DNA of 64,000 bases. Origin: Phaeosaccion multiseriatum (lineage: Eukaryota; Protista; Ochrophyta, other classes). The DNA lies in assembly GCA_965112735.1 (NCBI GenBank), contig OZ218952.1:496001-560000 (forward strand), written 5' to 3'. The translations under genes and the position numbers were made by a program. This document shows, in pieces, positions 1-64,000 of this stretch. How positions within the stretch are numbered: the stretch's first letter is position 1; every line of letters starts with the position of its first letter. The notes under the pieces are model-generated. The model ran no database searches, was not told the DNA's origin, and saw only the letters and a program-made list of their open reading frames with translations.

Positions 1-818
1 GCAAGCGCGTCCGGGAAAAGGCCTTGAGAAAGGAAGATTTGGATTCGAGTTCTTCGAGAGGGAACCGGGCAGATCTTCAGCAGCAGGAGCGGCCGCCACC
101 GCCACAGCTCGTGCTGCTGGAAAGTCACAGGCAGAATAGCCTCCCGGCCTTTTATTCACTCCTTAGGCGGCTGGGTGTGGGGATATGAGAAGGAGGAGGA
201 CATAACACCCCCCCCCCCCCCCTTTACTTTATTGGATGGCACTTCGCGGCACTGCCCTCTGCCCTGTCCGATCCCTGTCCCCTGTCGGCTCCCCGCAGGG
301 GCGGCTTCTCGGGCTCCTGGCTTCTGGGCCATAGCCCCCTCCAGGCTTCGGGCTTCTGGCCGCAGGCCAGCGCGGACTTCTGCGCCGCAGGCCAGCGGTC
401 TGGGCTTCAGGCTTCTCAGGGGGGCTCAGGGGGGGGGGGTGAGGAGAGATTATGCAGGCTTCTGGCCGCAGGCCAGCCCCGGGCTTGTTGCTTTCGGCCG
501 CAGGCCGCCTCAGGCTTCTGCTTATTGGGGGGGCAGAGAAGCCCTGGCTGCGGGATGCGGGGAGCCGATGCCCTGGGCTTCTCTTCCCTTGCACAGCAGA
601 GCTGTGCTTCATGAGACGTGAACAAAATTGAATAAAGTTACTAACTACTTGATCGCTTTGCTATCCTGTCCTTCCCCAAAATCACAGGTCCTTCGGTTTG
701 CACAACCTTGTTGTACCCTCTGTAGGCACGCTCTCCTCCCCCCCCCCCTCCTGACCCGTTCCATCGAGCGCCTCGCGCCTCAATGAGCCTAGCTACGTTA
801 TGCCCCGTTGACACTTGG

Positions 819-2246
819 CTAGCCCTGCTGTCCCTCCGCCATGGCGGCCATACGTTTCAACAAACCGGGCAGAGCCTCGTTGACGGGTTGGAGGGTGGGA
901 CCGTGGTCGACGGCCAGGTTGCTGCCCTGCGGCCATTTGCTGCCATCGGAGTCGGAGTGAAGGATCAACACGCCCTCGGCGAAGTCTACCCCCGTCCCGA
1001 CCTGAGTCCATTGAATGTTGGAAGCATACGAGCGAGGCCCACCGCACGCCGTGGAGAGCAAAAGACAAGGAGGGAGGGGGGGCGTGTCAGACAGAGGGAG
1101 AGTGAGGGCGCGAGGGGGAGGGAGAAGAGAGAAGAGAAGGCTAGACTGGTAAGATACCAAAAAGAGGCAGGAATCCAACACGGCCGGTGCGCTCGCCACA
1201 GTGCTATTCTTCCTCTCCTTCTCACCTTGCCCGAGGGATTCAACGCACCCGCAAGGCCTTCCAACGGGGCTCCCATCCCCTCCGCCGCCCGCTCGCCCAT
1301 TTCCGACTGGAAGGCGTACGGATTCAACGTGTAGGCTGCAAGGCAAAGCAAGGCAGGGCAAGAGGTAGAGCGAAGTGAACAAGGCGGTGTAGGGGGAGGT
1401 GAAGGGGCATGCTCCGAAGACGGGGGCCGTGCCAGTTCCACGCTCTGTCCAGTAACTCACCTCGGACGCCCTTGGGAGCCACCTCTGCTGCGTAACACCT
1501 CATGAAACCATCCACAGCGGCCTGAAGGTGATGGCCGAGCAATGGAAGCAAGAAAGACGTGAGAAACAGATACGCTAAAACTACTTCGTCGCCGCCCCTC
1601 CTTCCTCCCCCCCCTATTCCTACGGCGGCTGCTGCTACTGTGATATCACACCTTGCTTGCAGCGTAGATCGACATGCCGGCCATCGGCGCGACCGCGGCG
1701 ATGGAGGAGGTGACGATGAACATCCCCTTGGTCTTCTCCAGGTGGGGCGTGGCCAGGAGAGCGGTCTGCATGACTGCCTTGACGTTGATACCGAATAGTT
1801 TGTCGTACTCTCCTGCCAGCTTTGCCGCATCATACGTCTCCAGTGGAGCTAATGCTTCCACCCCTGCGTTGGCAAGGACAATGTCGATGGATGGTCCCGC
1901 TGCCTCGAACAAGCTCGTGAGGTGTGTATCATTGGTCACGTCGCCCTGTACGAAAACGGCAGCGCCGCCCGCGCCTTCGATCTCTGAGACCACGGCCTTT
2001 CCCAGCTCCTCACGGCGGCCTGAGAAGATAACCTTGGCCCCCTCCTGTAGGCCAATGCCGCGTACCGATGGCGTGAGAAATTGGAGAAGGGGCAGCGGCA
2101 GGAAGGCAAGCTGCAAATCTTCTCCCTTCCAAATACCCAATGTGCCCCCTACTGTCTCTCACCTTTGCTAGATGGATGGCGGCAACTTTGCCGATGCCGC
2201 TCGTCGCACCAGTGATGATTACAGTCTTGCCTTCCAAGCGCGCCAT
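819..2246 (-). CDS. Short-chain dehydrogenase/reductase (SDR); 5 exons (2246-2163, 2044-1652, 1521-1461, 1335-1226, 1001-819)
   Basis: TGATSGIG Rossmann motif, NAG motif (LANAG), catalytic S...YxxxK (TSS...YAASK); GT-AG introns join the ORF pieces in frame. Confidence 0.92.
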
Positions 2247-2473
2247 GTTCTCCTCTGATACTGTTGTAGAAACTCTTGTGTGTTGTGAGCGATTGATAGG
2301 GGGGAACAGGTGGGATATTTATCGGGTTAATAATCGGGGGGGGGGGGGGCGGGGTGGGACGTTCCCACACGTGCGCAAAAACGAAACTGAAACTACAGTT
2401 TCCTTTCCTTTTTCCTTTTTCTTTTTACAAAAAGGAGAAGAGAAAAAAATTCTTCTCCCACAAAGAAGCGTCC

Positions 2474-6270
<3,797 letters not shown>

Positions 6271-6689
6271 GCACTGTACACACTTGAGAATGGAGCAATT
6301 CTCTCCGAATCTCCGCGTCGAGATCGCTGTGTGGCAGGAGAGGGGAGGGGGGTGGCTGGAGGGGGGGGGGAAGGGGAGGGGGGAGGGGCAGGAAGCTAAG
6401 CCGTGGAGGGGAAATACTGGTGCGGTCCAGATTAGTTTCTCAGGGGCGGGGTGGATGGGAGGATGGGCTTGAACTTTGGGCTTGAGCTTCTTTGCTGGCC
6501 CATGTGTTGTAAGTCATTGGCTTGGCAGGCCTCAGGAGGTAAACCTAACTGACTCCCTGCTGCTGTACACATGGGGAGATCAGAAGTAGAGTAGAGTAGC
6601 TCAAGAGAGAGAGAGAGCTATCCGAGATATGCAGCAACATGAGAGCAGAGCGGTGTGGATGGACATAGGTATAATTACATAGGTACCTG

Positions 6690-6870
6690 GATAGGTAGGT
6701 AGGTAGGTAGGTAGGTAGGTAGGTAGGTAGGTAGGTAGATAGGTAGGTAGGTAGGGAGGTAGGGAGGGAGGTAGGTAGGGAGGTAGGAAGGTAGGAAGGT
6801 AGGTAGGTAGGTAGGAAGGTAGGTAGGTAGGTAGGTAGGTAGGTGGGTAGGTAGGTAGGTAGGTAGGTAG
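6690..6870 (+). repeat. (TAGG)n tetranucleotide microsatellite
   Basis: Imperfect aggt/tagg run. Confidence 0.9.
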
Positions 6871-6957
6871 GGGGCGTCGCAAAGTTAATTTATTTAGGAT
6901 AGGTTTTGGGGACGGAGAAAACAGCAGCAGCTGATCCCTAAAGATTCGACCCCTGAC

Positions 6958-7105
6958 GTGCTATTATGCTATCTGCTATCGCCGGCGCCAGCCGGCGTGC
7001 TATCTGCTATTGCCGGCGCCAGCCGGCGTGCTATGTGCTATCGCCGGCGCCAGCCGGCGTGCTATGTGCTATCGCCGGCGCCAGCCGGCGTTTTGTGCTA
7101 TTCGC
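6958..7105 (+). repeat. Left subterminal repeats of the transposon (TGCTAT-rich unit TGCTATCGCCGGCGCCAGCCGGCG, ~4 copies)
   Basis: Tandem ~31-bp units overlapping and following the left TIR. Confidence 0.85.
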
Positions 7106-7355
7106 CCCCCCGGGGTCGGGGGTGGGAGGGTGCGCGTGCGGGGGGCTAGGAGCGGAGGAAGCAACTCACACGTGTTTCATTGCCATTAATTCGCGTCAGT
7201 TCTTGTATAGTATGCCTAAGGGAGTATATCAAGGTCCACCCTCTGCCTGGCCTGGCTGACCTGCTGCCCGTGCACCCCTACCTCTCCGCCCTGTGATTGA
7301 CTGGCTCTCCGCTAGCTCAGCCGGCGGACGGCCCGATCGACATTGTGCTCGCCAA

Positions 7356-10300
7356 TCAGTCACTTTTACCACTAGGGCAGGCAGCATTCACTCCGTCACA
7401 ATACCAGTCCCCTTCAGGAAGCGTAGAGAGGGGAGGGGTCAGGCAGTACGTGTGAAACTCCTCATCGCAGCCGTCACATAGCAACATTTTGTCGTGGTCA
7501 ACATCTTTCTGACAGACTAGACATGCAGTGGCTTCGCTGGAGCTAGAGTCTGCTGCTTTTGCCGTGCCACGAGACAAAGCCCCATAACTCTCGGGCTTGT
7601 TTACCGTGCGCCCACGTGAGGACATCGCCCCCACCACCTTTCCGATGATGTTCTTGCGCAGTGTTCTCAGGTTCAGCGCCTCCTGCTCGCCATCACTGCT
7701 ATCGTCCTCAGACATGTCCTCTCCCATGTGCACGCTTGGGTCGGGGGGGCGTATCCCATCGCCTTGGCCACCTCTTGGCCCTCCGCCTCTCTGTTGACAA
7801 TCTGCTTGCACTCCTCGTGCTGCTCCTCCGTGATGGCAAACCTCCGAAGCCTTCTCTGCGCGCACACCCCTCCTGAAGCTGCATGTGAGCCTTCGATGTA
7901 CATTGCTTCGTGGTAGCGGGGCAATGCGCCATAAATGGCAGCACAAGACACAGAAGCCTCTTTCCCGCCGTCGACTTCGTAGACGACTGCTGCAGCCCCA
8001 TCCCCGTCCTGGGACTCGTCGGTAGAGTCCTGTTCAGCGACGTGAAAGTATGAAACACCAGGCTTTGCCGGAACCACCTTCTGCTTGGAGCCTCGTCCCT
8101 TCTTCGAGACGATCACCTCCTTCCGAAGATCGACGCGAAGCTGTGCAAGAAAAAAGCTCTCCTCCGACCCCTTGTCTGCCCTGACTATCACAACGTCATT
8201 TGCCCTGTAGAGAATGCGAGTTCGGACGGATTCACCGGTCTTCCGTCCTTTCTGTCCGCGCTTCCTCGCTCCCGAGCTCTCATGCAAGCGCGACAGGTAT
8301 CCACTCGGGTCGTTGCTTTGCGCAGAGTTGGGAGCAAACGCCACCGAACGCGGGGCCGCTCCAACATTGTACTTCCTCTTGTTGGTTACACGCTGCTGCG
8401 GAACCTTCCTAAGACGAGCCGCCGCATTGCGAAGCGTCTGCGTGTCCTTCTTGCGCTGCTTCCGTTGCCCTTCGTCAAGCTTCTCCGCTACCCTTGGTCG
8501 CTTCAACACGGGTGAAGCCACCAATCTGCTCTCGTTTTGCTCCAGCTGGTATCCCGCCCTGAGCTTTCGACCGCTGCTGTTGACGCTGCTTGTGCAGTAG
8601 GCAAAACCCATGCTGGGGTTGGCCTTCTTCGCAGCCTCAAGCATCACAAGGCCCCTTCTTCGGGCATACTCAAGAGCGTCTGGAACATCCTGGCGGCCTT
8701 CCCTTTGCTTCGTGAAGAAAGTCTCAACATTGAGGGTCAAAACGCTCCTCATCTGCATCTTCTCCACGATGCCGCGAGGCACTCCCTGCTGACGGAAATG
8801 AGCGAGGAAGCATCAAGCAAGGAGCGAACAGCGAAGCCGTGAGACGAAAGGGCAAGGCTGATTTCCAAACGCACGCGCCCACGGACACGGACATTTTTAC
8901 TCACGCACTCACGCACACACACGCACACAGCCATGGGGAGCACCCCCCTTCTCACCTCTGCAAGCATCCGATGTAGCATCCGAGGTAGTGCCTGCAGGCT
9001 CGCCTTGATAGCACCTCGAACTTCGCGTGATGGCATTCCTTCAGGGCCCTGGAGAGAGACCAGGGATTTGCCTGTGGCAGCTGATATCGCTTTCCCCATG
9101 TGACTGAGAGCCAAGTCGACCACATGAAGCTTGGCAATGCTCTCCTCCATCGTGCGTGCGTTGTTTTGCATGTCTTTGCCATTCTCATCCAAGTCTTCGC
9201 CCTGGAGCTGATACGCCTCACTCAACATCCGTTGTAGTGGGATGAGGTGCTGGGCGTAGACGTAGCAGTCCGAGATCATTCGAATGCACTGGTTTCCAGT
9301 GTCGGACAAGAAGAAAACGTTGTACACGAAGCAGCCGAACGTAGGTCTGAACAAAGGTACTTTCGATGCCGTACCGCTGGCAGTGCTCTCTCCGGGTTCT
9401 GTGTTTCCCTGTCCGCCCATCAGCACGGATGATCCCTTCCAGCTTAGCACCCCACTGTCACGACGAAGGAGAACCTTGACAAGCGCATGCAAACCTTCAT
9501 CTAGCATGAGGATGACGATCATATCTTCATCATCGTATGCACCGGGTGGGGCCAACGTGAGTCCACAAGGCTGAGTCCCCACGTGAGACTTCACGCACGT
9601 GAGGTGTGCGCGCCTTGGCTTCTCAACAGTACCATCTTCCTCGTCATCAGTCAGAGCCATGAGTGTATCTCCGTCATTGCCACTGCCACCCTCTGGTCCT
9701 CCGGCACGTTCCACATTGCCCTCCCAGACAAAAAGCGAGCTGTCGGCGATGCAGGCAACGCAGTCATGCGAGAGTGCTGTGAGGCCCGCAGGTCCCTTGG
9801 GTAGGTCACACAGCTTCTCGCTCACAGGTGCAAAAGGGTTGCCAGCGTCAAATGAGAGCCGGTGTAGTGCTCCCCCCGCCAGGTTCCTCTTGGGTGACAA
9901 AGAGGTCGAACGCGCGCTCAGAGGACACGGCAAGCGCAATGGCAACGGGGCAACGGATGCCCTCCTCTTCTCTCTCCTCGAGGACATTCTCCTCAGAAGT
10001 GCAACGCTCCTGGATCCGACGGACCAAGGGCACTGCCTTCAAATTCAAATGCCGTTGCTGAGTCTGTCTCCCCCGACCACGCGCTGCTACATGCCCGTCC
10101 GGTTGCTGGTCGTCGTCATCATCATCGTCGCCCTCCTCCGCCGCCGCGCGGGGTCCCCTGTTTCCTGGAAGAGCGGCCAGCACATGCACCACCCAAATCT
10201 GATTCGCTCCACTGTCACACATGTACACGTAGTCGCCAACCACGACGAGAGACCCAAGACTCTGGAAGCAGTCGTCTCGCAGAACAACCTCTGTGGTACA

Positions 10301-12108
10301 AGGCACATGATGGGCCTTGAGCATGCGCAGATGCCTGCCTGAACGATCGGCGTTGAAGATCATGCCAGAGCCATGATGGTAGCCCATACCAGTCGGCTTC
10401 TGAGTCTGCGAGGCCATGTTCTGATGCCAGAAACCCCACGGCTCCGGGCACACGGTCACCCCCACGAGAGCACGGCGCTTCTCCCGCTCCTCCTCTGAGA
10501 GTAGAGCCAACTGCAGAGACGCCGTCGTAACAGCGATTGCGCTCTCCACTGAGAAAGGATCCTTGTTTTCAATGGCGTCAAGGCCAACATTGGCTTGTAC
10601 TGCTTCACTTCGAGCCGGGTCCAGATCGTGGAATCTGGCGCGAAGAGTTCGCAGTCCGACTAGCCAGCCCTGGCAGACGACCCACCAATTGAATGTCGTA
10701 GCACGAACACACTTTACAAGGTGAGCCCCGTCAGGCAGTGCCTCATACCACCCCAGGGGGTCGTCCTCTCCGAGGGTTCTTGCCGCCATTTTCCGAATGA
10801 AGGCAAGCTGTGCGCCATTACAGTCTGTTGAGATGCACAATGGTCGGAGACTCTTGCACACGAGCCCTTTCCTCTTGCACCTCGAGCAGACTCTGCTGGA
10901 GAACTGAGTCGCGCAAACGCACTCACTTTCACCGCAAGGACCCTCCCCTCCGGTGGGACAAGCTTGGTGGCAATCACACGCCTCGCCCATCTCCACCCAC
11001 GAGGGGTTCTCCCCCGTCAGAATCCGCTGCCAGAAAAGCTCGAGACAAGGGATGCAAACACGCAGCGCCTTCATGATTTCGGTCACGCTCGCGGCAACAC
11101 TTTTGTAGTCACCCCCTGCGGTGTGAAGCTGAAAACCGATGGAGCCCGTGTATGCCCCTTTCAGATCCATCATCATAACTTCCATCATCTCGGAACCCAG
11201 CTTAGGTGCGTCCTCGTCTCGCAGCTGGAACAGAACGAGTAGCGATAAGGGAGGGTTGACAGGAGGCGAAGCAAAGGCGGGGCTGCAGCGTGAGCGAGCG
11301 AGCGAGGAGGCGTGATTAAGATTGACGATGGATCAACAGTGATTCTGCCCCGAAAGATCAGTGGGAAGGAGGGGACGCCACGCACCTGAGCATCAGACTT
11401 TTCCAGTATTGCCTTCGCCTGCTCCAGTGTTGTATTTCCAAACTGATGTGCATTGCCCCAATTGGTTTGGCTGGTTGTATCAGTATGATGGCCCTTGGCA
11501 ATGACGAAGCCATCCATTTTGACAGTCACGGGAACCACAATCTTCTCGTTGCCTTTGTCGCCAAGAGTGTAGGCTTGGTCGGCACAGAAGCGGGCGAAGA
11601 CATTGACGACGTTGATAATGTCTTCGACTTGCAGACCGTACCTCTTGATTAGGCCAGGCCTGCGCCTAATGAGTGCTCTCGGATGAAAGCCGCCTGTGTT
11701 CGCCCTGCGGAAGTAGTCCTTCATGGCCTGGTCCCTGGAGACGTTGGGGCCACGAACCTTCTTTCTGCGGGGTGCCCCATAGGAGAGCATGGAGCATGCT
11801 GAACCAAATACGTTCTGCTGGGTCTCATTAAACTGTCGCAGCGTCTCGTAGCCATTGAGCTGCTTGCTCGCGGCCACAGTCTGACGCCTGGACCAAAGGC
11901 CGCTGTTCATGACCCAACGATGCACCGTTTGATACATGAAGTGACTCCGAGTAAAGTGCCCTCGATCAAGATGGAATTGGATCGCAAAGGGAACAATGTC
12001 GACATCGTTTACGTCCCGGGTAAGCTCTACACGCCCGCTGTCCGCGTCTTCCGTCACAGCCACCCGCCCATGGTCTTCTTCTGTCGCGGACGAGCCCGCG
12101 GCGCCCAT
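7356..12108 (-). CDS. P-element-like DDE transposase with Cys-rich insert, NHL-like beta-propeller, BAH-like region and C-terminal PHD finger; introns 11385-11225 and ~8957-8787; two apparent homopolymer frameshifts (~9875, ~7746)
   Basis: Motifs in P/THAP9 order: VKMDGFVIAKG (D1), LGSEMMEVMMMDL, ISTDCNGAQ (D2), LPDGAHLVKCVR (DxxH), LNVETFFTKQR (E). PHD: CLVC..LLCDGCDEEFHTYCLTPPL..PEGDWYC. Start codon inferred. Confidence 0.75.
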
Positions 12109-12204
12109 CGCCTTTGTTTGTGGCCAAATGTGAAACGGCAGAATCTTTATTGGCTTACAGCTGGCTGGGCCCATGGCTGGGCCCCACTGGTTCAAAAGTC
12201 CTTC

Positions 12205-15011
12205 ATGTCTGGCCGCGATGGAGGGAGGAGTTGGGGGGGGGGGGGCGACTACTACAACAGCAGGAGAGGCACGCCAAGTCCAGTTGGCAGCAGGAGTCGG
12301 AGCCGGGAGAAGGCCCCTGAGAGGGCGAGGAGAGGGAGGAGTGCCAGCAGGAGTTGGAGCAGGGAGAAGCACAGTGAGAGGAGGAAGCGAGGGAGAAATG
12401 CCAGCAGGAGTCAGAGTAGGGGGAAGGACACCGAGAGGAGGAGGGCAGGGAGAAGTACCAGCAGGAGTCGGAGCCGACCCAGATCCGGAGGAGGAGGAGG
12501 GAGGAGGGAAGGAGAAAAGGGTCGAAGCAAAGGGAGACGGGGCCGCAGTCCCAGCGAAAGAGGATTCCCAGCAGGCGCGAGGAAAATGCGTCGGAACCAA
12601 AGTCCCAGCGACAGGGGAGTACGCCGAAGCAGCCATTCACAACACGCTTCTCACGAGCTGGGGTGGGAGGAGGGGGGGCGGCTTGAGGACACCTATCTCC
12701 AGAGTACGGCAACCTTGGCATCGTCTTCTGAGGCACAAGACTTCGATTATGCCTTGCCCCTGAGTGCAGGGATGGGACAGGCAAAACCTACCCCTCTCAT
12801 GTTCGCGCATGTGGGGACATTTCCAAGAGGATGCCTCAACCCCGTCGAGGCTGATTTCAGTCTCGGCACATCGGTGTCCTGCAACACGACCGAGCTCTTC
12901 GAGACCTTGCCCTACACGTTCCAGCTGGCTAATGAAGACAAGCGATTCTCCAGCTTCAAGGCCTTCCGTGGACATTTGACCAGCGAATTGCTCTTTCAGA
13001 CGGAACAAAAGAAGAACGACATCACGATCAGAGCCTCCACGGCATTCAGACGTGGCAGAGGGTTGGATACAATCCGCGACGACGTCTCCCTGCGCCGCGT
13101 GGTACGTGTCGGGTACAACTGCCTCTCGATGTTTGTGCATTGTCTGCTACGGCAGCAACCCTTTCTTAAACCCGCCCCCCCCCGCCCCTCTCTGTCTCTT
13201 TCTCCAACACACACCCAATACAGGTGCGCTCGTTCTACACTTTCCCTCCGGGCCGTATCGATCCCGACAAACGGTGGAGACTGGATCTGTACTGCGAGCT
13301 ACGCCCGAAATCAGGGGCGAGACAGCAGGAGAACGTGCAAATTTGCCTGTCTTTCCCTACCCAATCTCTGGACAGCGCCACAGATTTTTCGACCCATACC
13401 CCACCCAAGAAGGCAGGTCATCGAGGTGGTGCTGCCCGTGTCAGTGAGACCACCAGTGATAGTGAGGGAGAGAGTGCCGGCGGGACGAAAGGCGGGAAGG
13501 CGGGGCAAGAGGGGGCACTGACGAAGAAGGCGAAGAGCTGGCTCCACGCGCAAGGAACCAAGTTCTTTTATCTTTTGCGGGAAATGCCTGATGTGGAGAT
13601 GCAAACTCTCAGCGGAAGCAAGGTCGGTGATGCAGCAAGCTTCGTGAAGATCCATACGCCAGCTTTGATTCAGCTTGAGGCCAAAGCGAACTTCTCCATC
13701 AGACACGCCAGAACATCATTGGATATGCTGGTATCTGTTGTGTGCACCAGGCCTGCTTGTCAGAGCGCCGGGAAGGGCAAGTACAAGCCTCAGTGGACTC
13801 ATTTGTCTGGCGTTAAGCGCCACAGAGACTCCCACTCATCGAGCGGTCAGAAAAGCATGCAAGCTGCACTCTCTCACTTCCTACTGAAGACGGCGTTGGG
13901 GAAGCAGGAGGAGGAGGAGCAGGAGGAGGAGGAGGAGGAGGAGGATGATGGTGGTGGTGATGATGATGATGAGGAGGAGGAGGAGGAGGAGGAGGAGGAG
14001 GAGCAGGAGGGGGGGGAGGAGGAGGAGCAGGAGGAGGAGGAGGAGGAGGAGCAGGAGGGGGGCAGCAGCCCTTCTTCCCACCAGAAGAAAAGCAGGGCCA
14101 TGCCTGCGGCACAATCAGTGGCCGAAGCTGAGCAGCTGACAGGGGACATGAAGGCGAGGCTGCTTGTCCTCGGCGCTGAGCAGGACATGCACAAGGAAAA
14201 GGGGGAGTACACCTCCTTCTTTTTGGACGCGATGATGACCACTGTATCCGTGAACGGAAACAGGGCACTACTCCCGTGCGCGTCTCTTGGTCACATTTTC
14301 AACCCAGCTGTGGAGAACTCCCCCATGCCCAACGTGTTGGCGACGGCTCCGAAAGGGTTCCTGCCGAAAGGTTACAGGGAGTCTGGTCTTACAATGACGA
14401 AGTGTGAGCTCCTCGTCCTCCCTGCGAGTTTCAGCGGCCATTTCTCGACTGTCGCTGTCCTTCTACCTACCTCTGCAGCTAGTGACGACGGGGAGGGTGC
14501 TATGGCGTACATTCTGCACTTTGATACGGTCCGAAATGGGCGCCTCGGTCACCACCCTTCGAAGCGAGTGCTCCAAGCGACGCAGGTGTATGTGGAGAAG
14601 GTCATGGAGGACGAAAGAGCCCCTGGGACGGCAGCCCTCCGATTCCGGCAGGTCTTTGTTGGTGTGCCACAGCAGAAGGCCGGCTCGAATTCTTGCGGTC
14701 CGGCAACAGCTCTATTCATGTCGAAATTGGCTGTGGCAGACACCAGCCCCGTGCGCAAAGTGCTCTATGGTGTTGAGCAAGACAACAGCTGGGAAAGGGA
14801 CGACGGTGTAGCGATTTTGTCTAGTGCGGCGGGGGCAAAGAAGGAGACCGTGGACCGCTTCTTGGCCGCGTGTGGGCTGCCGTGTCTGACCTGCGAAGAG
14901 TATGAGGCAGAGAGAACTCGCCTCTTTCGGGCGTACCTGAGCTCCGGGATGCGCAACGGTTCCTTGCCCGACGTTTACAACTCGGCCTTGCATAAGTGCG
15001 TCCTGGGTTAG
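12205..15011 (+). CDS. Transposon accessory gene: RS-rich N-terminus, CxxxxC..HxxxH zinc-finger-like motif, acidic tract, C-terminal Ulp1/SENP (C48)-like cysteine protease; intron ~13102-13223
   Basis: Catalytic order H (LPASFSGHFS), D (YILHFDT), Q..C (VPQQKAGSNSCG) typical of Ulp1 peptidases; a GTACGT..CAG intron joins the 11920 and 13224 ORFs in frame. Confidence 0.8.
12288..12476 (+). repeat. Three-plus copies of a 57-bp coding tandem repeat (19-aa RS-rich unit)
   Basis: Units begin CAGCAGGAGT at 12288, 12345, 12402 and 12459. Confidence 0.8.
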
Positions 15012-15182
15012 TGAAGGAGAGATGGCTGCCTCGCGAGAGAGGGAGATGGGGGGAGAGGGGAACGCCAAGGTTCGCCCAGTCACCATTGTATTGGTAATAT
15101 AAGACTGAAGGCTCGCATACTCTCTGCGCTCGACGTATGCTGATTAGGCAGGCAGCTAGGAGTGGAAAGGCTGTCGCAGGGC

Positions 15183-15310
15183 GTCTGCTATCGCCGGCGC
15201 GACGGGGCGTGCTATCTGCTATTCGCCGGCGCCAGCCGGCGTGCTATCTGCTATTCGCCGAGTGCAAATAGCATGCTATTGGGCGCCGGGGCGCCCAATA
15301 GCATGCTATC
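15183..15310. repeat. Right subterminal TGCTAT repeats and hairpin (ATAGCATGCTATTGGGCGCC-GG-GGCGCCCAATAGCATGCTAT)
   Basis: Same unit as the left end, in direct orientation, followed by a ~20-bp-stem palindrome at ~15268-15309. Confidence 0.8.
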
Positions 15311-15519
15311 GCAGATAGCATAATAGCACGTCAGGGGTCGATAAAGATGGGAGAGCGGTGGGGAGAGTTGAGTACTTCGTCGCCCATCAATGGAAGGCAT
15401 TGCAGGGGAGCGAATGTAACAAGTCGAGCAGCTGTAGCCCTATTGGAGGGGAGGGAGGGGAGACAGTGCGAGGGGGGGTCTTCTCCCTTCCTTCTCCAAG
15501 GGTATCTAATATTTTTTAA

Positions 15520-16095
15520 CACTCCGTTTGCGTAAAAATCGCCCAAATCGCCCGATTTCCGGCGAAAAACAGTTTTCGCGCATTTGCAGAGAAATGACGC
15601 TGGGAGAAGCGCTATAGCTCTTCGTGTAGCTCTTTGAGATGCCTACCGATACATAGTCTTTCGGCTTTCATCGCCTCTTCCCTTCCGTAGTTGTCAGCAT
15701 TTCCGCAGCAGCACCCCCTTCCCGCGGGGGGGAGAAGGGGGATGTGCACGCCACGGAAATCGCTCATGGGCAGCTTGCCCGCCCTTCTGCAAGAGAACAG
15801 GCGCAGCGCTATGGCAGCTAGCCACAGTGGAGCAGCAGCAGGACCCTTGGCAAGCCTGGTGCGATTTCCGTGACGTGCACATCCCCCGTCCCCCCCCCCG
15901 CGGGAAGGGGGTGCTGCTGCGGAAATGCTGACAACTACGGAAGGGAAGAGGCGTTGAAAGCCGAAAGACTATGTGTCGGTAGGCATCTCAAAGAGCTACA
16001 CGAAGAGCTATAGCACTCCTCCCAGCGTCATTTCTCTGCAAATGCGCGAAAACTGTTTTTCTATAAATTTGGGCGATTTTTACGCAAACGGAGTG
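15520..16095. mobile_element. 576-bp non-autonomous foldback element (MITE) with ~250-bp imperfect TIRs and TTAA flanks (piggyBac/Kolobok-type target)
   Basis: CACTCCGTTTGCGTAAAAATCGCCCAAAT at 15520 mirrored by ATTTGGGCGATTTTTACGCAAACGGAGTG ending at 16095; TTAA at 15516-15519 and 16096-16099. Confidence 0.88.
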
Positions 16096-16268
16096 TTAAA
16101 TAAAAAAAAAAATAATTAAAAGCAAGAGTGAGCAAAGCAGTGAAAGCAGTGTGGCATATGGAGGAACCAAGGTGTGAAAGCCGTAACATAGTTACGCGCT
16201 GGATCAATATCTCAGTCGTGCAATTCCCCCGACAGCCCCCTCCGCCCCTCATGCTCCAATCAAGCCTC

Positions 16269-17034
16269 CTACGCCTCTTCTTCTTCTTTCGCCTCTTCCT
16301 TCCAGTGAGGGACAAGCCCGTCTGAGACAATGCTCTGCAAAAACTCGCTGCACATGGTGACATAATCGTCCGCGTGTGGCAAAAAGTGCTCAGCATAGTC
16401 CCAGGTGTCGTACAAGTCTCCTCGTAACCGGGCCTCTGGCGACCACACGTACACGATGGCTTCCTTCTCCTCCGCCTTGCCATTCCCACTACTACTCATG
16501 CCTTCAATCGTCTCTCCCTCCTTTGCGCCCTCCTCGGTTGCCGTCTCCGCCATAGGCGGGCCCGATGGAGAAATCGGCCGCTGGGTGAGGGCGTCGCTGA
16601 CCATGACCTTAGCATCTTCCTTGACGTAGTCCTCGTCCTCAAAGAGATCGAAAATCTTCATCTCCACGTCGGAAAGACCCTGGGATGGACGAGGAGAGGG
16701 CGCGCAAAGCAGCAAGGAGGAGTAGGTGTGAGTTACTGTTTTCTCTGGAGGAGAGCAATACCCTATGCAACGTCTCCGCCTCTCTCACCTCAACGAGTTT
16801 GCCTGCGACTTTGCCCCCTGCCTTCGGTGCAATCGCTGGATAAACGCAGTCCTTTACTCGGTGCCGATGAAAGTCCGCTAACGTAGCAGAGGTCAGACAG
16901 GGTACTCGTCCAATGAGTGCTCGAAGAACTCTGTGCTCCATCAAGCTGCCGTATATGAAGAGGGGCGGCATCGAACCAGTCGAAGCTCCACCAGCTACCC
17001 CACCTGCTACTCCGACCACAGGATTCACTATCAT
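16269..17034 (-). CDS. AIG2-like / gamma-glutamylcyclotransferase-fold protein; exons 17034-16789 and 16679-16269
   Basis: LFIYGSLM motif, YPAI, V.GKL..GL...EMKIFD.FED..Y, AIVYVW, WDY. Confidence 0.88.
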
Positions 17035-18045
17035 GGTCCCGTCTCGTTCTCTTCGCCCTCTATTATTAGGCTACAAGGTGGTGCTTCGGGCTGCGCCCTC
17101 GGCAGGGAGGAGGAGGAGAAGAAAAGAGGGTTGGAGTTGGCAAGAAGTGGGAGAAGGGAGAGTGGGAGAAAAAGGAAATTGCACTGCAAAAGTTTGTTTT
17201 CTTATTTGATTTTAAGTTGGTGCTCGAACGTCGCCCTTTGAGGAAAGTACCCAAGGGGGGAGGGCATTAAATACCCTTGTCAAGTGTTAGCGGCAAGAAC
17301 GAGAAGTCAGCGCTCCGATGAGGAAAGAATACATCGAAAGTAGACTCTGAGTTGGCTCCCACGGGGCTGCTTATGCCTGCGGCGGGTGAGTTGGGGTAGA
17401 GAAAGTGTTCGAACTGCCCGGCCGTTTGGAAGTGGCTGCGGAGCTGGGGCAGAGAAGAAGACAAAGGGCGGTTGATGCGGGGCGGTGGGGGGGCTGAGAA
17501 AAGGAGGAGGTGTGGTATTAGCTTACTGGAACTAGGAGACCGGGCCGGTGGGTCAAGGGTCAAGCGCGGGAGGAAGTTGGGGGGTTGGATCTCCGGTCTC
17601 AATCCGTTTACGATTACAGATGGTAGAATTCTACTTGCCTCGTGGGGCTTCCCTTGATTCCACAGGACGGTAGGGTAAACCACTCCCTGTCCCGACTCTA
17701 GCGTGCTGCGTGGAACTGTTCCTTTGACTCCATCTCCTCCCTCTGCTGTGTTACCTACAACTGCTGCTTTGCTTTGCCACGTGCAGTACAACCTGTGATT
17801 TCCTTGGGAGGGGGCCAGCCAGCACACTCAGCTCTGGGATGAGGGAGATAATGCTGGAGCGGGGCATCTTCAAGAGAAGGGGAAGGAAGAAGCCAAAGGA
17901 GTTACGAGGGTAGGGGGCGGACAAGGACAGAGAGAGAGGAGGAGGAGAGAGGAGAGGAGAGTCAGTTGGACGGGAAGGAGAGGCACCCTGAGTCAAGACT
18001 CTGGGTTCAGGCCTCCTTCCCTTCCCCACACTCCGCACAGAGGAG

Positions 18046-20156
18046 TTGATGAACATAGCTACAAGCAGGATGGAAAGCAAAAGGAGAGGGATGCTGGGGG
18101 ACGGGCCAGATTTGATGGCCCCCAAGGCCCGACAAGGCGGCTCGGCAGGAGCGGTTGGAGGCTTTGGTGGCACTAGCGGTGGAAGTGGTGGCACTGCTAC
18201 TGGTGGTGGTGGTGGCGGTGCCTTCATCCACCAGTCGCCAAGTATATACAGCGCAGGAGGACCCGCAATGAGCGGAGGCACCACTCACCCGCCTTCGCTG
18301 GACAGCGGGAACGGAACACCTCCTCTGTCTCCCCACTTGTCGGCGGCTGCGATCCCTTGGAAGGGGGAAAATAGCGCCTTCTCCCGCCCCACGGGAAAGG
18401 CCAAGCAACCTCAAGGCTCAATAGGAGGGGGAGGGGGAGGAGGAGGAGGAGGGGGGGGGGGGGGACAGGTGCAGGGTTTGGTCCACTGCACGGACCGCCC
18501 TCCTTCCAACTGGGCGGGCTGGGAGGCTTCCGGTCTGTACAGACGGAGAGTTTTCAAGAGGGTCAGGGCCACCATCACCAGCACCAGCAGCAGCAGCCAT
18601 CCGTGGGAGGAGATGGCTCCAGTGCTCAGCCGGGAAAGCGAACGCCTGGGCCTTCTGCTGCTGCTCCAAGATTTCACGACCCGTCTCTTACGGGCATCAC
18701 ATCATTCACCGGTACGGAGTCGGTGGAAGGGGCGGAGGGCAGCAGCCGAGCTGTGCCACGCCAGACTGGACTGACCCCTGGCCCAGAGCGGGGGAGGGAT
18801 TTATACGCCAGCAGTGCCACTGAGTATGTTGGGGGGAGCGTTGGAGGTAGTGGTAGCAGCAGCCGTGTGGGCAGCATCAGTGCCAGCAGTAGCATGAGCA
18901 GCAGCAGTAGCGGCGCTCCACATCCACTTCAGCCACAGCAGCAGCATCCGTACCAACAAGGGCAACTGCAACAACAGCAGTCACAGCAGCAATACCATCA
19001 ATACCCACAGCATCATCATCATCAGCAGCAGCAGCAGCAGACCCATACACCGCAGCGATACCCCCCGCAGCAGGGGAGCGGAGGTGGAGGTGACGTGGGA
19101 CTAGGAGGAGGAGAGAGTGGTGCTCCAGTGGGCGCAGCAGCCGCCAATTGGGGAATCATGCAGTGGGGCCTGACCCTGACCACACCGGCCCAAGATCAGC
19201 AACAGGCGGCAGGGGTAGGGGCAGGCATGGGCGATGTGGCAGAGGCGGGACACACAGGGGATACTGATGGGGGCAGCACGATAAAGCAGCAGGGGGGCCT
19301 TACAGACGGGGCCCAGAGCTACCAGCAGGCTCAGCAGCTGCAGCTAAACCAGATGGCTTCAGTGTTGGGGTCGTTGTCTTTGGACAACCAGCAGCAGCAG
19401 CAGCAGCAGCAGCAGTGGTATGGAAGCTGGGATGGCGATGAGGGGGGCGGAGAGCTTGCAGAGGAATGGGAAGGGCAGGCCGGGCAAATGCGAGGGAGCG
19501 GAGCGGAGATTACGGAGATGTCTGATTTCAGCGACCTCAACGCCAGGGCTCCGCAGTTTCACATTAGCAGCCACCAAACGTCGAGCGTTGCTCCTTCTTT
19601 GTCCTTGAAACCGCATCCAGGGGGTGTCTATGGGCAGCCGCAGCAGCAGCAGCAGCAGCGTGATCAGCAACACCACCAGCACCAACAGCACCGAAAGCAC
19701 AACCAGCAGCACCAGCACCAGCACCAGCACCAGGCACCCCAGGCGTACCACTCCCAACAGGAAGGAGAGGGAGAAGCTTCGCGTTGGTCAGACCCACAGG
19801 CTGCTGGAGGGGCAAGAGGAGGAGGTGGAGGGAGAGGAGGGGCAGGCGGAGGAAGAGGAATGGGTGGTGGTGGTATGTCCGCTTCCTCTGCAGTGGCTGA
19901 TAGGGCAGGGCTGTACAGCGGGGTGGGGCACGGCAGCGGCACCAGGAGAGGGCATGATGAGGGGCGCGGGGCCTCAGCCCCCTCCGCGAGGATGGCAGGG
20001 GACGGCACGAGCGGGAGGGGCGCTCCTCGGGTAGCGGGTGGCAGTCTTCATCGAGTCAGCGGCGGTGGCGGTGGTAGCGTCAGTGATGCTCAGCAGCAGA
20101 GCTACGACGCTGGGGCTTACAGGGAGTATGCGCCTCAACAGCCGCAGCAGCAGTAC

Positions 20157-20191
<35 letters not shown>

Positions 20192-20873
20192 CCAAGAGTC
20201 ACATCAACATCAGCACCAGCAGCCTCAGAAGCAGCAAAGCGACCCCCACGGGTATGGGTACGAGCAGCATGATCAAAGTATGGCACAGGCGAAGCCCCGA
20301 CAGCAGCGGCAGCAAGGAAGGGGGCAAGGGCAAGGACAGGGACAGGGACAGGGGGCGTTTTCTGGCGCTGCCCAGCCGCCGGCTAGTTATCGTTACGCTG
20401 CTCCCTTAGCAGATAGGATGAATCACGCCCCCCTCCCACGCAGTGGCCCGAACCAAGCCCCACAGCAGCAGCAGCCGCAGCAGCAGCAGCACCAACTACA
20501 CCGTCAGCAACAGCAACGGTCGCCTCGGTGGAACGTCATGCCGAGCTCCAGTTCCATGGCATCAGCGATGGCGGCAGGCTCGGTGCGAGATTCTCTCCAT
20601 CCGACGCCCTCTGCGCCAGGGCCAGGGCCGAGCGATCAGTTTGGAGGCAGTGTACACAAGAGGGCAAGCCCCGATTCGTACGCACCAGAGTCGTCCGAGT
20701 ATGAGCATGACTACTCCTCCTCTTCCGCTAGATCGAGTGGCGGCGGAGGATGGGCGGATGAGTACAGTTCAGGGCGGCAGCCGCAGCGGCACCAACCGCA
20801 GCCGCAGCGAGCAGGTCACCAGAGCGTCCATCATGGGGGGCAGCATCCATCACCATCCCCACCTGTGCCCGCT

Positions 20874-20907
<34 letters not shown>

Positions 20908-23900
20908 CTGCCAATTACGGCGCCAGCCCGTCGCTGAACCCTATGCGTGCCCCCCCCACTCCCCCACTCCCCCCCCAGCAGCCGCCGCAACAGCAGCAAC
21001 AGCAGCAGCAACAGCAGCCTTTCAACCAGCAGGGACTCTCCAAGTCTTATGGTCGGGGTGGAGGGAGCTATGATGGTGTGGGACAGGGATCTGGAAGAGG
21101 TGGAGCAGGTCCCAACACGTATCACCGCGTGCCTTCGGCAGGGTCTCTGTTGCCCACATCACAGCACACGGGCACCGCTCCACAGGGGGGTGGGGGGGGG
21201 GGAGCTTCCTCCATGCACAGAGGGGGGGGGGGAGGAGGTGGTGGCTATGGGAGACAGGACTGGGAGCGAACGGGGCTGAGGCGACAAGGCCCGGTGACTG
21301 CTTTCAGGGGAGACTTTGACGGGCAGCACCACTTCTCGGGAGGAGGAGGAGGGGGAGGGTATGAGGCTGAAAGAGGAGATGGGGGACGAGGAGGAGGAGG
21401 AGGGAGGGGAGGAAGTGGACCTCCAATGGGCGAAGGCACTATGGGAAGGGGGCGCGGTGTCGGACGGGAGGGGGGATACCCGAAGGCGGGCCAGCAGCAG
21501 CAACGGATGGGGTACGATGCAGCACAAGGTGGATCCGGTGGTGGTGCGATGGGTGGGGGAGGGGAAGGAGGGCCAGGAGCAGGACAAGGAGGGTCGGGCG
21601 CTCATCTCCAAGCTCACTACCGCCAGCAGCTGCAACAGCATCAGCAGTATCAGCAACAGCAGCAGCAGCGACAACCGTCTCATCAGCAGCAGCCTCAACA
21701 GGGGGGTGGCTACATGAGGGGAGGAGGCAGTGGTGGGCCTGCCCTCGGGGGAGGGGGTGGCGGTGGAGGTCCTCACTCTATGCGTGATCAGCAGCAGCAG
21801 TATGACCAACCGCATCAGCCAGCTTCTTCTGCAACCGGCGGCCGAAGCGGTGGTGGTGGTGGTGGTGGTGGTGGTGGTGGTGGTGGTGGTGACGGGGCAG
21901 GAGGAGCGGGAGCAGGAGGTGCCCCCTTGGGCGAAAGGAAGCTCGACCCCACCAGCCTCAAGAGGGCGGAGCTTGTGGAGAGCCCGACCACTCGCATGGC
22001 CTTCAAAGACTTTTATCGCAGCTTTCGCCAAAAGGAGAAGGCGTCCTTCGAAGCCGCTAAGCGCTACGCGATGGAGTGCTTTGATAGTCTTCCGGTGAAG
22101 GTCCACTGGAAGCTCTATCTCGAAATCGCGGACCTCGCCAAACGGGAGAATCGCTTTGCCGAGGCGAGGAAGCTGTATCGGACGGTGAGTGAAGAAGAGA
22201 AGAGCCAAAAAAAAGTGTCGGGGGGCGGGATGGTACAGAAGGCAGGAAGGAGCGCGCCACACGTTTGCGCAAACGTTGATGTGGAGATATAGAATGAGTG
22301 AGCCTCACAACACCTTGCCTTCCTGCCGTGCCCGATAGATGCACACTCTCTAATACACTACTGTGGACTGCCTCTGCTACATGTGCCCATCACAACACAA
22401 CACAACACAACAGGTGACACGCTTGCAGCCCTTCGCCAGCCAGGGGTGGCTCGAGTTCAGCAAGCTGGAGGAGGAGTGTGGAGACCTGCCCAAATGTGCT
22501 CAGATCCTGCGGAGGGGAATCATGTTTTGCGAGTATAGTGAGTCGCTGCTCATCAAGGCAATCAAGCACGAAGAGCGCATGAACAATCTTATGGGGGCGC
22601 GAGAGCTGCTGGCCAGGCTCAAGCATGTGGGCATTGAGAAGGTCTGGAGAACGGTCCTGGAAGGGGCGCTGCTGGAGGCTCGGGCGGGCAACGTGACTGT
22701 CGCGCGGAAGGTTTTCAAGTACCTTATGACGCACGTGCCGTGGTATGGGCCGATTTACTACGAGGCTTTCCGACTAGAGGAGAAGGCGGAGCACTTTCAG
22801 AGCGCCCTGGTCATTGTGGAGAGGGGGCTGAGGGAGATTCCCCGGTACGGGCCCCTGTGGTTCGGGGCCTTTCGTCTGTGTGAGAAGGTGGACTTGGCTG
22901 ATGCCACGCACTCACTCCAGAGCGGCGCTAGTCCTGCCCTGGTTCACACACTGAGCGCGTTGCAGAGGGCCGAGGACAGCATCAGCAAGGAGCTCGTGTG
23001 GAAGGTGCATTTTGAGGCGGCGCAAATCGAGGAGCGCTTGGCCAGCATGGTGGCTGCTGAGAAGGTGGCGGGGGGAGCTGCTACTGCTGCACCACCAACT
23101 CCTGCTGCTGCTGCTGGAGAGTTACCCTCCGAGGCTGCAGTGGAGGGGTCGACGACGGAACGAGCTTCGGATACAGCAGTTGGTGATGATACACCTGCAG
23201 CGGCAGCGGCGGTGGAGGAGCACGTCATGGACATTACAGAGGCGCGGGATGCACAGCTCGGGAGGTGTCGCGCCTGCTACGTGCGAGCGGTGCTGGCTTG
23301 CCCGCACAATTTGCGCTGGAAGGTGTGGCTCGCAGGCGCGCGTACGGAGCTTGCGGCGGGTAAGTGCGCACGCGCCCGCAAGCTGCTCAAGCGAGCGTTC
23401 CAAGAAGTGCCTGAGAAGAGCAAGAGCCACGTCTTTCTCGAGTGCAGCCGCTTGGAGGAGTGCGTTGGAAACCTGGGGGCCGCAAGGACCATCTTGGAGC
23501 GTGCCCGGCAGGAGACGCGGACAGAGTGGAAGGTGTTCTTGGAGAGCGTCCTGCTGGAGATTCGAGCCAACGACTGGGAGAGAGCGAGGAGCGAGGCTCG
23601 TGGTGCCTTGAGCATTCACAGCGGGGCTGGGCGGCTTTGGGCCGTGCTGGTACAGCTCAAGCAGAGGGAGGACAACGCAGCGCAGCAAGCGGCGCTGAGA
23701 GAGGCACTGAAGGAAGTTCCTAAGAGTGGTGAAGTGTGGTGCGAGGGTGCCCGGATTCACCTCAACCCCCTGGGGTGCGGGTTCGATTTGGAGACTGCGA
23801 GAAAGTATCTCGACTTTGCCATCCAGTTTACGCCCCAGTATGGCGACAGTTTCATGGAGTGTCTGCGGCTGGAGCTGCTGGTGGCCACGTTGCTGCCTGT

Positions 23901-25410
23901 GGCCAAGGAGATTGTGCAGATTCTCAAGCGGAGAGAGGGAGGAGGGGCGGAGGCGGCAGGGGGGGGAGGAGGAGGAGGAAGAGGAGGAGGAGGAGACGGT
24001 GAGCAACAAGGGGGAAACGTCAGCACGGGCACAAGCACTGGCAACGCAGCAGAACAGAGCTCCTCTCTGCCTCTGGCGCTGCCGCTGATTGTGCCTTGTC
24101 ATGTGCTCGAGAGAGCAGATAGACTCCGTCAGAAGCGACGGCGTGCGCGCAGGTCCAAGAAAAAGGGCGCAGCTTCCAAGAAAGCACCAGCAGGCCGCGA
24201 AGACGTGGGAGAGGAGAAGAAGGAAGGAGGGGGAGGGGGGGACCAGGGGGAAGGGGGGGGGGAGGAGCAAGAGGAAGAGGGGGGTAGGAGAGATGGTGGA
24301 GGGGCGGGTGGTGCCAGAGGAAGTGGTGGTGCTTTTCTGTCGGCTCCTTGCTCCCCCACCTCATCAATCTACTCCCACTCCTCTGTGGCGGTGTCTGAAG
24401 TGGTCTCTGAAGTTGTATCCGAGGTGGTGATCGACAACGTGACCGACAACACCAACAGTGGCAGTGGCAGCACTAGTGGGCGCACCAGCCTCCCCAACAA
24501 CAACACAGATGCCGACGACTTTCGAAGGGTGACTTCGTGCGTCTTGGCGGAGCTGCCCCGTATTCAGGAGCAAGACCTCCTTGATGTGGATGTCGAGGGG
24601 CTGCAGTTGCGATGTGTCAACGCCGACCCCAATTACGGCTCCATGTGGTTCCACTGCCGCGCTCGCCCCTCGGACACAGCCAAGTCTGTCTTGACGGCTG
24701 CCAAAAGGGTCATGGCGAGGGAGCTGTGTGCGTTTCAAGACGTGTACCTTCAGGCCATGGTGAGAAGGATCAAGATTGAGGAGGAGGTGCAGGCGTATTT
24801 GCAGGCGGAGTACGACAAAACAGCAGCAGCAGCAGCAGCAGCAGCTGGTGATACAGCATCAGTTGGTGATGGCGGTGACGGTGGTGGCAGCGACGGTGAG
24901 GAACGCCGGCGAAGGGCGGAGAGGAGGGCGGAGGCGCGGCGGGACAGTCTGCTCGCTGTCGCTGCTCGCGCTGCACCAGCCTTGGAGGGGCGAAGGCCGA
25001 GTGGAAGCAGTGAGGCGGATGCCGCCGCTGCTGCTGCCGCTGCTGCCGCTGCCGCTGCTGGCGGTCTTTCTGTCGACGCCAAAGCCGCGGAAGAAGGCGA
25101 AGGGAGCACTATTAAAGAGGGAGGCAATGCGGGTGATGGTGATGATGATGGTGATGGTGTGCCGCAGGAGGCGGAGGACAAGGAGGAGGAAGGGAAGGAA
25201 GAAGAAGAACAAGAAGAACGTGAACAAGAACAAGAACGAGGAGGAGGAGGAGGAGGAGGAGGAGGAGGAGGAGACATTTTCGACGAGGTGTGCAAAGAGG
25301 ATTTTATGACCGGTCTGGCCAAGCTCAATCGCGTTACCTCGTGCATGAGAGATTTGTGCGCGGAGGAGCGGAGGAAGCTGCTTTTCGGGAGCGACCAAAT
25401 CGTTCCGTAA
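18046..25410 (+). CDS. Large protein with Q/G-rich disordered N-terminus and HAT/TPR-like helical repeats; intron 22185-22413; apparent frameshift at G14 run 18451-18464
   Basis: Repeated W-L-E..K-L-E / WKV.LE..LLE.R helical units (QGWLEFSKLEE, WKVWLAGARTE, WKVFLESVLLE, PKSGEVWCEGAR); the downstream frame stays open back to the G-run. Confidence 0.8.
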
Positions 25411-26661
25411 ATTATCACACACAACAGGGGGGATTAGAAGGCCTTTTTGCTGCTGTGTGGAATCGGGTTAGGGTGGCACGCGCCTAATACAGGCAGTGCA
25501 GACACGCCCCCCCCGGTCTTGATCAACGGAGGGGCGTAAAGGAGGGAGAGCGAGGGAGAGCCTCAGGCTGTACCACGTATCGTGGCGTTTGACCGATGCC
25601 GTTCAGAGCAGGCGAAGGCGCGAGTTGGTGGGGTACTGTGGGGGGGGGGGGGGGGGAGCGTGGGCTTGGCTTCTTCTGCTTGAAGGAAAGGGGAAGGAAG
25701 GGAGGGTTGAGCTTTCCCCCTTCTTCTCTATCCGCTTGACTCAAATCGGGTGATGAGTACGGCGGATCAAGTACAATGCCAGGGGAGGTAAGATAAAGAA
25801 GGGGGTAGAGGTTTAGAGGGAAGAGTGGTACAAAAAGGGCGGGCATCAGCGGAGTGAGAACTCGCTGTGTCAAGCCCCTTGCAGGTAGTTTTTTTATGTG
25901 TTTTTGTGTATGTGTGTGTAGTGTATCTGTGTGTTTTCGGTGGTGAGCTGCCGAGAGAGGCGGTGAAAAGGGGGCAATGGGAATGTTTGGCGGTGGTACT
26001 GTATCAACAGAGAGAGAGAGGGGGTGGAGAAGAGGGTTGGTTATGACTTTTGACTTTTGACTCTGCACAGCAAAAAGGAGGGAGGGGGGGGGGGTCTGGC
26101 AAGCGGGCCAAACAGGCAAGGAGACGGGGGTTTATCGAATGAAACATTACAACCGCTCCTCGGGCTGTAGGGTAGACAATGACATGCCTCACCTTACGTA
26201 AAACTAAAGAAGCATATATATTACGGTATATGATCGTACACCGACTGCTGTCTTTTCAGTGTGGCCTTGATAAAGCACGTGCTGGTGCGGGAGGGAGAAA
26301 AGAGAAGAGACAAACCGCTCATCCATCGAAAGTCGAAACGTCGTTGTATCAAGGTCTTACGATATGTATATATTTTATCCCCCTTCCGGTGCTGCTTCCC
26401 CCTCCCTCTCTCCCACGCCCCTCCATTCTCTTCTGTCCATATGTCTATGTTTGTCGGCCGCCGTGGAATCCTCTTTCCCTCCCCTGCCCAACACGAAGAG
26501 AGAAGCGACTGTTCATACACACTATACAAAGAACGGATCTGACTTTTACGACACCGGCACTGCCTGCCACTCGTGCTAAACTTGTCCTAAAAAGAACGGG
26601 CTTTCTGTTGCTTGCTCATTGTTGCCTCATGGACCGACCGCTTGTGGGTGTCCTTTGTTGC

Positions 26662-29346
26662 CTATGCCTTGGCGGCCTTGACGTGCGCTGGTGTGGCAAT
26701 GCCGAGCTTCACCAAGTGCTCCATGTACTGCTTGTTGTTCCTGGGGACGGAAGAGAGAGAGAGAAGTGGAGGAGGAGGAGGAGGAGGAGGAGGAGGAGGA
26801 GGAGGAGGAGGAGGAGGAGGAGAAAGGGAAATGAAGGTCAGAAGAGGCTTCAGACGTCTTGTGCGCGTGAAGGGGGGTTCAGAGGGGGTTGTATGCCAAT
26901 CCAGGGATCCGACGCAAAATGCGAGTGAAAAAATAACACAAAAGCACACACACATACATACATCCACGCTCATCCCCTCTCCGGGTGTCCCAATGGGATG
27001 GTTGGTTGGTTGGTTGGTTGACAGAACGACAACCCCACCACTCAACCCACACACGCCTCACCCATGTACCCACATGCACTCCCTCCCTCACCCCTCACCC
27101 CTCACCCTCACCCTCACGACTCACATTGCGTGGTTCTTGGCGGCGTCCTTCATGCCCGCCTCGCACAGCTTCATGATCTGTTGGTTGTTCATGGCATAGT
27201 GTGAGGGAGGGAGGGGGTGAGAGATGGGACGAGCAGCAGGTAAAGCACAAGAAAGGACGGCAAAGAAGACATGACATGGTTCGAATCTCTGCCTCTCTCT
27301 CCTCTTGCTTGCTCCCTCTCTCCTCTTGCTCTCTCCCTCTCTCTCTTCCCCTCTCCCCTCCATCCTCCTCACTCCCCCCTTCGTCCCTCCCTTCCATCTC
27401 GTCTCTCTCCCTCCCTTTCTCTAAACAACCCACCTGGTTCTTGGTCTTGCCCCCAGCCAACACAGAGATGGCGTCGTCCATAATGGCCGCTCGGGTGTCC
27501 TTCTTGTCGAGGGAGAGGTTGAAGTAGTCGCTGGCCTTGCCCACCTGGTCTGCCTGCAGTTCGCGGAACGTGGAGTACACCTTCAGGAGGAGTGACGAGG
27601 GATAGGCGGCGGAGGGAGGGAGGGAGGGATGGGGTAGGCGGGAGAGTGGATGAGTGAGTCAGTCAGTGGGTGGGCAGGCAGGTGCGTGAATGGGCGGTAA
27701 GACGAAAGAGCTCCAGCGCCCGAAGCAGCAGCAGCAGCAGTTGGTGATATATCAGCAGTAGGTAGCAGCAGATGGTGATGATGGTGATCCAGCAGCCCCA
27801 CCACCTCCTCTAACCTTCATCTTCTCCATAGTGAGTGTGCGGCTCATGTCGTCGTAGTGAGCCCGCAGCTCCTTGGCGCACTTAATCTTATGCTCCATCA
27901 CAGCCACGTCCACGCGCCACTTCTCCTCTAGGTCCGCCAGCTTCTCGGCCTCCGTCTGCGCCTCGAATTTCTGTAACGGGAATTGTAGGGTGTAGAGTGT
28001 ACAAGTTTTCTGCGTTAACAAACATTTCATTGCGTTACCTTCCGTCATTCGTTTGCTGTTCCTTTGGAGCAAGCGCAGATATTCGATATCCACTCCATTT
28101 TTGGTATTCAATTTTTGAAAAACTGAAAAGTGGTTTCCATCCCCTCCCCCCCCCGCTGCGCGACTCACAGGACCCACTCCACTCAAAAAATCCCCAACTC
28201 CCCCACTCCCTCGCGCTCACGAACTACCCCCCTCCTTCGCTGACTTACACACAATACGTACACGCGTAATAACATATAACGATACACAACACTAACCTTT
28301 GCGTCGTCCATATGCTTTTCGATGGCCGCCTCCTCGGAGGCGTTGAACTCCTTCAGCATGGCCTCTCTCTTGTCCGCAAAGTACTGTGCCACGCCCTTGG
28401 ACGTGTTGTGGTAAGCAAGCCCCACGAACATGGCAAAGCAACACGCCAGCTGCGCCTCCTCGTCGATTTTGAAGATCTGTCAAGCAGGCGTATGGGTAGG
28501 CAGGGAGACAGGCAGGGAGAGGGTGAGAGAGCGAGGGGGTGAGGGAGAGGGTGAGTAGGGTGCATTCAGGTTGCAAGAGAGGACAAGTTGTCGGAGGAAA
28601 GGCAAAGAAAGTGGGCTGGAAGAGGAGCTAGTGACCCCAACCGCCCCCTGTGACAAAAAACTGAGCGAAGCAAGCACGGGGGGGGCGCCGCAGAGCTCCG
28701 TTGCTTTGAACAAGCCACAAATGCAGCCAGAAGGAGAAGTCTCCAGTACTTCCCACATCCCCTCCCTCTTAGGCAGTCATGCACTAACACTGCAGTGGTT
28801 GGTGATCTACTTCGTGCTGGTCCTTGATTCTCTGTTGGCGCTCACGAGCCAAACTGATCCTCCCCAACCCCCTACTTCCCCTACTGCTGAGACTCTTCCT
28901 GCTTCCCCTGCTGCTGACCCACCCAACCCCCCTTGCTTTCTTCCCCTGCTGCCCTCACGCACCGGTAGGGTGATGGCAGGTATGGCGAGCACGACACTCG
29001 CGGGCAGGTAGAACTTCCACGTGTCGAGGTTCTTCTTCCTGAGGTAGTTGAAGGGGCCGGGGATGCTTTCCCAGGCCGCCTTGTCCGCCTCAATTTCTTT
29101 GAGCTCCTCTGCGTTGTACAGGCGGAACAGCTGCTTCTCTTCATCGGTCAAGCCTGCCGTGGGGGGGGCGTCCGCCTCCGGGGAAGCTGGGTTTGCCGCA
29201 TCCTGTGCGGAGGAAGAAAGGGCCCTGCAAAAGGCCGAAGGAGTTGCAGCTGCGCTGCGCGTGGAGGGGAGTGCTCGCTGCAGCACCTGCTTCCCTGAGC
29301 CCCTCACCGCCGCCCTGCCGGCCGTCGAGACAAGCCGTCCGAGCAT
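26662..29346 (-). CDS. Probable mitochondrial ATP synthase peripheral-stalk subunit b (ATP4-like); 6 exons
   Basis: Arg/Ser/Ala-rich mitochondrial-type presequence, two short hydrophobic segments around IFKIDEEAQLACCFAMFVG, then a long charged helical region; GT-AG splicing is frame-consistent to stop 26662. Confidence 0.65.
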
Positions 29347-30054
29347 TGTGTCTGTTTCTGTGTGCATTGGGTTTGAGGCGGCGCGGGATTGGGAGAGGGA
29401 GGGGGGGGGGGGCAATTTGGGGAAGGCAAGCACAAAGCACAAGGAGCGAGGTTAATATTCATCAGCAGGGCGTCTCTTGCGTCGTGTATTGTTGTAGTGT
29501 TGTTCGTGTACGCCCTTCCTTCCTCGTCACGTGCGCTATACACCCCGTTACTAAGTCAGCTCTGCAATGAAAGATGCCAATCCCAGCCCGCAACAGCGAC
29601 AGGGTCACGGGTAGAGAGGCCCTGGGCCACCGACAAGCAAGACAGCCTCGTGAAACACGCCGTATGGCGAACAACACAGGCATGCGACATCACAAGTTAT
29701 TGCCCGGGGTGTCCTGCCGTGCAAAGCAGCATCAAGGAATGCACCCCCCAACCGTTCACGCCCCACACAGCAGTTGCAACGCCTCCCCCATAAGCTGCAC
29801 AGCCCTCTTCTCCCCCTCGCTCACCTCCTCAGCAATTCTTCTCGCTGCTCCTTTTCAGGGGGCCCACGGGGGGCGCAGATTTAGAGGCATATCGACTTCC
29901 CCAAGGGGGCGCAGGCCCAGCCCCATGCAAGACTGGACGTCATCGACCTCCGAAAATCTACGTTCATTCAAGTCCCCTGGCTAAGCCTCTATAGCTTTGC
30001 CTCCCCCAGCCAAAGTCCCTTCTCCGCTCTTCTCAATCCAACCTCCTCGCAATC

Positions 30055-31713
30055 ATGGTGAAGTTTGTGCAAGTTGCCGCTTTGGTGGCGTGCGTCGCGG
30101 GCGGTGCCCAGGCTTTCGTCACGCCCACCCTCACCACAAAGGTCCCCATGGCCAAGCCTCAGCAGCAGCAGCAGCAGCAGCAGCAGGCCAGGCGAAGCGT
30201 GACCACCATGTCTTCTACCTTCGAGAACGCCACTGGCGAGTTCACGGCCGCATACAAGCCCTTCGCGGCGTCTGGATGGGGACCCTCCGTCAAGGCTGAG
30301 CGATGGAACGGAAGGTACGTTCGAGCAGGCCCCAGAGCAGAGAACATGGAAAGGAGAGGCGAAGCAGCAGCGAGCTACAAAGGAGGGCAGGAGACGATGA
30401 GAGCGAGGAACGAGAGAGGGAGGAGAGACTCTGAAGTTCCGCAATCCAGCCCAGGGGACCGGAGGAGAAAAGACCACAGTCGTCAGTGAGAGAGCAAATT
30501 CAGCATTTGGCCGGATACCGTGTGCGTACGGGCTGTTGCGCCGCCGTGTTCTGAGTCATTCAGTGACTGGTGTCTCTCTCTCTGTAGCGGGGGCTGGCTT
30601 TGCGCGTTCGAAGGCGCAGTCTCGGATTTGAGGAAAGAACACAGCGAGGAACAGGAGAGGAGTGGTTCGTCGCTCTCCCACTCAGAGCCCCCTCTAACTT
30701 TCATCTCTCTCCTCTCCCTGCTGCTGCCTCCCTTGCACTCGTTGAAAACAACTTGTTCTTTTCCTTTTACCTTCGATGGCGATCACACCGTGGCTGGACG
30801 GCGTAAACGCTGGATTGGTGTGGCAATCTATCGGTCGGGGTTTGTGTGTGTGTGCTCTTGCGGGGCATTACGTCCTTCTTGTCATTAATCAAAAGGCACG
30901 CCATGTTCGGCTGGGTGATGATCATCGGCAGCGCCTACGCCAAGGCGCACGGCCTCATCCCCGACGCCGAGACCGCCCTTAGCTTCAAGGACTGGGGAAC
31001 CCTGGCCATCCTTAATGGACCGGATAACATGATTACCAACGAGCGAGCGGTCATTATGATTGCGCACGTACACGCCCTTATGGTGTCGGTGTGCGCCACC
31101 ATCGCACCCCTGTCCTTCCAGGACAAGCTGCTGCTGGAGAAGGGAGAGAAGGACGAGCCCATGCAGGGCCTCATCCCCAAGTTCGTGCCCGGAATCACCC
31201 CCGAGGCGGAGATGTTCAACGGACGAATGGCCATGCTGTAAGTTGTGTATGTTTCGAGCGTATCGAAACATGTGGGTGTGTGTGTGTGTGTGCGTGCGTC
31301 TGTGTTTGTTTGTGCGTGCGTGCCTACGGGCCTGGTGTCGGTGTCTTGTCTCTACGCGCACGCGCACAGTGTATCTGTGTGATGACAAGGGGACGACTGG
31401 CTGGCTGACCGGTCCCGATTGATCTGAAGCGCTTTGCCCGTCAAATGGAATGGCCTGTGGGCGGGGCGTGGGGGGTAGGTGGGTGAATGCATGCAAGGAG
31501 CCCTCTGTGTGTCGTCTTCCTTTACCGCTCGGTTCGCGTAGCTGCATCTTTGACCCCGACCCTGACCTCTCTCTCTCTGCTTCCCTCTCCCTCTCCCCCT
31601 CTCTCTCTTTCGCTTCTCACAGCGGACTCGTCGCGTTCTCTGTGCACTGCCTGTCCACCGGAACCCCTTTCCTTGAGGCCGTCAACACCAGCCTGGGAGG
31701 CCTCCTCATGTAG
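30055..31713 (+). CDS. RedCAP: RedCAP (red-lineage chlorophyll a/b-binding-like protein); exons 30055-30314, 30896-31237, 31623-31713
   Basis: Signal peptide with AQA|F cleavage motif; GWGPSVKAERWNGRHAMFGW, AYAKAHGLIP, WGTLA..ITNERA, EAEMFNGRMAMLG. Confidence 0.9.
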
Positions 31714-32138
31714 AGGATTTATGTCCACTCACTTGGATCACAACCCTCTTTAGTGTAGCTTCTACCTTAGCTTCCACCACGCACCCGGAACACACCGGTC
31801 AACACCCCCAACACCACAACCACAATCACACGACATATACTCGGTAGCCTACTTCTACTACTACTACTACTACTGCTCCCCCCCCTATGAACAAATGATA
31901 GAGAAATACCACCACCCTCCCGGAAGATGTTTCGGAGGGCTCGGAAGGCCGGCGAGGATAGGAGACAGGAAACGACAAAAACCAACGGAGGGAGAGAGAG
32001 AGAGTGGGACAGACAGAGCCTTGGTGCTGAATGTGCTTGGTAGAGACGTCTCTGGTCTTTGACATGTTAATAATCTCGTTTCTCCCCGCTCTTTTGTTAT
32101 TTTATACCCTCACTCACCGAAAGCTTGAGGATTTAAAA

Positions 32139-32485
32139 CACTAATAAGATTATTTTTTATATATAGGGTGAAATGACGATTACTTTGACGACGTTTGACG
32201 ACGCTTGAGCCCCCTTTTTTGACGTTCTTTGACGCCCTTTGACGCCCTTTTTCTTCACTCGCCTTATTAATTTAAAAATTGATTTTTTTTTACGTGATTT
32301 TTGAAAGACGAAATTAAGGCGAATGAAGATAAAAGGGCGTCAAAGGGCATCAAAGTGCGTCAAACAGGGCTTTAAAGAGGGTAAAAAAGGGGTTCAAAAG
32401 TCGTCAAACGTCGTCAAAGTAATCGTCATTATTTGGCGTCAAAAAAACTTCACGGGGCGTCAAAATGGATTCATCGCTTTTAGTG
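32139..32485. mobile_element. Small AT-rich foldback/MITE-like element with TTTGACG subrepeats
   Basis: AATGACGATTACTTTGACGACGTTTGACGAC (32172) mirrored at 32400-32430; CACTA at 32139 and TAGTG at 32481-32485; no matching TSD, so ends are uncertain. Confidence 0.6.
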
Positions 32486-34937
32486 TAGGGAGCTCGAGGA
32501 CATTTCGGTCTCCGCGTGCACTCCCAGCATGAGCTGCTCTTGCGTAAGCGCGAGGAGCTGTGCCTGCCCCATCTTTGTAACTGCCTCCTCCCAGGCCTTC
32601 ACAAACGGCCCATACACCTCCTTGCCGTCTGCGCCGTTGAAGTGCAACACCGCAGGGGCCAGCTGGGTGTGCGGCTGCGTGAATTGCGGTCCTCGCTCCG
32701 CACCCCGTCCTGCTGCTGCAGCTGCTGCTGCTGCTGTTGGCAGGGCACGCCCCACAAAGGAGTACGCCACCGAGCGCATGCCGTGGAAAGTCATGAACGT
32801 ATCTCCGATGGCGTCGATGGCAACGGACACCCCTCCTCCTCCTCCTCCTCCTGCTGCTGCTGCTGCTGCTGCTGCTTCTGCTGCCGCTGTACCACCAGCT
32901 GTCGCAGCTGCTCCTGCCAGAGCGACACGAGTGAGGGCCCGCTGGTCATCCCCGCAGGTGGTCACCGGCCCATGCGCGTCCATCGCGTCATACATGCCCA
33001 GCAGAGTGACCGCTCTGCCCAACAGCACCCCGCTATTGACATAGGGCTGCACCTGCTGCTCTTCCACTGCCACTGCGATCGCCGCCGCTCGAGCTCTGGC
33101 CGCTGCCTCTCCCGGATACAAGGGAGCAATTCCTTCGTCCGGCCAGCAGCGTCTCTCCCCGGCTGTGAGCACCACCCCCACCGCTGCTGCTGCTGTATCA
33201 CTAACTGCTGCTGCTGTTGCTTTGCGCTGCTCCAGCTGCTCCGCCTCGAGGGCCTCCAAGCGTGCGACCAGGTCAGCGGCATTGGGAAACACAAGAGTGT
33301 CGTACGCATCCAGCAGCAAGACCACCTGATCGGGATGGCCGCTACCGCTGCTACCGCTACTGCTGTTGCTGCTGCTGCTGCTACTACTACTACTACTACT
33401 CCCCTTGCCCTCTTTCCCATGCACCACGTCCTCCACGAAGGCTCTGTAGAGGCGCTGCTTCACCCCATGGTCAGTGTACGTCAGCCCCAGTCCCAGGACA
33501 TGCACGGCCGATGCTTCTACATGGGACGCCCGGAGGGACCGTAACAGGTTCAGCAATTGCTCATTCACCTCCGTCGCCACAGTCGCAACGAGCAATCGTG
33601 GTGGTGGTGCGTTTGCCCCGCTCCTTGCATGTGGTGGTGGTGGTGGTGGTGGTGGCGGTGGTGGTGCACATGCATTCGCTCGGCTCGCATCCCCACCTGT
33701 TGTTGCGCCACACGCTGTGTACCTCGCTGCTGGCGGAGTGGAGAGGACGGAGCGGTAGAGGGAGGTGACTGCCTCACTCTCAACCGGAACCTTCTCTACA
33801 TGCACCAGGAAGCTGGCGAGGGCGTACTGACTCAGCACTCGCCAGTCGTGCCCAAAGACGCTTTCTTCATGCTCCACCAGCCGTTGGTCGTCCGCCACGC
33901 CGGCCATCTGTTGGAGGGCGGCCAAGACCTGCGGACGGCCTTTGGGGTCCATGGTCGTAATGGGCGCCGTGGGGCCGAGGAAGAGAAGAGAGAAGCGAGA
34001 GAACGGCTCGCAGGTAAAGCCCCCCCCCCGGTCCTTCTCCTCGTCCTCCTGCCTGCGCCCCGCCGCCGCTTCGGCCAACGATGACGATGAAGGGGCCGTC
34101 ATGGAGAGAGCACTCTCTCTCCAGCGCTCTATTGTCTGCGTCACTATCGAACCCGACAGTTGGAAGCCCCCGGGGGGTGGTGTTTGCACTGTCTCACCAT
34201 CTGTTGTTGTTGCTGCTGCTGCTGCTGCTGCTTTTGCTGCGGTCCCCTCTTCATTGTCGCCGCTGCCCTGTCCCTTCCTTCCTCCTCCTTTGTCTCCAGA
34301 GCCAGAGCCAGAGCCCGCCGCCACTTGTTGGAGCCCCCAGGGCAGAAGATGGTACTTGATGCCCACCGCCGCCCCCTCCTTTCCATTGCTACTACTTTTG
34401 CCACCACCACTACTAGCAGCCTTCGATCTGGCCACGACGAGGTTCCTCTCTGTCAGGTCCACACTCCCGACGCAGTTGATGGAGAGGATGGCAGGCACTA
34501 CTGCGGTGGTCCCATCGAGTCGCCGCAACTGCACGTCGAGAACATGGCAGGTGTCTTCTTCTTCTTCATCATCTCCGTCTGCCGCAGTCTCTGCAGCCCT
34601 CCTATTGGTGTATTCTACTGTCCCCACTTTCGTTGCCCAGAGGAGGGCCATATCAACAACATCATCGTCACCTCGCCTGGCATCACTACCCCTACCACTA
34701 CCATCACCACCAGGACACGTGTCTTCCCCACTGCTACCTGCGTCCTCTGCACACCTGCTGCGCATGTCAAAGGGGGAAGGAAGCCGTCGTGGTCTCCAGG
34801 GAGGGAGGACAGCGAGCACATGCGTGGCGTTGGGGAACTTGAACGTCACCTCCCTCATCATCTCAGTCTGGGCCTTGGCCAGACTCGCAGCGCTGTGAGT
34901 CCGATCCCACTCCGCAGCCAGGGTCGCCGCTGCCATT

Positions 34938-34973
<36 letters not shown>

Positions 34974-35603
34974 CCCAGTTGCTCGATGTGCTGGTACAGG
35001 ACCCATCGATTGCGAGGGCCGATGCCGTTGTGGTCCATGGCTCTGAAGACCGCCGAGTGCAGCTCCACAGAGGAGTCCGACTCGTCGATGCCCACAGCCA
35101 CGCAGTTCACACCGGCCACGCGCTTCCACTCTTGGAGCGTCTCGAGGAGGTCTTCCGCATCCGCGAGATGCCGCACCGTTACGGCCATGCACAAGCGTAC
35201 TGATGACACAAGAGTAGAGGGGCGGGGTGAGGGTTGAGTACATATCTGGGTAGGGGTTGAGCGTTCTGGGCTTACTTGAGGCAGCTTCATCGCAGTAGCC
35301 GTTCGGTCGCTGCGCAGTGCTGGCAGCTGCTTCTGCAGCTCCGGCCACAGGAAGGCCCTGCCATGCCATCACGAGCCAGGGGAGCAACGGTAGTAGCAGC
35401 GCGCATCTTCGTCTTCGGCGTCTCCGCTGCTCTACTCCTGCACTTGCTGCTTCCCACGATGCTGCTTCCTTTCCTCCTCCACTCCGGCCTCTCTTGCATC
35501 TTCTTGCTCTCTCCATATCCGTCTCCTCGCTCTCGCTCCCAATGAGGCCAGTTGCCTTCAATATCAACAGTTTTGCCTCCACGCACGGCCGTTCGATCAG
35601 CAT
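32480..35603 (-). CDS. Membrane/secreted protein with C-terminal PLOD-type (procollagen lysyl hydroxylase N-terminal-like) glycosyltransferase domain; intron ~35277-35209; start 35603 or 35516
   Basis: LLVATVAT, VHVLGLG, VVLLLDAYD (DxxD), AGERRCWP, YVNSGVLLG, DDQ, PAVLHFNG; N-terminal hydrophobic segment. Confidence 0.75.
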
Positions 35604-35935
35604 TCAGGATGGCAGTAGCCCGTGTCCAACATCCTGGGGTTCCTTGCGTCTCCTTGCTCGCTGTGCTGCTGCTTTTCCTCATTCTTCGCCCTTAAAGCTG
35701 TTGGGATCACCCCTCACTTACGTAATGTTTACGAAAAGTTACGCTGAATTGGGATTGCTTGAGGCAGCGTCTTCCCATAGGAACTATAGGACAAGAGAGG
35801 AACAAGTGCGCAAGAGACCAGTGCTCTAGGCTAGGGGGCTTCGTCTGAGCAAGGGCGAAGCTCTGAAGGCCCTCGGAATCCCGCTACACCGCAGCAGAGG
35901 AGGGCTGGAAAGAGTGGGATACAAATATAGCAAAA

Positions 35936-38900
35936 ATGTCGAGGGACAACAATGGCAGAGGAGGTGGACGGGATCGAGACAGCAGGGACGGAAGAGACAG
36001 CAGGGATCGGGATCGAAGCAGAGACCGTGACCGGGATCGTGACCGCAGCCGTCATCGTTCCCCGGGAAGAGACAGCGGCGGCAGAGACAGAGACGGGGGA
36101 GGGAAAGGCAGGTCATGGAGAGACAGCGACAAGAGCTCGTCCTATTCCTCGTCCTCCTCCTCCATGTACAAGGGACGCCCCTCCTCTACTGCAGACCGAT
36201 CGGGTGGGGGCGGGGGACACGGCAAGCGGAGCAGGGAGGAGAGGGACCGAGAGAGGGAAAGGGACAGGGACAGAGACGGAGACAGCTATGGCAGCAGTGG
36301 AAGCGCGAGGGGAGGCGGGCGGGGGGGCTCCCGAGAGAGAAGTCCTGCACGCTCGTCCAGAGACGAGAGCAAGAAGGCGAAGAACAGTAGCCACCACTAC
36401 CAGAGGAGAAGTAGCAGCAGCAGCCGCAGGGCCAGTAACGAGGACCAGGATAGAGGGCGGGAGCACAAGCGACATCGCACACAGGAGGACGGGCGCCGGA
36501 GGTCTTCTTCCCACTCGCGCTCTTCCTCGAGAGCTTCTCCCGCCTCCGGGCCCAAAGTGTCGAAGGTCTCGGCGTCTTCCCCACTCAAGCCCGCGGCTTC
36601 CTCAGGCGCAGGAGAGAAAGACAAGCAGCGCGGCGAGCGACCCGCTTCTTCTGCTGCTTCCTCCTCCACCTCCTCCTCCTCCCCAGCCTCTACCTCCGGA
36701 TCCAGGGTCCAAGACGGGGCGAGTGCGGGCGCCTCGGCGCAGTCAGTGTCGCCTTCATCCAAACCGGCATCAACGGATTCGGCGACAGTAGGCAAGGCTG
36801 CCACTCCAATACAAAGGCCAAGTGCAGCAGCAGCAGCAGCAGCAGGAGGAGGAGGAGGAGGAGGAGGAGGAGGAGGAGGAGGAGCAGCAGGAGCAGGAGG
36901 AGCAGCAGCAGCAGCAGCAGCAGCTGTGGCGCGGTCAAGCTCGTCTTCAAGGCCTTCACCAGGGAAAGGTGCCTCGGGAACTGCAGCCACGGAAGCTTCA
37001 CCTGCTGAGTCGCATCAGAGCAAGACCGAAGCTTCCAAGAGCAGCGGCAGCAGTGGGGGTGGTGGTGGTGGTGGTGGTAGCCACAAGGAGGATAAAGCTG
37101 ACAAAGCCAGTCGGAAAGGGGGGGATAAGATGGATAACAAGGGGAAGGACAAGCACCAATCAGCTGACAAGGAGCAGGACAGAGCCAAGTCCAAGGGCAG
37201 CAAAGACAGTGGCGGTGGTAGTGTCAATAACAGCAGCAGCAGCAGCGGCAGCAGCAATAGTGGAGGTGGCGGTGGTGGTGGTGGCGTACCAAACAACAAC
37301 AAGAGCAACAGCAACAAAAACAAGAACAACAACAACCTCAACAACAACCTCAACAACAACAACACCACCATCACCACCAACAACAACAACACCAACACTG
37401 TTGGCGACGACGCGGAGGACGTCCTGCCCCAATTTGAAGCCATGGATATGATTCCCCGCGGAGAGAATACGCTGGAGTGTGACTACTGCCAGAGGGACAT
37501 CTCCTCTGCCTGCCGCATCCGCTGTGCTGTGTGCAAAGAGTTTGATTTGTGTGTGGAGTGCTTCTCCGCGGGAGTCGAAATCAAGGTGAGCACGACCGAG
37601 CGACCGAGCGACCGAGCGAGTGAGGGGCAAGAGGAGAGGGAGGGCAACGGGGAGGAGAGGGGCGGGGGGCATGCGGGCGTAGGAGGGCAGGCAGGCAGTG
37701 CCGGGCAGAGCACGTTGTCGCCTGTTTGTTGGCGGCTTACTGGAGGATTTTCTCCGCGCCCTTCTCGCTTTCTGATCTCTCTCCCGTCTCACCCTCTCCT
37801 CCCTCGTTCCCCTCCCTCCCCCCCCCTCCCCTCCCCTCCCTCCCTCCCTCTCCTCCCTCCCCCCCCCCTCCCTCTCTCTCTCTCTTCACATGCACAGGGG
37901 CACAAGAACTACCATCCTTACCGCGTGGCCGACACTCTCAGTTTCCCCATCTTCACCGAAGACTGGAGCGCCGGAGACGAGCTGCTCCTCATTGAGAGCA
38001 TTGGCAAATACGGCCTGGGCAACTGGGAAGACATTGCTGCCCACTGCAACTTCTCCAAATCGAAGAGCCCCAAGCAGCTCAGAGATCACTTCTTTGAGGT
38101 GTATTATAGTAGGCACGGTTCCGTGCTGCCTCGGGAAACCATCGATGTCACACCCCGTGGGGAGGTGAGAGGCAGAGAGGGCGTGTGTGTGCGTGTGTGG
38201 TTGTGTGTGTGTGCGTGTCTGCATGTGTGTGCGTGTGTGCATGTGCGTGCGTGCGTGTGTGCGTGTGTGGTATCTGTGTGTGAGGAGAGAGCCCTGCTGC
38301 CCCCTGCCCCACCCTCCCCTTCCCTCCTCGTGCCCCCTCCCAACCCGCGGGGTTGTAGCCTACCCTGTGACTGAGCAATCAAACAACCAACACACCAACC
38401 AACCTCCTATACCCACTCAACTCACTACAGGTGGAGCGTCACCCCGTGCCCCCTCAGGGGGTGGGCAAAGCCGCCCCTGGAGGGGAAGACGGAGACAAAG
38501 CCGCCCCCATACTCTCCTCCGAGTGGGCAGTCAAGAGTATGCCGGAACTCAGGGCAGCGGCAGTGGGCCCGGATGGGACTGCGGTGAAGGTGAGGAAGGG
38601 AAGGGAGAGGGGAAAGGGAAAGAGGGGATAAGACGGTAAAGGGTTGTCACCGTCACTAGTGTCACACGCACGCATGCACGCACACACGCACACACGCACG
38701 CACTCATCAAGCCGTGTTAGCTCCCCTGGGACTCTCGTTGCTCTCGCTCACGCCGCTCTCCGCCTACTTCGCTTCGCTTTGCGCTGCTTGCCTCTCACCT
38801 TTGCTTTGCTTGCCTAACCTCGCCTTTCCTGGGCTTGTTGACCTCAGCACGGAGAGGGATCGTTCAGCGACCCCGGAGCCGCCGCCCCGCCAGGTAAGCC

Positions 38901-39529
38901 TTACGTAAGCCTTACGTAGCTTGTGTCACTCGCCGTGTCTGCCCTACAGCCTGTTTTCGCCCTCCCTCCTTCTCTCTCTCTGTCTCTTCGAGGCCGGAAG
39001 GAAGCTAATCGCCTCTCAGCAGCAGCTCCCTCACCCCACCTCTGCTCCCCTCCCCTCCTCCTCCTCCTCCTCCCCCCTCCTCCTCCTCCTCCTCCTCCCT
39101 CCCTCCCTCCCCCCTCCACTCCTCCTCCACCCCTCCCCCTCCTCTGAAGGCATGTCGCACAACGAACTCATTGCGAGCCTCCCTGGAGCGGAGCTGGCGG
39201 GCTACATGCCCCTCAGAGGAGACTTTGATGTGGAACACAACAACGACGCGGAAGCCATACTCGCAGACATGGACTTTAGCCCAGATGACCACCCCTCCGA
39301 GAAGCAGCTGAAGCTCGTAAGTACATTGCCTCCACCCCACCTCACCCCACCCCACCCCACCCCACCCCATCTCTCGAGACTTCTCCTCACTCTCTCTCGC
39401 TTTCTTTCTCTCTCTCCCTACCACCCCTCCGAGAAACACATCTCATGGTCGGAAGTGCAGTGCCTCTGCCCCACCCCACCCCATCCCATCCCACCCCTCG
39501 AGGCTTGGTCGAGCCTTCCTGTCTCTCTG

Positions 39530-39585
<56 letters not shown>

Positions 39586-40946
39586 TCCCTAACCCTTGCC
39601 TACCTCCCTACCTGCCTGCCTGCCTACCTGCCGGCCTGCCTGCTGTCTGGTCTCTCGCGACACAGGACATTATCGCCATTTACAACAGCAAACTCGACGA
39701 ACGAGACAAGCGCAAGCGCTTCGTTAAGGAGCGCGGCCTGCTTGACTATAAGAAGCAGCAGCAGGCAGAGCGACGCCGACCCAAGGAGGAGAGAGAGCTA
39801 GTGGCTCGCATGCGTGTGTTTGCTCGCTTCCACAGCAAGGAGGAGCACGAGGCCTTTGTGGACGGTTTGCTCAAGGCTCGGCGGCTGAGACGCAGGATCG
39901 AACAGCTGCAAACGTACCGCCGAATGGGTCTGCGTACCTTGGCGGAGGGGGAGCAGTATGAGGCAGAGAAGAATCGCAGAGCGGATGCACAGGCAGCGCG
40001 TAAGCATAGGGAGAGTGCTTCGTATCTGTACGAGTCGGCGGGCAAGGCGTCCGGGCCGAGGGAGCGCACAAGTCGTTACCTCAATAGGGACAAAGTGGAC
40101 CCACAGCAGAAGGAGGGGCAGGGGCAAGACGGTCAAGGAGGCGGAGGAGGCGGGGAGGGAGGGGGAGGAGGAGGGGGGGGAGGAGCAGACGGGGGTCACG
40201 GTGGAGGAGAGGGAGGAGGTGGGGAGGGAGGAGGGGGCAGCAGCAGCGGAGTCGGAGGAGGAGGTGGTGACCGGGCACGGGCGAGCGATCGGCCTCCGAT
40301 GAACTTGACCGATGCTCCTGGGGTGGAGCTGTTGACAGCGCGGGAGAAGGAGCTGTGCAGTATCCTGCACCTGCTCCCTAAGTACTACCTTGTTGTCAAG
40401 GTGAGGAAGGGGGAGGAGGAGAGGGAAGGAGGGGGGAGGAGAGAGGAGGAGGGGGAGGAGGAGGAGGAGGAGGAGGAGGAGGAGGAGGAGGAGGAGGAGG
40501 AGGAGGAGGAGGACGCCGGGCGATTGTTGAACAGTTCTGAGGTGCCGCCAATGCTTCTCTCCGTACCCCTAGTAGAATAGAATGCAGCCCAACGGTCTTG
40601 AGGCCGGTGACCAAGCAATTGCTGAGCCCTTTGCCCCCGTCTTAAATCCCACTTTTGCCATTCTCCCCCCCCCCCCCCCCCGTCTCTCTCTCTTTATCTC
40701 GCTCCCGCCCCTTCCTCGCTCCCCTCCCGTCTGGCCCAACTCAAACCTCCAGGACGCATTGATCCGCGAGAGCTTTCGTCAAGGCTACCTGGACAAGTGT
40801 CAAGCACAGCAACTCGTGACCATGTCTATCTCCAAGACGGCTGATGTGTACGACTTTTTCGTGTCGTGCGGGTGGGTCAGTGCCGCCCCAGAGCCGCTCA
40901 ATCCCCCTCCTCTGGCTTCTGCGCACCGACACCACCACCAGCAGCA

Positions 40947-40978
<32 letters not shown>

Positions 40979-41620
40979 CGCCTCGCAAGAGTAAGGGAGA
41001 TGGATGCGTGAGAGAAAGTGAATGGGTGGGCATGAGATGTGTGGGTATGCATGACTTCATTCAGGGCATGATTGGGTGTGTTGAGGGCAGAGCATGTCAG
41101 TGGAGTAGTGTGGGTGCGTGCATGCGTGCATGCGTGCATGCGTGTATGCGTGTATGTGCGCGTGCGTGCGTGTGTACGGCGGATATGATTCACCTGTGTT
41201 TGCCGTGGGGTGATGGTGTTGGTGTTGCATCCCACTCTTTCTAACTCTTCTCCTCTTGCTTCCAATACGAACGCGGCAGCAGGGGCCGAAGCAGCAGCAG
41301 CAGCAGCAGCAGCAGGAGGAGGAGGAGGAGGCTCTAGCTCCGGGTCTGCTCCCAGCAGTACCTCAGGATCTGCATCATCGTCGAAGCCAGAAGCCCCCTC
41401 AGAGTCGGCGACTGTGGGATACAGAGGGGTGGCAGAGGTGGCAGCAGCGGCAACGAAAGGAGCAGCAGCAGCCGCTGCAGTTGGTGGCACAGCAGCAGGA
41501 GCAGTAGCAGCAAGCGGGGCGTCGGCACTGGCGAAGGGATCATCTTCACCGCAAAAACAGCCCCCTGCAGATGTTGCTCTTAAACCCCCCACGGAATCCT
41601 CTCCGCTGCCTGCAACATAG
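35936..41620 (+). CDS. ADA2: Transcriptional adaptor ADA2 (SAGA): ZZ zinc finger, SANT, ADA2 central domain, SWIRM; ~8 exons; long RD/S-rich N-terminus
   Basis: [91 protein letters not shown]. Confidence 0.95.
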
Positions 41621-42303
41621 TGATGCCTCCATAGTACAGAGCTGCCTCCTGCCTCCTGCCTCCTGCCTCCTGCTGGGGGTGCGACATGGGGGACATGGAG
41701 GCTTCTATAGACTCTATACTAATAGCACTATTGTAGGCGATCTCGTACGTGCTCCGGAGTGTGGGGATGAAAAGGAGGCAGGAGGCAGCGGGTGGGAGGA
41801 GTCCCCATGCTTTATGCGTGTCTCTGGAGCCTTTTGTGTGAGAGCCTTCTTTTTTTGGGGGGGGGGGGTCTGGAATTACTATTACCACTTTTACTATTAC
41901 CCGCGCCTCGCTCATCACCACCAGCCACCACCCAGCCAGAAAAGGAGAACAAGGAGAGGGGGAGAAGAAGGAGATGGAGAGGGGAGACGGGAGGTGAGAT
42001 GAGGGCGAAGACGATCAGAGCAAGAGGAGGAGGCATTATCATCTACAGGTTAGGGTGGGATGGCCCATCCGCACGTCCCTTACCTTACTTCTCAACGGCC
42101 TCTTGATCAACAAGCCCTACACACGGAAGGGGGACGGCCTTTGGACAGCAGCAGAACAGTACAGAGCAGTACAGATGGGACAGAAAAGATTGAGCGAAAA
42201 TGCATAGGCGTTTATAGTCGCGATCTGTCACATTCCCCTGCTGTCGGGCCCTCCCTTACTTGTTCGGCAAGTCCTACACCCGCCTTGGGGAGCACCTTGG
42301 AAC

Positions 42304-45300
42304 ATGGGAGGGGACCTGGGGGGGGGACCAGTGTTCTCCCCTTATTCTAAAGTAGTACAGCACTTCAAGAGGCGAGCAGTGGGTACAAGTGGCAACCAGG
42401 GCATGCCTGTCAGTCGAGGAGGAGGAGGAGGCGGAGGAGGAGGAGGAGGAGGCGGAGGAGGAGGAGAGTGTGATAATCGTGGAAATGGATACATGGGGGG
42501 GCGGCTGGCTAAGGGCAGAGGAGGTGGCAGAGGGACTGGAACAGCAGCAGTGGCGGGGGCAGGGGCGGGGACGAGCGGACGGCGCTCCCCAAAGTGGCAG
42601 CAGCACCTGAAGGGACTTAGAGCGAGACATTTCTCCCGACGGAGGATCCTAAGGACGCTGACGATACTATTTGGTGCGTTGGTACTGGGCATTGTAATCG
42701 TTCGCTCTGTGGGGCGCTATTTCAGAGGGTACAAGGTGGCCTGGAAGGGCGGACAGTGCAGCAAGAGAAGCAGGGAGGCCAAACGCTTCCCATGGAGCGC
42801 AAGCGACCTCGATGAGATTGAACGAGTGGCACGCTCATTGTCTGCGGAGACGGCTGAGGAAGCGGGTCGACACGGAGACGGCGGCGGACCAATAATGACT
42901 CTGCGGGACGTGGACCACAAGGTACCCGGCGCGATTAGTCATATATGCGCATGCCGAGCGGAAACCTGGTACGGAGCGGCCACTTCGATTGCCGAGGTCT
43001 TGGCCTTGCGAAAGAAGGAGGCGGGGGCGATGCTTGCTCAGTACAGGGAGGGGAGCTACTTCGTGGCGGCGAATCTCCACGACAACGCTGCCGTTTTCCC
43101 CAGCTGGCAGAGGGAGTTGGTGAAGCTCGTTGCCATGCTGGAGAACGTCGACGGTGGCAATGTGTTTGTGTCTATTTATGAGAGTGGCAGCACAGACGAT
43201 ACCAAGCGTCTCTTGCGCCTCCTGGAGAAGGAGCTGACCGCAATGGGTGTACCGCACTCTGTCCAAACCACCGATGTGGTGAGGGGGGAGGGGGAGGACC
43301 GCATCCCCTTCTTGGCTTCGATGCGGAACCGCGTGCTACAGCCGCTGTACCAGAGCAGCAGCACCTTTGACCAGGTGCTCTTTCTGAACGATGTGTACTT
43401 TTGTGCGGAGGATATGCTCTCACTCGTCCACCAAACCAGAGGCGACGAGGAAGAGCCAAGAGGAGGAGGAGGAGGAGGAGGAGGGTGGGGTGGTAAGGGG
43501 AAGGGTAGCAGCGCAACGGCAAGAACCAGGGAGGGTAGGGGCGGGGGGGCGGACATGGCGTGCTCCACAGACTGGATTGGCAAGAAGCCGGGTTGCAAGA
43601 ACTGTGCAGACTTTCGCCTGTACGACATTTGGGTAGGGATGGACGTGGATGGGTACAAGTTTATGAACGAGCCACCGTACATTCACCACCGGACAGGGAG
43701 GAAGCGTTTGAAGGAGGGTCACCCTTTCCAAGTGTTTTCGTGCTGGAACGGCATGGTGAGCATCGACGCCGACATATTCCAACAGGACTTGCTGCGAATA
43801 CGAGCCGGCCGGGAGGGTCTCGAGTGTGCGGCGTCCGAGTGCGAGCTGCTGGCAAGAGACCTGTGGGAGATTGGGAGGGGCAGGGTGGTGGTGGTACCGT
43901 CGGCGGTGGTGGCGTACGACTTTAGCGTCTTTGTGGACAAGCCGCGGCACGAGGTGCAGCTGGGACGAAAGGCACCGATTCGTGGGTACCAAGACGTGTA
44001 CCCCAAGAGGCTGGTCTGCTGTCCCTTGCCCAAGGGACAGGACTCGTTTGACACATGCTTCGATGACACGGTGTGGAGGGCAGTGTATTCCATCGATGGT
44101 GTCCCTCGGGCGGCGTCCAGGGGGGACATGGAGGCCACCACAACCACACGGAAGGAGGAGAGGGACGACGCCAACAACGGTAGGGACGAGCGGTCGAGAG
44201 ACTTGACCTTCCACGATATGGCAGCGGGCATGAAGAGGGAAGGGGGTGATGAGTTCACGTGTAGTAGAGCGCAAATGGCGGCAACGAGACAAAGGCTGAG
44301 TGAGTACGCCATCCCGCCCCTCGTCATGCAGAGCGGGCGTTCGAACCTCGTCGCGGATTACTCTTTTGAGGTACTGCGGGGGCCCATCGCGTGGATGAGT
44401 CTGCACCCTTGCTATGACTTTGTGTTTTTGGACGACGCGACGATACATGCCTTTGTGCAGGAGCACTACCCACAGTTCTTGCCCTTGTTGGAGTCGTCGT
44501 CAACACCACCTCTGGGCAAGGAGCGAGAGGGAGAGGGGCAGGGGGAGAAGGAGAAGGAGAAGAAGGAGACGCGGTTGTCAGATGCAGCAGGAAAAGTGAG
44601 GAACGGAGGAGAGCTGGCGGACTTTGCTCGCTACCTCTTTATGTTCCACATGGGAGGGGTGTACGCCGACATTGACACGTTGCCAGTGCGACCCATCTCG
44701 GGCATGCTGGACCCCATGGATACGTTTGTGGTGGGGCTGGAGAGCGACTTTACCTCCGACGACAAGGCGAGAGAGTGGGCCTATGCACGGGCGCGCTCAC
44801 TCTCCCTCCACGCCTTTGCCGTGGCGCCGAAGAACGATATCATGTGGAAGGTGGTGACGAAGGTGGCGGGCAACCTCGCGGACCCGCGGGGGGTGTATGA
44901 GGAGGTGCATCGGAGGGCGAGGGGCTCTGCACATCACTTGGAGACGATTTTTAAGACAGGGCCCGGCGTGTTTACGGACGTTGTGCTCGGCGCGGCCGGC
45001 GCCGGGGTGGTGGTCGAGGCTGGCGATAGTGGCAGTGTTGGTGGTGCTGGTGCTGATGAGAAGAACGAGGACAAGAAGGATGTCGTCCGGCTGTTGGGCA
45101 TCCCCGCATTTTCGTCCGGACATGTGCGTGGTAAGGACTTTTACTCCCTGCAGCGGCCCTCCTCACTGTCCAACTGCCCCACCTTTGTGCAGCACTTCAA
45201 CCTCGGCACTTGGCTGCGGTCTTGCAGGGGCAACACCATGCGGGCAGTGGCGTATGATTACATGCCGAGCGACACGTACTTGCAGACGGGGCAGTGGATG

Positions 45301-46357
45301 GCAGTGCATGTCAAGGCGTTGGCGTGGAGGGAGGAGCCGCTGTACGTGTACCCGCCGCTGTCGCGTGGGGCAGCCGGGGAGGGTGCCGTAGACACAGAGG
45401 AGGGGGAGGAAGAAGGAGGACCCTCCTCTGCTCTCATGTTCCTGCAGCTGTCTGCAGAGGGCTTTCTCGTCGCATGGCAAGGCTTGGGTCCCTTGGACCC
45501 CAACGCGAAAGAGATGTGGCGATTACCAGATCGGAATACGCGACCAATAGGAAGAGAAGGAGGTGGAGGAGAAGGTGAAGCAACAGCAGCAGCAGCAGCA
45601 GCAGGAGCAGCAGCAGCCGTCGGTGATAAGGCAGCATTTGCAGCGCTTCACGCCGCCAAGGAGGCAGAGGCGGAGGGGACGGGAGGGAAGGTTGTGCACT
45701 TCCTCCACCTGGAGGAGGGCGGAAACCTCTCTCTGCGCTTCTTTGTGGAGGGTGACTACTGGGATCAGGCCGCCTGCAAGAGGAGTATGGAGGAGAGCGT
45801 GGCGCTGTGGGATGCGAGTTGGTTGTCCGGTGGCCCCGGTGGTGATGGTAGTGGTAGTGGTGGTGGTCGTCAGGGCGGCGACAAGAAGGAGGGGAAGGGA
45901 AAGAACAAGAAGAAGGGCTCCGGTGGGGGAGGTGGTGGTGATGGAGGGGGCTACTTTGCCGTCCTGCGACCCGACGGCCGCCTGGCCACTTATGCAGGGA
46001 GGCGGCCCCTCGATCTTGCGTGGGAGCGCTATTTCCCAGCGGAGCAGGGGTTCTGCCAACACCCACACGACGAGGAGCAGCAGGAGCAGCAGCAGCAGCA
46101 GCAGCAGCCTTCGCAGTTGGTGATACAGCGGTGGCAGGGACAGGGTATGCGGCCGGGAGACTGGCTCGGCTCTGGGGAGGTTGCCGTGTTGCCATCACGC
46201 TTTGACAGCGGGAAGGTTGGCGACGGCTTGGCCCTCGTGCAGCACCACCACGGCGCCCTGTGCGCACACCACAGCAGCTACAGTAGCACCCTCCTCTCGT
46301 CCCTCTCCCTCAAGGAAGACGCAGCGTGGGGTAGGGGGGAACCTGCCGGCGCGACCG

Positions 46358-46396
<39 letters not shown>

Positions 46397-46926
46397 TGGT
46401 GGTACAGCAGCAGCTTGGGGACCTCAGCGCGGCTGTGTCTCAGGGCACGTCCCGGCCGTTTTGGTGTGCCACACGGGACGACCACACCGAGGCGAGCGGC
46501 AAGAAGAAACGGGCAGACGTGTATGTAACCGCCCTGCAGGAGGACGGAAACCTCTGCACCTACCTCAGTCGAGTTGGGGTAGACACCCAAGCAGCTCCAG
46601 TAGACGACGTACTAGACGGGGACCCAACAGCAGCAGCAGCTTCTGTACGGAGCCGTGGCGGGGGCAAGCATGAGCGAGAGAAGCATCATCATCATCGTCA
46701 CCACCTTCCTGCCCCTCCTCAGGAGGAAGTTCTGTGGTGTGCCTTCCCCGCCTCCTCGGCACTTCCACCGGGGCTGGCGGGGGTGTCTGTGGTGGTGCTG
46801 GCCTGGACACCGGGGCTCTTGACGTCAAGGCCGGCCCTGCAGTGGCTGGATGAAAGGGGGGGCGTCATTGCGGACTATGCCCTCAGTCGGGCCTTCTTTG
46901 GAGGGACTTATTACGCCAGCACCTGA
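42304..46926 (+). CDS. Intronless 1540-aa type II membrane glycosyltransferase fusion: CAP59/GT69-like mannosyltransferase + GT32 (OCH1-like DxD) + bulb-lectin-like C-terminus
   Basis: GT69: AANLHDN, VFVSIYESGS.D, FLA..RNRVL.PL, LFLNDV, YD.W, VFSCWNG, SEC.L. GT32: ADFARY..GGVYADID, TGPGVFT. Lectin-like: LEEGGNL, LRPDGRL, LQEDGNLCTY. Confidence 0.82.
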
Positions 46927-47250
46927 TAATATTAGAAAGAAGGGAAGAAGATGAAGAAGTATACACATAGAGTGAAGGTAAAGACAGGCATCCATGCGCG
47001 ATTGTTCGGAAGCCTGTCATGTGTCTTTCCGTGCCCCCCCCCCCCCCCCTCCCATTCCTGTCCGGTCCTCCTCGAAACCCTCGCACTTGACATCACAGCA
47101 GGGGCACTAGGAGGGCATGGCACTCTGTATAGCCACGTCGTACACTCATTCGTGTCAGTTACATTGGAGCAGTTACAGCACTGGCAGAAGGGGCAGGAGG
47201 GCGAGTTACTCTTACTCTTTAAAGAAACGCCGTACGTAAACTCGTGTCAG

Positions 47251-49095
47251 TTACACACGAACAGTGGCAGCAGTCACTCTGTATAGATACATGGGGCCCA
47301 GCGAAGCCACCTCCTGTGCAAAGGCCGCGTCGACTGCCGCCCCCCCCTCAGCAACCACGTTTACGCCATCTGTGGAGGAGTCGGTGGATGATGTCCTTCT
47401 CGCGCCGCCGCTACCCTTACCATTACCACGACCACTACTACAGCTGCTGCTGCTGCTGCTGCTGTTGCGCCTCTTGCTCTTGCTGTTGCTGTTCCTTACC
47501 GGGGGGGCGAAGAGCAGCTCCACACGGAAGGCACTTGGCTCCCTCTCCAGCAGCGCTATGAACTTTTCGTGAACGCGGTTGGGCCTCTCCTTCGCACAGA
47601 GGTAGCACACTGCTGCGGTGTCTTGCACAGTTGCTTGTTGTGGAGGTGCTTGCTGCAGAGCTGCTCGTCGCGGAGGAGATGTGGGCTCCTTCTCGGCGTA
47701 AGAAGCTTCCACAGGGTCAGGGTCAGGGCCAGGGCCGGGGGCAGCAGAGCTATCAGCTGGGGTCTGTGATAGGAGGAGTCGCAGCGTCTCGAGCAAGGCT
47801 CCGTGCGAGCTTTCGCAGTAGATGATGTCCGCGCCCTGACAGGAAAGCAGGAGAGCAAGGGAGTGTGGGCGTCCGGCGAGCAGACAGGCAATAACCTGCT
47901 TGTTTCTTCGCTTCTTCCAACTCCGGCGCTCGAAATAAGCGCTCTCGCACGATACACACTCCCTCACTCACCCACCCACTCACTCGCCGGCTCCCTCACT
48001 CACTCACGCACTCACTCATTCACTCAGCTCAATCCCAGGTTAGTCACCCCCTCACACCACCAACTCGCTCACTCACTCACTCACTCACTCACTCACTTAT
48101 TTCACTCACTCACTCCCTCCCTCACTCACTCACTCACTCACTCACTCATTTACTCATTCACTTCCTCACTCTGTCACGTTTTCACTCACCCCCCCCCCCT
48201 TCACTCCCTCCCTCCATCACTCACTCCCTCACTCGCTCCTTCACTAACTCACTCACTCGCCCACCCACTCTCCATCACTCACTCACTCACTCGCCCACTC
48301 ACTCTGTCCCTCACCGCCTCCCTCCCTCCCTCACCAGAATGAGTTTGAATTTGCCCTGGAACGCCGCAGCAGCCTTCCCCCAGGGGAGGGCAAGCACAGT
48401 GGGTTTCTTAGCCTGGGTGTGTGCGTGCGTGCGCGTGTGCACATTGCCGTTGGACACCGAAAGGGGAGAGAGCGAGACAGCCGGGAGGGTGACATGGAGA
48501 GGAAGGAGGGCAGAGAGGGGGGCGGGAAGGAAGAAAGGGAAGAGAGAAACAAGGGGAAAAGGAGGGAAAGCCACCAGAAGACGCGTGAGTACGCTGTTGA
48601 CTGACGGAAGAGTGGAGGCGAGCTCTGCCGGCACAGGGGTGCAATTGTGAGTGGAAGATACGCTCGTCTACAAGAAGCATGGCGAGGCGTAGTGGAGGAG
48701 GAGGAGGAGGAGGAGGAGGAGGAGGAGGAGGAGGAGGAGAAGGAAACATAGATACACTACACTGCCTGCTCCACTGCCTGATGCTTCTACTGGTGGTGAT
48801 GGTGGGGTACCACTCCATCACACATACACACACACGCGCACACACACGCACACACACAAGCACAAACCTGGAGTAGTGCGTCGCCCGTGAGCCCTGAGAA
48901 AGTCGCGTCAACGTTGTGCCGAAGCAGTGGCAAGGCTCCCTCCAAGTCGGTGAGGCACACGTGCGGCACTCCCAGCAGAGAGAGCGTCAGACCGGCAAGG
49001 CCCGTACCTTTGTTGTACACAGGGCATACGCAGGGCACAGATGGAAGAGAGGGTGATGGGGAGTCGTTTTGTGTGTGCCTCAGGGATGGGTGCTT

Positions 49096-49160
<65 letters not shown>

Positions 49161-49704
49161 AAGGTGGGAAGTCACTGCCTACCTGCCCCAAGCTCGAGTA
49201 CAGGAGTGTGGTGCTGTACGAGGCAAGCCGCCTCCGCGAAGAAGCCACTCGTGTCCTGGAGTGAGAGAGGGTAGAGGGGATCACGAAGAAACGAAGGCGG
49301 GGTAGATGATGGAAACAAAGTCAGCTATAAAGGAGTGGAGCTTGTGCGTGCTCTTCTAACACACAATAAAGTCACGGCTGTGGGCTTCCTGAGCTGTATG
49401 TAAGCTACGATCAGGTAAAGTCCACCCAATACCCCCCCTCTTTTTTTCTCCTCATCGATCCTCATGGTGCTCATGCATCAGAACCATGCCCACGTACCTG
49501 TAGGAAGGAGTGGAGCCACACGCTGGCCTCCCAAACCGTGTTGCTGAAGTGCTCTGTCCCCTGCCACTCCGTCTCCATCACATCTTGGTGCTGCACTACC
49601 GTCCCGCCGCCCCTCACGGGGAAGAGCAGACACGGAGCCGCCTCCCTGGGCCAGATGTCTGCGAAGCTGCACGCGTTGTCATCATCGTCTGGTTCCTCGC
49701 TCAT
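47251..49704 (-). CDS. METTL21/EFM-like protein-lysine methyltransferase (Methyltransf_16); ~5 exons
   Basis: TVWEASVWL, VLELGA|GTGLAGL, V.LTDL..LPLL..NV, L.WG, ILGADIIY motifs across spliced exons. Confidence 0.88.
47960..48310 (+). repeat. Intronic (CACT)n imperfect microsatellite
   Basis: cactcact run. Confidence 0.85.
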
Positions 49705-50134
49705 GTGCTCTCAGCCACCACAGGAAAGTGGCTGCCTCATGCTCTCTCTCTCTCTCTCTCTCTCTCTCCCTTTCTCTCCCTCTGAAGAGGGGATGTTCGT
49801 TGCCGCCCGTGATGAGAACCTCCTCTTTTTCGACGCTGACCGTTCTTCTTCGATTCAGACACTGTCTTCCTCCATCACCTTGTTCGCTACTTCTCCGCTG
49901 CTCCTTCTCTGCTGGGAGAAGGTTTGAAGCTTTGTGAGAGAGTGTCAAAAGAGTGTCCTTCACCTGTTGGTGATTCAGGTTATTCTCGTTTATATCCTCC
50001 TTTCTATAAGGCAAGTTCCTTCTATAAACCCGCACTCCTCCAAACCTAAACCCTCGTTTGCGCTTTTGCATCGAGGTGGGCCGACAGTCGTGCAGCGCAG
50101 GACGGCGCAAACTCAGCGCATGCTGCATACAGCC

Positions 50135-53100
50135 ATGGTGGACGTAGAAACGCAGGACCTTAGCGTAGAAGCGCGGGAGCGTGCGGCACTCGAGGCCTTC
50201 AGAGCCACAGGCGACGGAGAGGGATGGCAAATGATAAATGGATGGAACCAGGCCCACATACCTCTACGGGAGTGGGATGGAGTTGGGGTACATGAGAATG
50301 GACATGTGGTGAGTCTCAACCTTCATACCAATGGGATCATAGGTAAGAAGGGAGGCAGGAAGGGGGAGAGGGGGGGGGGGGGCGGGAGATCGATGAGCAG
50401 GGCTGAATGGGCCGAGGCTAATATATAGCGGAGGCAGTGACTTGGGGCTTGCACTGCTGGATTGATGTGCGATTGTCTTTCAGAGTTTGGAGGGTGGGGC
50501 TGCGTATGAACAAGAAGAACTTTCCCTCCTGTATGGTACAGGGAGCATTCCGTCAGAGCTGGGAAATGTGACCAACTTGATGTCTCTTGATCTCAGCTAA
50601 TTGCTACGAGACCATCGGAAGGTTTGGGTCACAGCAGAGTATTTAGGGAGTGGATGGGGCTTGATGTCTGTAGTGCATTAAGTACCAAGTTCTCCCCTGC
50701 CCCTTGCCCATTCCGTCCGAGTTGGGGCGGCTGACCAATTTGACACACTTTCACCTCTGCAGAAACAGAACTAAGCAGTATAGACCATCGAAAGGTTTGG
50801 GTCACGGCAAAGCACCTTATTTCTATTTGGAGGGAGGGATGGGGCTTGATATTTGTCGTGCATGCATGACCAAGAGCTTTTCCTCCTCAACGCAGGGCAC
50901 ATTCCATCGGAGTTGGGGGAGCTGACCAACTTAAAGACCCTAAACCTCGAATACAACGAGCTCACAGGTAAGTGGCACCAGACCATCGGAAGGTTTGGGA
51001 CTGAAGGATGGGGCTTGATATTTGTCGTGCATTTATGACCAAGAGCTTTTCCTCCTCAACGCAGGGCACATTCCATCGACCTTGGGGAAGCTGACCAACT
51101 TAAAGACCCTAAACCTCGAATACAACAAGCTCACAGGTAAGTGGCACCAGACCATCGGAAGGTTTGGGACACGGCAAAGCACCTTCTTTCTTTAGGATGG
51201 GGCTTGACATTTGTCGTACATGTATGACCAAGACCTTTTCCTCCTCAACGCAGGGCACATTCCATCGAAGTTGGAGGAGCTAGCCAAGTTAGAGGTCCTA
51301 AACCTCGGCCACAACAAGCTCACAGGTAAGTGGCACAAGACCATCGGAAGGTTTGGGACACGGCAAAGCACCTTTTTCTGTTTGAGGGAGGGATGGGGCT
51401 TGATATTTGTCGTGCATGTATGACCAACAGCTTTTCCTCCTCAACGCAGGGCACATTCCATCGGAGTTGGGGAAGCTAGCCAACTTAGAGTTCCTAAACC
51501 TCAACGGCAACACGCTCACAGGTAAGTGGCACGAGACCACCGGAAGGTTTGGGACACATCTTTTTCTTTTTTTTGTGTAGGATGGGGCTTGATATTTGTC
51601 GTACATATTGAACAAGAGCTTTTCCTCCTCAACGCAGAGCACATTCCATCGAAGTTGGGGAAGCTAGCCAACTTAGAGACCCTAGACCTCAGCAGCAACA
51701 AGCTCACAGGTAAGTGGTATGAGTCCATCGGAAGGTTTGGGACACGGCAAAGCACCGTATTTCTATTTGGAGGGAGGGATGGGGCTTGATTTGTCGTGCA
51801 TGTATGACCAAGAGCTTTTCCTCCTCAACGCAGGGGGCATTCCATCGGAGTTGGGGGAGCTAGCCAAGTTAAAGCTCCTAAGCCTCAGCAACAACGAGCT
51901 CACAGGTAAGTGGCACCAGACCATCGAAAGGTTTGGGACACGGCAAAGCACCTTCTTTCTAATTTGGTGTAGGATGGGGCTTGATATTTGTCGTGCATGT
52001 ATGATTAAGAGCTTTTCCTCCTCAACGCAGGGGACATTCCATCGAAGTTGGGGGTGCTAGCCAAGTTAAAGAAGTTCGGGGTGCCAGCCAAGTTAAAGTC
52101 CCTATACCTCGACAACAACGACCTCACAGGTACGTGGCACGAGACCATCGGAAGGTTTAATTTGTCGTGCATGTATGACCAAGAGCTTTTCCTCCTCAAC
52201 GCAGGGCACATTCCATCGGAGTTGGGGGAGCTAGCCAAGTTAGAGATCCTAAACCTCAACAACAACGCGCTCACAGGTAAGTGGCATGAGACCATCGGAA
52301 AATTTGTCGTGCATGTATGACCAAGAGCTTTTCCTCCTCAACGCAGGGCATATTCCGTCGGAGTTTGGGAAGCTAGTCAACTTAGAGAGCCTAAACCTCA
52401 GCCGCAACAAGCTCACAGGTAAGTGGCACCAGACCATCGGAAGGTTTGGGACACGGCAAAGCACCGTATTTCTATTTGGAGGGAGGGATGGGGCTTGATT
52501 TGTCGTGCATGTATGACCAAGAGCTTTTCCTCCTCAACGCAGGGAGGATTCCGTCGGAGTTGGGGCGACCGCCACAGTTGAGAAAGCTTGACCTCAGCGA
52601 AAACGAGCTCACAGGTAAATGGCACGAGACCATGGGAAGGTTTGGAACAGTGATTTGTCGTGCATGTATGACCAAGAGCTTTTCCTCATCAACGCAGGGC
52701 ACATTCCATCGGAGTTGGGGAAGCTGACCAACGCGTGGCAGCTTTGGCTCGGCCACAACCAGCTCACCGGTAAGTAATAGTAGGCGAAACAAGGCGCATT
52801 GACTTGATCGCCTGTGACCAAACTCCACAGGGATTCGTTTGCCTCGCCTCTCGTGTTTTCTCACAGCTAACCTCCTTGTTTTTCAGGATTTGATAGGGCG
52901 AGGGATGTTTCCATTGAGGCTCTCGGAGCTCTGCTGGATGCGAGGTTAGAAAGCTTCGAGGGCAATCCGTTCACTTCCCCCCCGCTGGCCCTCGCGGGAA
53001 ACAGAGAGGCCCTCAAAACTTACTACGAGGACCTGGACAGCTCCGATGCACCAACGGACTTGAAGATTGCAAAGGTCCTGCTCCTCGGGCATCAGGGGAT

Positions 53101-56100
53101 CGGGAAGACCAGGTGAGCGTGGAGGGAGGGAGAGAGGGAGGGAGGAAAGGAGGGAGGGAGAAGGGGGGGGGGGCGTATGCTCGGAGGCTGCATACGTGCG
53201 TGCGTGCGTGCGTGCTTGTGTACCTTTGCATTCCTTCACACCCCTGCAAGCCGGTACGTGTGACCGTCATGCCTCCAAAAGCCGCCGATTTCCTTGACTC
53301 TCCGACTTGTTTAGTGATTTAAAAAGTACTTTCTGGACCTGGCTGTAATGCTATTCCTGTCGTTGAAACCCCCACCTCAGTCTGATGCAGACATTAAAGA
53401 ATGGAACTCCGTCTCGAACACGGGGGGAGATGGCCTCCACTGTAGGGGTGGGTGCTTCTGCTTGGCACTCTGAGGGGGATGAAGGGTCAGCAACCACCTT
53501 CACTGTGATTGACTGCGGAGGGCAAGCCTACTACCACGCTCTGCATAGGATTTTACCGGCGCATGAGGCTTCTCTTCTCCTCCTGTGGGATACCAAGACG
53601 TTCTGGGACGAAGAGGGAGATTGGGACGAGCTTCTGAGGAAGCAGGCGGGGCCCTGGGCGAGGTTGATGACTGACATGGGGAAGTCGGCGACTTTGTCAC
53701 TCGTAGGGAGTAGGATTGACCTGCTACCGTTGCTCAGCTGGAAGAAGCGATCCTTCAACTGGAGGAAGGCAAGCTTGCTTGACCTTGCAAAGAGGGTTCG
53801 AGAGGGCACGAAGGCGCTGCTTGTCGAAACAGGCTCGTCGGTTGTTTTGAAGGACGACATGCATCTGACCAGCTGTACGGACAGTCGGATATCGAAATGG
53901 TTTGGACATGAAGGGAAGGGCATCAAGGAGCTCAGAGAGAGGCTGGAAGGCATGGCATCCCGTCGGAAAATTGGTGACGGCTTAGCACAAGCTTTGCGTG
54001 CAGTCAGAGAGCGGGGAGAGGAGACGCATCAAGCGGGCAGAATCCTCGAGAGCATTGCTGAGATTGGGGGGAGTGTGCGTCAGAATAAGAAAAGCACGTG
54101 GTTCAGAGACAAGACTCTAAGCGAGCAGGAGGCTATGTTGAGGTGTGCTCTTCAGATGATGTAAGTGCCCTGGGGGGGAGAAAGACCGCGCAGCTTGCTG
54201 CTTCTTTGCTTCCTGTTCAATTGACTTTCCTGTCCCTTTTCTCTCGTCGTTTGTCTCTTCTGTTCAGGGAGAAGGAGGGGGAGGTGATTATCCTCGGGGA
54301 CGTGACGCAGGACGAAACTCTCGTGATCCTTAACGCGCAGTTCTTCGCCTCCATCGTCAGCCCCCTCCTCACACCCAGGCAGAAAGTCTTGTGGCCGAAT
54401 GAGAAAGACAAATACGTTCATCTGGATGAGGTAGGCATCATAGCTTTTCTTGCTCTCTTTGATCTGAACGAACGCACGTACAAGAGCGCGCATTCTCTGA
54501 TCGTTTTTGCTTCGTTTCTCTCCCTCTCCTGTTTATTCGCATGACTTTTGGCTTTCCAGGTCACTCCCCGTCGACAAACAAGTCCCTATAATTCTGGGAA
54601 TGAAGATCTGTGTGGAGTGCAGAATCTCGTCAACCCCTTGCTAGGACTTGTGGGCCACTCTTTCCTCAAGTCGTTGTGGGAAGGTGTCTTGTACTACCCA
54701 ACAAACCCGACTTCCGTGCTACCCGACGACGTGGTCACGAGCATGGTGGAGAAGCTCAAGACTCTCGATATCCTCTTTCCCGCGAGCCCCCTCGCCCTGC
54801 CCCAGCTTCGAGATGTTCCCCTCGGGGAAGAGAAGCTGTATCAAGTTTCGTGGCGCATGCCTGATGTCAGGGAGGAGCACGGCGAAACATTCGGTAAAGA
54901 GATTCAAGACAAAGTTCAAGGATGGTGCAGCGAGCTTCGACAATTCAAAAGTACGACAAAGCCGGCTCACGTTCTTCTCAATTGGGGCATCGAGGTGGAG
55001 GTGAAGTATGAACGGCCACTACCATCGGGGAGCGTGGAGGAGTTCGTAGCAAGGCTTGCGAATGGGGGATTGGGTCAAGCATCCTTGTGCTGGAAGCAAG
55101 GCGCGTGGTTCGTCCGAGAGGCTCAGTACTTTGCATGCTTGATGTACAACGAGGAATCCAAGGAGTTGGTCCTGCAGGCCTTTGGTGACTGGAAGGGGGG
55201 TGAGCGCGGCGCCCCATGGGCCGTAAGCTTTATGCTTCATCATGCGCCACACAGGAAGACGGTGAAGACGACTTTGAAGTGCCCCTTCTGTGCCAATCGA
55301 GTGGATGTCAAACAAAAGGTAAGGCTTGATGCGTCGTCCCAGCACAACCATTACTGAACCTCAAGTCGACTCTTCTTTTTGTACAGGGAGTACTGGGGTG
55401 TCAACTGGCTTGTCATATCGGGGATGAGCAGCAGGAGAATTGGGAGACCCTACAGGTCATCCGCAGTCTACCGGGGCCACTCCAAGATGGAGGGGATGCC
55501 CAGCGAAAGGACTGGGAGGATGCCTGGAAGGATGCCTGGAAGGCGCAGCGGGATCGAGCGCAGGACTTCAGCGACTATGTGAGTGTTTTTTTCGTTTTTG
55601 TTTTTTTAGTAAATTAAATGATTGTCTTCAGTGGATATTGTATGTTGCGTATCAGTAGATGATGTTGGATGGTGTCATGGCTTTTTTTCCAACAGCAGTG
55701 CCAGTCAACCTTTTCCCCCCCTATCACGCAGACACTCTACGCGTTCATCCTCTCCTTCTTTGATTGACTTGTTAGCTAACAGCAAATCCTCCCCCCCCTC
55801 CTCCTTAATTTTGATTTTGCGGTTTTGCGTCTCTGCAGCTTCAGGAGCTTCAGGCCCACACGCGCAGTGTGCTCACCATCGACATACCTTCCCCCCCCTC
55901 CTCACCAGGCCGTGTCCAAGGGCAAGAAGGGGGGTTGTCCAGCATATGTTCCAGCGTGTGTCCGTGGTTGTTTGATGGCATGACTTTTGGGGTCGAGTTT
56001 GGTGCAGTTGTATCAGTCTTGCTTGCAGGTGCAGGCATTCAGTGGTATTTTAAACCCATGCTTGTGACATGGGTGTTCATGGGCATCGTGTTTTTTGCAG

Positions 56101-56159
56101 CTGTATTTGCTTGGAAACGCCAAAAGAGGCTAAGGTCCGAACATCAGAAGCAGCGGTGA
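50135..56159 (+). CDS. ROCO-family protein: LRRNT cap, 11 one-exon LRRs, ROC GTPase, COR-like region, two C-terminal TM helices
   Basis: Cap ERAAL..W..W.GV..GHVVSLNL..N; GHIPSELG.L..L..L.L..N.LT repeats; G1 GHQGIGKTS, G2 STVG, G3 DCGGQ, G4 SRID, G5 TSC; downstream exons splice in frame to stop 56159. Confidence 0.88.
50542..52769 (+). repeat. Tandem exon-intron array of LRR cassettes (72-nt exon + 70-125-nt conserved intron)
   Basis: Exons 50896-50967, 51065-51136, 51254-51325, 51450-51521, 51638-51709, 51834-51905, 52031-52129 (99 nt), 52205-52276, 52347-52418, 52543-52614, 52698-52769; introns GTAAGTGGCAC...CTTTTCCTCCTCAACGCAG; degenerate copies at 50542 and ~50704. Confidence 0.95.
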
Positions 56160-57031
56160 GGTAAGGTGCCAAATAGGTCCTCTCAGAAACTTGGCGGGAA
56201 GAGCTTTCCTCCTTTGGACACACGTCTCGCTCACTAGCTAGCTCCAGGTAGTGACCGTAGGCTTGCTCAGCCCCCCTCAGCCGCCACTCTACGGTCTGCA
56301 GCTCACTGAAAACCCTTCTCGCTCATGCTTTCCTTACTGTATAGTGAACATAAAATCAAACCAAGTTTTTGTACCCTCGTGTCAGTTACACAGGAGCAGC
56401 CAGTGGCAGCAGTGACTTTGTGTTGCTAGATATCAACGCGCCTGCTGGAGGGTGTGATCTGCCGAAGGGCAAGTGAACCATGGCTAGATACATCTGCCTG
56501 TCGTTACGATTCACTTGCCCTTCTCAAGAGAGAGCTGCTCGGGGAAGAGCCCCCAGCCCAGCTAGAAATTGACGCGTTCTTTATTTACCTATCCTGGTTT
56601 TGACTTTTACACCCTCTATCGGCTACAGCTTGACTTGTCTGGTGATGTCTTTGGCTTACCGACTTCCGAAGGCCTTTGCTTCGCGAAGTCCATTTCTCAG
56701 GGGCGTCAGCGGCAGCAGCAGTTGGTGATACATAGCTAGTGATACAGCACTAGCAGCAACAGAAGGAGCAGTAGAGCCTCTGCCACGTACGCACCATGCT
56801 CTGTGCGCCTTGCTTCCCTCCGCGCCTCCACTTCCCGCTCGTATGCCTGGTTGCCGCTAGTCTTATGGAGTTTACAGGACCTGACCCTCCTTCCTATACG
56901 CGAGGCAGGCAGGCAGACAGAGGCGGAGGGCGACCTCTACTCTCTACAGCTCGACTCGTCCCTGTGCTGCTGCTTGCACGCGGAGGGCAGGGCAGCCTCT
57001 CACTTGCTCGCTCATGGCTGCATCTTTGCCT

Positions 57032-58448
57032 TCATCGTGCGGCGAGTATTGCTTCCTCCGCCCATCCCACCTGCTGCTCCCCTTGCTGCTGCTGCTGCTG
57101 CTGCTGCTGTTCGTCCCCACTGCCGTCTGGAGCGCCTCTGTGTTTGCTGGTGCTGCTGGTGCTGCTGGTGCTGTTGTTGTCATCCTCATGCCCGTCGTCG
57201 CCAGCCGTAGCATCCCCCTCCCCCTCCTCCCCCTCCTCCCCAATCGTGACGAGGAGCTGACCAGCTTCGAGGGCAAATGTGTCGGCCCCTTCTTGCCCCC
57301 CCCCATTACCCCCATCCACACTCCCATGGCCACTCCCATTGACACCAGCACTGCTTTGCTTGTCGTCCCCCTCCGTCGCGGCGCTCATGCCAATCACCCT
57401 CATCATCTCCACCACCGAAGGTCTCTCGCACAACATTTTGCTAATGCTGCCCACGCGGCCGTGCTTGTAGGCGAATGCCTCCGACAAGCCGAACGCCTCG
57501 CGATATTTGGGATTAAGGAGGATGTTATACGACGCCAGGCCCTTCATCAAGTCGCGCACCACGGCCCGTCCGAAGGGGATCTAATCAAGGGAAGGAGGCG
57601 GAAGGAAAGGGGAAGGGAAGGGAAGGGAAGGGAAGGGAAGGGAAGGGAAGATGTAAGGGGTAAAGGGTAAGAGGTAAGGTATGCGTGCGTTCGGTCGGTT
57701 GGTCGTTCCGTGGGTTGTTCGTTCGTCGTCCGAGGGCGTGCAGGGCAGGTGACCAAGAAGCAAGACGCATACACACACGCACGTTGGAGATGGTAGGAAG
57801 GTCTTCACACACATACACACACGTACACACACACACGCCAAGCAAGCCGACTTGAGGATCGTATGAGGCGCGATGAGAGGGAAGACAGCAGTGAGATGGA
57901 GCGCAGTAGGAAGAGGGGAGGAGAGAGGGAGAGACAAGAGGGAGACCCAAGACCAACCCAATATCCAATATGGCTGCCGGAAGCTCATATCCTTTGCTTC
58001 GCTCGGCCCTACTGCACTTTGCTCTACTTTGTGTTGCTCTGGTTGGCTTTACTTGACTTGACTTGACTTTGCTTTGCTTTGCTTTGCTTTGCTTTGCTTT
58101 GCTTTGTGTTGCTTTGTGTTGCTTTGCTTTGCTTTGCTTTGCTTTGCTTTGCTTTGCTTTGCTTTGCGTTGCTTTGCTTTGCTTTGCTTTGCGTTGCTTT
58201 GCATTGCGTACGTACCTGGACATCGTTCTTCTCGGCTTCAAGCTTCCTGAGCAGCGTGTTACCTGCTCCCCAGCCGAACAGCTGAAACAGCTTGCCGAGA
58301 AGCTGCACAGAGGGAGAGGACATGGCGGAAGGGGGAGGAGGAAGGGTGAGAGGAGGAGGTGAGAGTCGAGTCGAAGAGGGAGGGGCAAAGGGGGAGAGGC
58401 GAGGGGGTGAGAGGGAGAGAGATGAACGGAGATACACACACGCGTCGA

Positions 58449-58481
<33 letters not shown>

Positions 58482-58489
58482 GGAAAGAA

Positions 58490-58548
<59 letters not shown>

Positions 58549-59034
58549 GAAAGAGAGCCAGAGAGAGATACTGAGGAAACCCTGACTCACCGCGGTGACG
58601 GGTCTCCAGAACCATGTGTAGAGGATGTAGCCCAGCAGCACCAGGAAGGGCAGCAACAGGGGCCGCGAGGCGGGGGAGCGGAACTTGTCTGTGAACACGG
58701 AGGGGCCGTACGCAAAGTACGTGTGGATGCCTCCTGTGCGTGTGTGTGTGCGTGTGTGTGTGCGTGCGTGCGTCAGCGTTGGGGCCGGAGGAGATACGTG
58801 GGGGGCTTGAGTGCGTGTGTGAGTGTGTGCGTGACTGCGTGTGTGAGTGCGTGTGTGTGTGTGTGCGAGTGTGAGTGTGTACGTGAGTGCTTGCGTCAGC
58901 ATTGGGGCCGGGGGATGTGCGTGAGTGGGTGTGTGAGTCGGTGGCTGTGTCTGCGTGAGTGCGTGCGCGAATGCTTGTGTCAGCGTTGAGGTGGGGAGAA
59001 GTGCGTGGGGTGCGTGAGTGTATGCGTGCGTGTG

Positions 59035-59066
<32 letters not shown>

Positions 59067-62000
59067 TGCACTGTGTGCTGTGATGCTGTGATCTTTTCGT
59101 GTTGGACTGACTGACCTGGGTGTTCGTCAGAAGTCTCGAAAATCTGTCCATTGCCGTACATCCACACCCCCACCAGCACCTCCAACAGCAGCAGGTATGG
59201 CATTAGGCTCAACAGCCCCAAGATAACATCACTCGAGTACTGCGGCGGGATGCGGTAGATGTGAAAGAACATGAACTTCTCCACCCAAAAGAAGGTAAAG
59301 AAGGCGATGGCAGCAAATGGCAGCAGCACGGGGATACCCGGGCTGTACATGAGGCACACGGTGAAGATCATGCCAATATCGGTGTAGCGAGCCTGTCAAT
59401 GGGGTAGTGGTGGTGGTGGGGGGTGTCAGGACGAGGGAGGTGGCAGTGGAAATTACCTAACGTGTCACGTGTGTGCTTACGTAAGCACTTCGTACGTACC
59501 GATACATCCCACGAGATGCCCATGGCGAGGCGATTGAGCTCCTCCTGAGACACCGCCGAGGCCCACTTCTTCGTCCACCTGATCCCAGGTACCGTTACCA
59601 GAGGGACGTTATGGACGTTATGGACGTTACACATGTTACAGAGAAAGACACGACGTGTATGCAGTTATCAGGTTGGAAGTCGTTTATCAGGCCGGCACAT
59701 GGGTATGAGGCATGCATACGGGTATGAGGCAGTGTGTGGGGTATCGTACACTGGGGTAGCTAGGCAAGGTACAATAGGAGAGAAGATGGTCGCATTGCTC
59801 GGGGGTGGGACAGGAGTCAAGATGTCAAGAGGTACGGCGGAAGGTCGCTTCTTTTCCCTGCTCTGGAATCCCTCGGTTCGCCTATCAGCGCCGCCTCCCT
59901 CCCTCCCCCAACCCCCTCCTGTCTCCCAAGATGAGGATGGGAGTGAAACCACCGCGACTATTTCCTCGGCAAACAGATCTGTACAGGGCAAGGCACGCAC
60001 ACACCCACACCATTCCTCCCTGCCTCCCACCCACCCTCCCTTGCCCACTTACCCTCTCAGTCTCAGTAAAAAGTTGAATGTGACGGCGGCGTGAGGGATG
60101 AAGGTGTTCATTGCCATAGTCAGCATGAGGGCCGCTCCCGAGCTTCGGTACCAGCTAATGCTGAATGTCTTTGGGGTGGAGCATGATGGAGGCGTGTGGG
60201 AAGGGGAGGAGGGAGGGAGGACATCAGGACATCGCACAAGACAGAGCGTCAAACCGAAGCTCCGAGAAGCGACATCAGCATCGTCCTAGTCCAGACAGTC
60301 GAGGCAGAGACAACGTTCGGAATTGACAATAGAGGAAAAGGTTTCTGGCCTGCAGTGCATTTGCTTCGCCTGCAGCCAGCTCAATTTGGCGTACTCACTA
60401 ACTCACTCCTTCACCCCCTCACTCACCACGCCGTCGTTGGCAAGGTTGACTCCGAAGATGGCCGTGATGATGGTGCTGTAGGCGATGAGGCTACTCACGG
60501 CGGTGTTGATGAGCTTCAGCACGAGAGAGCGCTGGAAGATGGATAGCTCCATGAAGTTTAGAGATGTTTGCTTCTCTGTTGGTGGTGGGGAGGGAGGGAG
60601 GGGGGGAGAGAGAGAGACGGAGGGAGGGAGGGAGAGAGGGAGAGAGGGAGGCAGAGCAAGGGAGCGAGAGAGGGAAGAAGATGAAGGGAGGGGGGATATC
60701 AGACAAAGAAGGCATCCGTTTGTTGAAGTCACTGGCGCCCTAGCACCGCGGCAGAGGGGAGTGTCGCAGATCTGCCAACTCGCTCAGAGAAGCATAAGGG
60801 TGGAGGGTAGGACGACTGGGAGCGTGCACGGAGGAGACGAGAGGAGAGGAGACGCTGATACAGGCAAACCTCTCGCTTTCCTTTCAAAGTAGCGTAAGGT
60901 AGCGGAAGGGCACGTCAGCGTGATACCGTCGTGTGACGTGATAAATTCCCCCCAAGTAGTTGTACACGTGGTCATAACGTACCGAACGGGGCGATGACCC
61001 GCAGCAGCTTGGAGAAGCACACATTGACAAACACCACCATGAACGAACTCATCGTGGTGAGCAGCACCGACAGGAGCAGCGCCTTGACATACGAGTAGCA
61101 CACGTCCGAGGTCCCGGATAGCGAGGTCAGACTCTTGGAGGCGCAGTAGCAATGCAAGATGGTGTCGTCCTCATTCACCGCCTCCAGCTTCTCCGCGTTG
61201 GAGTAGTCGGACCAGGCTGCAGGGCACTCCGACTCTCCGCCCTCGGTCTGCACATTTGCCTGATACTCGAGGGCCTCGAAGGTCATGTACATTGAGGAGA
61301 GCAGCAGCCCCACTGCCAGGCTCATCGTAGCAGATCGACGCCAGAACACTTGTTATTTGAGGTTGTTGTTGTTGGTTGTTGTTGTTGTTGTTGGCGGTGG
61401 TGGTGGTGGTGGTAGTAGTAGTGGTGGTGGTGGTAGTGGTGGTGGTGGTGGTGGGGGTGGTGTGGTGGGAGTGGTGGAGACAAGCAGGTCAGATTCAGCA
61501 TAAGTATACACACACTGCCAAGCACCTACACCAGCAAGCACAAGCACGAGGAAAGCATATGCCGTTAGATCCTTCTCCTCCTCCTCCTCCTCCTCCTCCT
61601 CCTCCTCCTCCTCCTCCTCCTCCTCCTCCTCCTCCTCTTCCTCCTCCTCCTCCTCCTCCTCCTCCTCCTCCTCCTCCTCCTCCTCCTCCTCCTCCTCCTC
61701 CTCCTCCTCCTCCTCCTCCTCCTCCTCCTCCTCCTCCTCCTCCTCCTCCTCCTCCTCCTCCTCCTCCTCCTCCTCCTCCTCCTCCTCCTCCTCCTCCTCC
61801 TCCTCCTCCTCCTCACCTTCCCAGCCCCTGTACCCGAGGTTTTCCCACAGGATGGTGGTGGGGGGGGGCGCCCTCCGTGCAGAGATGCGGTGCCCTTTGA
61901 AACGCAGTTGGGGCTTCATGCAGAGCCAGCGGAAGATACTGAGGGGCGAGGAGGAGAAGGAGGAGGAGGAGGAGGAGGAGGAGGAGGAGGAGGAGGAGGA

Positions 62001-64000
62001 GAAGGAAGAGGAGGAGGAGGAGGAGGAGGAGGAGGAGGAGGAGGAGGAGGAGGAGGAGGAGGAGGAGGAGGAGGAGGAGGAGGAGGAGGAGGAGGAGGAG
62101 GAGGAGGAGGAGGAGGAGGAGGAGGAGGAGGAGGAGGAGGAGGAGGAGGAGGAGGAGGAGGAGGAGGAGGAGGAGGAGGAGGAGGAGGAGGAGAAGAAGA
62201 AGAAGAAGAAGAAGAAGAAGAAGAAGAAGAAGAAGAAGAAGAAGAAGAAGAAGAAGAAGAAGAAGAAGAAGAAGAAGAAGAAGAAGAAGAAGAAGAAGAA
62301 GAAGAAGAAGAAGAAGAAGAAGAAGAAGAAGAAGAAGAAGAAGAAGAAGAAGAAGAAGAAGAAGAAGAAGAAGAAGAAGAAGAAGAAGAAGAAGAAGAAG
62401 AAGAAGAAGAAGAAGAAGAAGAAGAAGAAGAAGAAGAAGAAGAAGAAGAAGAAGAAGAAGAAGAAGAAGAAGAAGAAGAAGAAGAAGAAGAAGAAGAAGA
62501 AGAAGAAGGAGGAGGAGGAGGAGGAGGAGGAGGAGGAGGAGGAGGAGGAGGAGGAGGAGGAGGAGGAGGAGGAGGAGGAGGAGGAGGAGGAGGAGGAGGA
62601 GGAGGAAGAGGAGGAGGAGGAGGAGGAGGAGGAGGAGGAGGAGGAGGAGGAGGAGGAGGAGGAGGAGGAGGAGGAGGAGGAGGAGGAGGAGGAGGAGGAG
62701 GAGGAGGAGGAGGAGGAGGAGCAAGAGGGTTGTTAGTATGCATTGCATCGAGTGGCGAGGAAGGGAGGGGGTGGAAGGAGGAGAGGCGAGGGGAGGAAGC
62801 TTTGTGCGTCTGAATGGGTGCCTTACATGGCCACTCTCTCACTCACTCACTCCCTCCCTCAGTCACTTACTCCCTCCCTCCCTCCCTCCCTCCCTCCCTC
62901 CCTCCCTCCCTCCCTCCCTCCCTCCCTCCCTCCCTCCCTCCCTCCCTCCCTCCCTCCCTCCCTCCCTCCCTCCCTCCCTCCCTCCCTCCCTCCCTCCCTC
63001 CCTCCCTCCCTCCCTCCCTCCCTCCCTCCCTCCCTCCTTTCCTCCCTCCCTCACTCACCTGACGCGGTAGCTCGCGATGGCATTGAGAGCTCCTTGCTCC
63101 ATCTCGAAGGTGATGTAAGCCGTAACGGGGGTCGCGTGGTGATCATCGTCCAGCTTAAGACGCTTCGCCTCAGCCATCTTGTCGATGATCTGGAGGCAGA
63201 TTTATAGAGGCGTATGGAGGCATACCGAGGCAAACGGGGCCATAAAGAAGGGGGGGAAGGAGGGAGGCGGGAGAGCGGGTGATGGGCAGGTACATGAACA
63301 TGCATATGGGCAGGCATATGGGCAGGCATATGGGCAGACAGACAAAGTAGGCATGTTCTGACCCCCATACGAGCTTACCTGGCGAGAGAGCTGGGTGCGT
63401 TTGTCTCGTATCTTTGTCTGTTCCACCGGAGAAGCGCGCACAGACAAACACACACACACACACACACGTACGCATACACAAGGATGAGGATTCCTCCAAG
63501 CACAGGCATGGACATGTCTTGTGGGACACCCGAGGGACGGCCAAGTACCCTCTCCCCCTCCCCCTCGCATCCACTGCCATCCTCACCTTCGCCTCCTCCG
63601 TATGCTTCGACTTGTTCACAGTATTGTAGAGACGCAGCTTGTCCATCAGCCTTGCCCTCTCCTTGTGAAGCTTTCCCGCCTTTCCGTAGTGGGCGATGGC
63701 TGCTCTGTTGTCTCGCCCGATAGACACCTCACTCACAGCGCACCCTGTAGGGCATATGGGAGGGATACGGGTAGTCAGGAGTCCAGGCAGAGCAGGTATA
63801 TGGGTGGTCATTCCATCAATTTCAGTTTAAGTTCTAGTCCAGGCAGCGCGTGCACGGGCAACCAACGCAAGCCAAGCCAAGGTAAGCTAAGGAAGCTTAG
63901 CTTAGCGGAGATGATGTTGGGTGAGGAGTGCGAAAGCGAGTGAAAGGCGAGACAGAGAGGGTGGGAGGGAGAAAGAGAGGAGGGGGAGAGAAAGAGAGAG
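57032..64000 (-). CDS. OSCA/TMEM63 (CSC1-like) mechanosensitive cation channel, 5' part outside the window; >=10 exons
   Basis: AYITFE, RAPPPTTILWENL, FEKQTS....E.SIF, INTA, WY..G, SQEELN, MYSPGIP.L.P, FWVEK....YRIPPQY; multiple TM segments. Confidence 0.85.
58050..58203 (+). repeat. Intronic (CTTTG)n pentanucleotide microsatellite
   Basis: gctttgcttt run. Confidence 0.9.
61576..61813 (+). repeat. Intronic (CCT)n microsatellite
   Basis: Near-perfect run. Confidence 0.95.
61948..62721 (+). repeat. Intronic compound microsatellite (GAG)n-(AAG)n-(GAG)n
   Basis: Near-perfect purine run of ~770 bp. Confidence 0.95.
62870..63051 (+). repeat. Intronic (CCCT)n microsatellite
   Basis: Perfect run. 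Confidence 0.95.

Follow-up and report, generated by a model that had tools for sequence, protein, structure and literature searches.

One 8,396-bp element fills positions 6946-15341 of the window analysed here (64 kb of contig OZ218952.1 from Phaeosaccion multiseriatum), where it is present as a single copy. It is probable that this element is a class II, cut-and-paste transposon with terminal inverted repeats (TIRs), and that the core of its transposase is a distant homologue of the RNase H-fold DDE core of the P/THAP9 transposases. Its boundaries are marked by target-site duplications (TSDs), TIRs and subterminal repeats, with positions counted in the window:

6939-6945, no strand: left TSD, TAAAGAT, read from the sequence
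6946-6982, plus strand: left TIR, starting TCGACCCCTGAC; perfect over 31 nt and at 95% over 37 nt
6967-7106, plus strand: left subterminal array, 4.6 copies of a 31-bp unit, from tandem-repeat analysis
15184-15309, plus strand: right subterminal array, 32-bp unit in the same orientation as the left array, palindrome included, from repeat analysis
15305-15341, minus strand: right TIR, from inverted-repeat comparison
15342-15348, no strand: right TSD, TAAAGAT, read from the sequence

The TIRs (6946-6976 and 15311-15341) pair over 31 nt with no mismatches, where none is expected by chance, and the element termini read TCGAC...GTCGA. The two copies of TAAAGAT are identical; because the flanking bases further out disagree (c / g), the TSD is exactly 7 bp. 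At fixed positions, two 7-bp words would agree by chance with a probability of about 6e-5. With one copy at hand, the TSD may alternatively be read as a 6-bp duplication plus one coincidental base. Each unit of the left array contains two TGCTAT hexamers and a GC-rich near-palindrome. On the right, the 32-bp unit occurs in 2.4-3 copies (15184-15279), beyond which TGCTAT/ATAGCA hexamers form a perfect palindrome of 20 nt. Of 32 such hexamers in the window, 21 lie within the terminal 200 bp or so of the element; these arrays are probably transposase-binding sites, as judged from the sequence. A preliminary description had already noted the perfect TIRs, the 7-bp TSD, the TGCTAT repeats and the unusual TCGAC termini, all of which reappear here (the TCG start also in an independent relative, considered below). 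It had further proposed a recent insertion, and perfect TIRs together with an intact TSD indeed show one.

Between these ends lie two divergent, intron-containing genes, arranged as that description had it, with start codons 96 bp apart at 12108 (minus strand) and 12205 (plus strand):

7356-12108, minus strand: transposase gene, exons 12108-11386, 11224-8956 and 8788-7356 (stop included)
11385-11225 and 8955-8789, minus strand: transposase introns, canonical GT-AG, from open reading frame (ORF) and splice-site analysis
12205-15011, plus strand: second gene, 894 aa, exons 12205-13101 and 13224-15011, GT-AG intron 13102-13223

An alternative transposase start at 12174 would shrink the intergenic gap to 30 bp. 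The Pro-rich first 176 codons of the minus-strand ORF 11185-12636 were dropped from the gene model, as they run antisense to the RS-rich repeat of the second gene. The transposase would be about 1,470 aa long if two frame breaks, discussed below, are read through. Its recognizable parts are as follows, with residue numbers counted from position 12201:

11512-11514, minus strand: first catalytic Asp, D230, motif KMDGF, invariant in the family
10856-11056, minus strand: cluster of nine cysteines lying between D230 and D406, almost invariant in the family
10823-10825, minus strand: second catalytic Asp, D406, motif STDCNG, placed by the family profile on D303 of Drosophila P transposase
10712-10732, minus strand: D437-x-x-H440-x-x-K443 (PDGAHLVK), aligned with SDTPHLIK of P transposase
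9160-10363, minus strand: NHL-type beta-propeller, inserted past the D(2)H motif and ahead of the Glu, limits approximate, from profile search
8723-8725, minus strand: candidate catalytic Glu, E1050, motif VETFF..R....P, invariant in the family
7395-7523, minus strand: C-terminal PHD finger, PF00628, 48 bits where the cutoff is 24, E 1.3e-12

The family comprises 89 representative relatives, all of them metagenome proteins, with a best identity of 44%. Its invariant residues are D, D, DxxH..K and E; D437xxH440, which follows D406 at a spacing of 31 aa, is kept in 28-29 of 29 aligned sequences. The preliminary description also spoke of P-like catalytic motifs; the family-invariant residues are D230, D406, D437xxH440 and E1050. 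A catalytic role for E1050 is suggested by invariance and motif, not by structure. The position of the insertion ahead of this Glu is occupied by a helical segment and the NHL propeller. A profile of the insert (window rows included) matched Pizza6 (E 4e-33), SOQ1 (1.5e-22), NHLRC2 (6e-21) and TRIM71 (1e-11), and Pfam NHL matches are present in relatives of the transposase. For the window ORFs themselves, the PHD finger was the only domain matched by Pfam. The cysteine cluster weakly resembles Zn2Cys6 fingers (E 0.29). These three modules bear out the earlier mention of extra domains; a BAH-like domain also suggested earlier has no Pfam support in the window ORFs. The reported lack of a THAP domain likewise stands: Pfam finds none in the window ORFs or in 16 long relatives, and the C2CH pattern is absent from the N-terminal 200 aa of the transposase.

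The second gene encodes an Arg/Ser-rich N-terminus, an acidic stretch and a C-terminal Ulp1-like domain:

14394-14726, plus strand: Ulp1/C48-like core with H705, D733, Q782 and C790, from residue order and conservation in the relative L001

This was previously described as a protease gene. The gene holds up; its identity as a protease is weak, as the domain scores E 0.019 against Pfam C48 (PF02902; 15.3 bits, with a cutoff of 20.7). The Ulp domain retrieved no homologue in word-index searches and none in a PDB profile search. Together with the four-residue motif, the Pfam score weakly suggests that the product is an Ulp1-type cysteine peptidase. Plant KI-MULEs and some CACTA elements are TIR transposons that also carry an Ulp1-like cysteine peptidase beside the transposase. 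They belong, however, to the Mutator or CACTA superfamilies, whereas the peptidase gene described here, which falls under the C48 threshold, sits with a P-related transposase.

The metagenome contig L001 contains an independent, complete relative of the element. It has a 23-bp perfect TIR starting TCGGCCCCGGAC, with a TCGGC terminus; subterminal arrays of about 31 bp in the same orientation; a split transposase with a PHD finger at its end; and, on the strand opposite to the transposase, an Ulp-like ORF (1399-2130). This ORF matches gene 2 with E 3e-8, and H705, D733, Q782 and C790 are all kept. (The large divergent ORF at 2411-4549 was also considered as the gene 2 counterpart and rejected: the sequences are not similar.) No TSD was found in the L001 flanks, so the 7-bp length is that of the window copy only. 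Contigs L002-L007, which bear relatives, yielded no second complete element, and exact searches of the metagenome contig collection with the TIR of the element and with that of L001 returned 0 matches each.

One line of evidence for kinship to P transposase comes from predicted structure. An AlphaFold2 model was built for residues 96-597 of the relative P0005, which is 30% identical to the window protein, with the family alignment (pLDDT 77.5). The order of strands and helices is that of RNase H; the equivalent of D230 ends strand 1, and that of D406 follows strand 4. A Foldseek search of the PDB with this model gave two significant matches only, 6p5a_A (E 9.7e-6) and 6pe2_A (E 4.4e-5), both with probability 1.0. 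Both entries are structures of Drosophila P transposase. The next-ranked structures were ISCth4 (E 0.13), a RAG-like protein (0.34) and Hermes (1.4). The preliminary description had put forward exactly this kind of structural comparison, and the outcome, albeit for a relative, is the predicted RNase H fold with Drosophila P transposase as its only significant match. A wide VIA-align search also ranked 6p5a_A first, with 263 residues aligned at Z 7.5, a value inside the tool's 'common arrangement' range; integrase cores followed at Z 6.5 over 79 residues. TM-scores to 6p5a are low, at 0.28-0.31. Transib/RAG-like structures lie well below P by both methods (Foldseek E 0.34, VIA-align Z 5.1).

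Sequence profiles point the same way. With profile A5, the sole PDB match within E 10 is P transposase (E 0.15), aligned with D406 on D303 and PDxxHxxK on SDTPHLIK; PDB profile E-values to P transposase range from 0.15 to 0.37, under the usual significance. The Pfam model PF21787 (TNP-like_RNaseH_N) matches four of 26 family members, with a best E of 5.3e-5; P0043 reaches 22.2 bits, where the cutoff is 24.6. Every sequence-level link of the family to P is below usual significance, and the Pfam scores are under the gathering cutoff. Other searches returned nothing of use: the first-Asp profile A6 gave only noise against the PDB and did not retrieve P transposase; the Glu-region profile A1 had no matches in the PDB or Pfam; an AlphaFold2 model of the Glu region, which holds E1050 (pLDDT 63), had no Foldseek match; and single-sequence phmmer searches of PDB sequences with three protein pieces were uninformative. 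The P-relatedness originally proposed is supported by the agreement of Foldseek, VIA-align, PF21787 and profile A5, each of them weak to moderate.

The likeness to the P superfamily extends over several features: a DDE core of RNase H fold that carries an insertion ahead of the catalytic Glu; the D(2)H motif, some 31-34 residues past the second Asp; an (L/V)ExxF..R block at the Glu; a helical DNA-binding region ahead of the core, which superposes on residues 145-428 of 6p5a; and TIR ends with internal repeated putative binding sites. The 7-bp TSD of the window copy is within the 7-8 bp of the superfamily, and the distance from the second Asp to D(2)H, 31 aa in the family, is 34 aa in Galileo (PMC4168063). 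There are also marked differences. The THAP finger is lacking, and the termini are TCGRCCCC, whereas those of P are CA. A nine-Cys cluster lies between the two Asps, which are 176 aa apart (88 in Galileo). The second Asp and the Glu are separated by 644 aa (against 227), because the NHL propeller fills the insertion position, where P has a GTP-binding insertion domain. The element also adds a C-terminal PHD finger and the second, Ulp-like gene. The combination of a DDE recombinase with a beta-propeller and a PHD finger recalls RAG1/RAG2, by analogy only: both modules are listed for RAG2 (PMC4411706), a separate protein, whereas in this element they lie within the transposase chain.

A closest structure is not a classification. 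Since the PDB contains no structures of Dada, Novosib or Kolobok transposases, P as the nearest solved structure does not place the family inside P, and the element could instead belong to another described superfamily of the DxxH type (Dada, Novosib, Kolobok, hAT or MULE), its P likeness reflecting the fold shared by the group. This seems improbable. Dada is similar in several respects, with 6-7-bp TSDs, a DDE triad with DxxH, long multi-exon transposases of about 1,400 aa, a C-terminal zinc finger and elements of 5-11 kb; it is, however, without TIRs and targets snRNA and tRNA genes (PMC3706591, Kojima and Jurka 2013). The window element, in contrast, is bounded by TIRs of 31 bp, and neither a tRNA gene nor an Rfam RNA gene lies in the window. 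Moreover, the Dada core blocks, DSTKK and YTDRDCC, differ by eye from DGMxxKxG and DCxGxQ of the family; the CCCC finger of Dada precedes the first Asp, whereas the Cys cluster of the family lies between the Asps; and neither propeller nor PHD finger is reported for Dada. Kolobok makes TTAA duplications, which counts against that assignment. The hAT superfamily is marked by a dimerisation domain, a BED finger and an 8-bp TSD, against 7 bp in the window copy; Hermes has a Foldseek E of only 1.4 and is absent from the VIA-align top 50. The Pfam models of hAT, MULE, KDZ and CACTA matched nothing in the window ORFs or the relatives searched; sub-threshold matches were to the P/THAP9 model instead. 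Novosib in particular may still be the right assignment: the superfamily was established from an element of a green alga, occurs mostly in Archaeplastida and makes an 8-bp TSD, and its core is poorly defined (PMC5751038).

Whether a P-related element or not, the copy in the window is not coding-intact as assembled, as its transposase frame shifts twice:

9875-9880, minus strand: G6 run, +1-type frame shift; the intact relative P0002 is open across the run
7745-7751, minus strand: C7 run, -1-type frame shift; the relatives P0003 and P0004 are open across the run

These frame changes fall in gaps of 13 and 38 nt between homology segments. No canonical intron was found at the first break. For the second, a possible 167-nt intron (7865-7699) would skip the break, but homology to P0003 and P0004 continues inside it, and it was rejected on that ground. 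The element was initially described as complete; its ends and both genes bear this out, but the coding integrity of the transposase does not. Either intact copies elsewhere in the genome are needed or the assembly contains two errors. There is close to an even chance that the shifts are real and that the copy is a dead relic, mobile only with transposase from an intact copy and so non-autonomous in practice, since intact relatives are single ORFs across both runs. Yet homopolymers, in which both breaks lie, are where long-read assemblies classically go wrong; the TIRs show no mismatch, and the TSD is intact; and about 4.4 kb of coding sequence contain no stops or further damage. It is very unlikely, by comparison, that the two genes are an immobile host pair, a domesticated transposase and a peptidase, flanked fortuitously by an inverted repeat. 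In favour of such a pair, host chromatin proteins often contain PHD, NHL and Ulp-like domains, and the window has the single copy. But chance is not expected to yield a 31-bp TIR free of mismatches and flanked by an exact 7-bp duplication, the hexamer arrays are restricted to the element ends, L001 shares the end architecture, and a broken transposase frame is at odds with a maintained host gene.

For the favoured reading, a cut-and-paste transposon with a P-related core, a plausible cycle can be outlined. The transposase would bind the TGCTAT arrays adjoining the conserved TCGRCCCC termini, pair both ends and excise the element; integration through a 7-bp staggered cut would then leave TAAAGAT on both sides. 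Tethering of the enzyme to chromatin or a partner protein may fall to the PHD finger, perhaps aided by the propeller, and the probable Ulp1-like peptidase encoded alongside may act in trans, its substrate being a protein of the host or of the element. We infer these roles of the PHD finger, propeller, peptidase and hexamer binding, along with activity itself.

A more far-reaching proposal is offered tentatively, as one that is rather less likely to be right than wrong: the family would be a sister of P/THAP9 at the superfamily level, with a wide distribution among green algae and marine picoplankton, in which THAP was lost, the GTP-binding insertion was replaced or extended by an NHL propeller, integration is steered to particular chromatin by the PHD finger and a dedicated SUMO-type peptidase is required as the second component. 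A search of the literature on propeller- or NHL-bearing transposases, algal P elements and the description of Novosib found nothing decisive. If this sister-branch reading is true, the element would represent an uncatalogued type of cut-and-paste system, made of two proteins and guided by chromatin.

Detailed knowledge of P-type transposases comes from a single insect enzyme and from THAP9, its relative in humans. The extent to which the P core tolerates rebuilding would be revealed by a distant branch in algae, with different DNA-binding modules, a propeller at the position of the insertion domain and a chromatin reader. It would also name some 90 clusters of unannotated proteins from algal genomes and from marine and freshwater metagenomes, and insertional mutagenesis of algae would gain a candidate tool in an intact copy. 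For annotation, both large genes belong to a transposon, rather than to a host chromatin or SUMO pathway.

The element is a real, recently inserted transposon. It spans 6946-15341 (8,396 bp) and carries at its borders a perfect 31-nt terminal inverted repeat (6946-6976 and 15311-15341), with none expected by chance; pairing reaches 37 nt at 95%. The termini read TCGAC...GTCGA. TAAAGAT immediately flanks the element on both sides (6939-6945 and 15342-15348), an exact 7-nt match with a chance of about 6e-5 at fixed positions. Because the bases just beyond both copies differ, the target duplication is 7 bp long; with a single copy seen, a duplication of 6 bp lengthened by one coincidental match could also account for it. 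There is no second copy or stray end within the 64-kb window.

Each end also contains a subterminal array, with two TGCTAT hexamers per unit:

6967-7106, left subterminal tandem array, 31-bp unit x4.6
15184-15279, right subterminal tandem array, 32-bp unit

The two terminal stretches of about 200 bp hold 21 of the 32 TGCTAT/ATAGCA hexamers in the window. Between the right array and the right inverted repeat lies a perfect 20-nt palindrome with a 2-nt spacer (15268-15309), made of ATAGCA/TGCTAT hexamers; the left end of the element has no counterpart. The preliminary description had reported the perfect repeats, the TCGAC ends, the 7-bp duplication and the TGCTAT arrays, and all are borne out.

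The neighbours are ordinary host genes:

4174-6270, dual-specificity phosphatase-like ORF
22363-25410, HAT-repeat (PRP39/Syf1-like) ORF
35936-38374, ADA2-like ZZ and Myb ORF
42304-46926, CAP59-type mannosyltransferase fused to a DXD glycosyltransferase region

The closest named relatives of the host glycosyltransferase are in green algae (only 30-35% identity). A (TAGG)45 microsatellite, 90% pure, occupies 6692-6871 and ends 75 bp short of the element's left end.

Two divergent genes fill the interior. The transposase gene is a minus-strand chain of ORFs running from 12636 down to 7359, with its first plausible ATG at 12108 (alternative, 12174); gene 2, on the plus strand, runs from an ATG at 12205 to a stop at 15009-15011 and encodes 894 aa. 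The two ATGs lie 96 bp apart and both genes contain introns, as originally proposed:

11385-11225, minus strand, transposase intron 1, 161 nt, canonical GT-AG (CAG/GTGCGT ... TTCCAG/)
8955-8789, minus strand, transposase intron 2, 167 nt, canonical GT-AG (GAG/GTGAGA ... CGTCAG/)
13102-13223, plus strand, the single intron of gene 2 (GTG/GTACGT ... ATACAG/)

A 57-bp tandem repeat (x3.3; 12288-12474) codes for the N-terminus of gene 2, which is rich in Arg and Ser. Read in antisense, this repeat yields a long, spurious Pro-rich ORF overlapping the start of the transposase gene, and the first 176 codons of ORF 11185-12636, which are this antisense, were rejected as coding.

The transposase gene shows two more frame changes, neither an intron. 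No canonical splice pair was found for the first. By tblastn, homology of intact relatives continues straight through both: relative P0002 matches 11200-9887 in one frame (residues 34-469) and 9873-8911 in the next (476-793), with 13 nt between; relative P0003 matches 8836-7760 (556-936) and 7721-7365 (951-1072), the segments separated by 38 nt. Each gap includes a homopolymer, G6 at about 9880-9875 in the first and C7 at 7751-7745 in the second. A 167-nt intron at 7865-7699 that would bypass the second break is rejected, since P0003 and another relative, P0004, are clearly homologous within it ('F.I..QHEE..Q.VN' and 'K.(M/L)GY', then an acidic tract). As assembled, then, the ORF is broken twice and this copy is not coding-intact; the element had been called complete, which holds for its repeats and target duplication but not for its transposase. 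The shifts are of opposite sign and both lie in homopolymers, a pattern that fits homopolymer-length errors of long-read assembly and real slippage mutations alike. There are no stops elsewhere in the coding sequence of about 4.4 kb.

With the 494-aa exon-2 ORF as query, a full HMMER search across 1.84 billion representatives returned 89 proteins at E<=1e-3, five of them at E<=1e-30 (best 5e-64, 44% identity). All relatives looked up are unnamed, from metagenomes or unannotated assemblies. One, P0110 (in the cluster of P0012), was sampled by TARA Oceans at the deep chlorophyll maximum (0.22-3 um fraction), which places the family in marine picoplankton. P0029, a distant member of 1,475 aa, has a PB1 domain at its N-terminus that falls narrowly short of the cutoff (E 6e-5). 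The three contigs that carry it (L003-L005) are almost identical and come from one ENA metagenome and a pair of NCBI assemblies, with no inverted repeats seen around it within the 8-kb contig. No Pfam family covers the core of 16 long members. When 28 members are aligned with the window protein (X at both breaks, numbered from 12201), the following are invariant or nearly so:

D230, motif KMDGF
nine Cys between 329 and 395
D406, motif STDCNG
D437-x-x-H440-x-x-K443
E1050, motif VETFF..R....P, beyond a long variable stretch

E1050 is a candidate catalytic Glu, given its invariance and the likeness of its motif to the P-family Glu block. The C-terminal piece containing it folded poorly and gave no structural match.

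The N-terminal core was modelled from P0005 (residues 96-597), a near full-length relative that shares about 30% identity with the window protein; the family alignment used for it included the window rows (pLDDT 77.5, pTM 0.66). The model has the RNase H order of strands and helices; the first Asp ends a long strand, and the second lies just past strand 305-315. Foldseek against the PDB finds significant similarity only to the Drosophila P element transposase, in two entries (6p5a_A, E 9.7e-6; 6pe2_A, 4.4e-5; probability 1.0 and 449 alignment columns each), in line with the P relationship first suggested; the hits after these are weaker by four orders of magnitude (ISCth4, 0.13; RAG-like, 0.34; Hermes, 1.4). 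VIA-align against representatives also ranks 6p5a_A first (Z 7.5 over 263 residues, model 1-431 and chain 145-428), ahead of retroviral integrase cores (Z 6.5, just 79 residues); the TM-scores, at 0.3, are low, and a Z of 7.5 would not convince by itself. A profile of the second-Asp region finds P transposase as its sole PDB hit within E 10 (E 0.15), placing the family Asp on D303 and PDxxHxxK on SDTPHLIK. PF21787, the TNP-like RNase H N-terminal domain (P/THAP9 model), matches 4 of 26 members over the first-Asp region (best E 5e-5), all just below the gathering score. The second Asp lies 31 aa from the D(2)H motif, against 34 in Galileo (PMC4168063).

Dada was a serious candidate because of its 6-7-bp target duplication, DxxH motif and long transposases (PMC3706591). 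However, its conserved blocks (DSTKK, YTDRDCC) are unlike those of this family, its finger precedes the first Asp, and it lacks the inverted repeats that the element has. Dada also targets small-RNA genes; the window has no tRNA or Rfam RNA gene. Pfam searches of the window and relatives, and Foldseek against the PDB, lend no support to hAT, MULE, KDZ or CACTA. Combined, the Foldseek, VIA-align, profile, PF21787 and spacing results point to distant homology with P/THAP9 as the best reading among the superfamilies compared. Novosib, a poorly defined group founded on a green-algal element, is a further candidate.

In the C-terminus of gene 2, the residues H705, D733, Q782 and C790 are ordered and spaced as in clan CE peptidases. 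The preliminary description took this gene for a protease; its Pfam Peptidase_C48 match, over the catalytic part of the model, is below threshold (E 0.019). Sequence and profile searches with the Ulp-like part found no PDB match, and no homologue beyond ORFs on two contigs, L001 and L002. For these reasons, a Ulp1-like peptidase is probable rather than established. Farther upstream, residues ~470-505 (about 13734-13839; listed under 14640-14740) form a Cys-x4-Cys ... His-x6-His-x3-His pattern (CTRPAC...HLSGVKRHRDSH), possibly a small zinc finger, that Pfam does not match. It precedes a Glu/Asp stretch of about 70 aa in mid-gene, encoded by an (AGG)n-type trinucleotide run (13906-14058).

L001, a JGI metagenome contig of 10,965 bp, carries a relative built on the element's plan. 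Its perfect 23-bp inverted repeat starts TCGGCCCCGGAC and shares 11 of the first 15 bases with the element. Its transposase is split, with a PHD at the end; upstream, on the opposite strand, an ORF similar to gene 2 over the Ulp-like part (E 3e-8) shares its His, Asp, Gln and Cys. Subterminal arrays of about 31 bp (100-280 and 10620-10790) are like-oriented at both ends; the element's arrays also, unusually, point the same way, inversion being confined to the outer 31-37 bp, and thus in both elements the ends are symmetric only in their outer repeat. The L001 flanks show no target duplication, which is uninformative in a repeat assembled from a metagenome, so the duplication length rests on the element's single copy. 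On L002 the Ulp-like ORF (4865-5362, minus strand) lies downstream of the transposase, convergent rather than divergent; therefore, either the arrangement of the two genes varies or two copies have been joined in this contig.

Several features depart from P elements. The termini are TCGAC rather than CA. Neither the window nor any of the long relatives shows a THAP domain, in agreement with the first reading, and the extra domains it noted correspond to an NHL propeller, a Cys cluster and a PHD. The two Asp are 176 aa apart, unlike in P, because the Cys cluster, with a weak Zn2Cys6-like signal (E 0.29), intervenes. The distance from the second Asp to the Glu is 644 aa, and the family profile of this stretch gives very strong matches to NHL-type propellers (Pizza6, 4e-33; SOQ1, 1.5e-22; NHLRC2, 6e-21; TRIM71, 1e-11). 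The C-terminal end is a PHD finger (E 1.3e-12). We found no description in the literature of a P-type transposase bearing an NHL propeller. The element is a P-related transposon of unusual domain make-up, and we speculate that the product of gene 2 could desumoylate the transposase or a chromatin factor.

What the first reader, a model, noticed from the sequence alone, without database searches (positions are those of the whole stretch)
9240..10430. NHL-like beta-propeller inserted inside the transposase catalytic domain
Seen: between the DxxH motif (~10735) and the last catalytic E (~8725) lie repeated P-x-G-[MLI] / hydrophobic-x-D-[ST]-G-N-x-x-I units (QKPTGMGY, YVYMCDSGANQIWVV, RCPVAIAL, GPAGLTAL, QPCGLTL, FRPTFGC..FFLSDTGNQCIRMI), typical of NHL blades. 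Known: P transposase has a GTP-binding helical insertion in this interval. Inference: a propeller may supplement or replace that insertion and bind RNA, protein or target DNA.
Basis: partly seen in the sequence, partly recalled or inferred. Interest (0 to 1): 0.8.

Follow-up and report, generated by a model that had tools for sequence, protein, structure and literature searches.

The report
NHL propeller inside a transposase core
The flagged stretch encodes a six-bladed NHL-type propeller sitting in the middle of the catalytic domain of a cut-and-paste transposon's enzyme, a layout I found in no searched paper or family library, although this copy carries two reading-frame breaks.

Summary
On the minus strand, window 10432..9253 encodes a six-bladed NHL-type beta-propeller.

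- **Match to the family:** profiles built without the window match its two frames at E about 1e-25 each.
- **Position:** the propeller lies between the invariant D-x-x-H motif (10732-10721) and the invariant catalytic Glu (8725-8723) of a DDE transposase. That interval is where P element transposase carries its helical GTP-binding insertion. Helical segments flank the propeller, so it is nested in the insertion and does not simply replace it.
- **Element:** the gene sits in an 8.4-kb element with 37-nt inverted ends and a 7-bp target duplication.
- **Conservation:** all 27 or so long homologues keep the propeller, including a Priapulus protein. One metagenomic relative has second Asp, propeller, Glu and PHD finger in one unbroken ORF.
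- **Caveats:** this copy has frame breaks in homopolymer runs at 9877-9872, inside blade 3, and at 7749-7743. The link to the P superfamily is weak.

The scan had already reached this reading on at least eight other copies in this genome.

The parts
6946..6982 (.). Left terminal inverted repeat of the 8.4-kb element. The 7-bp target-site duplication TAAAGAT lies at 6939-6945.
   Evidence: The 37-nt arms are 95% complementary with 15305-15341. The flanks were read.
15305..15341 (.). Right terminal inverted repeat. The target-site duplication TAAAGAT lies at 15342-15348.
11386..12108 (-). Transposase exon 1 (start codon uncertain; ATG candidates at 12174 and 12108). It holds N-terminal helices and the first catalytic Asp, at codon 11514-11512 in VKMDGF.
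   Evidence: The window-free family profile matches here (positions 20-216, E 5e-26). The Asp column is invariant in 31 of 31 sequences.
11225..11385 (-). Intron 1: 161 nt, GT..AG, phase 0.
   Evidence: Sequence read. The family profile continues across it (positions 216 to 224).
10856..11056 (-). Cysteine cluster (11 Cys here; 9 Cys columns are 90% or more conserved in the family) between the first and second catalytic Asp.
10823..10825 (-). Second catalytic Asp (ISTDCNGAQ).
   Evidence: Invariant in 34 of 34 sequences. The family profile aligns this column with the region of D303 of P transposase 6p5a (E 0.52, so weak).
10712..10732 (-). D-x-x-H-x-x-K signature (DGAHLVK), the start of the insertion interval.
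   Evidence: H is present in 34 of 34 sequences, K in 33 of 34 and D in 31 of 34. It aligns with SDtPHLiK of 6p5a. D339 of the D(2)H motif marks the insertion-domain boundary in DmTNP (PMC8230255).
10433..10711 (-). N-terminal part of the insertion: a hairpin and helices carrying the conserved motif D.D...R...R.......LR.KD...VE.
   Evidence: Secondary structure of the homologue model, residues 333-420; consensus.
9253..10432 (-). Six-bladed NHL-type beta-propeller. Approximate blades: 10396-10280; 10258-10184 plus 10036-10010; 9949-9802; about 9795-9589; 9570-9463; 9345-9274. Two acidic low-complexity loops lie at about 10180-10040 and about 9725-9610.
   Evidence: Window-free profile matches at E 1.4e-25 and 7e-26. 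Strand-by-strand map onto the P0003 model. NHL matches.
9872..9877 (-). Frame break inside blade 3, in a run of six G (minus strand). Frame 0 reads ..FDLFVTQEEPGGG and frame 1 continues ALHRLSFDAGNPF.
   Evidence: Homologues read straight through. The profile jumps only from position 162 to 166.
8956..9252 (-). C-terminal helical part of the insertion, containing the conserved QGPEG.S..R motif.
   Evidence: Window-free profile match at E 2e-9; helices 750-860 of the model.
8789..8955 (-). Intron 2: 167 nt, GT..AG, phase 0.
   Evidence: Sequence read. Profile positions 91 and 92 are contiguous across it.
8723..8725 (-). Catalytic Glu (LNVETFF).
   Evidence: Invariant in 22 of 22 sequences. It lies on a helix in the model.
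7743..7749 (-). Second frame break, in a run of seven C (minus strand), between the C-terminal region and the acidic linker before the PHD finger.
   Evidence: Collinearity of pieces D and E with P0003 and P0004 is shown.
7398..7523 (-). C-terminal PHD finger. The stop codon is at 7358-7356.
   Evidence: Pfam PHD, E 1.3e-12. Homologues P0003 and P0004 also end in a PHD finger.

Best explanation
Window 10432..9253 (minus strand) encodes a six-bladed NHL-type beta-propeller that is an integral, conserved part of a DDE cut-and-paste transposase.

**Where it sits.** It is nested in the insertion domain that interrupts the RNase H-like catalytic fold after strand beta5 and the D-x-x-H motif, and before the helix carrying the catalytic Glu. 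This is the position where Drosophila P transposase has its all-helical GTP-binding domain.

**The enzyme and its element.**
- The enzyme also has a conserved cysteine cluster between the first two catalytic Asp residues.
- It ends in a PHD finger.
- It is encoded by an 8.4-kb element with 37-nt terminal inverted repeats and a 7-bp target duplication.

**Shown:** the fold, the position, the conservation, and the transposon context.

**Inferred:** because insertion domains of RNase H-type transposases pack next to the active site and the DNA junction, the propeller most likely acts as a rigid interaction platform. It would hold or position a partner during transposition.
- A protein or chromatin partner, acting together with the PHD finger, is my first choice (about 40%).
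- Another transposase subunit, or transposon or target DNA in the synaptic complex, comes next (about 35%).
- A small ligand is third (about 10%).

**This copy.** It has two frame breaks in homopolymer runs. Unless these are assembly errors, it cannot make the full protein and could move only with enzyme from intact copies.
For: **Propeller**
- Window-free family profiles match the window at E 1.4e-25 and 7e-26.
- The family profile hits solved NHL propellers: Pizza/PknD 6e-37 to 3.5e-17, SOQ1 1.5e-22, NHLRC2 4.9e-22, TRIM71 4e-14, Brat 1e-7.
- Pfam NHL passes its gathering score in members P0015 (38.5 bits), P0049 and P0002.
- The AlphaFold model of P0003:130-480 has pLDDT 86.6 and pTM 0.86, with 25 strands.
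- The model of P0005:100-1060 has pLDDT 88.2 and pTM 0.87.

**Position**
- The invariant residues are D (11514-11512), D (10825-10823), H/K of DxxHxxK (10723-10712) and E (8725-8723).
- In the model these lie on beta1, just after beta4, just after beta5, and on a late helix.

**One polypeptide**
- Pieces B, C, D and E are collinear in P0003 and P0004.
- P0003 is one unbroken ORF, L001:3543-6761.
- All 27 or so long homologues keep 300-390 residues in this interval.

**Transposon context**
- Terminal inverted repeats and target-site duplication.

**Background**
- P element insertion domain: PMC7776569 and PMC8230255.
Against: - Pfam NHL does not hit the window's own pieces.
- The window's own protein could not be folded, because the frame break splits the propeller and joined sequences were not sent to the tools. 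The fold is inferred from homologues that are 24-43% identical.
- No expression data are available, so splicing and the frame breaks are unverified.
- The propeller core is about neutral and has no conserved basic column. This gives no support to a DNA- or RNA-binding face.
- The three-dimensional RNase H fold was not compared with any solved transposase, because propeller matches filled every fold-search list.
Confidence: 0.85

Rival explanations
1. The catalytic core is not a member of the P superfamily. It represents a separate, undescribed DDE lineage that merely shares the widespread [C/D]xxH motif, and the comparison with the P element GTP-binding insertion is an analogy of position only.
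For: - The family profile hits P transposase 6p5a only at E 0.52.
- A profile of the divergent subgroup does not hit it at all.
- PF21787 stays below its gathering score: 22.2 against 24.6 bits.
- There are no hits to PF21788 (GBD), PF21789, PF12017 or THAP.
- The target duplication is 7 bp, not 8.
- A conserved cysteine cluster sits inside the core.
Against: - 6p5a is nevertheless the top PDB hit among 177,635 sequences. It aligns on the second catalytic Asp region and on the DxxHxxKxxRN string.
- PF21787 is the only transposase family hit, seen in 3 of 35 members, with a best E of 1.9e-4, over the stretch holding the first Asp.
- No Hermes, RAG1, Transib or KDZ matches appeared.
Confidence: 0.3
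2. At this locus the propeller coding sequence is only a relic. The two frame breaks are real mutations, the copy makes no full-length transposase, and it is a non-autonomous element.
For: - Frame breaks at 9877-9872 and 7749-7743 have no intron signals nearby.
- The terminal inverted repeats are 95% complementary, not 100%.
Against: - Both breaks lie in homopolymer runs, a typical site of assembly error.
- Everything else is open and scores well against the family profiles.
- The target-site duplication is perfect.
Confidence: 0.5
3. The propeller is a captured host gene fragment, or a separate or alternatively spliced exon, and is not part of the functional transposase.
For: - DNA transposons do capture host fragments.
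- No RNA data are available for this locus.
Against: - It is conserved at the same place in about 27 homologues from very different sources, including Priapulus.
- It is present in a single unbroken ORF in L001.
- The two introns in the window lie outside it. They flank an exon that also holds the second Asp and DxxH, so skipping that exon would remove the active site.
Confidence: 0.04

Closest known systems
Drosophila P element transposase / THAP9 (PDB 6P5A; Pfam PF21787-PF21789)
   Same: - A DDE triad on a split RNase H-like fold.
- A D(2)H-x-x-K signature directly after beta5 that opens a large insertion before the Glu helix.
- A TIR cut-and-paste element with a 7-8 bp target duplication.
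- The best, though weak, sequence matches.
   Different: - The insertion is about 600 residues long, against 190 in P transposase.
- It contains a complete NHL propeller nested between helical segments.
- No THAP domain or GTP-binding-domain signature was found.
- There is an extra conserved cysteine cluster between the first two Asp residues, and a C-terminal PHD finger.
- The target duplication here is 7 bp.
- The similarity is below the family thresholds.
NHL-repeat propellers (TRIM71/LIN-41, Brat, TRIM2/3, NHLRC2, SOQ1, PknD sensor domain)
   Same: - A six-bladed, four-stranded propeller.
- The P-x-G and hydrophobic-x-D-x-x-N/G-x-x-[IV] blade motifs, and the AGG...DG.A...P motif.
- Profile E values down to 6e-37.
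   Different: - Here the propeller is embedded inside an enzyme's catalytic domain instead of forming a terminal module.
- It has long acidic loops between blades 2 and 3 and between blades 4 and 5.
- There is no conserved basic face like the RNA-binding face of TRIM71 or Brat.
RAG1/RAG2 and the RAG-like (ProtoRAG/Transib) transposons
   Same: A DDE transposase that works together with a six-bladed propeller and a PHD finger. RAG2 consists of a propeller plus a PHD finger (PMC4411706).
   Different: - In RAG the propeller is Kelch-type, and it lies with the PHD finger on a separate protein. Here the propeller is NHL-type and in the same chain, inside the catalytic domain.
- No sequence relation to RAG1 or Transib was seen.
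- This is an analogy only.
Kyakuja-Dileera-Zisupton (KDZ) transposons
   Same: - Large, multi-exon eukaryotic DNA transposon genes with cysteine clusters.
- 7-8 bp target duplications (PMC12730594).
- Occurrence in algae and animals (PMC9297572).
   Different: - No member of the family hits PF18758, the KDZ transposase domain, at E up to 0.05.
- No NHL propeller is mentioned in the KDZ papers read.

Membership tests
NHL-repeat six-bladed beta-propeller | Closed propeller of six four-stranded blades | tested here: met
NHL-repeat six-bladed beta-propeller | Sequence-profile match to NHL repeats | tested here: met
   The family profile matches PDB NHL proteins at E 6e-37 to 1e-7. Pfam NHL passes its gathering score in P0015, P0049 and P0002. 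The window's own pieces get no Pfam NHL hit, but they match the window-free family profile at about 1e-25.
P element / THAP9 transposase superfamily | DDE catalytic triad on an RNase H-like fold | tested here: inconclusive
   The D, D and E columns are invariant. In the AlphaFold model they lie on beta1, after beta4 and on a late helix. No three-dimensional comparison with 6P5A was possible, because propeller hits filled every list.
P element / THAP9 transposase superfamily | [C/D](2)H signature at the start of an insertion domain between beta5 and alpha4 | tested here: met
   DGAHLVK lies at 10732-10712, and the H and K columns are invariant. It aligns to SDtPHLiKlvRN of 6p5a. The role of D339 is described in PMC8230255.
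P element / THAP9 transposase superfamily | Significant sequence similarity to TNP/THAP9 families | tested here: inconclusive
   PF21787 is hit in 3 of 35 members, with a best E of 1.9e-4 at 22.2 bits, below the cut-off of 24.6. 6p5a is hit at E 0.52 with one profile and not at all with another. The window itself has no Pfam hit.
P element / THAP9 transposase superfamily | [quoted passage not shown] | tested here: not met
   No THAP hit was found in the window pieces or in 35 family members. A few members show weak BED or SAP hits instead.
P element / THAP9 transposase superfamily | Helical GTP-binding insertion domain | tested here: inconclusive
   Helical segments flank the propeller. There is no PF21788 hit, and the post-propeller profile finds nothing in the PDB. 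GTP binding is not testable here.
P element / THAP9 transposase superfamily | 8-bp target-site duplication | tested here: not met
   The duplication here is 7 bp, TAAAGAT. P elements make 8 bp (PMC7776569).
KDZ (Kyakuja-Dileera-Zisupton) transposases | Match to the KDZ transposase domain PF18758 | tested here: not met
   There is no PF18758 hit among 35 members at E up to 0.05.

The most novel reading that the evidence does not exclude
This family is a superfamily-level lineage of eukaryotic DDE transposons in which an in-chain NHL propeller and a C-terminal PHD finger together do what RAG2 does for RAG1. They would read chromatin and allosterically license cleavage. That would be an independent, single-polypeptide invention of the propeller-plus-PHD logic that underlies V(D)J recombination.
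Probability: 0.15. Interest if true: 0.85.

Novelty: new variant of a known kind. Interest (0 to 1): 0.65.

Why it matters
Insertion domains of RNase H-type transposases (Tn5, Hermes, RAG1, P) shape how DNA is cut and joined. The ones described in the papers read here are compact, and P's is almost entirely helical.

A whole NHL propeller nested there, conserved from algae to a priapulid, is a new architecture. It gives a tractable case for asking what a large interaction module next to a transposase active site does.

Together with the PHD finger, it offers a natural comparison with the RAG1/RAG2 arrangement. It also flags an unannotated protein family ("hypothetical" in every source seen) as transposon-derived, which matters for genome annotation of protists and some animals.

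Tried and rejected
**Searches that found nothing useful**
- Pfam on all window pieces finds only the PHD finger.
- Single-sequence PDB searches give nothing.
- The word-index protein search with piece B, and later with the catalytic alignment, gives nothing useful. It is limited by length and by candidate saturation.
- The ESM Atlas feature search gives one weak NHL/SAP lead at 0.80, and nothing for the catalytic part.
- Rfam finds nothing in the window.
- There are no other copies of the element in the window.

**Tests that could not be completed**
- Fold searches with the 961-residue model were meant to test the P transposase fold.
- A subgroup profile against the PDB does not recover 6p5a.
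Neither the splicing nor the two homopolymer frame breaks could be checked.

**Ideas rejected**
- A short GT-AG intron at either frame break. There are no usable sites, and the only candidate, 37 nt long, leaves a stop.
- KDZ/Zisupton membership.
- A conserved basic DNA- or RNA-binding face on the propeller.
- TIR searches in the homologue contigs L001 and L002, which found no clear element ends.

- Pieces were searched apart, by reference.
- Only in local scripts were pieces laid end to end, with X at each break, to display alignments.
Full report
**What is there**

The window is GC-rich eukaryotic DNA. An earlier scan note calls the genome a stramenopile alga, which I did not check.

On the minus strand, between about 12.1 kb and 7.36 kb, a long coding region runs through several frames. 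Two of the frame changes are clean spliceosomal introns:
- GT at 11385 to AG at 11225: 161 nt, phase 0.
- GT at 8955 to AG at 8789: 167 nt, phase 0.

Two other frame changes have no usable splice signals and lie in homopolymer runs:
- Six G (minus strand) at 9877-9872.
- Seven C (minus strand) at 7749-7743.

The gene lies inside an element bounded by 37-nt inverted repeats at 6946-6982 and 15305-15341, which are 95% complementary. The element is flanked by a perfect 7-bp duplication, TAAAGAT. It has 31-nt subterminal tandem repeats at both ends. It is therefore a cut-and-paste DNA transposon of 8,396 bp.

**Checking the observation**

Pfam recognises only the C-terminal PHD finger (E 1.3e-12) and nothing else in the window's pieces, even at E up to 10. 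The word-index protein search found nothing.

The exhaustive HMMER search with the 458-residue exon-2 piece (window 11224-9851) found 90 relatives at E up to 1e-3, the best 44% identical. All were labelled hypothetical, uncharacterized or unnamed in their sources.

BLASTP shows that the window's pieces B, C, D and E are collinear within single proteins such as P0003 and P0004, which also end in a PHD finger. P0003 is one unbroken 1,072-codon ORF on a metagenomic contig (L001:3543-6761). An upstream ORF on that contig matches the window's exon 1.

All 27 or so long relatives hold 300-390 residues in the interval that corresponds to the flagged region. One of them, P0037, is XP_014674326.1 of Priapulus caudatus.

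Profiles built from the relatives with the window rows removed match the window as follows:

| Profile | Window stretch | Profile positions | E value |
|---|---|---|---|
| Propeller | 10432..9887 (frame 0) | 2-162 | 1.4e-25 |
| Propeller | 9870..9253 (frame 1) | 166-320 | 7e-26 |
| Upstream catalytic part | exon 1 | 20-216 | 5e-26 |
| Upstream catalytic part | exon 2 | 224-478 | 1e-66 |
| Downstream part | 9258..8962 (frame 1, before intron 2) | 2-91 | 2e-9 |
| Downstream part | 8791..8420 (frame 0, after intron 2) | 92-203 | 6e-21 |

The profile is continuous across both introns. It skips only three positions at the G-run. The flagged coordinates are therefore accurate, and the frame break sits in blade 3 of the domain.

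**It is an NHL propeller**

*Sequence.* The profile of the interval (alignment A1, 27 rows) hits solved NHL propellers:
- The designed Pizza proteins and their parent, the PknD sensor domain: 6e-37 to 3.5e-17.
- SOQ1: 1.5e-22.
- NHLRC2: 4.9e-22.
- TRIM71: 4e-14.
- Thin, TRIM2/3 and Brat: 2e-10 to 1e-7.

Pfam NHL passes its gathering score in three relatives and is seen in 6 of 35 at E up to 0.05.

*Structure.* The AlphaFold model of the closest complete relative's interval (P0003:130-480) has pLDDT 86.6 and pTM 0.86. It is all-beta, with 25 strands. Foldseek ranks six-bladed NHL-type propellers first.

A 961-residue model of P0005:100-1060 has pLDDT 88.2 and pTM 0.87. Its residues about 420-750 superpose on NHL domains:

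|---|---|---|---|
| TRIM71 | 30.6 | 2.5 A | 252 |
| SOQ1 | 30.4 | 2.5 A | 265 |
| LIN-41 | 30.4 | 2.5 A | 256 |
| NHLRC2 | 30.0 | 2.5 A | 265 |
| PknD | 29.3 | 2.5 A | 248 |

Foldseek and the ESM Atlas give the same answer.

*The window's own residues.* They align to nearly every strand of the P0003 model. The window also has two acidic low-complexity loops, between blades 2 and 3 and between blades 4 and 5. The first coincides with a low-confidence loop in both models. I did not fold the window's own chain, because the frame break splits it and joined sequences were not to be sent to the tools.

**It is inside the catalytic domain**

The family alignment shows these conserved columns:

| Feature | Conservation | Window position |
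|---|---|---|
| First Asp | 31 of 31 | codon 11514-11512 |
| Cysteine cluster | nine Cys columns at 90% or more | 11056-10856 |
| Second Asp | 34 of 34 | 10825-10823 |
| D-x-x-H-x-x-K | H 34 of 34, K 33 of 34 | 10732-10712 |
| Glu | 22 of 22 | 8725-8723 |

In the large model the order of elements is as follows:
- The first Asp lies on a long strand (117-130).
- The second Asp comes just after strand 301-311.
- DxxH comes just after strand 328-331.
- A hairpin and helices follow (333-420).
- The propeller occupies about 421-750.
- Helices follow (750-860).
- The Glu lies on a helix at position 864.

This is the order beta1, beta4, beta5, insertion, alpha4 of RNase H-type transposases.

[quoted passage not shown] That domain is an almost entirely helical GTP-binding domain placed between beta5 and alpha4. 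The triad there is D230, D303 and E531 (PMC7776569, PMC8230255).

The refinement is that about 200 residues of mostly helical structure remain around the propeller. The propeller is nested in an insertion domain and does not replace one. Whether those helices are homologous to the P element GTP-binding domain is not shown: there is no PF21788 hit, and the downstream profile finds nothing in the PDB.

**How P-like is it?**

In favour:
- With the upstream catalytic profile, the top PDB hit of 177,635 sequences is P transposase 6p5a. The E value is only 0.52. The alignment covers the second-Asp strand and the DxxHxxKxxRN string.
- PF21787 (TNP-like RNase H N-terminal domain) is the only transposase family hit among 35 members. 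It is seen in three of them, with a best E of 1.9e-4 at 22.2 bits (cut-off 24.6), over the stretch holding the first Asp.

Against:
- A profile of the divergent subgroup does not recover 6p5a.
- No THAP domain is present.
- The target duplication is 7 bp, not 8.
- The family has a cysteine cluster inside the core.
- PF18758, the KDZ/Zisupton domain, is not hit.

I rate "closest to P/THAP9 among known superfamilies" at about 0.65-0.7. Formal membership is unproven.

**What the propeller may do**

*Shown:* fold, position and conservation.

*Inferred:* insertion domains at this site pack against the active site and the transposon-target junction (PMC7776569). The high pTM of the multi-domain model suggests a fixed arrangement.

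The propeller core is about neutral (net -12 to +7 across members; -6 in the window). Its conserved columns are structural Pro, Gly, Asp, Leu and His, with no conserved basic column. This does not favour a TRIM71- or Brat-like nucleic-acid-binding face.

My ranking of possible partners:
- A protein or chromatin partner, acting with the PHD finger: about 40%.
- Subunit contacts or DNA contacts in the synaptic complex: about 35%.
- A small-molecule site: about 10%.

The combination of a six-bladed propeller, a PHD finger and a DDE enzyme recalls RAG2 with RAG1 (PMC4411706). I treat this as an analogy only.

**State of this copy**

Unless the two homopolymer frame breaks are assembly errors, this copy cannot make the full enzyme.

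**Novelty**

Full-text searches combining transposase with NHL, propeller, six-bladed, P element or PHD finger found no description of such an architecture. Only RAG papers appeared. A broad DDE survey preprint and the KDZ papers I read do not mention it.

The scan itself has already reported the same reading for at least eight other copies in this genome. I repeated the key tests independently on this copy and agree with those reports.

Spliced or frame-corrected joins were not sent to any search or fold tool. Pieces were searched apart, by reference. Joins with X at each break were used only in local scripts, to display alignments.

Noticed in passing
window 7743-7749 (minus strand): There is a second frame break in a run of seven C, between the transposase C-terminal region and the acidic linker before the PHD finger. 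Like the first break, it is in a homopolymer, which would fit either assembly error or real decay.
   Followed up: partly
window 13224-15011 (+): This is the element's second, divergently oriented ORF (595 aa), which another note calls Ulp1/SENP-like. It gets no Peptidase_C48 hit in Pfam. Only low-complexity acidic matches appear. A ...QQKAGSNSCGP... stretch could be a diverged catalytic Cys motif.
   Followed up: partly
window 6967-7106 and 15184-15279: Subterminal arrays of a 31-32-nt unit (TGCTATCTGCTATCGCCGGCGCCAGCCGGCG) lie just inside both inverted repeats. There are 4-4.6 copies on the left and 2.4-3 on the right, in the same orientation at both ends. These are candidate transposase binding sites.
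   Followed up: no
window 12150-12640, both strands: A 57-nt tandem repeat (12288-12474) is open on both strands. It is Pro-rich on the transposase strand and Arg/Ser-rich on the plus strand (ORF 11920-13521). The family profile starts to match the minus strand only from about 12021. This stretch may therefore belong to the plus-strand gene, or to neither gene.
   Followed up: no
window 10856-11056 (minus strand): A conserved cysteine cluster lies between the first and second catalytic Asp. Nine Cys columns are 90% or more conserved across the family, and the window has 11 Cys. Part of it gave a chance-level match (E above 6, not significant) to a fungal Zn2Cys6-type transcription factor in the PDB search.
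   Followed up: partly
L001:520-2118 (-) and L001:2261-6761 (+): A metagenomic relative (GC 50%) has the same head-to-head two-gene layout. Its accessory gene (532 aa, with a C..C...H...H-like stretch) is unrelated to the window's second ORF. No element ends were found on that 7.7-kb contig.
   Followed up: partly
window 6692-6871: A (TAGG)45 microsatellite lies about 70 bp outside the left end of the element.
   Followed up: no

Follow-up and report, generated by a model that had tools for sequence, protein, structure and literature searches.

An 18-exon gene extending from position 50120 to 56159 on the plus strand of the 64-kb stretch of DNA analyzed here (the window) could be modeled as an open frame of 1,160 codons, with no stop and no frameshift, joined across 17 canonical introns. 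The model was built from the sequence alone by using canonical splice sites, and homology searches were run exon by exon. The predicted domain order is an N-cap, an LRR array, a divergent Roc GTPase, a weakly COR-like region, and two hydrophobic segments at the C terminus. The first exon (50120..50342, +) starts with an ATG at 50120 or 50135, and its open frame ends at the sole GTRAG donor within 50343-50895, which is a phase-1 donor. Neither a Pfam match nor a homologue was found for this exon, which probably encodes the LRR N-cap, as judged by its position and by analogy to the genes described in PMC3341825.

The initial annotation had described 11 LRRs, each in an exon of its own, and indeed all 11 exons, bounded by AG and GT, were found within 50896-52769 on the plus strand. 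LRR exons 1 (50896..50967), 2 (51065..51136), 3 (51254..51325), 4 (51450..51521), 5 (51638..51709), 6 (51834..51905), 8 (52205..52276), 9 (52347..52418), 10 (52543..52614), and 11 (52698..52769) are 72 nt long, and LRR exon 7 (52031..52129) has 99 nt owing to an internal 27-nt duplication (25/27 identical) on the predicted convex side. The introns flanking the LRR exons are all phase 1, which makes every one of these exons phase-1/1. Since the exon lengths are multiples of 3 and all junction codons start with G, any subset of LRR exons stays in frame without a stop at a junction, as had been claimed. The junction codon of exon 5 encodes Glu, not Gly. The list of repeat motifs given earlier had ten entries for eleven exons, with exon 2 left out. 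The consensus GxxPxxLxxxxxLxxLxLxxNxLx on a symmetric 72-nt exon is that of the brown-algal type I genes. No two units are identical, and the pairwise difference between exons ranges from 5 to 28 nt, with exons 1 and 2 differing at 5 positions. Exon 10 is divergent and has homogenized introns on both sides; exon 11 is a divergent terminal repeat.

Downstream of the array, the exon at 52887..53112 (+) encodes a linker and the Roc P-loop, GHQGIGKT, which is completed by an S across the intron. This exon aligned with the pre-Roc helix and the P-loop of a Nostoc Roco with a pairwise E value of 0.005. The exon at 53381..54160 (+) encodes the body of the Roc GTPase, with the motifs STVG, DCGGQ, GSRID, and LTSC, and the start of the COR-like region. 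Its match to Pfam Roc had an E value of 4e-4, below the curated cut-off, for an exon that does not include the P-loop. The top matches of the Roc exon in the ESM Atlas were Roc clusters (0.94), and its pairwise alignment with the Nostoc Roco gave an E value of 8e-7. The motifs G1 to G5 can all be read in the sequence, and the gene thus has the Roc GTPase domain of a ROCO; Pfam, the ESM Atlas, and the exon-wise alignments with the Nostoc Roco together bear out the ROCO identity that had been proposed for the GTPase part. Binding and hydrolysis of GTP may be expected of the predicted domain. A word-index search, which sees only proteins of similar length, gave no homologues of the Roc exon, a full HMMER scan of this exon returned one match, to a spurious repeat, and a comparison with the PDB returned nothing relevant. 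A single-sequence AlphaFold model, calculated with no alignment, reached a pLDDT of 35. Exact DNA scans of metagenomes for the intron motif and for the exon-intron-exon pattern gave no match.

Evidence for COR is weaker. The exon at the COR-A position (54268..54430, +) has an open frame and resembles COR by eye alone, with no Pfam match and no pairwise match to the Nostoc Roco; the exon at the COR-B position (54560..55318, +) gave a weak pairwise match (E value of 0.066) to the COR-B part of the Nostoc Roco. Exon-wise searches of Pfam, NCBIfam, and the ESM Atlas did not return COR after Roc. Among brown-algal ROCOs, the COR profile is matched by 18 of 111 (PMC11378527). The gene continues with an exon of unknown fold (55387..55578, +) that has an open frame and canonical sites. 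The predicted last exon (55839..56159, +), whose acceptor was placed from sequence data only, encodes two hydrophobic segments with hydropathy peaks of 1.75 and 2.24, followed by a basic tail and the stop TGA. This exon likely serves as a membrane anchor.

The LRR exons are separated by ten homologous introns (50968..52697, +) of 70 to 125 nt with consensus-like donors, a shared pyrimidine tract, and CAG. The window has 10 occurrences of their 33-nt acceptor motif, against an expectation of 0. The introns had been described as nearly identical at both ends. This is true of the ends, but the homology runs over the full length apart from indels: introns 1 to 10 differ by a mean of 8% at aligned sites, and the indels lie in the middle, where two haplotypes and three deletion forms can be distinguished. 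The intron after LRR exon 11 is unrelated to introns 1 to 10. If intron 7 (52130-52204, 75 nt), which is in frame and free of stops, were retained, LRR 7 and LRR 8 would be separated by 25 additional residues; with each of the other array introns, retention leads to a stop or a frameshift. The compactness of the units had been taken to suggest that the system may extend to, or have arisen in, another lineage, but short introns are common to the whole gene, with the six introns downstream of the array measuring 68 to 268 nt, and nothing here shows an origin of the system in this lineage.

Two decayed LRR units that the initial annotation did not contain were recovered just upstream of the array by a single-exon DNA search of the window for stray repeats. 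Unit A (50542..50600, +) has kept its AG acceptor but has lost the 3' end of the exon and the donor, and it contains an in-frame TAA at 50598. Unit B (about 50707..50775, +) has lost both acceptor and donor, and an intact array-type intron body lies behind it, reaching to 50895. With these two units on the coding strand, the gene also has the inactivated LRR exons within the introns of the LRR region that characterize type I. The acceptor of unit A (50510-50541) retains the pyrimidine tract and CAG. Since it still looks live, a full-length transcript must bypass it by way of a 553-nt intron, and the acceptor could be a source of mis-splicing.

Variation among the units was said to be concentrated at the x positions of the repeat. 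This was confirmed for codons 15, 17, 19, 20, and 22, which show more variation than any other set of five among the 14 nonframework codons (rank 1 of 2002), but codon 14, the first x, varies only to a moderate degree. A selection test was done by allele counting rather than with a likelihood model and was confined to units 1 to 9. The five concave codons have 18 nonsynonymous alleles at 12.3 sites, or 1.46 per site, and the neutral reference of intron and silent sites has 0.23 per site, which gives a ratio of 6.3 (binomial p of ~2e-7). In the Ectocarpus ROCO exons, codons 15, 17, 19, and 20 are reported to be under positive selection (PMC3341825), and these sites were fixed beforehand from that study; taken alone, they had amino-acid-changing alleles in a 6.6-fold excess over the neutral rate (nominal p of 6e-7). 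Framework codons of units 1 to 9 had a ratio of only 0.4. Since the alleles come from 9 related units and are not independent, the p values overstate the certainty, but the roughly sixfold excess of amino-acid change over neutral at the concave codons is a strong pattern and agrees with the excess that had been predicted for the x positions. Exons 3 to 8 differ from each other by 6 to 14 nt, and there is no silent difference among codons for identical residues. Conservation of the introns (8% difference) is no higher than that of the silent exon sites of units 1 to 9 (about 6%). Exons 10 and 11, at the end of the array, are the only ones to diverge beyond their introns, with a silent codon difference of 21 to 22%.

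The suggestion that the units recombine between homologous introns was supported as far as past exchange is concerned, but this exchange was not confined to the introns, because markers reassort inside the exon as well. Two haplotypes of the intron middle alternate through introns 2 to 6, in keeping with the 384-nt period that TRF reported. In each of the 8 typed units, the haplotype of the preceding intron tracks nucleotide 15 of the exon (p of 0.029); thus, intron and exon start travel together. For nucleotides 24, 35, and 63, all four combinations with the intron haplotype are present, and exchange is thus resolved inside exons too. Moreover, introns 5 and 9 (124 nt) share their final 109 nt without a single difference, whereas the exons that follow have 22 mismatches in 72 nt. 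The silent codons in this comparison (3/15 versus 4/124; p of 0.028) also differ, and the pattern is as expected for a conversion tract limited to the intron. A PHI-like recombination test was not significant (p of 0.6 to 0.9), with half of all site pairs being incompatible at any distance. Recurrent mutation could be an alternative source of this incompatibility and also of single markers. Nevertheless, exchange among the units is well suggested by the marker patterns.

The architecture, the open frame, the Roc homology, the concentration and excess of amino-acid change, the mosaic markers, and the decayed units are direct observations. They would be accounted for by an LRR-Roc(-COR) receptor-like GTPase gene whose array evolves in the germline by duplication, unequal exchange, diversifying selection, and decay at its edge, and we consider this reading probable. 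The LRR domain would evolve as a tandem array in which units of an intron plus an exon are duplicated and exchanged, presumably by unequal crossing over or gene conversion. Such exchange would homogenize the introns, the framework, and the silent sites, and selection would keep or favor new residues at the concave codons, which are predicted to face the ligand, while units at the 5' edge would be lost through decay. With symmetric phase-1 exons, any gain or loss of a unit would be safe for the frame. The protein is probably tethered to the membrane by its C terminus, and the LRR domain would then lie in the cytoplasm. From what is known of the family, ligand binding by the LRRs may control the Roc GTPase, and the protein may have a role in sensing pathogens or in immunity.

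Exon skipping in the same gene could instead be the main source of diversity, with many LRR combinations out of up to 2,048 subsets. All of these subsets are in frame, two Ectocarpus ROCO genes have splice variants that differ in LRR content (PMC11378527), and the full-length product already needs a bypass of the unit A acceptor. Across eukaryotes, however, exon skipping tends, with exceptions, to go with weak splice sites and long introns on either side (PMC6142364), whereas the array introns have 70 to 125 nt and uniform, consensus-like sites. A special intron structure was rejected on the basis of ordinary intron folding (z of -0.9 to +0.6), and so was docking/selector splicing of the Dscam type, for which inverted repeats of at least 20 nt were absent, although shorter pairings are possible. 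We therefore regard skipping as the main source of diversity as rather unlikely. It is unlikely, too, that near-identical units recombine or skip often enough to produce many LRR surfaces in one clonal population; if they did, such a population would possess a standing repertoire of receptors, open to direct readout because the whole array is shorter than 2.3 kb. A gene that is decaying or mostly mis-spliced, with the array as a relic of earlier selection, would explain the two dead 5' units, one of which has a live-looking acceptor leading to a stop, the Gly-to-Glu change in the junction codon of exon 5, the 27-nt insertion in exon 7, the odd residues in exons 10 and 11, and the strong divergence of Roc-COR, which has Arg at the G4 position. 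This position is usually occupied by Lys. Such a state is hard to reconcile with 1,160 codons without a stop or frameshift, 17 canonical introns, and conserved framework positions, and we judge it distinctly improbable.

Programmed somatic rearrangement or targeted mutagenesis, either VLR-like or at adenines as in a DGR, would diversify the array within a clone. The variable codons do look as if derived from AAC or AAG, with 14 of 18 alleles arising at a consensus A, the homologous introns would be good sites for exchange, and somatic shuffling was proposed for Ectocarpus (PMC3341825). However, the silent adenines at codons 13, 16, and 24, right beside variable codons, are invariant in units 1 to 9, introns and other exon sites have no A bias, and the excess of A cannot be separated from an effect of first and second codon positions. 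A pool of donor cassettes, an inverted exon, and a template repeat were absent from the window, and according to Teng et al. (PMC11378527), no somatic recombinant has been reported in brown algae. A DGR target was rejected because of the invariant silent adenines and because the window has no separate template copy, and assembly of the VLR type was rejected because the gene is complete and only two decayed units lie nearby. Nothing here shows rearrangement within an individual, and diversification within a clone by such means is very doubtful. The window does contain very long simple repeats, such as one of 258 GAG copies, as might be found where an array is an assembly artefact, but all units are distinct (5 to 28 nt between exons), the changes are distributed over codon positions as under selection, and the reading frame is not interrupted. 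An artefact was thus rejected and is scarcely conceivable.

A neighboring gene gives some information on the host. The long, conserved TPR/HAT gene at 18603-25410 (+), which has a Q/G-rich N-terminal part, had its best named match in Chrysoparadoxa australica (80% over 219 residues), and the match to Ectocarpus was 70%. In a tree of this single gene, the window gene was unresolved among ochrophytes and lay outside a Chrysoparadoxa-Ectocarpus group that had moderate support (86/80). The six short introns downstream of the array are also unlike those of Ectocarpus, which are unusually long (PMC6142364). The host is an ochrophyte and probably not a brown alga, the matches and the tree contradict a green alga, and the earlier suggestion that the system extends to another lineage is upheld to the extent of this single-gene placement. 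Among the other contents of the window, a spliced gene at 30055-31700 (+) starts with a plastid leader that looks bipartite and ends in a light-harvesting-like part but has no Pfam match; we take it to resemble RedCAP. A spliced dual-specificity phosphatase at 2354-6270 (+), CDC14-like by eye from a 10-residue motif, is followed by very long GGA runs. Related tandem repeats of 31 to 32 nt at 6967-7106 and 15184-15279 enclose several long open reading frames (ORFs), like transposon ends. The spliced gene at 35936-40900 (+) looks like an ADA2-type coactivator by eye and has an RS-rich N terminus, and at 42304-46926 (+) there is a stop-free ORF of 1,540 codons with two glycosyltransferase-like parts by eye, in a window that is otherwise intron rich. 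At 61570-62721, runs of TCC and GAG/GAA comprise 82 and 258 copies and were possibly stretched by the assembly.

The design of the locus has already been published for brown algae, in the LRR-ROCO genes with type I exons (Zambounis et al. 2012 [PMC3341825]; Teng et al. 2024 [PMC11378527]), and the locus described here is a compact further example. As in those genes, an N-cap is followed by LRRs of 24 residues in a single block, with one 72-nt exon per repeat and exon boundaries that enclose 2 nt, 23 codons, and 1 nt (the "phase 2" of those studies is the same junction), Roc comes after a linker, the variable sites are 15, 17, 19, and 20, and inactivated LRR exons, here the two decayed units, lie in introns. 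The likeness to the one-LRR-per-exon design of Ectocarpus that had been noted at the outset thus extends to the same boundaries, variable sites, and dead exons. Moreover, the predicted tail resembles that of a subgroup of Ectocarpus genes whose products end in one or two transmembrane segments (PMC3341825). The differences are that the host here is probably outside the Phaeophyceae, that the introns have 70 to 125 nt and are homologous from end to end, making a clean tandem repeat, and that Roc-COR is very divergent, with no close database homologue. The 64-kb window also contains no LRR exon on the opposite strand; such exons are common but not universal, being found in 19 Ectocarpus loci only (PMC3341825). 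Shared descent with the brown-algal ROCO clade is not shown by these likenesses. Denoeud et al. mention ROCO expansion for brown algae only, and we found no report of one-LRR-per-exon ROCO genes from sister lineages of brown algae in the open-access literature; the present locus suggests that such genes are not limited to brown algae. Since the array of ~1.9 kb fits one PCR product or long read, the question of germline, somatic, or splicing diversity, open since 2012, becomes cheaply testable.

The bacterial LRR-Roc-COR protein of Nostoc (Roco, WP_114085638.1) has the same order of LRR and Roc, and its pre-Roc helix, P-loop, and ST-G and D-GGQ-YHA segments align with the gene here. It differs in having no introns and a clear COR, which is weakly matched here. 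On a Nostoc plasmid, a complete LRR-Roc-COR gene (positions 2646-5291) lies near parA and an integrase. The VLRs of jawless vertebrates share 24-residue LRR modules and a variable concave face with the present gene (PMC3341825 and general knowledge), but in their case an incomplete gene is filled in somatically with cassettes from its flanks, whereas the gene here is complete, without a pool of cassettes in its vicinity, and encodes a GTPase. Arthropod Dscam likewise has tandem exons of equal phase (PMC11378527 and general knowledge). There, however, the choice of exons is mutually exclusive and made by docking/selector pairing, for which no such complementarity was found here, and the exons of the present gene together form one continuous solenoid.
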